Source: an uncultured Bacteroides sp.
GTDB taxonomy: Bacteria > Bacteroidota > Bacteroidia > Bacteroidales > Muribaculaceae
Direction: 5' to 3'
NCBI GenBank assembly: GCA_964431795.1
Contig: CAYSLD010000001.1
Span: 1-49,354, forward strand
DNA length: 49,354 nt
In this document: one piece after another, positions 1 through 49,354 of the stretch
How positions within the stretch are numbered: position 1 is the stretch's first letter
How the letters are laid out: each line of letters starts with the position of its first letter
Made by a program: the position numbers and the translations under genes
The notes under the pieces: generated by a model
The model's database searches: none
What the model was told of the DNA's origin: nothing
The model's input: the letters and a program-made list of their open reading frames with translations, nothing else

Positions 1-1
1 C

Positions 2-1561
2 GCCTTGCATATCTTTGAGCTGTTGCTGAATAGCAGCGTTCTCGTCTTGTTTAGCTTTGATGCGCGAGTAACGAATTTCTGCGACTTTGCCATAGTCGCC
101 TTCGCGTTCGGCACGTTCAGCGTCGAAGTTGAGTTGTTCGATGTCGATTTTATTTTGCTGGATGCGGTTTATGAGTTCTTTTTCGGCATGCCATTTAGCG
201 GCGTACTGTTTTTCCTCATCGCGCATCGAAGCGAGTTCTTTTTCGATTTCTTTGACGGTTGCGTCGTCGCCTTCACGTTTCAAAGCTTCGCGTTCAATTT
301 CCTTTTGAGCTATACGGCGAGTGATTTCGTCGAGAGCCTGAGGCACAGAGTCGATTTCGAGTTTGAGTTTTGCAGCGGCCTCATCGATAAGGTCAATAGC
401 TTTATCGGGGAGGAAACGGTCGGTGATGTAGCGTTCGGAGAGTTGCACGGCAGCCACGATAGCTTCGTCACGGATACGAACTTTGTGGTGGTTTTCGTAG
501 CGTTCTTTCAAGCCACGAAGTATAGCGATAGCGCTTTCCTCGTCAGGCTCGTCGACCATAACTTTTTGGAAACGACGTTCGAGGGCTTTATCTTTTTCAA
601 AATACTTTTGGTATTCGTCGAGGGTGGTAGCGCCGATAGAACGAAGTTCACCACGGGCAAGTGCAGGTTTGAGGATGTTAGCAGCATCCATAGCGCCTTC
701 GCCTTTACCGGCACCTACGAGGGTGTGTATTTCATCAATGAAAAGTATGATTTCGCCATCGCTTTGAGTGACCTCGTTAACGATAGCTTTAAGACGCTCT
801 TCAAATTCGCCTTTGTACTTAGCTCCGGCAACAAGAGCGCCCATGTCGAGAGAGAAAATCTGTTTGGTACGCAGATTTTCGGGCACATCACCACGCACAA
901 TACGTTGTGCTAATCCCTCCGCAATGGCAGTTTTACCGGTACCGGGTTCGCCGATGAGCATAGGGTTGTTTTTAGTTCGTCGGCTGAGGATTTGGAGCAC
1001 GCGACGTATTTCGTCGTCACGGCCGATAACCGGGTCAAGTTTTCCGGCACGGGCGCGTTCGTTAAGATTTATAGCGTATTTAGAAAGGGCGTTGTATGTA
1101 TCCTCGGCACTTTGGTCTGTAGCTTTTTTGCCTTTACGCAGCTCAGCGATAGCAGCTTTGAGGTCGTCAGCAGTGAGGCCGTTGTCTTTGAGGATAGTAG
1201 AAGCCGGAGAATTAACTTCGAAGATAGCTTGTAGCAAAGCTTCGACAGTGACATACTCGTCACCGGCGGCTTTGGCGATGTCGAGAGCTTTTTGCAGCAC
1301 ATCGTTAGATGTGCGGCTGAGGTAAGGTTCGCCACCCGAGACTTTTGGTTCGGCGGCAATAGCGCGGTCAACTTGTTGAGCAAGTTGATTAAGGTTAGCG
1401 CCAATTTTTTGGAAGATAAACTTAACGAGCGCATCGCCTTCGGTCATCACTCCTTTTAACAGGTGCACGGGCTCAATAGCTTGGCAACCTGCGTCGCGGG
1501 TGATTTGGATGGCCTTTTGAATGGCCTCTTGCGACTTAATGGTGAAATTGTTAAAGTTCAT
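2..1561 (-). CDS. clpB: ATP-dependent chaperone ClpB, 5' portion (runs off the left edge of the window)
   Basis: Manual minus-strand translation from ATG at 1561: [13 protein letters not shown]..., [15 protein letters not shown], Walker [22 protein letters not shown], Walker [21 protein letters not shown], then the coiled-coil middle region. Missing from the ORF track because it has no stop codon in the window. Confidence 0.96.
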
Positions 1562-1640
1562 AATTTATATTGTTTTGTTTTTTAATTCGTAGATAAACAT
1601 TTAGCCGCGCCCTAAGGTTTGGCGTTCGCTATAGAAAGGC

Positions 1641-1655
1641 ACAAAACCCGTGCCA
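1641..1655 (-). promoter_or_regulatory. sigma54-like -24/-12 element upstream of clpB
   Basis: Minus strand reads TGGCACG-GGTT-TTGT, versus consensus TGGCACG-N4-TTGC; one mismatch at -12; about 80 nt upstream of the clpB ATG. Confidence 0.5.
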
Positions 1656-1685
1656 AAAGGATAAAATGCGCTGTAAATCAACGAA

Positions 1686-1717
1686 GAGACAACTGACAGA
1701 CGGTGACAAAAGTGACA
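1686..1717. repeat. TGACA short direct repeats (candidate regulator site)
   Basis: TGACA at 1694, 1704 and 1713, plus GAGACA at 1686; roughly one helical turn apart. Confidence 0.5.
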
Positions 1718-1781
1718 GTAAAAGTCAGAATAATGCCATAAATTGCTAAATTTGTATAGTGATTATGTGACACATAATTAT

Positions 1782-1789
1782 TATATTTG
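1782..1789 (+). promoter_or_regulatory. Bacteroidetes -7 promoter element for the GH2 gene
   Basis: TATATTTG matches TAnnTTTG and ends 5 nt before the ATG at 1795. Confidence 0.55.
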
Positions 1790-1794
1790 TCGGT

Positions 1795-4518
1795 ATGAAA
1801 AAGATCACTGCACTATTACTAGTCATATTAGGCGCAACAAGCGCAACAGCCGGCAATTTGCGTGAAAGCATATCGCTAGCCGGCGAATGGCATCTACGAT
1901 ATAACACGCAAGGCCGCGAGGTGACACTTCCGGGCACCACTGAGACCAACGGTGTTGGCGACATATCAATAAATCCGCATGAGACCACGCACTTGTCGCG
2001 TGTGCGCGCCATCGAAGCACAAGTAGAATATAGCCGCGATGTGGTGATACCCAAGTCGTGGCAAAACAAAGAGATTACGCTACGGTTGGAGCGCACCAAG
2101 CCCACACGTGTGTATGTTGACGGTGTTGAGGTTGGCACCAGCAGTAATATCTCTACCTCGCAAACATTCAACCTGACACGAGTGCTGACAGTAGGCACAC
2201 ACCATTTGGCAATCATAGTTGACAACACACGCACAGCAGTGCCGCATCAGATAGTAGAAAACTCGCATGCCTACACTGACGACACACAAACGAATTGGAA
2301 CGGCATAATCGGTGACATCACGTTGACAGCTGTCAATCCGGTGCACATCACAGCGCTGACTGCCGATGCCGACTCTATCTACGTGACAACGTCGGCACGT
2401 TGCAATGTATCGCTGCAAGTGAACGGCAAATATGTTGGCACGCTCAATGTTGACGGCAGCAAGGCGCTTGCATACGACAGCCGCGAGCTTGAGCGATGGA
2501 GTGAGTTCCACCCCACTCTACACACAGTAAGAGCCGAGATTAAGGGCAAAGACGAGTGCGAGCAGCGCTTTGGTCTATGTGACTTCAAGGCGAGCGGCAC
2601 ACAGTTCAGCGTGAACGGGCACACCACTTTTTTGCGAGGCAAGCACGATGCTTGTGTATTTCCGAAGACAGCACACGTGCCTATGGACGTTGCCGAATGG
2701 AGTCGCTACCTGTCGATATGCAAAGAGTATGGCATAAATCATATACGTTTTCACTCATGGTGTCCGCCTGAAGCAGCGTTTGCCGCCGCCGACTCGCTGG
2801 GTGTGTATTTGCAGCCGGAGTTGCCGTTTTGGGGCGACTTTGACGCATCAAATGCCGAGCTGATGAGTTTTTTGCATGCCGAAGGCGAGCACATCATACG
2901 CGAATATTCGCACCATCCATCGTTTGTGATGATGGCACTTGGCAATGAGTTGTGGGGCAGCATCGAGGAAATGGAGCAGTTTGTGACCGATTTCCGCAAA
3001 ATAAATTCGAAGATACTCTACACATTTGGGTCGAACTACTATCTCGGCTACAAGGGAGCAAATCCGGCTATGGACTACTTCACCACCTGCCGTAACGGAG
3101 GTGAGGCCTGGGGCCAATACAACACCCACACACGCGGGTCGTTCTCATTTTGCGATGCATACGACGGAGGTATCATCAATCACTTCAGTCCTAACAGCAC
3201 GATGACACTCGAGCAAGGTATAGCCGGATGCAGTATGCCGATTATCAGCCATGAAACAGGACAATATCAAACATATCCTGACTATGCTGAAATGGCAAAA
3301 TACAACGGCAGCGTGCTTCGTCCGTACAATTTTGAAGTGTTTAAACAACGGCTGAAGGATGCCGGAATGTTGCATCAAGCCGAGGATTTTCACAAAGCAT
3401 CAGGCTTGTGGTCGGTACAACTATACAAGGCAGAAATAGAGTTGGATATGCGCACACGCGGACTTGGCGGATACCAACTACTTGACATACAAGACTATCC
3501 GGGACAAGGCTCGGCATTTGTGGGCATACTCGATGCATTTATGGACAGCAAAGGCATCACCACCCCGCAAGAATGGCGTCAATGGGCATCTCCGGTTGTG
3601 CCGATGCTAGCTACCGAAAAATTTTGTTATGCCAACAATGAGCACTTGACCGGAAAAATACTGTTGGCAAACTACACGGAAAAGTCGTTGAACGGCTCTA
3701 CCATGGATTTATATTTCAGACGTGCAGCTGCGAGATACGATATCACCAACGACACAACGGGGCTGTCAACAGTAGGCGACATAGATATCGACCTGTCAAG
3801 CGTCAAAAAGCCGACAAAGGTTGATTTGTCGCTCGACATAGCAGGCACAGACTATCAAAACAGCTATCCGATATGGGTGTATCCGGCCAAATGCGAGCCA
3901 AATACATCAGGTTTGGTAATCGCCACACAGCTCACCGATGTGGTTGCCGAGCAGCTCAACAACGGAGCGTCGGTATTGCTCATGCCGGACAGCGCACAAT
4001 ATGCCGACAACACCGTTGGCGGCTTGTTCATGACCGACTATTGGAACTATCGCATGTTTAAGACAATCTGCGAGAATAACAACAAAGCGGTATCGCCGGG
4101 CACACTTGGCATACTCACCAATCCGGAACACGCAATTTTCAAGTCATTTCCGACAGATATGCACACCTCTTGGCAATGGTTTGAAATAATCAAGCATAGC
4201 CGTCCGATGATACTTGACGCGTTCGGCAAAAATTACTTTCCCACAGTGCAAGTGATAGACAATGTGGAGCGCAATCACAAACTGGGGTTGATATTTGAAT
4301 TTTCGGTAGGCATGGGCAAACTGCTTGTTGTGATGTCACCGCTCAAAGATTTGCAAGAGCACATAGAGGCAAAATGGCTGTACAAGAGCGTGCTTGACTA
4401 TATGCACTCAGCCGACTTCAACCCGACGACGAAGATGAGTGTTGACGAGCTGAGAAAAACACTTGCAACATCGGCAGCAGCACAAACAATCGACACGCTC
4501 AACAATATCTCATATTAA
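1795..4518 (+). CDS. secreted glycoside hydrolase family 2 (beta-glycosidase)
   Basis: 907 aa, signal peptide, GH2 N-terminal sugar-binding region (ISLAGEW, QTNWNGIIGDI), TIM barrel with GINHIRFHSW, HPSFVMMALGNE (acid/base) and PIISHETGQ (nucleophile). Confidence 0.88.
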   Translation: MKKITALLLVILGATSATAGNLRESISLAGEWHLRYNTQGREVTLPGTTETNGVGDISINPHETTHLSRVRAIEAQVEYSRDVVIPKSWQNKEITLRLERTKPTRVYVDGVEVGTSSNISTSQTFNLTRVLTVGTHHLAIIVDNTRTAVPHQIVENSHAYTDDTQTNWNGIIGDITLTAVNPVHITALTADADSIYVTTSARCNVSLQVNGKYVGTLNVDGSKALAYDSRELERWSEFHPTLHTVRAEIKGKDECEQRFGLCDFKASGTQFSVNGHTTFLRGKHDACVFPKTAHVPMDVAEWSRYLSICKEYGINHIRFHSWCPPEAAFAAADSLGVYLQPELPFWGDFDASNAELMSFLHAEGEHIIREYSHHPSFVMMALGNELWGSIEEMEQFVTDFRKINSKILYTFGSNYYLGYKGANPAMDYFTTCRNGGEAWGQYNTHTRGSFSFCDAYDGGIINHFSPNSTMTLEQGIAGCSMPIISHETGQYQTYPDYAEMAKYNGSVLRPYNFEVFKQRLKDAGMLHQAEDFHKASGLWSVQLYKAEIELDMRTRGLGGYQLLDIQDYPGQGSAFVGILDAFMDSKGITTPQEWRQWASPVVPMLATEKFCYANNEHLTGKILLANYTEKSLNGSTMDLYFRRAAARYDITNDTTGLSTVGDIDIDLSSVKKPTKVDLSLDIAGTDYQNSYPIWVYPAKCEPNTSGLVIATQLTDVVAEQLNNGASVLLMPDSAQYADNTVGGLFMTDYWNYRMFKTICENNNKAVSPGTLGILTNPEHAIFKSFPTDMHTSWQWFEIIKHSRPMILDAFGKNYFPTVQVIDNVERNHKLGLIFEFSVGMGKLLVVMSPLKDLQEHIEAKWLYKSVLDYMHSADFNPTTKMSVDELRKTLATSAAAQTIDTLNNISY

Positions 4519-4587
4519 GAGAAAAAAGTTGAGAAAAACTCTTGCATTTTGCAAGCAAAGTTGTAATAATAAATAATTTTGAATTTT

Positions 4588-4669
4588 CAAAAGTTTTCCA
4601 AAACAAAATGCTATAATATTGATATATAATATTATAGCATTTTTTAACACTGCAAAAGTTTTCCAAAAC
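4588..4669. repeat. 17-bp direct repeats flanking a 16-bp perfect inverted repeat, upstream of nrdD
   Basis: CAAAAGTTTTCCAAAAC at 4588-4604 and 4653-4669; AAAATGCTATAATATT (4605-4620), 7-nt spacer, AATATTATAGCATTTT (4628-4643). Confidence 0.85.
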
Positions 4670-4701
4670 GAAAAATTTATCACATTTTTACGTTAAAAAA
4701 G

Positions 4702-4732
4702 TTGCATACAAAAATATAATCATGTAATTTTG
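4702..4732 (+). promoter_or_regulatory. Bacteroidetes sigmaA-type promoter of nrdDG
   Basis: TTG (4702-4704), 20-nt spacer, TAATTTTG (4725-4732). Confidence 0.65.
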
Positions 4733-4778
4733 TCGCAGTTAAAAAATACCATCTTTAAACTATCAATTCACTAACTCA

Positions 4779-6986
4779 ATGATACAAACAATCATCAAAC
4801 GTGACGGTCGCGTTGTGGGCTTCAACGAAGAGAAAATCAAGGCGGCAATCAGAAAAGCTATGCTCCAAACAGAGCTAGGCGAAGACGAGACACTCATCAA
4901 CAAAATCACAGACCGCATAGCAATGACGGGCAGTGAGCAAATGAGTGTTGAAGAAATACAAGATCGCGTGGAAATAGAGCTCATGAAAAGTCCGCGCAAA
5001 GAAGTTGCGAAGCGCTACATAGCATATCGCGACCAACGCAACATAGCCCGTCGTGCGAAGACACGCGACATATTCCTCGAAATCATTGAGGCAAAAAATA
5101 ACGATATCACGCGCGAGAACGCGAACATGAATACAGATTCGCCGGCAGGCATGATGATGAAATTTGCCAGCGAGACCACCAAGCCGTTTGTTGACGACTA
5201 TCTTCTCACCGAAGAAGCTCGTGAGGCCGTGCGCAATGGTTACTTGCACATACACGACAAAGACTACTACCCCACAAAGAGCTTGACATGCGTGCAACAT
5301 CCGCTTGACCGCATACTCAAATACGGCTTCACAGCGGGCCATGGCGAGTCGCGTCCGGCCAAACGCATTGAGACAGCAAGCATCATAGCGTGCATCTCGC
5401 TCGAGACCGCACAAAACGAAATGCACGGTGGCCAAGCAATCCCGGCATTCGACTTCTACCTTGCGCCATTCGTACGCTCATCGTTCATTGAGGAAGTGAA
5501 AAATGTGGAACAGCTCACAGGCGAAAAACTGGAGCACCTATATAATGCACCTATTGAAGACTATCTGAATAAGAGCCTTGACGGTCTGAGTGGCGACGCT
5601 CGCGCACTGCAACACGCCATCAACCGCACCGTGAGCCGTGTGCACCAAGCAATGGAGGCATTTATCCACAACATGAACACCATACACTCACGCGGTGGAA
5701 ACCAAGTGGTATTCAGCTCAATCAACTATGGCACAGACACTTCAGCCGAAGGTCGCTGCATCATTCGCGAGCTGCTCAACAGCACATACGAAGGTGTTGG
5801 CAACGGAGCAACAGCCATATTCCCCATACAAATTTGGAAAAAGAAACGCGGTGTGAGCTACTTGCCCGAAGACCGCAACTACGACCTCTATCAGCTTGCA
5901 TGCAAGGTGACAGCACGTCGCTTCTTCCCCAACTTTGTGAACCTCGACGCACCGTTCAACCATCACGAAAAATGGCGTGCCGACGACCCCGAGCGCTACA
6001 ACTACGAGATTGCAACCATGGGTTGCCGCACTCGTGTGTTTGAGAACCGCTACGGAGAAAAGACATCAGTAGGACGCGGCAACCTCAGTTTCTCGACCAT
6101 CAACATCGTGCGCCTTGCCATTGAATGTATGAGCATACAAGACCAAGACGAGCGCATACGCCGTTTCTTTGGCAAACTCGACGAGGTGCTTGACGTCACA
6201 GCACGTCAGCTCTGCGACCGCTACGACTTCCAAAAGACAGCACTTGCCAAGCAATTCCCGCTTGTGATGTCTAAACTTTGGAACGGAGCGAACCAACTCG
6301 GAGCGAACGACACCATTGAGAGCGTAATCAATCAAGGCACACTCGGCATCGGCTTTATCGGTTTGGCAGAATGTTTGATTGCCCTCACCGGCAAACACCA
6401 CGGCGAGAGCGAAGAGTCGCAAGCGCTCGGTTTGAAAATAGTAAGCCACATGCGCTCACGTGCCAACGAATATTGCGAGAAATACGGCCACAACTTCTCA
6501 ATTCTCGCCACTCCGGCAGAAGGACTGTCAGGCAAATTCACAGTCAAAGACCGCAAAACATTCGGCATCATACCCGGTGTTACCGACAAGATTTACTATA
6601 CAAACTCAAATCACGTGCCCGTTTACTATAAATGTTCACCGCGCCACAAAGCGAAGATTGAAGCTCCCTATCACGAGCTCACACGCGGCGGTCACATTTT
6701 CTACGTAGAAATTGACGGCGACGCAACACACAATCCGCAAGCAATTGCTGATATCGTAGACCTCATGGATAAATACAACATTGGCTACGGCTCAGTGAAC
6801 CACAACCGCAACCGCTGCATGGATTGTGGATATGAGGACGCACAAAGTGATTTGAAAGAATGTCCGAAGTGTCATTCAAAACATCTTGACAAATTGCAAC
6901 GCATAACCGGCTATTTGGTCGGCACCACAGACCGTTGGAACTCAGGCAAGCTAGCCGAGCTCAACGACCGCGTTGTGCACAAATAA
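4779..6986 (+). CDS. nrdD: anaerobic (class III) ribonucleoside-triphosphate reductase with N-terminal ATP cone
   Basis: IIKRDGR ATP cone, HIHDKD, MGCRT, ATPAEGL, YYTNSNH, C-terminal CxxC...CxxC zinc site and glycyl-radical motif RITGYL. Confidence 0.97.
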   Translation: MIQTIIKRDGRVVGFNEEKIKAAIRKAMLQTELGEDETLINKITDRIAMTGSEQMSVEEIQDRVEIELMKSPRKEVAKRYIAYRDQRNIARRAKTRDIFLEIIEAKNNDITRENANMNTDSPAGMMMKFASETTKPFVDDYLLTEEAREAVRNGYLHIHDKDYYPTKSLTCVQHPLDRILKYGFTAGHGESRPAKRIETASIIACISLETAQNEMHGGQAIPAFDFYLAPFVRSSFIEEVKNVEQLTGEKLEHLYNAPIEDYLNKSLDGLSGDARALQHAINRTVSRVHQAMEAFIHNMNTIHSRGGNQVVFSSINYGTDTSAEGRCIIRELLNSTYEGVGNGATAIFPIQIWKKKRGVSYLPEDRNYDLYQLACKVTARRFFPNFVNLDAPFNHHEKWRADDPERYNYEIATMGCRTRVFENRYGEKTSVGRGNLSFSTINIVRLAIECMSIQDQDERIRRFFGKLDEVLDVTARQLCDRYDFQKTALAKQFPLVMSKLWNGANQLGANDTIESVINQGTLGIGFIGLAECLIALTGKHHGESEESQALGLKIVSHMRSRANEYCEKYGHNFSILATPAEGLSGKFTVKDRKTFGIIPGVTDKIYYTNSNHVPVYYKCSPRHKAKIEAPYHELTRGGHIFYVEIDGDATHNPQAIADIVDLMDKYNIGYGSVNHNRNRCMDCGYEDAQSDLKECPKCHSKHLDKLQRITGYLVGTTDRWNSGKLAELNDRVVHK

Positions 6987-6997
6987 AAACAAGGCTT

Positions 6998-7477
6998 ATG
7001 TTGAGAGTGCTAAACATCATAGAGGGCACGTCGGTTGACGGCCCCGGTTTGCGCACTTCAATCTACTTTGCAGGATGCCACCATCAATGTCCCGGCTGCC
7101 ACAATCAGCAGTCGTGGGACATGAATGGTGGCACGCCTATGACTGTAGAGCAGATTATGGAAGTTGTGCGAGAAAATGATTTTAATGTAACTTTTTCGGG
7201 TGGAGACCCACTCTATCAGCCTATTGACGAGCTGACAGCATTAGCGCAAGCCATCACGGCCGAGGGATACACAGTGTGGTGCTTCACCGGATTTACATAC
7301 GAGCAATTGTGCAAGCGCAGTGATTTGCAGCCGTTATTCAGCTGCATCGAAGTGCTGGTTGACGGACCGTTCATAGAGGCAGAGCGCGACATTGCTTTGC
7401 TATTTCGCGGCTCAGCCAATCAGCGATTGATTGACATGCGCCGCTCTACGCCAACTCACATTGAGCTATACAAGTAG
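6998..7477 (+). CDS. nrdG: anaerobic ribonucleotide reductase activating radical-SAM protein
   Basis: VDGPGLRTSIYFAGCHHQCPGCHN (CxxxCxxC), TFSGGDP, VLVDGPF, FRGSANQR. Start moved to ATG 6998, 11 nt after the nrdD stop. Confidence 0.95.
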   Translation: MLRVLNIIEGTSVDGPGLRTSIYFAGCHHQCPGCHNQQSWDMNGGTPMTVEQIMEVVRENDFNVTFSGGDPLYQPIDELTALAQAITAEGYTVWCFTGFTYEQLCKRSDLQPLFSCIEVLVDGPFIEAERDIALLFRGSANQRLIDMRRSTPTHIELYK

Positions 7478-7482
7478 CATCA

Positions 7483-8145
7483 TCATTCCCATTCAACCAC
7501 AGTTGGAGCTGCTCCAATTTCGAAATGACATTTGGCAATACCCAAGTCGATTTTCGTGTAAATACCCATAGCCGTATAAGCTTTCACACGCTTTTCGCCC
7601 ATCCACTTAAAACGGAATTGCTGTTGATTGATGGCTGTTGGGGCCAAAAGAGCACAGTTCACACCATGTTGCACCCAATCAGGAGCCACGCAAACATTCG
7701 GGCACACCTGTTTGGGTTGCTTTATTTTATGTGAAGAGCCTTGCGTTTCGCCGTATCCGATAGAGATTAGGGCATAAAGTTCCATGCCTTCGGGTATTTC
7801 AACTTTAAGTTTGTTTTTGCGATAAGTCAAGCATACCCAACAAGTGTTTAGGCCCAACATTTGAGCGTCGAGCACAAGCTTTTCGCCATAATAGCCAACT
7901 TGTTCTTCCATACCTTTCGGGCCAATCATGCAAAGATAGTTTGTCACATTGCGAAACTTGCCGTATTTTGCCAACAACGACGTACCAAAGGCATCAGGCT
8001 CATTCGTAACCAATACGATATGCAAACCCGAGGCAAAATTATACGCCTTGATATGGTCGTTTAAACGGTCAATCAATCCCGCTTCTAAAGGTGTTTCGGT
8101 GTAGGCTCTCACCGAATGTCTACTGTATACAACTCCTAAGTCCAT
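7483..8145 (-). CDS. nitroreductase family protein
   Basis: RHSVRAY FMN-binding start, GLNTCWV, second half APTAINQQ and DLGIAKCHFE. Confidence 0.85.
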   Translation of the reverse strand: MDLGVVYSRHSVRAYTETPLEAGLIDRLNDHIKAYNFASGLHIVLVTNEPDAFGTSLLAKYGKFRNVTNYLCMIGPKGMEEQVGYYGEKLVLDAQMLGLNTCWVCLTYRKNKLKVEIPEGMELYALISIGYGETQGSSHKIKQPKQVCPNVCVAPDWVQHGVNCALLAPTAINQQQFRFKWMGEKRVKAYTAMGIYTKIDLGIAKCHFEIGAAPTVVEWE

Positions 8146-8164
8146 AGAGCAAAAAATTTGAGTG

Positions 8165-8172
8165 CAAAATTA
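8165..8172 (-). promoter_or_regulatory. -7 promoter element for the nitroreductase gene
   Basis: Minus strand TAATTTTG about 20 nt upstream of the ATG at 8145. Confidence 0.5.
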
Positions 8173-8322
8173 TAAAATTTTCGTTAATAACGTGCAGGCA
8201 GCACGAATATTAACTATTAGTTATGCGAATTGTATTAGGGGCATAAACCTTAAAACTATAACACACAACGGGGCAATTTTGTTAGCAAAAACGCAATAAA
8301 TGTGCATTTTAAGACATAAGAT

Positions 8323-8353
8323 TTTGATACTTGAAAGCTAATTGTTATATTTG
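8323..8353 (+). promoter_or_regulatory. Bacteroidetes promoter of the beta-galactosidase/fucosidase pair
   Basis: TTTG (8323-8326), 19-nt spacer, TATATTTG (8346-8353). Confidence 0.7.
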
Positions 8354-8389
8354 TAGCTAGAAAAATAATAATCAAAAAAACATAAATAA

Positions 8390-11524
<3,135 letters not shown>

Positions 11525-11530
11525 TAAGCT

Positions 11531-13372
11531 ATGCTCAAGCATAAATTATTTATCTCAATGTTGCTTGCCACAGCTGTGGCAAGCAGCAGTTTTGCAAAAA
11601 AACAATACTATACAAAGACACTGGTATTTCCCGAAGGAGCCACTATCGAGCAAAAAGCAGACATGGCCTCGCGTTTGCGTCCGTCAGACAAACAAATGGC
11701 ATGGCAAAAGCGTGAACTCACAGCCTTTTTGCACTTCGGCGTAAACACCTTCACCAACCGCGAATGGGGCGATGGCAAGGAAGAAGAAAAGATTTTCAAT
11801 CCGGAGCACCTCGACGCTCGCCAATGGGTGAAGACACTTAAGGATGCCGGATTTAAGCAAGTGATACTCACGGCAAAACATCACGACGGCTTTTGTTTGT
11901 GGCCCACAAAGACCACCAATCACTCCGTAGCATCGTCGCCATGGCGCAACGGCAAAGGCGATGTCATGGCCGAATTGCGCAAAGCTTGCGACGAATACGG
12001 CATGAAACTCGGCGTATACTTATCGCCGTGGGACCGCAATGCAAAATGTTATGGCAGCGATGCCTACAATGATATGTTTGTAGCTCAGCTCACCGAATTG
12101 CTCACAAACTACGGCAAGATAGACGAAGTGTGGTTTGACGGTGCGTGCGGTGAAGGCCCCAACGGCAAAAAACAAGTGTATGATTGGACACGTTTTCGCA
12201 ACGTAATCACAAGTTTGCAACCTGATGCAGTAATTGCTATACAAGGCGATGATGTGCGCTGGGTGGGCAATGAGGCCGGATTGGGCCGCGAGACCGAATG
12301 GAGTGCAACAGCACTTATGCCGGCGATATACGAAGGCTCAGCCGAAGCAAACGGAGCACTCAATCTCAACCAAATGTCGCCAGACCTTGGCAGCCGCGAC
12401 CTGTTGGCAAAAGCAAATACGCTCTATTGGTGGCCATCGGAAGTTGACGTGTCAATACGTCCGGGATGGTTCTATCACAAAAACGAGCGACCCAAAAAAT
12501 TGTCGGAGTTGGCAAATATCTACATCAATTCTGTAGGTCGCAACTCAGTGTTGCTGCTCAACATTCCGCCCACAACCGACGGTTTGATTGCATCGGCTGA
12601 CAGCGCACGCCTTATAGAACTGAAAGCTTGGGTTGACCAATCATTTGCCGACAACAAAGTCACTAAACTCAGCAACAAAAATCGCCAAGCATCGCTGCGC
12701 AAAGGCAGCACAGTGAATTGTGTGGTGCTCGGTGAGAATGTGGCAAACGGTCAGCGTGTGGAAGAATTTGAAGTAATTGCACGCAAAAACGGAGTGCTCA
12801 CACGCATTGCCGGCGGCACAACTATCGGTGCTAAGCGCATACTCACATTCAACCCCGTGCAAACCGAGCAACTCACACTGCGTGTGAAATCAGAGCGCGG
12901 CACCGCGGAAATATCAATGTTTGAAGCGTACGATATAGTTCTGCCTCAAGACATAAAAGACGTTGCCGGCAGCAAAGTTGACTACGTTGTCACTAACAAT
13001 TGGAAATGCCTCAGCCATGCCGATGGCAGCAAAGCTTTTGACGGCGACATAAACGAGAACTTCAACGGCGAGGGCGCATATATAGTAGATATGGGCGCAG
13101 CCGCAACCATTTCAGGTTTCGCCTACACCCCCGAAGTTCGCGCCGACAACAAAGGTTTGATTTATCGCTACGAATTTTACACATCAAACGATGGCGAGAA
13201 TTGGACTAAACAAGCCGTACCGGGAGAATTTGGCAACATACAGTTCAACCCCTTACAGCAGTTTGTAACCTTCAACAATCCCACCACTTGCCGATATGTG
13301 AAATTTGTGCCGACAGCTACAGTGAACGGCGACACAACTTACATTATCGCAGACTTTGCCCTGCTCAAATAA
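11531..13372 (+). CDS. secreted alpha-L-fucosidase (GH29) with C-terminal F5/8 type C (CBM32-like) domain
   Basis: FLHFGVNTF, LTAKHHDGFCLWP, GVYLSPWDRN, VWFDGA (nucleophile), RWVGNE, SIRPGWFYH; C-terminal KAFDGD...RYVKF module. Confidence 0.93.
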   Translation: MLKHKLFISMLLATAVASSSFAKKQYYTKTLVFPEGATIEQKADMASRLRPSDKQMAWQKRELTAFLHFGVNTFTNREWGDGKEEEKIFNPEHLDARQWVKTLKDAGFKQVILTAKHHDGFCLWPTKTTNHSVASSPWRNGKGDVMAELRKACDEYGMKLGVYLSPWDRNAKCYGSDAYNDMFVAQLTELLTNYGKIDEVWFDGACGEGPNGKKQVYDWTRFRNVITSLQPDAVIAIQGDDVRWVGNEAGLGRETEWSATALMPAIYEGSAEANGALNLNQMSPDLGSRDLLAKANTLYWWPSEVDVSIRPGWFYHKNERPKKLSELANIYINSVGRNSVLLLNIPPTTDGLIASADSARLIELKAWVDQSFADNKVTKLSNKNRQASLRKGSTVNCVVLGENVANGQRVEEFEVIARKNGVLTRIAGGTTIGAKRILTFNPVQTEQLTLRVKSERGTAEISMFEAYDIVLPQDIKDVAGSKVDYVVTNNWKCLSHADGSKAFDGDINENFNGEGAYIVDMGAAATISGFAYTPEVRADNKGLIYRYEFYTSNDGENWTKQAVPGEFGNIQFNPLQQFVTFNNPTTCRYVKFVPTATVNGDTTYIIADFALLK

Positions 13373-13396
13373 GCAACGCACTCCGCAACATAACAC

Positions 13397-13425
13397 AAAA
13401 GTCCGGTCAACGCCGGACTTTTTTT
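13397..13425 (+). terminator. rho-independent terminator after the fucosidase
   Basis: AAAAGTCCGG-TCAACG-CCGGACTTTT followed by a T tract. Confidence 0.88.
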
Positions 13426-13458
13426 ATTTTGCCGTGATTGAATAATTTTTCGCAAATA

Positions 13459-13490
13459 TTTGTTTAATTCAAAGTGATTTTTTAACTTTG
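13459..13490 (+). promoter_or_regulatory. Bacteroidetes promoter of the kinase/FHA operon
   Basis: TTTG (13459-13462), 20-nt spacer, TAACTTTG (13483-13490): consensus match. Confidence 0.75.
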
Positions 13491-13616
13491 CTAACTAGAA
13501 TTTAGGCATACTTACTCACTAAATTTCAACACTTCTTAATGCTCGAATGGTGTCAACAGACACTTTATTTGAGCGAATACCATTAACATAAAAATTCACC
13601 TTAAAATACGAAAACA

Positions 13617-14387
13617 ATGAGATGCAAAAATTGTGGATGGCCAAATAAGCCAAATGTTACACATTGCGTGAAATGTAACTCGCCATTGATTAGTGACAGC
13701 GTCAATGACTTTAACTCATCAGAACCGTCAATTCAGCTCAACAAAACAGTTAGAGAAGGTGACATATTCGGCGGCGCACCGGCAACTAACACTCCACCGC
13801 CCTATTATGGCACAGAACCGCCACGTGCCGAGCAACAGCGGCCTCAACCTCAGCCACAATCACAAACGAGCAACTGCCCGAAGTGTGGCTATCCGCTACG
13901 CCCCGGCAGCGATAAATGTCCGAATTGCAAATTTCAGATAGCAGCACCCACTCAGGAAGAGCCGTCATATCGACGCGAGCGCGAATTGCCCAAAGATGAA
14001 TACGGCGAGCGCCATCGCACGCGCATGTCATCGGGCAACGAACAAGCCAATAACAAGATGCGAGGCACCATCAATCCATATATGATGAACTTGGAGGCTG
14101 AGCCAACATTTGTGTTGCGTCCCATAAAGAAAGTTGGCGAGCGACATGACTTTGACGACCAAGAGTATGAGGGCAAAGAAGTGGTGCTCAGCCGTGACAA
14201 CACCGATCCGGACAACGCATCAATCACCTCACGCCGCCAAGCAACAATCACAAATACAGAGGGACATTGGTATATTGAAGATAATAGTGACCAAAAAACC
14301 ACATTTGTTCAAGCCGCGCAAAAGATTGAGTTGCACGACGGTGACATCATACTTTTAGGCAACAGATTGTTTGAATTTCATAAATAG
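13617..14387 (+). CDS. double zinc-ribbon plus divergent FHA domain protein
   Basis: CKNC...CVKC at the N terminus, CPKC...CPNC internally, Pro/Gln linkers, C-terminal FHA-like region (LSRD...ITSRRQATI...WYIED.S...TTFV...LHDGDIILLG). Confidence 0.82.
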   Translation: MRCKNCGWPNKPNVTHCVKCNSPLISDSVNDFNSSEPSIQLNKTVREGDIFGGAPATNTPPPYYGTEPPRAEQQRPQPQPQSQTSNCPKCGYPLRPGSDKCPNCKFQIAAPTQEEPSYRRERELPKDEYGERHRTRMSSGNEQANNKMRGTINPYMMNLEAEPTFVLRPIKKVGERHDFDDQEYEGKEVVLSRDNTDPDNASITSRRQATITNTEGHWYIEDNSDQKTTFVQAAQKIELHDGDIILLGNRLFEFHK

Positions 14388-14396
14388 CATACTGCG

Positions 14397-15689
14397 ATGG
14401 CTGAGATTGCTCAAAGATGCAGCTTCGCCATTGGCGATGTGATAGACAACCGATACCGAGTGTGTAAAATGCTTGGAGAGGGGTCGTTTGGCAAAGTATA
14501 TGCCGTGAAAGACTCCTCCGGGCAATCGTATGCCGTGAAGTTGCTGAAGTTGTGGGAAGTGCCGCCGGAGATCAGAGATTCGCTTGCCGCACGTTTCGAC
14601 ATGGAATTTGAGACCGGGCGCATCGAAAGCAATTATTTGGTGCACTCACTGTCACACGGTATTGTGATGGGCAACCCATACATAGTTATGGAGTATTGTC
14701 CGAATGGAGATTTGCTTTATTTATCGCAAAACACGTCAGTAGACTATACGAAGGCAGCGACACATATATTATATGGGTTGAAAGCCTTGCATATTTGCGG
14801 TAAGGTGCACCGCGACCTTAAGCCGGAAAATGTGTTGGTCAAGCAGAACGGAAATTTTGCATTGACTGACTTCGGCATTTCAGGCGATAGGACCAAACGT
14901 ATGACAGAGCGAAACATATTGGGTAAGCCCAAACAAATCTTTGGCACGTATGCTTATATGCCACCTGAGCAGCTGCGACCGTTCAAAGATGCAACCGTGC
15001 TGCCCACCACCGACATATTCTCATTTGGAGTGATGATGTTTCAATTGCTCACCGGTGAGCTGCCATTTGGCCCACTCTGCACCGAGAGCGATTTGCCCAC
15101 CTACACCCGCCGAGGCAAAAGCGGAGACTGGGACCGCGAGCTATTGAATGACAATGCATCGCGACGCGAATGGACGTCATTGATTGAAGGCTGTTTAGTG
15201 CCTGACTATCAACAACGTCTGCAGAGCGCCGATGACGTGTTGGCACTGGTGCCACACGGTTACATATACACAGACCAAACAGACGTAGGGCCGCAGAACT
15301 TTCAGACGCGCATAGTCAACGGAGTGCTGCTCCGCGTGATGCAAGGCGAGGAATATGGCCGCGTGTACAAGCTCGACGATATGCTCAGCGGCACGAGAAA
15401 TATATTGAACGTTGGCCGCCGCGACGAGGGCGTGCACAACGACATTTCAATACGTGAGGACAACAGCAGCTACGTATCGCGAAAACATTGCACACTTGAG
15501 CTTGACTATGATATAGGCAGCTGGGTGATACGCGATGGGCAGTGGGATAAGTACGAGTCGCGCGGTTGGCGTAGGTCAACAAACGGCACTTACGTAAACT
15601 CAACAGAGGTTGGCATCGAAGGCTTAGTATTTAAGCCCGGAGATATAATTTCAATCGGTGACACCAAACTCAGAGCAGAAGCATACTAA
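14397..15689 (+). CDS. soluble Hanks-type Ser/Thr kinase with C-terminal FHA domain
   Basis: GEGSFGKV, AVK, HRDLKPEN, DFG, GTYAYMPPE, DIFSFG; FHA: VGRR...VSRKHC...STNGTYVN...PGDIISIG; no TM segment. Confidence 0.93.
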   Translation: MAEIAQRCSFAIGDVIDNRYRVCKMLGEGSFGKVYAVKDSSGQSYAVKLLKLWEVPPEIRDSLAARFDMEFETGRIESNYLVHSLSHGIVMGNPYIVMEYCPNGDLLYLSQNTSVDYTKAATHILYGLKALHICGKVHRDLKPENVLVKQNGNFALTDFGISGDRTKRMTERNILGKPKQIFGTYAYMPPEQLRPFKDATVLPTTDIFSFGVMMFQLLTGELPFGPLCTESDLPTYTRRGKSGDWDRELLNDNASRREWTSLIEGCLVPDYQQRLQSADDVLALVPHGYIYTDQTDVGPQNFQTRIVNGVLLRVMQGEEYGRVYKLDDMLSGTRNILNVGRRDEGVHNDISIREDNSSYVSRKHCTLELDYDIGSWVIRDGQWDKYESRGWRRSTNGTYVNSTEVGIEGLVFKPGDIISIGDTKLRAEAY

Positions 15690-15719
15690 AAACAAACAAC
15701 GTAACACAACAGAAACACA

Positions 15720-17246
15720 ATGTCTGGTCAAACCACAAAACCTTATAAAAAGACGCTATCCGGCTCAATAGGATCCGGAATGGGCTCACTATTTTCGCCG
15801 AGCGGCAAAAAATATTACATACTTGAGCACAAAATATCGAGTAAATATCACAAAGCCGGTGAGACACAAGAAATTATTGTTGACAACATAGAGCTTGGCC
15901 GCGACTCGCATTGTCAAGTTCGTTTTGATGAAAGTTTCAAGACGGTGTCGCGCCGCCATGCAGCCATTGTGCGCGATGGCGAAATGTGGAAGTTAGTGCA
16001 ACTGTCAAAGACTAACACCACATTTTTGAATGGCAAGCCCGTGCACGATGAATGGTATCTGCAAAACGGCGACGAAATTCAATTGGCAGTGAACGGACCT
16101 AAGCTGGGATTTATCACTCCTACTGGCAAAAAATCGACAGTAGGCTCGATTGGTCTCACTCGCCGCCTGAGTCTGTTCAGACAGCAAGCCCTACGCCCCT
16201 ACAAAACCGCAATTGCAACACTCTCATGTGCGCTAATACTTGCAATTGTGGGTCTTGGCACGTGGAACTATATGCAAGGCTCAGAATATGATAAATTGAT
16301 TGCTGAAGCTCAATCAAATCTCAATTCACTAAAGGACAAGAACAGTAAACTCGAAAAGCTTATTGCTGAGGCAGCTGTTGAGCAAAACAAATTAGACTCA
16401 CTATTGAAAGAAAAACAAAAGCCGATATACAAGACGGTTTACGTTAATGGAGGTGGTGGCACCGGAGGCGGCATTAGCGCTTCTACAGAGAAACTGAGAG
16501 CATACGAAGATGATATTTATTATTTAATAGGTATTGTAGTGGCCGTATCTGATGGAGAAGTAGTTCCGCTCAAAAATAAGAATGGAAGTTACTACGCATG
16601 GACCGGCACAGGATATCTAATTTCAGACGGACGATTTATCACAGCCAAACACTGCGTGGAAGGTTGGAAGTTCTCGTCGAATGCAGAAATCGGACAAGAT
16701 ATATTAGACCTCGACGAATTATCAAGCCTTTTATTTTTTGCAGGACTTGCCAACGCAAAAGGAGTTACACTACACACAATAATATCTGCTAAATCTCCGT
16801 CAAAAGAGTTCACGTTACGTTCAGACCAATTTGTGATGGACCATTCAGATGAAAAATCGGTGACGTTCGCCGATGATTATACCCGAAAAATTGCATCATT
16901 GACAAGCGGAGCTGATTGGGCTTACGTAAAGACCGGACAAACCGGATCAATTCCGGCAGATGCATCGTTGTCAGCAAATCTTCCGGCCGGAGCACGATTG
17001 GAAGTGCTTGGTTATCCGATGGGCGACAAAGCAGCTCAGGGGTCGTGTTTGTATGGTTCGTGCCAAACTTCAGAGAGAGGCCTACACAATGGCTTGATTA
17101 TGATTTCTGCAAGGAATTTTGAGCAAGGCAACTCAGGCGGCCCGGTATTTTATTTAGATAAAGACACATATAAAGCTGTTGGCATAGTGTCAATGGGCGA
17201 AGGAGACACTCGAGGCGGACTTATTCCATTATCAAATTTAAGATAA
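15720..17246 (+). CDS. FHA - transmembrane - coiled coil - trypsin-like (S1) serine protease
   Basis: FHA (LGRD...VSRRHA...NTTFLNG...LQNGDEIQL), TM (AIATLSCALILAIVGLGTW), heptad region, protease motifs GTGYLI, TAKHC (His), DWAYV (Asp), GNSGGP (Ser). Confidence 0.88.
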   Translation: MSGQTTKPYKKTLSGSIGSGMGSLFSPSGKKYYILEHKISSKYHKAGETQEIIVDNIELGRDSHCQVRFDESFKTVSRRHAAIVRDGEMWKLVQLSKTNTTFLNGKPVHDEWYLQNGDEIQLAVNGPKLGFITPTGKKSTVGSIGLTRRLSLFRQQALRPYKTAIATLSCALILAIVGLGTWNYMQGSEYDKLIAEAQSNLNSLKDKNSKLEKLIAEAAVEQNKLDSLLKEKQKPIYKTVYVNGGGGTGGGISASTEKLRAYEDDIYYLIGIVVAVSDGEVVPLKNKNGSYYAWTGTGYLISDGRFITAKHCVEGWKFSSNAEIGQDILDLDELSSLLFFAGLANAKGVTLHTIISAKSPSKEFTLRSDQFVMDHSDEKSVTFADDYTRKIASLTSGADWAYVKTGQTGSIPADASLSANLPAGARLEVLGYPMGDKAAQGSCLYGSCQTSERGLHNGLIMISARNFEQGNSGGPVFYLDKDTYKAVGIVSMGEGDTRGGLIPLSNLR

Positions 17247-17251
17247 CTATC

Positions 17252-18175
17252 ATGAGACATTTAAGAACAACAATTATATTAATTCTTGCATGTTTATTCA
17301 CACCTGCGACTTATGCGCAAGCGACAAGCAATAAGACTATAAATGCTAAAGATTTGGATAGCTACTTCAACAATGTAGAGGGTAGTCCAACATATATAAC
17401 AACTGCAATCAAGTCGGGGTTGTTTGTGTCGCGCCAAAGTTTTCAGATATACGATGAAGCTACCGGAGATATTTTCGGACGAAACGGCAAGGAAGAATTT
17501 GGTGTGCAATATTCGCTTGGCATCAAAGTGCCTAACGGATTTGTGCTGAGCGACAAAGCTGTATGTCCGTGGAAATACGACAAAGGATTTTTCAAATATC
17601 GCGATAAATATAATCCGATATCATACAAAGCTTCGTATACCGGGCTCGACAAGGTGGAGTACGATTCGCTATCTTATTCGCTGACAAAGATGGATGAGTT
17701 GGTTGACAGCACATTATACAGATTTGACTCAGACACCTTTCACGGTGATGGCTTTATACTCGACTCATCGACAGGCGATAAGAGTGGATGGGTGGTATGG
17801 ATTACGAGCGCAGATAATGCCGATTTTGAGGCCACGTCAAACATTTCATATTCTGTATTTAAAAAAGCCGTAAAAGTTGAGCGACAGCTACAAACCATTG
17901 ATATAGAAAAGCCGAGCACGGTGCAAAATGTCATTGGCGGTATTTACATTGTGCCATCATTCTATAAAATCGGAGTTATCGAGCTTAGGCTAAGCGGCAT
18001 TTTAGTTCAAAACGGTGAAAAATGGCAACTTATCTTCCCTTTTGTTGATGAAAAAGCACAAAAGCATGAGACGAAAAAAGTTAGTGAAACCGAACAGAAA
18101 CCGGATGTAACAAATAACGACGATAAGTCAGAGTTGACACCGATAAATAAAAGCAAAAAGAAAACAAAAAGATAA
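17252..18175 (+). CDS. secreted hypothetical protein, possible inactive trypsin-fold homologue
   Basis: Signal peptide ending ATYA-Q; segments GIKVPNGFVLSDKAVCPWKY and NVIGGIY resemble the His and Ser motifs of the upstream protease but lack those residues; Lys-rich tail. Confidence 0.6.
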   Translation: MRHLRTTIILILACLFTPATYAQATSNKTINAKDLDSYFNNVEGSPTYITTAIKSGLFVSRQSFQIYDEATGDIFGRNGKEEFGVQYSLGIKVPNGFVLSDKAVCPWKYDKGFFKYRDKYNPISYKASYTGLDKVEYDSLSYSLTKMDELVDSTLYRFDSDTFHGDGFILDSSTGDKSGWVVWITSADNADFEATSNISYSVFKKAVKVERQLQTIDIEKPSTVQNVIGGIYIVPSFYKIGVIELRLSGILVQNGEKWQLIFPFVDEKAQKHETKKVSETEQKPDVTNNDDKSELTPINKSKKKTKR

Positions 18176-19732
18176 ATGAGCAGCATAAAATTTAGGATTG
18201 CAGCCAAGACCGATATGGGCCTTGTGCGCACCAATAACGAAGATAATTTCCAAGCAGCAGCCGACTTGAGTTCAGGCCAAATGCGATGGATAAACAATGA
18301 GATATGTTCACTTGGTGATAAAGGAGCACTTCTTGTTGTGGCTGACGGCATGGGTGGCATGAATGCCGGAGAAGTAGCCTCAGAGATAGCAATTGCCACA
18401 GTGCGCGACTGTTTTGCCACAGAGAGATTGACTGCCGAGGTTACGAAATCAAGGTATTCGATTGAGAAATACATGAACGACACTGTCGTGCTGGCAGATG
18501 CGCGCATAAAAGCCGAAGCAGCAAAGCGTCCCGAGACACGCGGCATGGGCACCACAATAGTTATCGGATGGGTGCTCGATGGCAAATTGTATGTATCGTG
18601 GTGTGGAGACAGCCGTGCATACGTGTACAATCCCGCCGCCGGGTTGCACCAAATCACCAAAGACCACTCGTACGTGCAAAGTTTGGTTGACAAGGGCTCT
18701 ATATCGCACGAAGATGCCTTTGACTTTCCCGACAGTAACATCATCACACGCTGCTTGAGCGATGCCTCGACAAAGGCTAAGCCCGAGTCGTTGTTACGCC
18801 CGTATGAGGTTTGTAACAATGATATCATTTTGCTGTGCACAGACGGACTTTGTGGCATGATACGCGATAATGAGATAGAGCAAATTATACGCGCGAATGA
18901 GCACAACATGGATGAGTTGAGCGACCGCTTGATACAAGGGGCTTGCGATGCTGAAGGTTCAGACAACATTACTATCTGCTTGTGCCAAATCATGCAAGGT
19001 GGCAAAGTATGCGACCCCACTGTGTTTGTTGAGTCAGACAAACGTCTACGTGGCAAAAGTGCCAATTTGACAGAGACTGTGATTAAAGATTCAAACGATG
19101 ACGATGACCACAAGAAGTGCAAATTTTGTATAATCGGACTTATTGCTTTGCTTGTGATAGTTATTGGTGGAATTTTGTATTGGTGCTTTAGCAATAGCGG
19201 CAATGATGCCAACAGTGATGACAACAAAGAAAAAGTTGACAGCGTGCGTGAAGAGCAACCTGTTCCGGATGTTGCACCTGACGAAGGACAAGTGACACCT
19301 CCCGAGACAGATATACAGATGCCTAGCGAAGAGCAATTAAAGGCCTTGGAAGAAAAAGCGAAGAAGCAGCATAAAACTGACACCAAAGAGCCTCAAAAAG
19401 ATCAAAAGAAACAAGACAAGAACAAAAACAGTGAGAAAAAAGACGAGCAAAATGCCGACAAAGACGATCTATTCAATACGGGTAAATCCATAAACGCGTT
19501 AGAAGATCTCAAAACTGAAAGCAAATCAACAGAGGCTAAAGCAGAAACCAAAACTACTGATAATCAGTCCAATACAAAACAAAAGACCAAGACGAAAAAT
19601 TATTTAGTAAAAAAAGGCGATTCATATTCCTCAATTGCAGATAGCTTAAAAATAAAAGTAGCTGTATTGCAGAAAGTGAACAATAACAAGCCTCTGAAAG
19701 CAGGAGAAACGATACAAATACCGGTAAAATAG
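18176..19732 (+). CDS. PP2C/PPM Ser/Thr phosphatase - TM - charged linker - LysM domain
   Basis: TDMGLVRTNNED, VADGMGG, MGTT, GDSRAY, TKDHS, LCTDGL, DNIT; TM (FCIIGLIALLVIVIGGILYWC); C-terminal YLVKKGDSYSSIA...LQKVN...LKAGETIQIP is a LysM signature. Confidence 0.9.
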   Translation: MSSIKFRIAAKTDMGLVRTNNEDNFQAAADLSSGQMRWINNEICSLGDKGALLVVADGMGGMNAGEVASEIAIATVRDCFATERLTAEVTKSRYSIEKYMNDTVVLADARIKAEAAKRPETRGMGTTIVIGWVLDGKLYVSWCGDSRAYVYNPAAGLHQITKDHSYVQSLVDKGSISHEDAFDFPDSNIITRCLSDASTKAKPESLLRPYEVCNNDIILLCTDGLCGMIRDNEIEQIIRANEHNMDELSDRLIQGACDAEGSDNITICLCQIMQGGKVCDPTVFVESDKRLRGKSANLTETVIKDSNDDDDHKKCKFCIIGLIALLVIVIGGILYWCFSNSGNDANSDDNKEKVDSVREEQPVPDVAPDEGQVTPPETDIQMPSEEQLKALEEKAKKQHKTDTKEPQKDQKKQDKNKNSEKKDEQNADKDDLFNTGKSINALEDLKTESKSTEAKAETKTTDNQSNTKQKTKTKNYLVKKGDSYSSIADSLKIKVAVLQKVNNNKPLKAGETIQIPVK

Positions 19733-19738
19733 ACAGTT

Positions 19739-20578
19739 ATGAGCAAAACATATATAAGAATAGGACGCGACCCACGGTGTGACTTACATATTGATGAGAG
19801 ATGGGACACCGTGAGCAATCAGCATGCCGAAATAGAGCAGAATGGCAACCAATTATTTTTCACCGACCATAGCACAAACGGCACGGTAATCAACGGCCAA
19901 AAAGTGCACAACATGACAGTTGGCATTTATCAGGGCGACGTGATAAAGTTGGCCAATGTGTTTTTGTTGGAGTGGGACGTTATAAACACGTTTTTCCCGT
20001 ACAACAACAACCGTCCAACAGTTACGCACAACACCCATGGATATGCTTCAGACACCAATGGTGGGCGCAAAACCGTGCAAATGCACGATGCGCCACGTGA
20101 GCAAGATCACGGCCGAAAAACCGAAGCATTTAAGCCGGAGCAACAACGTCAGCAGCCGCAATATCCACCGCAATATCAGCAACGGACAGGCGGCAACCAA
20201 GCCAACGAACCAACAGCTAAGACAGACAGCGGCAAAGAGAACGTTTACTCACAGTCACAAATCGACAAAGAGTTGGGACGCTGGAACTGGGGTGCATTTT
20301 TCTGCACTTGGTTGTGGAGCGTATGCAACGGCTTATATTGGCCGGCCTTTGTGATATTGGTAGCATTGATACCATATATCGGGCAAGTGTGCGCACTTGC
20401 GCTAAGCGTATATCTCGGTTTGAAAGGAACAAGAATGGCATGGAACAAATGCAAAGATAAAGACTTTGATAAGTTCAAACGCAGACAGCGCAATTGGGCC
20501 ATAGCCGGCTTGATAGCCTTTATACTAACCGTTATTTATAACATATACATGCTCAAATACGTACTAAATATATTTTAG
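19739..20578 (+). CDS. FHA domain protein with C-terminal multi-pass membrane domain (WNWGAF type)
   Basis: IGRD...VSNQHA...STNGTVING...GDVIKL FHA, Gln/Pro linker, RWNWGAFFCTWLW followed by about three hydrophobic helices. Confidence 0.82.
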   Translation: MSKTYIRIGRDPRCDLHIDERWDTVSNQHAEIEQNGNQLFFTDHSTNGTVINGQKVHNMTVGIYQGDVIKLANVFLLEWDVINTFFPYNNNRPTVTHNTHGYASDTNGGRKTVQMHDAPREQDHGRKTEAFKPEQQRQQPQYPPQYQQRTGGNQANEPTAKTDSGKENVYSQSQIDKELGRWNWGAFFCTWLWSVCNGLYWPAFVILVALIPYIGQVCALALSVYLGLKGTRMAWNKCKDKDFDKFKRRQRNWAIAGLIAFILTVIYNIYMLKYVLNIF

Positions 20579-20581
20579 AAA

Positions 20582-23500
20582 ATGTCGTTACAAAGAGGTC
20601 AACTTTTTCACAACCGCTATTTATTGGTGAAAGCGCTGGGACAAGGAGCATCTGCAGATGTGTGGATGGCCCAGGACACGCGTGCCAATAATTTGTTGGT
20701 TGCGCTCAAGATATTTGCACAAAATTCGGAATTTGACTCGTACGGGCTTCAGAACTTTGAGCGTGAATTTACCACGGTCTACAACATGAAGCAGTCAAAT
20801 TTATTGCCGCCAACGGGCTATGACATCTGCGATGGCAGGCCATATTTGGTGATGCAATATTGCGAGAATGGATCGTGCCACGGCTTGGCAGGGCGCATGG
20901 ACGAAGATGATATTATCAAGTTCATGCACGATGTGTCGGCCGGACTTGAGTATCTACATGACCACAACATCATACACCAAGATATCAAGCCCGACAATAT
21001 CTTGCTCGATGACAATTGCAACTACATGGTCACCGACTTTGGTATCAGCGTGAGCACCGACGGCAGTTTTGGCAGTTCAAACGGTATGTCGGGCGGCACA
21101 CGAGCCTATATGGGGCCGGAGCGTTTTGAAGGTGTGGTGAGCAGTGCATCAGATATGTGGTCGTTAGGAGCAACAGCGGTTGAATTGTTGATCGGAGAGC
21201 CGCCATACGGCGAACATGGCGGACTGTTGCAAGCAGAGGGCGAGCCCCTACCCGCTTTGCCAAAGTTGCAGCCGGAGGTTGCAGCGATGATACTCAGCTG
21301 TTTGGAACGCGACCCGGAAAAGCGCATAAAAGCTAACGAGATACGTCAGAAAATAGAGCTTTATTGGGAAACCGGCAAATGGACGGCCCCATCGTCGATA
21401 AACTTGATAGCAAAAGTAGCCACTATAGCGGCAGCGATAGTGATGTGCTTGGGCATATATGCATGGGACTACACCCGCACAAAGGTGTACTACTATAAAG
21501 ATTATGCCGAATATTGGGGTGTGCCCAAAGGCATTGGGCGCCTAAGTTCAAACGAGATGTCGCACCGCGAAATGAGCTACAAGTTTGAGTACTGCAAGCA
21601 TAAGCTCAGACGTTTGTCGTTGGTAAACTCTGCCGGCAAGGTCATTAGCCACAAAGACACCGAACTGGCAAATTGCCGCTATTCAGATGTGAGTTATTAC
21701 TACACTGATAACGGCCAATTGGACTATGCCACTATATCAGACTGCAACGGATGCGTGCTCTACAAGATGGACTATGACGAAAATCTGAAGACAGTGACAT
21801 TCCGACAAAATGACGAATATGGCACCGAGCTAAATTTAGAGGCGAACACAAATGTGCTCTACAAGAACAATCAATCGGTATTTGAAGAGAGAAGTCGTAT
21901 ATCACGCTATTTGCTGACATACGATGATGATGGATTGGTGATAGAGCGCAAATATGTTGGTTTGCAAAATGTGCCCGCTTGCGATAAGGACAAGATTTAC
22001 GGTTCACGATACAAATATGACGACAAAGGCCGCAAGATTGAAGAAGACTTTATCGGCTCAGACGGTGAAATCAAAGGCAACGGAGACGGCTTGGCCATTC
22101 GCTTATACACATACGATGACAACAACGATTGGACATCAGTAACATATTTGACTGCAGAGCGCAAAGGCTCGCACGACGGCAACAACTGTTCGGTAGTGAA
22201 ATTAGAATATGACAAGTATGGCAACCGCATATTTGAGCGTTACTACACGGCAGATGAAGAGCCGTCAATTCGCACAGACATAAACGTGTCAGGACTAAAA
22301 TATGAGTTTGATGACAAAGGAAATCAAATTGTGCGCACATGCTTGGGCACAGACGGAAGTGTATCATTCAGCAATGCCGGATTTGCCATACAGCGATTTA
22401 AATATGACGACAACGGATTTATCACAGAGATAAGTTGCTTTGATGATAATAACAAGCCAACAATGTGCAATTTCCAAGGCGAGTGTTACTGCACAACGAA
22501 GCTAAAAATCGATGATAAAGATTTGCCGCTCGAAATAAGCTATTACGACGAAAATGGCCGACTTTTTGAGCAAACAAATGGTGCATCGCGTGTTAAAAAC
22601 GCCTTTAACGAACAAGGCTTTATTGTAAGACAGCAGTACTTCAATTCAGAAAACAAACCGGTGCTCATTGACGGCTTCTACAATATAGTAAAGTTTGAAT
22701 ACGACGAGTTTAACCGACGTACTTTTGAAGCTTATTATGACAAGGATGAGAATGCCGCCACGATAGATGGTACTATCTCGAAATATGCTTATGAATATAA
22801 CCGACAAGGAGCAATAACCAAAGTGTCATTTTTAGACACCAAGGGTAATCTTGTGTTGACATCTGATTTGACAGCCGGCTACACAATTGCATACGATGAA
22901 CTGGGCAACGAAAAATATCAAGAATACTTTGATATCTCTCAAAATCCGACAACGAGCAAATATGGATTTTCAAAGATAGAGTATTTTTACGACGACAAGG
23001 CAAACAATCTTATTGGCGTAAAAAAATATACTTCCAACGGCAATGTGGTGAGTGATGACCATTACAAATACGATGCTCGCGGCAACATGACAGAAGTATA
23101 CGCATTGACCAACGGCAAACTCATAAGCGGTGATTATGTCACCCACTGTGAATATGACGTTAACAATCATATAACTCAAAAGTGGTTTACAGACCTCAGC
23201 GGGAACAAAGTAAACGTAAACGATGGGACATACTCTGTCATGAAATGCGAATTTGACAACATGGGAAACTGCACCGAACGCACCTTCTGGAAGGCAAACG
23301 GAGCCCCGGGCACCGATGAGCAGAAAACCCATAGGCGCGTGCAAGAATTTGATGCGATGAATCGCACGATAGGCGAACGCAATTATGGCACAGATGGCAA
23401 ACCCGTGAGCGGAACCGGTGTTAATCCCGAAGGTAAGGTGAAATATGACCAATGGGGCAACATAATAGAATTGTCGTGCTACGACGGATATGGCAGGCCA

Positions 23501-23923
23501 CATCTTTCATCTGACGGAGTATTTATTGAAAAGTCAGAATACAATAGACGCGGGCAACTTATCAAGCGAGAATTCCTAGGCTTGGACAGACAGCCGACAC
23601 GCAGTAAATCGGCAGAATGTGCAAAGCTGGAATATCAATACGATAAGCACGGCAACAATACCGAGATAAAGTATTACGACACAACAAAATGCATACGTAT
23701 AGAAAAGCTCTCATACAACGACCGAAATAGATTGACCGAATATCGTGTTTGCGATGGCTCGGGCAAGTTATCGGACAAGGAATATGGGATTTCACGTATG
23801 ACCATTGACTACGATGCCGGTGGAGTCACCCCTACAGTCAAGAAGTACTACACTCAAAACGGCACACTCTTAGGTAAACAAACATGGAACTCCAAAAACA
23901 AAGATTGGAACCCGATAAATTGA
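20582..23923 (+). CDS. membrane Ser/Thr kinase with large extracytoplasmic YD/RHS-like repeat domain
   Basis: LGQGASADV, ALK, HQDIKPDN, DFG, GTRAYMGPE, DMWSLG; TM near aa 277-295; about 800 aa of recurring Y.YD..GN....Y....G repeats. Confidence 0.9.
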   Translation: MSLQRGQLFHNRYLLVKALGQGASADVWMAQDTRANNLLVALKIFAQNSEFDSYGLQNFEREFTTVYNMKQSNLLPPTGYDICDGRPYLVMQYCENGSCHGLAGRMDEDDIIKFMHDVSAGLEYLHDHNIIHQDIKPDNILLDDNCNYMVTDFGISVSTDGSFGSSNGMSGGTRAYMGPERFEGVVSSASDMWSLGATAVELLIGEPPYGEHGGLLQAEGEPLPALPKLQPEVAAMILSCLERDPEKRIKANEIRQKIELYWETGKWTAPSSINLIAKVATIAAAIVMCLGIYAWDYTRTKVYYYKDYAEYWGVPKGIGRLSSNEMSHREMSYKFEYCKHKLRRLSLVNSAGKVISHKDTELANCRYSDVSYYYTDNGQLDYATISDCNGCVLYKMDYDENLKTVTFRQNDEYGTELNLEANTNVLYKNNQSVFEERSRISRYLLTYDDDGLVIERKYVGLQNVPACDKDKIYGSRYKYDDKGRKIEEDFIGSDGEIKGNGDGLAIRLYTYDDNNDWTSVTYLTAERKGSHDGNNCSVVKLEYDKYGNRIFERYYTADEEPSIRTDINVSGLKYEFDDKGNQIVRTCLGTDGSVSFSNAGFAIQRFKYDDNGFITEISCFDDNNKPTMCNFQGECYCTTKLKIDDKDLPLEISYYDENGRLFEQTNGASRVKNAFNEQGFIVRQQYFNSENKPVLIDGFYNIVKFEYDEFNRRTFEAYYDKDENAATIDGTISKYAYEYNRQGAITKVSFLDTKGNLVLTSDLTAGYTIAYDELGNEKYQEYFDISQNPTTSKYGFSKIEYFYDDKANNLIGVKKYTSNGNVVSDDHYKYDARGNMTEVYALTNGKLISGDYVTHCEYDVNNHITQKWFTDLSGNKVNVNDGTYSVMKCEFDNMGNCTERTFWKANGAPGTDEQKTHRRVQEFDAMNRTIGERNYGTDGKPVSGTGVNPEGKVKYDQWGNIIELSCYDGYGRPHLSSDGVFIEKSEYNRRGQLIKREFLGLDRQPTRSKSAECAKLEYQYDKHGNNTEIKYYDTTKCIRIEKLSYNDRNRLTEYRVCDGSGKLSDKEYGISRMTIDYDAGGVTPTVKKYYTQNGTLLGKQTWNSKNKDWNPIN

Positions 23924-23942
23924 ACAAATAAAACATACAATA

Positions 23943-25313
23943 ATGGAAGAAAATAAGTTATTTAACGACCGATATTTTCTGGAGAGGTTGCTTGGCAGAG
24001 GCAACTTTTCGGAGGTTTGGTTGGCAAAAGATACCAAAACCGACATCAAAGTAGCATTGAAAATCTATGCTCCGGCAACAGGATTGGACGATGCGGGGCT
24101 CAATGTGTTTGCTCGTGAGTTTTCGCTGGTAGTAAATGCCAATCATAAGAATTTGCTAAAGCCGCTGTATTACGACTCGTGCGACAGAAAGCCGTTTTTG
24201 GTGCTACCGTTCTGCGAACAAGGAAGCATCATGAAGTTAATCGGTAAATTCACCGAGGCCGATGCTTGGCGATTGCTGCGCGATGTGGCAAGCGGATTGG
24301 CATGGTTGCACGGCATGAAACCGCCGGTGATACACCAAGATATCAAGCCCGACAATGTGATGATTGGTGAGAACGGTGACTTTATGATTACCGACTTTGG
24401 TGTGAGCACCCACGTCAAGTCGACACTACGCAAAAGTCTGAGCGCTGCATTTAGTTCGGCCGGAACAATAGCGTATATGGCGCCCGAACGTTTCAGCAAA
24501 GACAACACGCCAATCATGGCAAACGACATATACTCACTCGGCGCAACCGTCTATGAAATGCTGAGCGGAGACACACCTTTTGGCGACGATGGCGGCTTGA
24601 TACAAATGAAAGGTGCCGAAGTGCCGGAGCTGAAAGGCGAGTATTCCGACCAACTAAAGGCTGTGATAAAAAAGTGTCTGAAAACAAACCCATGGGAAAG
24701 GCCCACAGCCGAGCAGCTTGAGAAGTATGCCGAAGATGGATTGCAAAACAAAAAGATTGCCTTTGTTGACGAAAAAACATTTTGGCAGAAATATAAATTA
24801 GCTATCATCGGTGCCGCTGTTGCGCTTGTAGTGATAGTTGGAGTAGCTATCAGTTTGATCAACAAGCACAACGAAGCCATTGAGCAAGAGCGCATTGCAG
24901 CAGCTATAGCCGCAGAAAACGACTCGATTAAACAAGTGGCGGCAAGGTGTGAATTGATTGGCGACAGTTTGAGCCGAGTTGGCGATGCTCACGATGAAGG
25001 TTTTGAGGCAGCATATATCGAGTCGCTGCAAACCTACAACGAAGCCGATGAAGCAGCCGGTAAGCTCACCAACGATGCTAAGTTTAAGGATGCAGCATTG
25101 GTAAAGAAAAAAATATCAGATGTTGAAACAAAACTATATAGTGCATACAAATCATTTAAAGAAAAAGCAGCACTATTTGCCGACGATGCCGAGATAGCAG
25201 CCGAGTTTAGCAACCGAGCCACAAAGATTGGCGAAGTGATAGACATCAAAAAATTTGAGAAGGACAAAGCTAAAGCCGACAAAGCTGCAGCAAAAACCGA
25301 CTCAATACAATAA
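23943..25313 (+). CDS. membrane Ser/Thr kinase with helical extracytoplasmic domain
   Basis: GRGNFSEV, ALK, HQDIKPDN, DFG, GTIAYMAPE, DIYSLG; TM (LAIIGAAVALVVIVGVAISLI); Ala/Lys/Glu-rich helical C terminus. Confidence 0.92.
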   Translation: MEENKLFNDRYFLERLLGRGNFSEVWLAKDTKTDIKVALKIYAPATGLDDAGLNVFAREFSLVVNANHKNLLKPLYYDSCDRKPFLVLPFCEQGSIMKLIGKFTEADAWRLLRDVASGLAWLHGMKPPVIHQDIKPDNVMIGENGDFMITDFGVSTHVKSTLRKSLSAAFSSAGTIAYMAPERFSKDNTPIMANDIYSLGATVYEMLSGDTPFGDDGGLIQMKGAEVPELKGEYSDQLKAVIKKCLKTNPWERPTAEQLEKYAEDGLQNKKIAFVDEKTFWQKYKLAIIGAAVALVVIVGVAISLINKHNEAIEQERIAAAIAAENDSIKQVAARCELIGDSLSRVGDAHDEGFEAAYIESLQTYNEADEAAGKLTNDAKFKDAALVKKKISDVETKLYSAYKSFKEKAALFADDAEIAAEFSNRATKIGEVIDIKKFEKDKAKADKAAAKTDSIQ

Positions 25314-25345
25314 CACGAAAAAGAACAAACAAAACATAATGTATT

Positions 25346-25969
25346 ATGAAAGTGTCTAGACTTATTTTAACTATGTTGTTTTGTGCAATTACGTTGACAA
25401 TAAGTGCACAAACATCATGTGACAAGCTATTTGCAAGCGGAGTGAAGCTGCAACAAACAATGACTGTGGCATCACAAAACAAAGCTATCACTTATTTTGA
25501 AAAGGCAAAGGTTTGTTATGATTCACAATCGAAAAAAGACTTATGTGACCAACAAATCAAAGCCTGTCGCAACATTATTGCGCAATTGTCAAAAAAGACA
25601 AAAACTGTGACAACAACAAGAAACACCGACGAAACATCGACCAATGAGCAAACCGTGCAAGAACCGGTAAGGACAAAGCAAGAAGTACGCAATGTTCAGC
25701 TGTCGATTGACTGCGCCTATTTGAAATTTAAAGGCAAAGGCGGTGAGTTTAAGAAAGCGAAAGTGACGTGCAACTACACTGATTGGGAAATTGTAGAAAA
25801 GCCTGATTGGGTGAACTGCACACGCAATGACAACGGTGAGATAGTTGTTGAGGCCGTAAAAAATCCGACAAAAGAAGAACGCTCAGGAGTGATAAAAATC
25901 ACTTGCGGAGATAAATCGGTCACACTGACCGTCATACAAGAAAAGTATAAGAAATTTGTTGTGGTATAA
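25346..25969 (+). CDS. secreted protein with TPR-like helical N terminus and C-terminal BACON domain
   Basis: Signal peptide; helical Cys-containing segment (KAITYFEKAK); DWEIVEKPDWV...VEAVKNPTKEERSGVIKITCGDKSVTLTVIQ fits the BACON W..W..N..R..Q pattern. Confidence 0.75.
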   Translation: MKVSRLILTMLFCAITLTISAQTSCDKLFASGVKLQQTMTVASQNKAITYFEKAKVCYDSQSKKDLCDQQIKACRNIIAQLSKKTKTVTTTRNTDETSTNEQTVQEPVRTKQEVRNVQLSIDCAYLKFKGKGGEFKKAKVTCNYTDWEIVEKPDWVNCTRNDNGEIVVEAVKNPTKEERSGVIKITCGDKSVTLTVIQEKYKKFVVV

Positions 25970-25995
25970 AAACAACTACTAGGTAAATTTGTGTG

Positions 25996-26026
25996 AGAGA
26001 GCCGCTCCGAGGTGGGGCGGCTCTCT
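25996..26026. terminator. hairpin terminator between the convergent kinase operon and rubrerythrin
   Basis: AGAGAGCCGCTCC-GAGGT-GGGGCGGCTCTCT stem (one G-U pair), T-rich sequence downstream. Confidence 0.8.
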
Positions 26027-26031
26027 TCTGT

Positions 26032-26628
26032 TTATTTTGTGAGGGGAGCAAAGTGTTCGCGGGGGTGGTTGCAGCCGGGGCATGTGGCCGGCGGCTCGGT
26101 GCCTTCGTGCACGTAACCACAAACCAGGCAAATCCATTTAATTGGGTTGTCGCGATGCCACAAAGAGCCTTCGCGCAAGTGATTGAGGGCACATTCAAAA
26201 CGGCGTTTGTGCATAGCCTCAACCTTAACGATAGCTTCAAGTTGTTTAGCTATAGCTTCAAATCCTTCCATGTGAGCGGTTTTAGCAAATTTAGTGTACA
26301 ATTCCACGCCTTCAAGATGTTCTTCGGCGATTGCGAGTTCGAGGTTTCGAGCGGTGTCGGCAATAACACCGGCATCAATAGAGATAGGCTGAGTAATTTT
26401 GCCACCCTCGAGGTATTTGAAGAAAGTTTTAGCGTGGTGCAACTCGTTGTTAGCGGTTTCGGTGAACAGATGTTCGATAGGGAATAATCGGTCTTTGTTA
26501 GCCTTTTGAGCATAAAAGACATAGCGAGCATAGGCAGTTGATTCGGCAATGAAAGCAGCGGCGAGATTGATTTCAGTTTGCGAGCCTTTGATGCTTCGCG
26601 GGGGAGTTGGTAAGTTTTCGGTGTTCAT
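26032..26628 (-). CDS. rbr: rubrerythrin
   Basis: IKGSQTEINLAAAFIAES, di-iron ExxH motifs (NELHH, VEAMH), C-terminal rubredoxin WICLVCGY...CPGC. Confidence 0.93.
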   Translation of the reverse strand: MNTENLPTPPRSIKGSQTEINLAAAFIAESTAYARYVFYAQKANKDRLFPIEHLFTETANNELHHAKTFFKYLEGGKITQPISIDAGVIADTARNLELAIAEEHLEGVELYTKFAKTAHMEGFEAIAKQLEAIVKVEAMHKRRFECALNHLREGSLWHRDNPIKWICLVCGYVHEGTEPPATCPGCNHPREHFAPLTK

Positions 26629-26787
26629 AATAAAAGACGATTAAAAAGATTGTGAGGCTATAACAAAAGTGGCAATAAAATGTTCAATTGGGCAATTTCA
26701 TGTGAAAAAAACGTAATAAAGCACTAAACATAACAGCTTGTAAAAATGTTTTAACTATAATTTCAACGAAATGAGTCAAGTTATTAG

Positions 26788-26795
26788 TAACTTTG
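26788..26795 (+). promoter_or_regulatory. -7 promoter element for pyk
   Basis: TAACTTTG about 90 nt upstream of the pyk ATG. Confidence 0.55.
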
Positions 26796-26886
26796 TAACC
26801 TCAAAAAATAGAGGAGGCAAAAAGTTGCCAAACCTATACTCTCCAAAAATTCTAGATTATTGACCGCATAGATTAAATAGACCCGA

Positions 26887-28305
26887 ATGAAAAAGTTTAC
26901 AAAGATTGTAGCCACAGTCAGCGACCGTCGCTGTTCGCGCGAGTTTATTGCTTCACTATACAATGAAGGTATGAATGTTGTGCGCATGAACTCAGCACAC
27001 CTTACGCCTGACGGACTAAAAGAAATTGTACGCAATGCGCGTTCAGTGTCGGAAACCATCGCGTTAATGCTCGACACTAAAGGCCCGGAAATTCGCACCA
27101 CAGTGAATGCTGACGACACATCGATAGTCTTCAAACCCGGACAAAAAGTAATATTCAGCGGCAACACAGCAGAGCCCACCACACCTCTATGCATCAATCT
27201 AAATTATGCCGATATAGCGAAAGATGTGAAAGCCGGATATCACTTGCTCATTGATGATGGAGCGCTCGACTTTTTGGTTGAGAGCGTAGAAGGCGAAACA
27301 ATCCACGCAGTAGCGCAAAATGAAGGAACACTCGGTTCGCGCAAAACCGTAAACATTCCCGGAGCAGACATATTGCTTCCGGCAGTGACCGAGCGCGACA
27401 AACAATATATCAAACTGGCAGTAGAACTTGGCATAGACTTTATTGCACACTCGTTTGTGCGCAATGCCGACGACATTCGCGCAGTGAAAAAAGAGATTGC
27501 CGAATGTGGTGGTCACATAGAAATCATTGCTAAGATTGAGAACCAACAAGGTATAGACAACTTCAACGAAATTCTCGATGAGGCATACGGCATCATGATT
27601 GCACGTGGCGACTTGGGTATTGAAGTTGCAGCAGAGCGCATCCCGTCGTTGCAAATGCAAATGATCAAAGGTTGCATCAACCGCCACAAACCGGTGATTG
27701 TAGCCACCCAAATGTTGCACTCAATGATTAACTCACCGCGCCCCACCCGTGCTGAGGTTACAGACGTGGCATCAGCTGTAGCAGAGCGTGCCGACGCAGT
27801 TATGCTTAGCGGTGAGACAGCGAACGGTAAGTATCCTGTTGAGGCAGTGCGCACCATGGCAGCTATTGCTCGCGAGGCAGAGCGCTGGATTGACGAAGAC
27901 CCCGTGCCCGTACCCGAGCTCACAGACGACGAAGTTCGTTCATTCCTTGCTCGTCAAGCCGTAGTGTCACGTCGTCGTTTGCACACCAAAGCAATTATCA
28001 CCGACACCTACACCGGCCGCACAGCGCGCTACATTGCATCGTTCCGCGGACGCATCCCCACCATCGCAATCTGCTATCGTCAAGAGGCCGTGCGCTTGTT
28101 GGCATTGAGCTATGGTGTTGAGGCCACAACCGTGACTTGCGACCTTTCAACCCGCGAGTGCTTGCGTTCAAGCCTAAAAAACATAGTCACCGAAGGTCAC
28201 CTCAACACCGGCGACCGCGTGGCATATTTGGGCGGACGTCCCGGTGAAGGCAACCCCACCACTTGCTTGCAAATTGACTCGCTCGAAAACATCACCCGCC
28301 TGTAA
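26887..28305 (+). CDS. pyk: pyruvate kinase
   Basis: TKIVAT, RMNSAH, DTKGPEIRT, IIAKIEN, GIMIARGDLGIE, ATQMLHSM, PTRAEVTDV, MLSGETANGKYP. Confidence 0.97.
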   Translation: MKKFTKIVATVSDRRCSREFIASLYNEGMNVVRMNSAHLTPDGLKEIVRNARSVSETIALMLDTKGPEIRTTVNADDTSIVFKPGQKVIFSGNTAEPTTPLCINLNYADIAKDVKAGYHLLIDDGALDFLVESVEGETIHAVAQNEGTLGSRKTVNIPGADILLPAVTERDKQYIKLAVELGIDFIAHSFVRNADDIRAVKKEIAECGGHIEIIAKIENQQGIDNFNEILDEAYGIMIARGDLGIEVAAERIPSLQMQMIKGCINRHKPVIVATQMLHSMINSPRPTRAEVTDVASAVAERADAVMLSGETANGKYPVEAVRTMAAIAREAERWIDEDPVPVPELTDDEVRSFLARQAVVSRRRLHTKAIITDTYTGRTARYIASFRGRIPTIAICYRQEAVRLLALSYGVEATTVTCDLSTRECLRSSLKNIVTEGHLNTGDRVAYLGGRPGEGNPTTCLQIDSLENITRL

Positions 28306-28320
28306 TTCACACAACATATA

Positions 28321-28366
28321 CACAAAAAAACGAGCCATGCGACATCCGCGTGGCTCGTTTTTTGTG
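28321..28366. terminator. bidirectional rho-independent terminator
   Basis: CACAAAAAAACGAGCCATGCG-ACATC-CGCGTGGCTCGTTTTTTGTG between convergent genes; A tract before and T tract after the stem. Confidence 0.9.
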
Positions 28367-28383
28367 TCTAAACCAACACCCGA

Positions 28384-31300
28384 CTATTTAATTATAACCT
28401 TTTTGGCATTGATGATGTAAATGCCGGGAGCGAGGGTTTTGATATCATCGGCAGTTGCATTAGCTTTAATGCGGATGCCTTGCAGATTGTAAACATCTGT
28501 AGGCAAGCTCTTATCATAAGAAATGTTGCTAACGTCAGTGTACTTCTGACTGACCTCAACAGTTGTAGAGGCTGTAGCTGCGCCAAGATCTAAAGCCGTA
28601 GCCGTAATAGTAACGGTGCCTTCAGCTAATCCGGTGACAACGCCATTCGAGTCAACAGTAGCTACACTTTCGTCGGAAGAAGTCCATTTATATTTGAGCA
28701 CATTTGCATTTTCGGGCTCATATTTCGGTGTAAGCTTAATAGTTTCGTAACCGAGCTGGTATTTACTTTTTTCGAAAGACAACGCACTTATGCGCACAAC
28801 ATCTTTTACCGGGCGCACGCTGTATCCGGTAGAAGTACTTAAGGTATGAGCTTTTATTGCAAACGAAGAAGAAGTTATAACAAATAGTCTGGCATTATGG
28901 TATTGTGCTAAACTATAATTATAATATCTGGTAGTAGACAACCAAGTTGTGGCAGCAGGGCCATACGTTGATGTTGCAATTCCTGGCAAGAAGGCAACAT
29001 CGTCAGTTTTGCCTGACGATAGCAAAGCTCCGCAAGTGTTGTAGTAGCAAACGTAATCGCTGCCAAGATTATTTAATAAGTCGTCAACTAAGTCATTATA
29101 CGACCACATGCGGCATCCGCTGCCCATTGCGGCAGTGACAGCATCGTATTCGGTTCCGGCAATATCGACACTTGCAGTGGCAGTAGGAACATACGGAGAA
29201 ACATCTTCACCCGGAGTAGTTGCGCCCCAACAATAAATATCGCCGGCCACATTGTCGGCACTAGCGCCAAGGTTGCGTGAATATATCAAGATATCACCGC
29301 CAAGGTAAGCCCACGAGCCTTCTTCGCTATCAATAGCGTTTTCATCCACAATAACCTTCAGCTCGGCATACACCTTAGAAGCATCATTAGCCATAGCTTT
29401 AACAATCGTCGTACCGGGAGCTACGCCTACAATATTTCCATTGTCATTGACCGTAGCCACAGCATCGTCATCGCTCACCCAAGAGTAAGTGTTATCATCA
29501 GCATCTTTCGACTCAACAGTGACTGAGAGAGATGTTATTTCTTGGTCGGGATGGAGGTAAGCAGTTTGAATTTCATTTTTCGCTGTAGCGTCTTTGATTG
29601 TAATAGAGCTTACGAGTAGCGGAGCGACAATCACGTCAAACGACTCGCTGATATTAGAGCCGTCAATTGTTTTTACCGTGATTGTAGCAAAGCCATAACT
29701 TTTTGCAGTGAGCGAGCCACGATGAGTTGAGACGCCATTACTAGTCTGTGTTATACCTTGCACCTCAACCACATCTTCATTGTCGGAACTCCAAGCGAAT
29801 TCGTGGATAGTAGCCTCAGCCGGAGTGATGGTCGGAGTGACAGACTTTGTGGTTGTTGATTTTAAGTTGAGTGTGAGGTTATCGTAGTCAGACACATCAA
29901 TTCCGGTTGCCGGGATAAGTTGCACCGGGCGTATTGCGGCATAGTCATTCCAGTCAATATTTGCGATAGCTGCGTCTTTGGCAGTATCGAAAGTTACACC
30001 GCCATTGGCACGAAGGCTACCTCCATTATTGTAATACATTGCCACATTTGATGTGCAATATCTGCCGCCGTCAAAGGTATCGCCTTCGACCAGCGGAGCT
30101 TGGCCGGGCAAGAAGATAGAGTTGCCGTTAGGGCCTGTTACTTTATAGCCGCTGATGCCTTCAACCTCACTGCGCTCCCAAGTGCATTTTGTGTAAAGTT
30201 CATACATTAAGTTTGTTGTGGGCGTGCACCAATAGTCAGAGTCGAACGATTTTGACACAACATCTTCGTCGGTCATCATTATATTTTTAGTCTCGCGCAC
30301 CACATTTGCTTGATATGTGCTACCGCAATATTGCCACTCGTGAGCTGCGCCATAGTTTGCTGTAGCCCATTTTGCAGAGAGGCCTAGGTCAACAGCTTCG
30401 GGTTGGGGCAAACCAGCCTCCTTGTCTTTGACTGCACGCAAAGCATAAACCTTTTGATCTAAAGTGTTCTTACCGATTTTGAATGACACGGAGCCATCGG
30501 CATTTATTGTTGGGTGGAATGCCTGGTTGGTGCTCTTTGCCAAATTAAATGAGCTGAGTTTATACAAGAAGAAGTCAGAAGAAGCATAATATTGGTCAAA
30601 ACCGCCATCATCATTTGCTTTTGTGGCAAATTGTATTGATGCCCCATCAACGAGTTTGCTGGTGGCTGTGATAATGCCGGTTGTTGCATCGTATGTGAAT
30701 GTGCAATTGCTAATCAGTTCCTTATATTGGTCAACTGTCGGCAAGTGCCAGCCTTCGCCGTATTTGCTTGAAATCAAATCGCCTTTGGCCCCTGTGATAT
30801 TGTAATTGCCTTCAGCACTATAACCGCTTACATCCATAGTGGCATCGGTTGCTGAGCCATAGTAATATAGCTCCGGCTCATCGGTTGGCAGCTCTGCAAG
30901 ATAGTTTGTTGCTGCCCAATCAACCGACAGACCAAGGTCAACGGTTTCGGGAATAGGAATTACTTCGGGTTCCGGTTCTAAGGCTACATCGCGTGCATAT
31001 TTCACCGGACGCATTAAATACATCTTAATTTTGTAGCTTGCGGCAAAGGTTGTATAAATCTTTATTGCATTATTGACGTAAGCGAAACTTACATACCTTA
31101 TTGTCATAGTTGAGTCACCCGTCTTGTTAACGATTGACGTTGCATACGAATTACTTTTAGCAAATAGCACTTCATTTCCGTTAATCTTACTTTTGGCAAC
31201 AATTAAGTCTAACGTTGCATCGTACGATAAATCGCAATTGTCAATTAACTCTTGAAATTGAGCCAACGTTGGCAAGTGCCAACCGTCAACGCAATTTTGT

Positions 31301-31554
31301 GCAACCATATCGTATTGCGTTCCGGTAATGTCAATATCGTTAGCGATTTCAAAGTTTGAAAGGTCAGTCTGTAAGGTTCCATCAGCCGAGAGAGGATAAT
31401 ATTTCGTCGGCGTTGTTGTCGGGTCGGTGTCCGGGTAGTTGCATTTAGCCCAATACACAGTCAGACCGAGGTCAACGTACTCCGGATCAACAAGATCGGC
31501 CTTTGCCCATGCGCAACACATGAGCAAAACAAAGCAAATTAAAAATTTTTTCAT
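28384..31554 (-). CDS. large T9SS-secreted surface protein with four VDLGL...W..PT...RPV modules and three Ig-like (Big_2) domains
   Basis: Signal peptide; VDLGL-x-x-x-WA-x-x-N three times plus a degenerate fourth; WSS-D-x-x-V(A/V)-x-V Ig repeats; C-terminal VYNLQGIRI...LAPGIYIINAKKVIIK typical of a T9SS CTD. Confidence 0.8.
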   Translation of the reverse strand: MKKFLICFVLLMCCAWAKADLVDPEYVDLGLTVYWAKCNYPDTDPTTTPTKYYPLSADGTLQTDLSNFEIANDIDITGTQYDMVAQNCVDGWHLPTLAQFQELIDNCDLSYDATLDLIVAKSKINGNEVLFAKSNSYATSIVNKTGDSTMTIRYVSFAYVNNAIKIYTTFAASYKIKMYLMRPVKYARDVALEPEPEVIPIPETVDLGLSVDWAATNYLAELPTDEPELYYYGSATDATMDVSGYSAEGNYNITGAKGDLISSKYGEGWHLPTVDQYKELISNCTFTYDATTGIITATSKLVDGASIQFATKANDDGGFDQYYASSDFFLYKLSSFNLAKSTNQAFHPTINADGSVSFKIGKNTLDQKVYALRAVKDKEAGLPQPEAVDLGLSAKWATANYGAAHEWQYCGSTYQANVVRETKNIMMTDEDVVSKSFDSDYWCTPTTNLMYELYTKCTWERSEVEGISGYKVTGPNGNSIFLPGQAPLVEGDTFDGGRYCTSNVAMYYNNGGSLRANGGVTFDTAKDAAIANIDWNDYAAIRPVQLIPATGIDVSDYDNLTLNLKSTTTKSVTPTITPAEATIHEFAWSSDNEDVVEVQGITQTSNGVSTHRGSLTAKSYGFATITVKTIDGSNISESFDVIVAPLLVSSITIKDATAKNEIQTAYLHPDQEITSLSVTVESKDADDNTYSWVSDDDAVATVNDNGNIVGVAPGTTIVKAMANDASKVYAELKVIVDENAIDSEEGSWAYLGGDILIYSRNLGASADNVAGDIYCWGATTPGEDVSPYVPTATASVDIAGTEYDAVTAAMGSGCRMWSYNDLVDDLLNNLGSDYVCYYNTCGALLSSGKTDDVAFLPGIATSTYGPAATTWLSTTRYYNYSLAQYHNARLFVITSSSFAIKAHTLSTSTGYSVRPVKDVVRISALSFEKSKYQLGYETIKLTPKYEPENANVLKYKWTSSDESVATVDSNGVVTGLAEGTVTITATALDLGAATASTTVEVSQKYTDVSNISYDKSLPTDVYNLQGIRIKANATADDIKTLAPGIYIINAKKVIIK

Positions 31555-31602
31555 GTTTTGATTGGTTTTAAGTGATATATAATGGTTTATTACTTTTAAT
31601 TA

Positions 31603-32931
31603 CTAGGGGGCTGGTTGTGTGACCTTTACTGTCTTTTGCGCATCAGTATTGAACGGGTTAATGATAATTTGAGCAGTACGCTTAGCATCAGTATCGTTAG
31701 CGGCAACACTGAAGGTCAAAGCATAAGTTGTAGTGGTATAAAATGCGTCGTCAGACGGATAAGAAGACTTTAGCGTAACCCATGGAACAGTGGTGTAAAT
31801 TCCCTCTACAAAACCATAAGCGCCAATGCTAAAACCATGGTTAGTTTTCACATTTACAGTGAATGAGCCACCGGCAGCGCTAACCTCAAATTTATTTTGA
31901 TCAATCTGCATTTGCTGATTGGCATCCTGCATCACAGTAATTTCGAAATAATCTGCTCCGGTAGGGTCACTGATGCGTACGTTAGTTTTGCGTTCATCCC
32001 AGCCGGTTTCGTTGTTAGCGACCTTGAAATCAACGCGAGCATTTTTCACAATGCCACCATCGGTGATATCTGCTTCATTTTTCACGCTCACCCAACTTTC
32101 ATCGCCAATATTGACAACATAGCCCACGCTATGGCAGAAATATAGCGAGAATTCCGAGCCGTTCGGCGAGAAGTGCGCGATGCTGTCTGTGCGCAGCGAT
32201 TTCACCCACGAGCCGCCGTCTTGCGAGATGTGCACAGTTTCTTTTGCAGAGCCGGAAGTAAAGGTAATATCGCCCTCTCTGCTTTCGGTAGAACTATTTG
32301 GTTTACAGCCGATAACAATTTTAGTATCAGACGACATACTTTCTTGATATACCATCCACTTGGCGCCATAATCGTCAAAACTGATATTTGAGACTTTTTT
32401 GCGCACGTAGAACACCATAGGGCGCGTGTTTTTGGCATCGGCGGGCACCTGCGCGGGAGCTGCCGACAATATGGCATGCTCTTCTTGCTGTGTGAACACG
32501 ATAGTTGTAGATGATGTTCCGGCGGTGAACACAATGTCGGCAGTGCGTTCATCCTCATAATTTTCAGTGACACTGATTTTAACTCGCGTAGTGCCGGAAT
32601 AGCCTGACTTTGTGGAAACAGTAATCCAGTTTTGAGAACTTTTAGAGTTTACGGTAGCAGACCACGATTTAGTAGCTTCAAGCACAATTTCCACTTCGCG
32701 TTCCTTACCGTCAACGGTGATATTACCCGACGAGTCGACGGTGTAACCGGCATCACTTGATGTCGGCGATGACACTTTAACCACCTGTTCTTCAGTGGGT
32801 GTTGTAGGAGTAGTCGGATTTGTTGGAGTTACAGGTTTGGGTTCATCACCACCACCGCCTCCACATGAACTTTGCGCCAAGGCAATAAGCACAATGGCAG
32901 GTACAAAAACGTGACGTAAAATATGATTCAT
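31603..32931 (-). CDS. lipoprotein with tandem BACON domains
   Basis: Lipobox LIALAQSS-C followed by a GGGGG and PT-rich linker; four repeats of W...V..N....R...I.....V.Q. Confidence 0.82.
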   Translation of the reverse strand: MNHILRHVFVPAIVLIALAQSSCGGGGGDEPKPVTPTNPTTPTTPTEEQVVKVSSPTSSDAGYTVDSSGNITVDGKEREVEIVLEATKSWSATVNSKSSQNWITVSTKSGYSGTTRVKISVTENYEDERTADIVFTAGTSSTTIVFTQQEEHAILSAAPAQVPADAKNTRPMVFYVRKKVSNISFDDYGAKWMVYQESMSSDTKIVIGCKPNSSTESREGDITFTSGSAKETVHISQDGGSWVKSLRTDSIAHFSPNGSEFSLYFCHSVGYVVNIGDESWVSVKNEADITDGGIVKNARVDFKVANNETGWDERKTNVRISDPTGADYFEITVMQDANQQMQIDQNKFEVSAAGGSFTVNVKTNHGFSIGAYGFVEGIYTTVPWVTLKSSYPSDDAFYTTTTYALTFSVAANDTDAKRTAQIIINPFNTDAQKTVKVTQPAP

Positions 32932-32978
32932 ATTTGCAATATAAATGGTAAAAAAAATCGGAAATATCTTTGGGCACG

Positions 32979-33009
32979 CAAATATATATATATATATATA
33001 TCAAGCAAA
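32979..33009 (-). promoter_or_regulatory. promoter of the BACON lipoprotein/T9SS cargo pair, containing an (AT)10 tract
   Basis: Minus strand TTTG (33009-33006), 19-nt spacer, TATATTTG (32986-32979). Confidence 0.72.
32982..33001. repeat. (AT)10 dinucleotide microsatellite
   Basis: ATATATATATATATATATAT read directly. Confidence 0.95.
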
Positions 33010-33083
33010 CTTAATTAGGTTAAAATTATTTAATTTGCGCTATTTTTTAGTCTGAGTATGGAATTAGTGGGGGGATGACAGCA

Positions 33084-33117
33084 AAGCCGGCTGAGGCATC
33101 ACTGCGTCAACCGGCTT
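33084..33117. terminator. imperfect GC-rich hairpin (terminator or REP-like element)
   Basis: AAGCCGGCTGAGGCA-TCAC-TGCGTCAACCGGCTT with two mismatches; weak T tracts on both strands. Confidence 0.55.
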
Positions 33118-33355
33118 CTTGATTAAAGGTTCCATTTAGAATTCAATTGATATATACATTACTGCATACTGTGAACTATAATTTTTCCTATTGAAAACTT
33201 GTCTTGCTCTTTCAAACCATGTATTCTCCAAACTAATATACCGGGATATGAAAACATAACTATTAAGTATGAACGTAAACCATGTAGGTTAAGGAAATCG
33301 CATAACAAACATTTCCAATACGGAGCGAAAAACGTAAGTTACGCGTTATGGAGAG

Positions 33356-33531
33356 CGTGGACAAACGGTTCAGGTTTTACAATAAAGCCGTGCCGGCTTG
33401 TTAAAGTTCTATCATAGGTCGGCAACAAGCCGACCCGGCACTAACGGTCATCTAAAGATATTACTTTACGATATATTGTAGAACCATTGAACCGAATTGC
33501 CGTCGGTACAGGAAGCATCGACAGCGCCACG
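33356..33531. ncRNA. candidate structured non-coding RNA (unassigned)
   Basis: Nested complementarity: 33366-33384 with 33474-33494, 33390-33396 with 33435-33441, hairpin 33417-33435, CGTGG/CCACG outer pair, side hairpin GTCGGT/ATCGAC. Confidence 0.4.
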
Positions 33532-33636
33532 AGGAGAGAGACAAAAAATTAGTCTGCGGGAATCAGTCAAGGGATTAGCAGCATAAAGGTTAACGCCCTC
33601 AACATCAGTCATATATATTTCTTCAATAAATAACAT
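33466..33636 (-). CDS. possible 56-aa small ORF (MLFIEEIYMTDVEG...), unknown function
   Basis: ATG at 33636 and TAA at 33466-33468, downstream of a minus-strand TATATTTG at 33700-33707; no recognisable motif. Confidence 0.2.
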   Translation of the reverse strand: MLFIEEIYMTDVEGVNLYAANPLTDSRRLIFCLSPRGAVDASCTDGNSVQWFYNIS

Positions 33637-33807
33637 AATCAAAGTGTGTTGTGAATAGGTAAATAATTATACTTATATTAAACTGTGATTGTTCGACGGC
33701 AAATATACAACACACTAGAATAAAAACCTAATGTGCAAGCAAAATTTAATCAAATTGTCACCACTTTGTGTTAATTGGGTAGTTTTTATGGCAAATTTCC
33801 AGTATTT

Positions 33808-35022
33808 TCAGGTAAAAAGCTTCATAACGTTAGCCGGAGCACGGCCAGCTTGCAACTCTGCACGCATAAAGTCCATATATGGAGCAACATGCTCAAAATA
33901 TTGGCGATACCCGTCGCAAAGGTAATTTTGATTAGGGTCGTCGCCGGGCGTTAGGGCAAACCGGTTTTTGGGGCACTCGCCGTTGCAAGCGAAGAGATAT
34001 GGGCAAGCGCGACACTTTTCGCTGAGTTTTGACTGTTTTTGCAAGCCAAAATCGAGTTGGCGGGGGCTGTACATCATTTCTACAAAGGTTTTGTCGGCGA
34101 TGTTACCGAGTCGATACTCAGGAAATACGAAGTGGTCACATGAATAGACGTCGCCGTTGTATTCCATCACTCCGGCATGGCCACAAGTTTTGGCCATGGT
34201 GCAAATGCCGGGAGCCACCCCCATCCAATTTGCGAGCGTAGCGTCGAAAATTTGCACAAATACGCGGCCCACATCGTTGCGCACCCAAAGGTCGAACACG
34301 CGGCAAAGGAAATCGCCCCACTGTTTTGGTGTGACAGAGAAAGGCATCATTTGCACATCGGTTTGCGTGGGGTCGGCAAGATGACGGCCATCGGCATGTT
34401 GCTGCAAACGCTCTACGATTGGTGTGAACTGAATGTATTGGCAGTTTATTTGTTTGAAGAAATTATAGAATTCGTCGGGGAAATCGGCATTATAGTCGTT
34501 GACAACTGCCATAGCATTCCAATCTACGTTGTAACGGTTGAGCAATTGCACGGCTCGCATCACGCGGTTGAACGACGGTTTGCCATCTGTGCCGCGGCGA
34601 TATTCATCGTGAAACTCTTGCGGGCCGTCGATAGAAAGGCCTACCAACCAGTTGTTTTGGCGCAAAAAACGGCACCACTCTTCAGTGATGAGAGTGCCGT
34701 TTGTTTGTATGCTGTTCATTATGGCGTGGCCGTTGGCATAGCGTTGTTGCAAAGCCACCACGCGCTCATAAAATTTGAGCGGGCGAATCATAGCTTCGCC
34801 ACCGTGCCAAGTGAATTGCACAGCCTCAGTGGTTTGTGCCTCGATGTATTTTTGTATGAAATTTTCAAGCACAGAGTCGCTCATGTTGTGGCGAGCGTCG
34901 TTGGCATAAAGCTTTGACTTTTCGAGGTAGTAGCAATACGAGCAGGCCATGTTGCAGACAGCGCCGGCAGGTTTAGCCATCACATATAGCGGTTGTTGAA
35001 AAGAGTCGAGCTTAGATTGCAT
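33808..35022 (-). CDS. anaerobic sulfatase-maturating enzyme (radical SAM/SPASM, anSME/ChuR-like)
   Basis: KPAGAVCNMACSYCYY, WHGGE, QTNGTL, SIDGP, SPASM cysteines GDVYSCDH and CRACPYLFACNGECPKNR, NYLCDGY. Confidence 0.93.
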   Translation of the reverse strand: MQSKLDSFQQPLYVMAKPAGAVCNMACSYCYYLEKSKLYANDARHNMSDSVLENFIQKYIEAQTTEAVQFTWHGGEAMIRPLKFYERVVALQQRYANGHAIMNSIQTNGTLITEEWCRFLRQNNWLVGLSIDGPQEFHDEYRRGTDGKPSFNRVMRAVQLLNRYNVDWNAMAVVNDYNADFPDEFYNFFKQINCQYIQFTPIVERLQQHADGRHLADPTQTDVQMMPFSVTPKQWGDFLCRVFDLWVRNDVGRVFVQIFDATLANWMGVAPGICTMAKTCGHAGVMEYNGDVYSCDHFVFPEYRLGNIADKTFVEMMYSPRQLDFGLQKQSKLSEKCRACPYLFACNGECPKNRFALTPGDDPNQNYLCDGYRQYFEHVAPYMDFMRAELQAGRAPANVMKLFT

Positions 35023-35024
35023 AC

Positions 35025-36263
35025 TTATTTTGGGCCAAGGGTGAGCGAAGAGAGGTTTGTGAAAGTGTGCGCCATAGAGCAGAGGTCGGAGGCCGAGACA
35101 GCATTTATGGCAGCAATAATTTCGTCGCGAGTGAGCACAACGCCATGTTTGAGAGTAGCTCTAGCCACGGCAATAGCACGGTTTTCGCGATTTTCATTTG
35201 CGAGTATAAGTTGTCCGAGATATTGCTTTTTAGCAGCAGCGAGTTGGCGCGGTGAAATTTCAGTTTGAGCCATTTTGTCAATGCATTGTCGCACGAGTTG
35301 CGAGCATTTTTCAGTGTCGTGAGGGTCGCAACCGAAGTAGACCATAAATTCGCCGCAATCGGCAAAGATTGTTGTTGATGCTTCAACATTGTAGACCAAT
35401 CCACGGCGCTCGCGCAAGTCTACGTTTAGCAGTGAATTCATGCCGGGGCCACCAAGGATGTTGCTGAGCAAAGCAGCGACGGTGCGTTGTTGCAATGACA
35501 TCTGAGGCAGGGCAGTGCCAAGAATAGTGTGGGCTTGATGCGAGTCGATTGGACGATGCTGTTGTTTTATAGATGTGTCAACGGTTATGCGTTCAAAGTC
35601 GACACCTTTACCGGGACGCACGTCAGCAAAGAACTGTGTGGCTTTAGCGACAAAAGTGTCAACCCCCACTCCACCGGCATAAAACACAACCATGCGTTTT
35701 GCAGTGTAGTAGCGGTCAATCCATGAGCGACACTTATCGCTATCAAACTCGGCAAGAGTGTCGGTAGTGCCAAGGATGTTGTGACCGAGAGGGGTATTTT
35801 CAAAGATAATGTCTTCGAAGTCGTCGAACACGGCATCAGACGGAGAGTCGAGATACGAGTCAATCTCGTCAGAGACCACTTCGCGCTCTTTGTTTAGCTC
35901 GGCAGCGGGGAAACGAGAATGAAGCGTGAGGTCGGCAACCAGCTCAAGGGCACGGTTCACGTTGCCGCGGGGGAAGACGGTGTAGACCACAGTGTCGTCT
36001 TTGGTTGTGAATGCATTTAGTTCGCCGCCAACAGCCTCCATGCGGTTGAGTATGTGCCATGCAGAGCGGCGCTGTGTGCCCTTAAAAATGGTATGTTCAA
36101 CGAAGTGAGCGAGGCCCGACTCGCCGTCGGCGATAATTTCGTCGCGGCTACCGGCGCGCACTGCTACGCCGCAGTATCCGACTGCGGCGCGGGGTATGTG
36201 CACGTGCACGCCACGCATGCCCGATGGCAGCGTGAAGTAAGTTATGTTTTCGCGTTTAGTCAT
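35025..36263 (-). CDS. M16 family zinc peptidase
   Basis: Inverted zinc motif GLAHFVEH, GGELNAFT, LGGPGMNSLL..DLRERRGLVY. Confidence 0.92.
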   Translation of the reverse strand: MTKRENITYFTLPSGMRGVHVHIPRAAVGYCGVAVRAGSRDEIIADGESGLAHFVEHTIFKGTQRRSAWHILNRMEAVGGELNAFTTKDDTVVYTVFPRGNVNRALELVADLTLHSRFPAAELNKEREVVSDEIDSYLDSPSDAVFDDFEDIIFENTPLGHNILGTTDTLAEFDSDKCRSWIDRYYTAKRMVVFYAGGVGVDTFVAKATQFFADVRPGKGVDFERITVDTSIKQQHRPIDSHQAHTILGTALPQMSLQQRTVAALLSNILGGPGMNSLLNVDLRERRGLVYNVEASTTIFADCGEFMVYFGCDPHDTEKCSQLVRQCIDKMAQTEISPRQLAAAKKQYLGQLILANENRENRAIAVARATLKHGVVLTRDEIIAAINAVSASDLCSMAHTFTNLSSLTLGPK

Positions 36264-37800
36264 TTACGACAGGGTCAATCCAATCGTTATTATCTTTAAT
36301 GAGTTGAATGAGTTGCGGCAGGGCTTGGTCAGTGGGTATGTTCTTTTTCACACAAACTTTGCCCTTGTAGAGCGACACATTTCCGGCAGCGGCGCCAACA
36401 TATCCGTAGTCGGCATCAGCCATTTCACCGGGGCCGTTTACGATGCATCCCATCACGCCGATTTTCAAGCCGATGAGGTGCGAAGTTGCAGCTTTGATTT
36501 TGGCGAGGGTGCCTTGGAGGTCAAAGAGAGTGCGACCGCAACCGGGGCAAGCGATGTATTCGGTTTTGGTGATGCGACGGCGAGTGGCTTGGAGTATGCT
36601 GCGTGAAAGCGAGACTCGAGCTTCATTGTCGAGCGAGGGGGCGTCAATCCAAATGCCGTTTGCAAATCCATCGAGGAGCACCGAGCCAAAGTCGACAGAA
36701 GCAGCCACAATGACCTCGTCGGGCGACATCGTTGCCGGATAGCTGATTTTGAGGAAATCAGGTTTGTAAGGCTCGGGGGTCAGCGAAGCGAAAGCTGCTT
36801 TTGCTTGCGCCAAAGCATCGGGGCCTTCAAAGGCACGCACATTGCTAAATAATTCAGCCTCTTTTTCAGAGAAATCATAGCCAACAATCGAGGGCGAAGC
36901 ATCTACGTGCTCAGCCTTCACTTGCGGTGCTACAGTCTGCATTTCAGAGATGTGCTTTACGAGCATACGCGCCACGGGTATTTCGCATTCGGGAGCTTCG
37001 CTGAGCGAAACGCGAATGGTGTCGCCAATGCCTTCAGCCAGGAGTGTGCCTATGCCAACAGCCGACTTCACGCGGCCATCCTCGCCGTCGCCGGCCTCGG
37101 TGACGCCAAGGTGCAACGGGAAGTCCATGTTTTCGGCTCGCATAGCGTTATCCATCATGCGCATAGTGTTGACCATCAAGCCAACATTTGAGGCTTTGAT
37201 AGAGATGACTACGTCTAAGAAATTGTTGGCCACGCAAATGCGAAGGAACTCCATAGCGCTCTCCACCATACCGGCGGGAGTGTCGCCATATCGGCTCATG
37301 ATGCGGTCGCTGAGCGAGCCGTGGTTCACGCCAATGCGTAGGGCCACGCCACGTTCGCGGCAAAGGTCGAGCAATGGCACAAGTTTTTGGGCTATGCGGT
37401 CAATTTCGGCTGCATATTCGGCATCGGTATATTCGATTTTGCGGAATGTGCGACCGGGGTCAACGAAATTACCGGGGTTTATGCGCACCTTTTCAACGTG
37501 GAGAGCGGCCTCGAAAGCAGCAGCCGGGTTGAAATGGATGTCGGCCACCAAAGGCACGTTGCAACCATGGCTGCGCACCACGCGACTGATTTCGCCGAGA
37601 TTGCGAGCATGGTTAACGCCTTGCGCTGTCAAGCGCACGATATCGGCACCGGCGGCGGCAATACGTTCAATCTGAGCGGCACTGGCCTCGGTGTCGAGAG
37701 TGGGCGTATTAGTCATAGACTGCAAGCGTATGGGGTTATCACCGCCAACTTGCGTGTTGCCGATGCGCACAGCATGACTATGACGACGTACGAAGGTCAT
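36256..37800 (-). CDS. ispG: (E)-4-hydroxy-3-methylbut-2-enyl-diphosphate synthase
   Basis: PIRLQSMTNT, PLVADIHF, RINPGN, RIGVNHGSL, PLHLGVTEAG, GDTIRVSL, CPGCGRT, MGCIVNGPGE. Confidence 0.96.
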   Translation of the reverse strand: MTFVRRHSHAVRIGNTQVGGDNPIRLQSMTNTPTLDTEASAAQIERIAAAGADIVRLTAQGVNHARNLGEISRVVRSHGCNVPLVADIHFNPAAAFEAALHVEKVRINPGNFVDPGRTFRKIEYTDAEYAAEIDRIAQKLVPLLDLCRERGVALRIGVNHGSLSDRIMSRYGDTPAGMVESAMEFLRICVANNFLDVVISIKASNVGLMVNTMRMMDNAMRAENMDFPLHLGVTEAGDGEDGRVKSAVGIGTLLAEGIGDTIRVSLSEAPECEIPVARMLVKHISEMQTVAPQVKAEHVDASPSIVGYDFSEKEAELFSNVRAFEGPDALAQAKAAFASLTPEPYKPDFLKISYPATMSPDEVIVAASVDFGSVLLDGFANGIWIDAPSLDNEARVSLSRSILQATRRRITKTEYIACPGCGRTLFDLQGTLAKIKAATSHLIGLKIGVMGCIVNGPGEMADADYGYVGAAAGNVSLYKGKVCVKKNIPTDQALPQLIQLIKDNNDWIDPVVND

Positions 37801-37814
37801 AGATCTGATCTATT

Positions 37815-38324
37815 TTAGTTAGTTTTGAATTTGTAAGTATCAATTTTGGCAAGCTCTTGGTTGGCCTTAACAATTTTGCTAGACAAAGTAGAGCGCCAAG
37901 CGTCGAGGCGAGCCGAGATTTCGCTGTCAGAAAGAGCGAGCATTTGCACGGCAAGGATAGCAGCATTTTGAGCGCCGTCAATGCCAACAGTAGCTACGGG
38001 TATGCCCGGGGGCATTTGCACGATAGCCAATAAAGCGTCTTGGCCTTGGAGCGTAGAGCTGATGGGCACACCAATCACGGGCAGCGGAGTGAGAGCAGCG
38101 ATAACGCCGGGCAGAGCGGCAGCCATGCCGGCAGCAGCGATAATCACTTTGATGCCGCGGTCGCGAGCGCCGGTTGCAAACTCTTCTACCTCACGAGGGG
38201 TGCGGTGTGCGCTGAGTGCGTGCATTTCAAAAGGCACCTCAAGCGACTCGAGGAAAGCAGCAGCTTTGCCAACAACGGGCAGGTCACTGGTGCTGCCCAT
38301 TATAATGCTTACTAAAGGTTTCAT
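37815..38324 (-). CDS. purE: N5-carboxyaminoimidazole ribonucleotide mutase
   Basis: [47 protein letters not shown]; start set at ATG 38324. Confidence 0.96.
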
Positions 38325-38350
38325 AATTGAGTATGTATGTGTGGTTAAAG

Positions 38351-39004
38351 TTATTTTACGATAAACGGAGAGTGTATGCCCATGATAAGGATAGTAATTA
38401 CGGCGCTTAGCACCACGCCGGCAATAACTTGCAGCGGGGTGTGTTTGTGCAGAATTACGCGTGCCGAGCCTACTATTCCGGCAATGATAATAGCAACCAT
38501 AATCCAGGGCACAATTTGGATGAGCGAAATGCCATGCACACAAAGAGCGGTGAGAAATCCGATGAGGTTACCCAATCCGGCACCGTGTCCGCTAATTTTC
38601 CACTTTAGGGTTATGATGCCGACAACAATTGTGGTAAGGATGCCTGAAGTAAAATACATCAGCAACCACCACGGAGCGTTCACCCAAAACAGATAGGCCA
38701 AAGCAACAATGTAGCAAGAAAGAATCAGTAACATCGGTCGCATACGCTCTTGACGTTTTGACACATCAAGGTCACTCACTTTGCCGGAATGAATCATGGC
38801 AAGCAGTCCCACCAAAGGCAACAAAGCGGTGAGTCCGAGCACCACTACGGTAGTAACGAAACGCACACGTTCGTTGACGAGCAACAATGGAGTCACCCAC
38901 ATGGCAGTAGTGGTGGCATAGGTAGGTATCAGCAACGGAGAAAAGAGAGCAGAAAAGACCTTTGCTGCTCTGAGCGTGAAACGAGTTAATGCAGAAGCTT
39001 TCAT
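38351..39004 (-). CDS. integral membrane protein, PAP2-like
   Basis: About seven hydrophobic helices; WKISGHG and [10 protein letters not shown] resemble the PAP2 C2/C3 motifs. Confidence 0.72.
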
Positions 39005-39016
39005 ATTATTTAATGT

Positions 39017-40492
39017 CTACGCTTTAGATGGCTTGGCAATATCGCGACGGCCACGTGAATTTGGTATATTTAATTGTTCTCTGTATTTAGCCACAGTGCG
39101 GCGTGCTATGTCAAAGCCTCGTTCTTTGAGCATATCAGTGAGAGCATCATCGCTGAGTGGATGCAGTTTATCTTCACTGTCAATCATAGAGCGAAGAGCT
39201 TCAAGAATTTGGTGCGACGACACATCGGAGTCTTCCTTCGGGCGCTCATTGAAGAACATTTTGAGCGGATAAAGGCCACCGGGAGTGGCAACATATTTGC
39301 CGTTTGTAGCGCGTGAAATCACTGACATATCGCGACCGGTGAGCTGAGCGATGTCTTTGAGTATCATCGGGCGGATGAGCGAGCGGTCTTCGGTGCGAAA
39401 GAAGTCAGCTTGTATGTTTACAATTGCCGTCATCACGTCCATGAGAGTTTGAGAGCGGCGTTGCAAAAGGTCAATAAACTCTGAGGCTTCTTGGCTGCGG
39501 CTGCGTATGAAAGCAAGTGTTTTGTCTTTGCGCGATGCGGGTTGCTGTATGCTGTCGCCAATTTTGTATGATTGAGCTACGGTGAGTTCGGGCAATCTCT
39601 GTGTGAGAGAAATGATGAAGCGTTGCTCGGTGGGGTCGTTGTCATCAGGCTCAACCAAAAAGTCGGGGGTGATGTGCATCATGCGGTCTTCAGGCGCATT
39701 GCTATCAGAGTTGCCGGGCTTGGGGTTGAGAGTGCGGATAACGTCGAGAGCCTCGCGCAGTTGGTCTTCATCAATGCCTATTTTTGCGCGAAGGCGGTCG
39801 AAATGTTTGTTAGCGAACAAGTCGAAGTGACGGTCGAGCATTTCTATTGCAATCTTGACAGCGAGATTGTTCTCGCGGCGGCGCAATTGCAGCAACAGAC
39901 AGTCGCGGAGGTCAACGGCTCCAACTCCGGCGGGGTCGAGACTGCGCACGGTGTTGAATGCGGTGAGGAGGTCATCGCGAGTGATATCATATCCGGTGTG
40001 AATGGCAATATCATCGGCGATGGCAGCGAGAGAGCGCGTCATGCGTCCGTTGTTGTCAAGGTTACCAATAAGATATTCTGCAAACATACGGTCGCGTGGC
40101 AAGAGGTCATATTCGGCAAGCTGTTCGATGAGATTGTCGGCCATATCGGTAGACGCGGCATTAGCATCGATTGACATGCGACGGCTGTCGTCATCGTCAC
40201 TGCTGTTTTGTTGGCGAGTGCGATACGACGGCATCATATCATCTTCGTCGCGATAATCAGCGCGCTGCAAGTCTTCAGCCGACTCGTTGTAGTCATTGCT
40301 ATTATCCACATCGTCAGTCGAAACAGCGGCCGGCGACACCTCTTCCAGCGCCGGATTTTCATCCAAGCGTCGGTGCACCTCGTCCTCAATGGCCGCGGTG
40401 TTCATCTCCAGCAGTTTCACAAACTGCACTTGCATTGGTGCAAGGGTTTGTATTTGCGACTGCGTCTGTGAAAGTTCAAAACCTTCTTTCAT
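39017..40492 (-). CDS. rpoN: RNA polymerase sigma-54 factor
   Basis: Gln-rich region I, LDENPALEE, LDPAGVGA.DLRDCLLLQL, SVISRA HTH, RpoN box ARRTVAKYREQL. Confidence 0.97.
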   Translation of the reverse strand: MKEGFELSQTQSQIQTLAPMQVQFVKLLEMNTAAIEDEVHRRLDENPALEEVSPAAVSTDDVDNSNDYNESAEDLQRADYRDEDDMMPSYRTRQQNSSDDDDSRRMSIDANAASTDMADNLIEQLAEYDLLPRDRMFAEYLIGNLDNNGRMTRSLAAIADDIAIHTGYDITRDDLLTAFNTVRSLDPAGVGAVDLRDCLLLQLRRRENNLAVKIAIEMLDRHFDLFANKHFDRLRAKIGIDEDQLREALDVIRTLNPKPGNSDSNAPEDRMMHITPDFLVEPDDNDPTEQRFIISLTQRLPELTVAQSYKIGDSIQQPASRKDKTLAFIRSRSQEASEFIDLLQRRSQTLMDVMTAIVNIQADFFRTEDRSLIRPMILKDIAQLTGRDMSVISRATNGKYVATPGGLYPLKMFFNERPKEDSDVSSHQILEALRSMIDSEDKLHPLSDDALTDMLKERGFDIARRTVAKYREQLNIPNSRGRRDIAKPSKA

Positions 40493-40499
40493 ATCACTG

Positions 40500-40568
40500 C
40501 AAAATTAATAAATTTTCTATTAACACTGCGGCAATAACGGCTAAAATTATAAATTTTGCGTACTTTTG
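40500..40568. promoter_or_regulatory. divergent -7 elements for rpoN and ribD
   Basis: Minus TAATTTTG at 40500-40507 (7 nt before the rpoN ATG); plus TACTTTTG at 40561-40568 (11 nt before the ribD ATG). Confidence 0.6.
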
Positions 40569-40579
40569 TAAGTATAAAC

Positions 40580-41620
40580 ATGAAATATATGGATAAATAC
40601 AATATAGAATATATGCGCCGTGCGCTGCAACTCGCTGCACAAGGGTTTGGCAACACCACTCCCAACCCCATGGTTGGCAGTGTGATTGTGAGCGCTGACG
40701 GCCGCATCATAGGCGAAGGATATCACCGCAAATGCGGCGAGGGGCACGCTGAGGTTAATGCCGTTGCTTCGGTACGTGAGTCGGACCGTGCGCAACTTCA
40801 CGATGCAACGATGTATGTCACTCTCGAGCCATGCTCACACTACGGCAAAACGCCTCCATGTGCAAAACTCATCATCGACAACAAAATAGGCCGTGTGATA
40901 GTTGGCGCACTCGACCCGTTTGACAAAGTCAGCGGCCGAGGGATAGCCATGCTTCGCGAGGCAGGGATTGACGTAGTGACCGGAGTGCTCGCCGACGAGA
41001 GCAAGCAATTGAACGCTCAATTCATGACAGCACACACACTCAAACGTCCGTTTATCACGTTGAAATGGGCGCAGAGTGCAGACGGATATATTGACCACCG
41101 ACGCACTGCCGATCAACCGGCTGCAAGATTTTCGAGTTCGCTTACCGGGGTCGGAGTGCACAGACTTCGGGCTGCACACGATGCCATATTGGTCGGGTCA
41201 AACACAATTATCGCCGACCGGCCACAACTCAATGTGCGCAATTGGCAAGGGCGCAATCCGCAACCGGTGATACTCGACCGCCGTCAACGGATAGACGTGA
41301 GCAATCTACACTTTGCCAAAGAGCCAATAATATATCATTGCCAACTCAGTGAGGCACTTGCCGACCTCTATGCTCGCGGCATCACATCCGTATTAGTTGA
41401 GGGTGGAGCTGCTGTGCTACAATCATTTATCGATGCCGGGATGTGGGACGCTGCGCGAGTAGAGCGAGCAGAGTTTGCGCTCGGCGAGCGCGGAGCCACA
41501 CCGGCGCCCAAGCTACACAAAACAGCCATAGCACAATATGAGGTAAACGAATCGCTAATCACATATCACTCAAACAACCCACTTTTCACGGCCTCACACC
41601 CTATTGTTGCAGCCATTTGA
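40580..41620 (+). CDS. ribD: bifunctional diaminohydroxyphosphoribosylaminopyrimidine deaminase/reductase
   Basis: YMRRALQLA, PNPMVG, HAEVNA, TLEPCSHYGKTPPC, LKWAQSADG, VLVEGGA. Start at ATG 40580 (40589 is possible). Confidence 0.95.
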   Translation: MKYMDKYNIEYMRRALQLAAQGFGNTTPNPMVGSVIVSADGRIIGEGYHRKCGEGHAEVNAVASVRESDRAQLHDATMYVTLEPCSHYGKTPPCAKLIIDNKIGRVIVGALDPFDKVSGRGIAMLREAGIDVVTGVLADESKQLNAQFMTAHTLKRPFITLKWAQSADGYIDHRRTADQPAARFSSSLTGVGVHRLRAAHDAILVGSNTIIADRPQLNVRNWQGRNPQPVILDRRQRIDVSNLHFAKEPIIYHCQLSEALADLYARGITSVLVEGGAAVLQSFIDAGMWDAARVERAEFALGERGATPAPKLHKTAIAQYEVNESLITYHSNNPLFTASHPIVAAI

Positions 41621-41712
41621 ATGTATAACATATTTGTTTACACTTAAGGTTAAAAACATATAAAATCACTGTATTTCACATGATTTATTATCATATAGTT
41701 GGCATATTTAGC

Positions 41713-41730
41713 GCAAAATTATAATTTTGC
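41713..41730. promoter_or_regulatory. perfect 18-bp palindrome containing the -7 element of the bamA operon
   Basis: GCAAAATTATAATTTTGC; TAATTTTG is present on both strands. Confidence 0.55.
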
Positions 41731-41762
41731 ACTTTAAAAACAAAGAATATACTCATTTAAGA

Positions 41763-43265
41763 ATGTCAAATAAAATTACTTTAAGTCTGGCAGCTACCGC
41801 AATTTTAACCGGCATGGTAGCATGTAACAGCGATAGCATTGATTCAGAAACAACACTCGCCTCGAGTGCATTAGTCACTTCATTCTCTCTTGCAGAGGAC
41901 GATGATGTTGTTGAAAACCTTGATTCAGTTTTCTTCTCAATTGATTTAGCTAACGCTCAAATTTTTAATGCCGACTCATTACCTTATGGTACCTCAATAG
42001 ATAAACTTGTACCTGTGATTTCAGTGAACAGTGCCTCAGTTATCGAGATGAAAGTTACTCGCACAAACGGCACCGACACAACATATAACTATATAGAAAA
42101 TTCAACCGACTCTATTGATTTCAGCAATGGTCCGGTAAATTTGCGTGTGGTTGCACTTGACGGTGTGACTGAGATGAACTACCAAGTGAAAGTGAACGTG
42201 CACACCATCCCGGCTGACACACTTGCATGGACACTCCTTGAAGAAAACAACTACCCCACACGTTTTGACAGTTTTGACGATCAGCGCACAGCTGAGACCG
42301 GCAACGGTGTTTATTGCTTATCAAAAAAGGCAACTGAATACTGCATAGCCACAGCCGAAAATCCCGAAGGTCAATGGAAATACACCACACCTCAATTCGG
42401 TTTCACACCAAATATCGACACATTTAACGGCACCGACGATGCTCTTTACATTCTTGATGAAGACGGCAATCTTTACACCTCAACCGACGGTAAAGATTGG
42501 GAAAACGTGGCATCAGGTTGGAGCTATATATACGGTAACTACGGCTCACAATTGGTAGGTTGCAAAAAGAACGGCAACAAATGGTATCACGTGAGCTATC
42601 CGGCAACAGAAGAAACCGAGCTAAGCTCTGACTTCCCCGTTAGCGGCACTTCAATCCCTGTCAACTACACATTCAACATGGGCACAACAAGCCAATTGTC
42701 GATTGTTGGCGGACGCCTTGCCGACGGCACACTCAGCGCCTCAACTTGGGGATACGACGGCACACGATGGGCAAAACTCTCGAAATACAATTTGCCCTAC
42801 GCACTCGAAAACGTAGCCGTAGTGCCCTACTTTGTCACCAGCTTCAGCTACAGCACATGGGTAGCAACTAAAGAGTCAGTATTACTCGCACTAGGAGGCA
42901 ATCTTGAAGATGGCACAATCAACGACACAATATATGTATCGCCCGACTTTGGTATGACTTGGGCCCAGGCCGACACATTGATGCAATTGCCGCCCAGCGT
43001 GCCCGCACGCACACGAGCACAAGCATTTGTGCATAAGCGCACATTCACCACATCACGTGCTGCAATGTGGACTCCGCTCTACAAGTTTGAAAGCCAAAAC
43101 TTAGTGATAAAAGCGACCAATCCGTATTCACGCGCCACAACAGCCATCACCGAGTGGGAATGTCCCTACATATATTGGTTTGGTGGCGAAGATGCAGATG
43201 GCAACACATATAAGACCGTATATCGCGGAGTTGTGAACCGTTTGACATTCAAACCGCTTGAATAA
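41763..43265 (+). CDS. lipoprotein (DUF6242-like, beta-propeller/BNR-type C terminus)
   Basis: Lipobox TGMVA-C from ATG 41763; FSID...IFNADSLPYG, IDFS..PV; Asp-box-like STDGKDW and SPDFGMTW; position upstream of the porG-uppS-bamA cluster. Confidence 0.72.
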   Translation: MSNKITLSLAATAILTGMVACNSDSIDSETTLASSALVTSFSLAEDDDVVENLDSVFFSIDLANAQIFNADSLPYGTSIDKLVPVISVNSASVIEMKVTRTNGTDTTYNYIENSTDSIDFSNGPVNLRVVALDGVTEMNYQVKVNVHTIPADTLAWTLLEENNYPTRFDSFDDQRTAETGNGVYCLSKKATEYCIATAENPEGQWKYTTPQFGFTPNIDTFNGTDDALYILDEDGNLYTSTDGKDWENVASGWSYIYGNYGSQLVGCKKNGNKWYHVSYPATEETELSSDFPVSGTSIPVNYTFNMGTTSQLSIVGGRLADGTLSASTWGYDGTRWAKLSKYNLPYALENVAVVPYFVTSFSYSTWVATKESVLLALGGNLEDGTINDTIYVSPDFGMTWAQADTLMQLPPSVPARTRAQAFVHKRTFTTSRAAMWTPLYKFESQNLVIKATNPYSRATTAITEWECPYIYWFGGEDADGNTYKTVYRGVVNRLTFKPLE

Positions 43266-43289
43266 ACGCTAATCGAATAGTGATTGAAT

Positions 43290-43970
43290 ATGCGCACAAT
43301 TAAAGCTCTCATACTATTTATAGCTTTGGCATTTGCCGGCACACTGCACGCACAAGAAGCGCCCTACAAGTTTGACTTTGGCGCAGGCATTGGTGCGAGC
43401 GGATATGCAGGCGATGCATCGTCGAGCGTATTCAAGCACCCCGGATTTGTTGGCGAACTCACAGCTCGCTACATACCCAACACGCGCATGGCATTCAGAG
43501 CCGTGCTATCAACCCTCAGCCTCAGCGGCAACACCGCCGACCTCGACAACGTGTTGCCCGAAGGCAAAGAATACTCATTCAGCTCACAAGTCTATGACCT
43601 TGGTGTGCGCTATGAGTTTAACTTTTTCAGCTACGGCATAGGCGAGACTTACAAACGTTTGCGCCGATGGAGCCCGTATCTCACACTTGGTGTTGGCGCC
43701 ACCCTTGCCACTTGCGACGGTAACAACGCATTTGGAGTGAATATCCCCATGGGCGCCGGCATAAAATATAAGTTGAAAGAGCGATTGAACCTTGGCATTG
43801 AATTTACGATGACCAAAGTGTTTAACGACCATGTTGACGGGCGCGACCTCAGCGACTTGACAACAATAAAATCATCATTTGTAAAAAACAACGATTGGTA
43901 TTCACGTTTCACCATCGGCATTACCTACGAATTTGGTAAGCGCTGCGAAACCTGCCACTACGTTGACTAA
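43290..43970 (+). CDS. porG: small outer-membrane beta-barrel, T9SS PorG-like (DUF6089)
   Basis: Signal peptide, alternating beta-strand pattern, YEFNFF, IPMGAGIKYK, C-terminal ITYEFG.RCETCH; immediately upstream of uppS-bamA as in Porphyromonas. Confidence 0.72.
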   Translation: MRTIKALILFIALAFAGTLHAQEAPYKFDFGAGIGASGYAGDASSSVFKHPGFVGELTARYIPNTRMAFRAVLSTLSLSGNTADLDNVLPEGKEYSFSSQVYDLGVRYEFNFFSYGIGETYKRLRRWSPYLTLGVGATLATCDGNNAFGVNIPMGAGIKYKLKERLNLGIEFTMTKVFNDHVDGRDLSDLTTIKSSFVKNNDWYSRFTIGITYEFGKRCETCHYVD

Positions 43971-43989
43971 AAATAAAGCAAAAACCGCA

Positions 43990-44748
43990 ATGACGACGAC
44001 GCATAACATAATCCCCGGAACAGTGCCTGAGCACGTTGCCATCATCATGGACGGCAACGGACGTTGGGCAGTGTCACACGGCATGGAACGCTCGGCAGGT
44101 CACGTCGAAGGCGTCAAGACCGTGCATCGCATCACAGAGATTGCCGGTCAAATTGGAGTGAAATATCTCACGCTCTACACATTCTCGACAGAGAATTGGA
44201 ATCGTCCGCAAGAAGAGATAGACATCTTGATGCATCTCATAGTCTCAGCCATCGAAGACGAGACACCGGGACTGATAGCGAACAATGTGCGACTGTCAGT
44301 AATCGGCGACTTGAGCCGTGTGCCCCAAGAGACATCCGACAGATTGAACAAATGCATCGACGACACCGCTCATTGCACAGGCTTAAACTTGATACTAGCC
44401 ATCAGCTACTCATCGCGCTGGGAGCTCACCGAGGCCGCCCGCAAAATAGCGCAACAAGCAGTAGATGGCACGCTCAAGGTTGAAGATATCACAGCCGACA
44501 CCGTCAGCGCAAACTTGGCCACAGCCACAGTGCCCGACCCTGATTTGGTGATACGCACCGGCGGTGATCTTCGCATATCAAACTTTTTGCTTTGGCAAAT
44601 AGCATATTCCGAAATCTACGTAACCGACACATACTGGCCCGACTTTAGCAACGACGACTTTGTGAAGGCGCTCAACACCTTTGCATCGCGTCAACGTCGT
44701 TTCGGTATGACCGGCGAACAAATAACTAACATAACATCAAACAAGTAA
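43990..44748 (+). CDS. uppS: undecaprenyl diphosphate synthase
   Basis: PEHVAIIMDGNGRW, FSTENWNRP, PDLVIRTGG, RISNFLLWQ.AYSE, RRFG. Start at ATG 43990. Confidence 0.96.
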   Translation: MTTTHNIIPGTVPEHVAIIMDGNGRWAVSHGMERSAGHVEGVKTVHRITEIAGQIGVKYLTLYTFSTENWNRPQEEIDILMHLIVSAIEDETPGLIANNVRLSVIGDLSRVPQETSDRLNKCIDDTAHCTGLNLILAISYSSRWELTEAARKIAQQAVDGTLKVEDITADTVSANLATATVPDPDLVIRTGGDLRISNFLLWQIAYSEIYVTDTYWPDFSNDDFVKALNTFASRQRRFGMTGEQITNITSNK

Positions 44749-44787
44749 TTAAATCGTATTACCCGCACCTATTCATCTACTCGATAT

Positions 44788-47397
44788 ATGCACTTAAAAC
44801 CTTACGCAGCATTAGGACTGCTCATGATGACTACAGCAGTATCGTCAGCGGCACAAACCGCCGACAATGATACTATATACAACCCGACGGTGGTTTTTAG
44901 CGGCATGCCCCGCACCTACGAGATTGCCGACATCAAAGTCACCGGAGCGCCTAACTATGACGACTTCCTCATTCTCGGCTACACCGGCCTCAAAGTCGGT
45001 GACCGTATAGAAATTCCCGGTAACGACATTACTAATGCCGTAAAACGACTGATGCGCCAACAACTATTTTCACAAGCGCGAGTGAAACTTGTGAAGACTT
45101 GTGGCGACAAAGCATGGATTGAGCTCGAACTTCGCGCCCAACCACGCATATCAGAGGTTAACTATAACGGCATGAAAAAAGGCGAACGCGAAGATTTGCA
45201 AGAGCGTTTGCAACTAATGAAGGGAAACCAAATCACCCAAAACATAGTGAATCGTGTGAAACTAATCACCGAAAAATACTTTGCCGACAAGGGCTTTGGC
45301 AATGCCGATGTTAGCATTGTGCTTCGCGAAGACCTCTCGAACAAAGAAGAAATGATTGTTGACGTGAACGTTGACAAGCACGACAAGGTGAAAGTTCACA
45401 AAATATACATTGATGGTAACGAAGTGATGAGCGACAGCAAGTTGCAACGTACCATGAAAAAGACCAATGAAAATGGCAAGCTTCTCAACATATTCAAACA
45501 AAAGAAATTTGTTGAGAATGACTATCACGATGACCTCAACCGCATCATACAAAAGTATAACGAAGAGGGTTATCGCGACGCTAAGATTATTAGCGATAGC
45601 GTAGCTCCTTACAACGAAAAGCTCGTTGACGTCTATATCAACGTTGAAGAAGGTAAGAAATACTACATCAAAGACATCTCATGGGTGGGTAACACCGTAT
45701 ATCCGAACAACGTGCTCGACGCATATTTGGGCATGAAAGCCGGTGACGTATACAACCAAAAGATGATGAACAAGCGTTTGAACGAAGACGAAGATGCAGT
45801 GTCAAGCTTGTACATGAACGAAGGTTATTTGTTCTATCAACTTGTGCCCATTGAGCGTGAAATCAGCGGTGACTCAATCTCGCTTGAAATGCGCATGATG
45901 GAAGGTCCGCAAGCCCGCATCAACAATGTTGTCATCAATGGTAACGACCGCTTGTATGAAAAAGTGGTGCGCCGCGAACTTCGCGTGAAGCCCGGTGAGC
46001 TTTTCTCAAAGAGCAACCTCATGCGTTCGTTGCGTGAAATTGCGCAAACCGGACACTTCAACCCGGAGAGCATGAACCCTGACGTGCAACCTAACGAAGA
46101 AAATGGTACGGTAGACGTGATACTTAACCTCGAGTCGAAAGCCAACGACCAAATTGAGTTCTCAATGGGTTGGGGTCAGACCGGTGTGATTGGTAAGTTA
46201 TCACTCAAGTTCACCAACTTCTCAATAAAGAACTTGTTCCACCCGAGCACATATAAAGGAGTGATACCACAAGGTGAGGGTCAAACATTCACCATCAGTG
46301 CACAGACCAATGCTCGCTACTACCAATCATACTCAATTTCATTCCTCGACCCGTGGTTTGGAGGCAAGCGTCCGAATTCACTCCAAGTATCAGCTTACTA
46401 CAGCCGTCAAACCGGTGTGAACTCATCGTACTACAACAGCTACTACAACAGCCTATATAGCAACTACTATTACAACAACTATTATAATAGCAGCTACTAC
46501 ACCGACAGCTATCAAAGCGCATACGACCCCAACAAGATATTGCAAATGGTTGGTATCAATGTTGGCTTTGGTAAACGCTTGAAATGGCCGGATGACTACT
46601 TCACATTCACAGCCGAACTCGGTTATAACTGGTACTACCTCAAAAACTGGGATTACTTGTACTACATGAGCAACGGTGTGTCAAACTCAATTGTACTTGG
46701 ATTGACCTTGGCTCGCTCATCTATCGACAACCCCTTGTACACACGCCGCGGTTCAAGCTTCTCGCTCAACTTGCAAATCACCCCGCCCGCAAGCTTGTTC
46801 ATGGGCAAACGTGATTGGAAAGCGCTCAGCGAAGCCGGCACAACAGCGTCAAAGAAAGAGCTCTACAAATGGATTGAATATTGGAAACTGCGATTCAAAT
46901 CGCGCACCTATACACCGCTCACAAGCAGCGAGCAATGGACTCCGGTGCTCATGACACGTGCCGACATCGGTTTGATTGGCAGCTACAACAAATATCTCAA
47001 AACACCGTTCGAGACATTCTATGTTGGTGGTGACGGTATGTCAGGATCGTACACCTATGCAACCGAAACAATTGCACTCCGCGGTTACGACAACGGTCAG
47101 TTCACTCCGTACAGCAACGGTTACGCCTACACACGTTATGGTGTAGAAGTACACTTCCCGCTCATGTTGCAAGCCACAACCACCATCTACGCACTTGCAT
47201 TTGCTGAGGCCGGTAACGCATGGACATCACTCAGCAACTTCAACCCGTTCTCGGTTAAGCGCAGTGCCGGTGCCGGTGTGCGCATCTACTTGCCTATGGT
47301 TGGTATGATGGGTATTGACTGGGCTTATGGTTTTGACTACGTACAAGGCACAAAAGGTGGCAGTCACTTCCACTTCATTCTTGGACAAGAGTTCTAA
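44788..47397 (+). CDS. bamA: outer membrane protein assembly factor BamA
   Basis: Signal peptide, POTRA repeats (Y...GY, V.I.GN...), barrel with LRGY and C-terminal HFILGQEF. Confidence 0.95.
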   Translation: MHLKPYAALGLLMMTTAVSSAAQTADNDTIYNPTVVFSGMPRTYEIADIKVTGAPNYDDFLILGYTGLKVGDRIEIPGNDITNAVKRLMRQQLFSQARVKLVKTCGDKAWIELELRAQPRISEVNYNGMKKGEREDLQERLQLMKGNQITQNIVNRVKLITEKYFADKGFGNADVSIVLREDLSNKEEMIVDVNVDKHDKVKVHKIYIDGNEVMSDSKLQRTMKKTNENGKLLNIFKQKKFVENDYHDDLNRIIQKYNEEGYRDAKIISDSVAPYNEKLVDVYINVEEGKKYYIKDISWVGNTVYPNNVLDAYLGMKAGDVYNQKMMNKRLNEDEDAVSSLYMNEGYLFYQLVPIEREISGDSISLEMRMMEGPQARINNVVINGNDRLYEKVVRRELRVKPGELFSKSNLMRSLREIAQTGHFNPESMNPDVQPNEENGTVDVILNLESKANDQIEFSMGWGQTGVIGKLSLKFTNFSIKNLFHPSTYKGVIPQGEGQTFTISAQTNARYYQSYSISFLDPWFGGKRPNSLQVSAYYSRQTGVNSSYYNSYYNSLYSNYYYNNYYNSSYYTDSYQSAYDPNKILQMVGINVGFGKRLKWPDDYFTFTAELGYNWYYLKNWDYLYYMSNGVSNSIVLGLTLARSSIDNPLYTRRGSSFSLNLQITPPASLFMGKRDWKALSEAGTTASKKELYKWIEYWKLRFKSRTYTPLTSSEQWTPVLMTRADIGLIGSYNKYLKTPFETFYVGGDGMSGSYTYATETIALRGYDNGQFTPYSNGYAYTRYGVEVHFPLMLQATTTIYALAFAEAGNAWTSLSNFNPFSVKRSAGAGVRIYLPMVGMMGIDWAYGFDYVQGTKGGSHFHFILGQEF

Positions 47398-47467
47398 ACC
47401 TTTTTGCAAATTAACAGTCTATAAGTATAAACTCAATAATTAACGATTAACAAATAACGCAATTGCT

Positions 47468-47983
47468 ATGAAAAGAATTGTCTTGATACTGACCCTCGGC
47501 TTGATGGCAACATTTTGCGCTTCGGCACAAAAGTTCGCGTTAGTCGACATGGAGTATATCCTTAAGAACATCCCATCCTATGAGATGGCCAATGAGCAGC
47601 TCAATCAGTTGTCACAGCGCTGGCAAAAAGAAGTTGAAGCGAAAGGTAAAGAGGCCGAAAACCTCTATCAAACATACCTCGCCGACAAAGTTTTTCTCAC
47701 CGAAGAGCAAGTAAAGAAACGCGAAGAAGAAATCGTTGCCAAAGAAAAAGAGACAACCGAACTTCGCTACAAATACTTTGGTCCGGAAGGCGAGCTCTAC
47801 AAAAAACGTCAAACACTGATCAAGCCCATACAAGATGACGTTTACAATGCAGTGAAAAAAATAGCACAAGAGCGCGGATTGCAAGCGATATTTGATCGCG
47901 CATCGGCCAGTGACATAATTTTTGCATCACCGCAAATAGATGTATCGAACGAAGTACTTGCAAAACTCGGATATTCGAAGTAA
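47468..47983 (+). CDS. ompH: OmpH/Skp periplasmic chaperone (copy 1)
   Basis: AQKFALVDMEYIL, coiled coil, IFDR...DVSNEVL; follows bamA. Confidence 0.92.
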   Translation: MKRIVLILTLGLMATFCASAQKFALVDMEYILKNIPSYEMANEQLNQLSQRWQKEVEAKGKEAENLYQTYLADKVFLTEEQVKKREEEIVAKEKETTELRYKYFGPEGELYKKRQTLIKPIQDDVYNAVKKIAQERGLQAIFDRASASDIIFASPQIDVSNEVLAKLGYSK

Positions 47984-48031
47984 CTTTGCAACTCACTCAG
48001 AATATTTACAAACTAAATTACACGATAAACA

Positions 48032-48532
48032 ATGTTTAAAAAAGTTATCATTGCTCTCGCAATCGCTGCTATGCTCCCCGTAGTTGCAGCAGCTCAAAAA
48101 TTCGGCGTAGTAGACGTAAACGCCATCTTCACCGCTATGCCTGAATCGACAGCTGCACAAAATCAGCTTAATGAAGCAAGCAAAAAATACGAAGAAGAGT
48201 GGAAGAAAATTGCAGAAGAAGTTGACAAAAAAATGCAAGAATATCAAAATCTCGCTGCAGACACTCCCGAGTCAATCAAAGAACGTCGCCTTCAAGAAGT
48301 GCAAGAACTTGACCAAAAAGCTCAACGCTTCCGTCAAACAGCCGCCGACGACCTCCAAAAGCAACAACAACAATTGATGGCTCCCATCCAACAAAAAATC
48401 GTTGACGCTATCAAAGCTGTAGGTCAAGAAGGCAGCTACACCTTCATCTTCGAAGACGGTGCATCTGTTTATCAAGGCAGCGACGTTGTTGATGTTACAT
48501 CAGCTGTTAAAACAAAGCTTGGCATCAAATAA
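48032..48532 (+). CDS. ompH: OmpH/Skp periplasmic chaperone (copy 2)
   Basis: AQKFGVVD, MPE, Gln-rich coiled coil, YTFIF...DVT..VK.KLG. Confidence 0.92.
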   Translation: MFKKVIIALAIAAMLPVVAAAQKFGVVDVNAIFTAMPESTAAQNQLNEASKKYEEEWKKIAEEVDKKMQEYQNLAADTPESIKERRLQEVQELDQKAQRFRQTAADDLQKQQQQLMAPIQQKIVDAIKAVGQEGSYTFIFEDGASVYQGSDVVDVTSAVKTKLGIK

Positions 48533-48555
48533 TTTTGAGAACAACATACCTTATT

Positions 48556-48584
48556 AAAAGCTCTGCCCGGCGCAGAGCTTTTTT
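48556..48584 (+). terminator. rho-independent terminator after the ompH genes
   Basis: AAAAGCTCTGC-CCGGC-GCAGAGCTTTTTT. Confidence 0.85.
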
Positions 48585-48617
48585 AATTTAAAAATATATC
48601 TAAAACAACTTACAACA

Positions 48618-49226
48618 ATGAAAGCACTACTAATAAACGGCAGCCCACGCGCCAACGGAAACACACATCAAGCACTCACAGAAGTGGCAAATCAGCTCAA
48701 AAAACACGGCATAGACTCAACAATCATTTGGATTGGAGTGAAACCGGTGCAAGGCTGCATTTCATGCCATTCATGCTTGAAAACCGGGCGCTGTGCATTC
48801 ACCGACACAGTGTACAACGACGTGCGCACTGCGCTCGAAGATGCCGATGCCGTAATAGTTGGCTCACCCACATACTACGGCGGCCCCAACGGCTCGCTAT
48901 GTGCCCTACTCGACCGTGTGTTTTACTCATCGCAGCGCTATCTGCAAAACAAGGTTTGGGCAGCAGTGACCATTTGCCGCCGAGGTGGCTCAACAGCAGC
49001 GTTCCAACGGCTGAACATGTATGCCGACATGAGCAACATGATACATGCCACATCACAGTATTGGAACATAGTGTTTGGCGGACGACCCGGCGAAGTGCAA
49101 CAAGATGCCGAAGGCCTGCAAACCATGCGCACACTTGCCGACAACATTGCATGGCTGGTGAACTGCACGCACAACAATCCCGCCCCCGAGCGCAACGACA
49201 TCACTTGGACCAACTTCATACGCTAA
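48618..49226 (+). CDS. flavodoxin family / iron-sulfur flavoprotein (NADPH-dependent FMN reductase fold)
   Basis: INGSPRANGNT, CISCHSC....RC cysteine cluster, GSPTYYG, LLDR, RRGG. Confidence 0.9.
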   Translation: MKALLINGSPRANGNTHQALTEVANQLKKHGIDSTIIWIGVKPVQGCISCHSCLKTGRCAFTDTVYNDVRTALEDADAVIVGSPTYYGGPNGSLCALLDRVFYSSQRYLQNKVWAAVTICRRGGSTAAFQRLNMYADMSNMIHATSQYWNIVFGGRPGEVQQDAEGLQTMRTLADNIAWLVNCTHNNPAPERNDITWTNFIR

Positions 49227-49247
49227 ATAGTTAAAATGCGTTAATTG

Positions 49248-49280
49248 TTTGGTGGGATATGGGATTAATTTGTAATTTTG
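49248..49280 (+). promoter_or_regulatory. promoter of tmRNA
   Basis: TTTG (49248-49251), 21-nt spacer, TAATTTTG (49273-49280). Confidence 0.7.
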
Positions 49281-49303
49281 TGCGCTTTAAGCACCGCAAA
49301 CAT

Positions 49304-49354
49304 GGGGTTGACCGGTTTTGACAGCGTGTAGAGGTGGTGTGTAAGCGTGCAGAG
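49304..49354 (+). ncRNA. ssrA: tmRNA, 5' end (truncated by the window edge)
   Basis: GGGGTTGACCGGTTTTGACAGCG matches the conserved tmRNA 5' pattern GGGG.TGA..GG.TT.GAC, downstream of a consensus promoter. Confidence 0.8.

Follow-up and report, generated by a model that had tools for sequence, protein, structure and literature searches.

A nine-gene kinase, FHA and protease operon as a likely circuit for sensing envelope trouble and switching on proteolysis in Bacteroidota

Results

Organisation of the operon

The window, i.e. the whole stretch of 49,354 nt that was analysed, contains nine co-oriented ORFs on the forward strand at 13617..25969, here named g1 to g9. The ORF calls and the successive intergenic gaps of 9, 30, 5, 0, 6, 3, 19 and 32 nt bore out the preliminary description of nine co-oriented genes separated by 0-32 nt. 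Its single consensus promoter (13459..13490, forward strand) was also matched: TTTG (13459-13462) and TAACTTTG (13483-13490), spaced 20 nt apart, correspond to the -33/-7 promoter consensus of Bacteroidota. This promoter is of the fixed type, with no inverted sites and no integrase beside it. The expected closing hairpin was found as an intrinsic terminator-like structure of 15 pairs at 25995..26027 on the same strand, and the terminator of the gene upstream of the operon lies at 13397-13422. The flanking genes, described earlier as unrelated and metabolic, encode a fucosidase and a rubrerythrin. Neither the window nor the four loci scanned had any Rfam match.

Pfam matches within the operon comprised three kinases, one PP2C phosphatase, four FHA domains, a trypsin domain, LysM, BACON and weak RHS/YD repeats, which confirmed the domain list proposed previously. 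All four FHA matches of the genome (82% complete) and three of its four Pkinase matches lie inside the operon. The operon was present in gut metatranscriptome contigs from three studies, runs with a small share being left out. Two RNA runs left uncovered the interval 16432-18095, for which pieces occur in two DNA runs; this may reflect a swapped allele or low depth and was not counted as evidence. The freshwater label on X2 and X4 is uninformative about habitat.

FHA proteins, kinases and the outer partner

The g1 protein (13617..14387) consists of two zinc ribbons, a disordered linker and a C-terminal FHA domain. The linker carries conserved Thr motifs, with T44 and T151 invariant in 16/16 sequences, and g1 is likely a scaffold and kinase substrate. 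The claim of four FHA readers held for the number of domains, with the correction that the binding residues of the g1 FHA domain are degenerate. g2 (14397..15689) encodes a soluble RD-type Ser/Thr kinase with a C-terminal FHA domain; the HRD motif was retained in 35/37 relatives, and an amplifier kinase is its likely role. The g6 protein (19739..20578) has an FHA domain, a linker rich in Thr motifs and C-terminal membrane helices.

The remaining two kinases, g7 (20582..23923, TM 275-293) and g8 (23943..25313, TM 288-306), are non-RD receptor kinases with an HQD motif. HQD was found in 45/49 receptor-type kinases, so that the kinases split into two classes, the receptor kinases being non-RD and the FHA kinase g2 RD. 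The g7 ectodomain of ~820 aa has YD-like repeats with a 32-residue spacing, and no solved structure was matched to it by sequence. The possibility that g7 is an Rhs polymorphic toxin was rejected: there is no DPxG cleavage motif, the protein ends with repeats and the N-terminal part is a kinase with a TM. The short ectodomain of g8 had no Pfam match.

The last gene, g9 (25346..25969), encodes a signal-like segment, an N-terminal domain with no Pfam match and a BACON domain. Because g8 and g9 adjoin and relatives of g9 are fused to outer-membrane barrels (a beta-barrel fusion in three loci), g9 is likely the periplasmic partner of g8.

Phosphatase and motif statistics

g5 (18176..19732) encodes a PP2C phosphatase with a TM at 317-335, a disordered outer tail and LysM. 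The PP2C domain is Stp1/IreP-like, scoring 212 bits against a cut-off of 230. In counts drawn from related sequences, whose independence is overstated, the motif [KR]T[VILM] occurred 62 times in 173 cytoplasmic segments, compared to 12.9 +/- 3.5 in shuffles, and 14 times in 85 outer segments, compared to 16.3. On the same basis, LTP[IVL] was seen 13 times in outer segments against 0.3 expected, and not at all in cytoplasmic segments. The LTP motif is common to g4 and many PP2C outer tails. It is missing from the g5 tail of the window, and a looser form was present in 16/28 PP2C tails.

An FHA-anchored protease with an exchanged catalytic domain

The g3 protein (15720..17246) comprises an FHA domain (58-122), a TM (163-181), a coiled coil and a trypsin/HtrA-like protease without PDZ. 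Both its fold and its His-Asp-Ser triad place it among the trypsin-like (PA clan) proteases. The triad H311, D399 and S472 was invariant in 31/31 aligned sequences, so the protease reported for this operon has intact catalytic residues.

The protease domain (16476..17243) has a GC3 of 0.36, compared to 0.46 in the FHA part, and it groups with a different lineage than the remainder of the operon. Between loci L043 and L045 the FHA part of g3 was 99% identical and the protease domain 34%; for L011 and L017 the values were 99 and 33%. A nine-locus group recovered by g2 and by the FHA part of g3 was rejected for the protease domain by the AU test (p=6.5e-70). As judged from these sequences, the catalytic domain of g3 is swapped between lineages beneath a fixed FHA anchor. 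The exchange suggests variable, possibly foreign, substrates; none is evident for g3. We infer that proteolysis is the output of the operon, not an internal processing step.

A predicted pseudoprotease

The g4 protein (17252..18175) has an N-terminal signal-like segment, a predicted trypsin fold, an acidic linker, the motif ELTPI and a Lys-rich end. Its model (pLDDT 79) resembles HtrA/trypsin folds, with a best structural match of Z 10.1 (rmsd 3.2, 165 aligned). In the structure search 42 chains scored Z of at least 8, and all of the 50 matches listed had the trypsin fold; a Foldseek probability of 1.0 likewise indicated a predicted two-barrel trypsin-like (PA clan) fold. The GxSGGP motif was found in 0/150 relatives, and the catalytic His position was occupied by His in only two of the relatives scored. 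g4 is therefore predicted, on its model, to be a secreted trypsin-like protein without catalytic His and Ser, i.e. a pseudoprotease. The fold was assigned because of the structure matches, the sequence link to g3 being weak: profile comparison with the whole of g3 gave no match (hhalign E 0.06), and with the g3 protease alone a weak one (E 0.016 over 70 columns).

In the model, the ELTPI motif (18131..18145) forms a confidently predicted strand flanked on both sides by disorder, and LTP[IVL] was carried by 101/150 relatives. Strict cognate pairing of g4 and protease, in the style of toxin and immunity protein, was not supported, as L043 and L045 share only 34% identity in the protease but 85% in g4. 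The rank correlation was 0.52 for protease and g4 versus 0.65 for the FHA part and g4.

Conservation and distribution

Homologous neighbourhoods were mapped across Bacteroidota, as had been suggested. Of 37 loci retrieved with g3 or g4, 34 had together a five-gene core of ZnR-FHA (g1), kinase-FHA (g2), FHA-TM-protease (g3), g4 and PP2C (g5). Because this core recurs, the operon is not a chance cluster. A receptor kinase accompanied the core in 33 of the 37 loci, g4 was absent from three, and in one (L039) g3 stood without the other core genes. The nine-gene set is thus real here but only one variant, with g6 being optional (14/37 loci) and g9 present in 10/37. The outer domains differ among the mapped loci, as anticipated from the notion of swappable ectodomains.

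The core is spread over gut and distant Bacteroidota, with a different gene order in seven distant-family genomes. Its distribution is patchy, also as expected, with 12/200 family genomes carrying the operon. The g4 family comprised 720 clusters at 50% identity, and the g3 family search gave 1984 matches. Cultured gut isolates with the operon include Segatella copri HF1825, Phocaeicola sartorii DSM 21941 and Palleniella intestinalis PINT. A weak empty-site search returned four fucosidase relatives, one with another gene next to it.

Upstream of four of the 37 loci are an integrase and a promoter flanked by inverted sites; a further four loci lie downstream of UpxY. Scanning metagenomes for the inverted site yielded 119 loci, 30 with an integrase and none with g1, which shows this putative inverted-site/integrase cassette to be generic. 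No promoter flip was seen for any operon-bearing locus, and the pattern favours one orientation.

Comparison with known systems

Receptor kinases, membrane PP2C and FHA occur in one operon in the actinobacterial fhaA-fhaB-pstP-rodA-pbpA-pknA-pknB cluster and in Firmicutes Stk1/Stp1. The present operon also holds these components together, with partial NCBIfam matches, but its receptors are non-RD, and it is accessory and patchy rather than an essential core. PASTA was not found on the operon kinases by Pfam (NF033483 gave 124-135 bits versus 450), nor were rodA or pbpA among the nine genes or window neighbours. The periplasmic proteases HtrA/DegS are similar to g3 in fold and membrane anchor and to g4 in fold; g3 differs in having a cytoplasmic FHA domain instead of PDZ, and a catalytic domain exchanged between lineages.

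The T6SS threonine phosphorylation pathway of Pseudomonadota, TagQRST-PpkA-Fha1-PppA, responds to envelope damage, and as outlined in the available part of PMC13584744 it shares with the operon a membrane Ser/Thr kinase with an outer sensor, a periplasmic partner, an FHA reader and a PP2C eraser. Its kinase, FHA and PP2C triad is present in the operon. Unlike that pathway, the operon has three kinases of two classes without T6SS linkage, a membrane protease accompanied by a dead partner is its presumed output, and its phosphatase is membrane-anchored with LysM. TssC (PF17541) was found in 3/39 carrier genomes and not in the 82%-complete genome of the window, in line with the view that the operon does not depend on a T6SS. 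PF05943 (VipB) gave no match in 38 carriers and 201 family genomes; it is blind to Bacteroidota TssC, and PF17541 was therefore used. The best score with TIGR03354 for a TagH/Fha1 orthologue was 51.7 bits against a cut-off of 120.25.

In the KKP module (PfkA-PfkB-PfpC), for which an antiphage role has been demonstrated, one kinase of the PP2C-kinase-kinase triplet bears a fused cold-shock domain (PMC11341870, available part). The operon resembles it, to the extent covered there, in its kinase-FHA fusion, second kinase and PP2C. It differs in being membrane-spanning, in order and size, in lacking a cold-shock domain (CSD) on all three kinases, and in not having been found in viral contigs, where 42 candidate stretches gave no g3 relative. 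The core of NTP-dependent ternary conflict systems (MoxR-vWA, DO-GTPase-GAP1) is a MoxR AAA+ or double GTPase according to the text available from PMC7159879; no NTPase is encoded among the nine genes. Plant and animal immunity through non-RD receptor kinases (EFR and kin) has non-RD receptors, variable ectodomains and an RD kinase partner, as far as the accessible part of PMC8463890 describes, and this likeness is an analogy only. PADLOC antiphage models gave only generic kinase-domain and trypsin-domain matches in the operon. No description of the operon was found in the literature, and none of the described systems tested matched, consistent with the earlier judgement that this is not a characterised system.

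Discussion

About an even chance is given to the reading that the kinases, FHA readers, phosphatase and membrane protease form one trans-envelope phospho-threonine switch, which turns on periplasmic proteolysis upon envelope change. Sensing would take place through the variable ectodomains of g7 and g8, the latter probably together with g9. The receptor kinases would phosphorylate [KR]-T-hydrophobic sites, for which enrichment was observed, in the linkers of g1, g6, g3 and g5. Two kinase classes were seen, and in the presumed order of events the RD kinase g2 would next be recruited by its own FHA domain and amplify the signal. Contacts between FHA and phospho-threonine would then cluster g3, with its predicted topology and observed triad, and activate the PDZ-less protease inside out. 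The putative dead protease g4 may serve as inhibitor, cofactor or adaptor. The LTP motif, observed in g4 and many PP2C tails, may be a docking peptide. The PP2C g5 would reset the switch.

More tentatively, the operon may be an envelope immune circuit, in which the non-RD receptors recognise a periplasmic attacker (phage, toxin or host peptide) and the exchangeable, pseudoprotease-controlled protease destroys a foreign protein or triggers a cascade. The RD kinase and FHA scaffolds would amplify, and phase variation would spread the cost over the population. Protease exchange, non-RD receptors, patchiness and invertible-promoter/UpxY control are compatible with a conflict role. The preliminary description had proposed an envelope-sensing or conflict/defence circuit. 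Its self-contained, conserved cluster was upheld; a defence-island location was not supported, with one near full-length match of defence models to 86 flanking proteins, and neither a viral copy nor a toxic effector was found in the searches of viral contigs and of the operon.

It is rather unlikely that the protease acts upstream or in feedback, shedding or maturing receptor ectodomains, with phosphorylation of cytoplasmic host proteins as the output and growth or envelope control as for PknB/Stk1. Three kinases against one protease, the location of nearly all FHA and Hanks-kinase genes of the genome in the operon, RNA contigs that suggest ordinary gut expression, and LysM on the phosphatase, hinting at the cell wall, all favour this. 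However, a protease exchanged among otherwise similar neighbours is hard to fit to one fixed in-operon substrate, the operon is missing from most relatives, and neither PASTA nor cell-division genes accompany it.

It appears improbable that the operon governs whether a phase-variable surface structure, either an adhesin or an outer-membrane complex with genes at the operon end, is assembled or released. Bacteroidales surface loci typically show the invertible-promoter or UpxY control seen in 8/37 loci (PMC11892184 and PMC12118408, in the parts available), and the last genes of several variants encode outer-membrane barrels, lipoproteins or Ig-like proteins; the window variant encodes neither an outer-membrane barrel nor a clear surface protein, however, and the distal genes are unrelated among variants.

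Slightly less probable still is gating of an ion-driven motor, the window being a reduced form with its output lost. Inside 5/37 loci, from two distant groups, lies a MotA/ExbB gene along with a partner that combines an Asp-bearing helix at the N-terminus, a coiled coil and a vWA or other domain, and among 200 family genomes this motor family was found only within the operon. The pair has the anatomy of the TolQ-like pentamer with a trans-pore-helix vWA partner predicted in PMC12204202, the main text of which has no occurrence of 'kinase' or 'trypsin'. Against this, the motor was not found in the window and its own genome with these queries. It is absent from 32/37 loci, and the motor query did not find it at other places in the genomes carrying these loci; the catalytic residues of the motor-less loci are intact and the cytoplasmic domains highly conserved.

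It is very improbable that the operon serves a T6SS in trans as its threonine-phosphorylation pathway: the writer-reader-eraser logic is that of PpkA/Fha1/PppA (PMC13584744, available part) and TssC occurred in 2/12 family carriers versus 5/188 non-carriers, but the overall TssC count and TagH scores given above speak against it, and none of the neighbouring proteins scanned was recognised as a T6SS component.

The nine-gene operon is likely a circuit without earlier description that senses envelope trouble and switches on protein cutting there. To our knowledge, hardly any work has addressed Ser/Thr phospho-signalling in Bacteroidota, and the periplasmic proteases known to us are switched on from outside via PDZ domains. 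If the preferred reading of a phospho-threonine switch is true, the operon would represent a new wiring, in which an FHA-anchored protease that has a swappable catalytic domain and a dead-protease partner is switched from the cytoplasmic side. The large family and the cultured gut isolates make the Thr sites, S472, the LTP motif and promoter inversion directly testable. Should the immune reading be true, the operon would provide the first known case of a periplasmic protease activated from the inside out by phosphorylation, along with a prokaryotic counterpart of receptor-kinase immunity.

Layout and predicted topology of the operon

The window operon (g1−g9; 13617..25969, + strand) was re-examined, and the preliminary description was borne out for its nine ORFs and their spacing as well as for the promoter and the terminator. 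Domain searches gave ZnR-ZnR-FHA for g1, kinase-FHA for g2, signal-BACON for g9 and no family match for g4. Together with hydropathy, they gave FHA-TM-coiled coil-trypsin for g3, PP2C-TM-LysM for g5, FHA-membrane helices for g6, kinase-TM-YD-like repeats for g7 and kinase-TM-short ectodomain for g8. The catalytic motifs checked were intact in all three kinases. In g3, g5 and g8, three basic residues precede the TM segment versus 0−1, in line with a predicted N-in topology; g7 was ambiguous by this count. All four FHA matches in the window's genome (2.1 Mb, 82% complete) lie inside the operon, as do three of its four Pkinase matches. A small hairpin (13549-13564) lies in the 5′ leader, past the promoter and ahead of g1. 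On the − strand, 2.4 kb past the operon (28384-32931), lie genes for a large Big_2/Fib_succ-like repeat protein and for a protein with four BACON domains.

Conservation and distribution

Related operons were compared at 37 loci, comprising 20 from the genome collection (via g3), 10 of 12 carriers from the family draw and 7 of 7 class carriers. In this set, which was picked via g3 or g4, contains near-identical loci (L014, L024, L025) and includes loci truncated by contig ends, g3 was present in all 37, g2 and g5 each in 36, g1 and a receptor-type kinase each in 35, and g4 in 34. The homologues co-occur as a cluster, the core g1−g5 being whole in 34/37 of these g3- or g4-selected loci. The conserved gene order expected in the preliminary description held in gut lineages (g1-g2-g3-g4-g5); seven genomes from three distant families had g3-g4-g5-g1-g2, one of them with a kinase inserted between g3 and g4. 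Its expectation of swappable ectodomains agreed with the receptor kinases, whose ectodomains carried ankyrin, WG, MORN or YD repeats across loci. Further variable distal genes encoded YbjN-like, Sel1, BACON and outer-membrane barrel proteins, and the flanks differed from one locus to another. An added C-terminal domain of ~100 residues was seen in the g7 relatives of L015, L016, L019, L020, L022, L023, L027 and L038, and was missing from the window, L011 and L017.

The distribution was patchy, again as anticipated, with operon genes in a minority of genomes at each level: g2 in 16/120 of the genus, g3 in 12/200 of the family and g4 profile matches in 7/400 of the class. The g3 profile matched none of 400 genomes in the phylum draw. 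Muribaculaceae, Prevotellaceae and Bacteroidaceae were intermingled in the g2 tree, as would be expected from transfer. Locus L014, from a genome labelled Treponema, was almost identical to the Segatella copri locus L024/L025, reflecting either misbinning or recent transfer. A solitary FHA-protease gene (L039:7329-8714) occupies a site at which the related L038 and L040 have the entire operon.

Exchange of the g3 protease domain

The catalytic residues H311, D399 and S472 of g3 were kept in 31/31 aligned sequences; L026, outside this alignment, lacks the catalytic Asp. The g3 model showed three parts, an FHA domain, one long helix and the protease, and no PDZ domain. Identity comparisons and trees both showed that the protease domain has been exchanged between lineages. 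The window was compared with eight other nine-gene-type loci and L021 (one g8 was not called). Across these nine loci, the cytoplasmic domains (g2, g3 FHA part, PP2C, kinases) were 72-92% identical to the window, whereas the g3 protease was only 26-30% identical in eight of the nine; the window protease was 50-58% identical to that of another operon type. The nine loci formed one group in the g2 and g3 FHA-part trees. In the protease tree, the window and L011 joined L012-L014 (SH-aLRT 98), and the nine-locus clade, a group suggested beforehand by the identity comparison, was rejected (p-AU 6.5e-70, quick tree). For L043 and L045, identities were 99% (FHA), 34% (protease) and 85% (g4). The first 165 residues were matched at 85% identity or more by 37 database proteins; in 30 of them the protease was <40% identical, and together with the window they formed five groups at 50%. 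The residues directly ahead of the catalytic Ser vary between groups. Strict tracking of the protease by g4 was not found in the identity comparison across loci.

The 90% clusters of g3 and g4 were small (3 and 2) versus those of g1, g5 and g7 (11, 9 and 11). Window positions 16432-18095 (protease domain and g4) had zero cover in two RNA runs. Strains of the window's species may carry other g3/g4 alleles.

A predicted pseudoprotease, g4

The model of g4 (pLDDT 79, pTM 0.73) predicted a pseudoprotease. Foldseek matched it to HtrA, 3C and other trypsin-fold chains with probability 1.0 and E about 1e-4, at low TM-scores (0.3-0.4); the best structural match had Z 10.1 and rmsd 3.2 over 165 aligned residues. 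In a weak profile alignment (E 0.016), the catalytic His of g3 aligned to a Lys of g4. This position was mostly K, R, E or Q in the 150 best-ranked g4 relatives (out of 720), none of which had GxSGGP.

Short motifs on either side of the membrane

Motif counts, all inflated by the relatedness of the sequences, gave 62 [KR]-T-[VILM] in 173 cytoplasmic linker segments versus 12.9 ± 3.5 in shuffles (maximum 24), and 14 versus an expected 16.3 in 85 outer segments. T44 and T151 of g1 were invariant. Reading of pThr by FHA domains is established (PMC13584744), and the enriched sites would be those read by the operon FHA domains. LTP[IVL] occurred 13 times in outer segments versus 0.3 in shuffles, and not in cytoplasmic segments. 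Of the 150 best-ranked g4 relatives (out of 720), 101 end in this motif versus 0.4 in shuffles; PP2C tails carried a relaxed version in 16/28 cases, the window's tail being without it. Because the g4 motif was modelled as a confident strand surrounded by disorder, it may dock on the trypsin-like fold.

Kinase classes

The receptor-type kinases (n=49) were mostly non-RD, with HQD in 45 and HRD in one; g2 kinases had HRD in 35/37. In plants and animals, non-RD kinases have been tied to innate immune signalling (PMC8463890), which for the receptor kinases here serves as an analogy.

Promoters and expression

At four loci (L011, L019, L021, L028), two sites come after a tyrosine integrase; their arms are palindromic and their cores are reverse complements, giving exact inverted repeats of 15-20 bp, and between them a −7 promoter element is directed away from the operon. 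Judged from sequence, the arrangement is that of an invertible promoter set to off. At four other loci a NusG/UpxY gene opens the operon. The window promoter is fixed, and no integrase of this type was found in the window's genome. The cassette is generic, since 30/119 metagenome matches had an integrase ahead of varied cargo. Such cassettes govern surface loci in Bacteroidales (PMC11892184, PMC12118408); the word 'kinase' occurs in neither paper's available text.

Other cassette loci included L062:664-3064, where UpxY follows and then genes for an FHA protein and for a kinase from another family, a second phospho-signalling operon that is apparently phase-controlled. At L098:105-3218, L101, L110 and L114 the cassette heads UpxY with a ClpB-like ATPase, possibly TssH of a T6SS, and UpxY-led loci resembling polysaccharide operons. 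In L028, a relaxase/mobilisation gene and integrase precede the operon (110-1810), and the MotA-like gene is split in two pieces (6954-7729). A conserved, probably structured leader element lies upstream of the operon at L012:7142, L013:7689, L014:748, L016:516, L024:6926 and L026:7825; it was unmatched in Rfam in the four loci scanned and absent from the window's genome.

In three gut metatranscriptomes, contigs from closely related strains covered parts of the operon (26/30, 26/30 and 6/30 bins of the stretch compared), and the g1/g2 and g8/g9 junctions were each spanned by single contigs, which indicate presence in the RNA library rather than level or a single transcript.

Comparison with known systems and interpretation

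The preliminary description proposed a self-contained envelope-sensing or defence circuit with a proteolytic output. PADLOC matches of operon proteins were to generic kinase and trypsin domains only. At 31 loci, one of 86 flanking proteins had a near full-length defence-model match (SoFic); five others had domain-level or housekeeping matches. The T6SS gene TssC was present in 3/39 carrier genomes versus 7/200 in the family draw. A MotA-like motor with an Asp-helix partner, a kind predicted in PMC12204202, was present in 5/37 loci; no MotA-like motor was found outside the operon in 200 family genomes.

The operon would work much as known kinase-FHA-PP2C envelope circuits do, but by the features that define those circuits it falls outside them. 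The available text of PMC11341870, PMC7159879 and PMC3482391 describes other systems, and no published description of the operon was found in the main text of openly available papers.

As a self-contained switch, the operon would sense a biological trigger and pass it through ordered phosphorylation events; clustering would then activate the protease, with g4 having a presumed role in the circuit. We consider the chances even that the output is periplasmic proteolysis, and a defence role against outside attackers about half as likely. The operon is a real, conserved, undescribed Bacteroidota system, and its swappable protease, predicted dead-protease partner and putative phase-variable versions are new.
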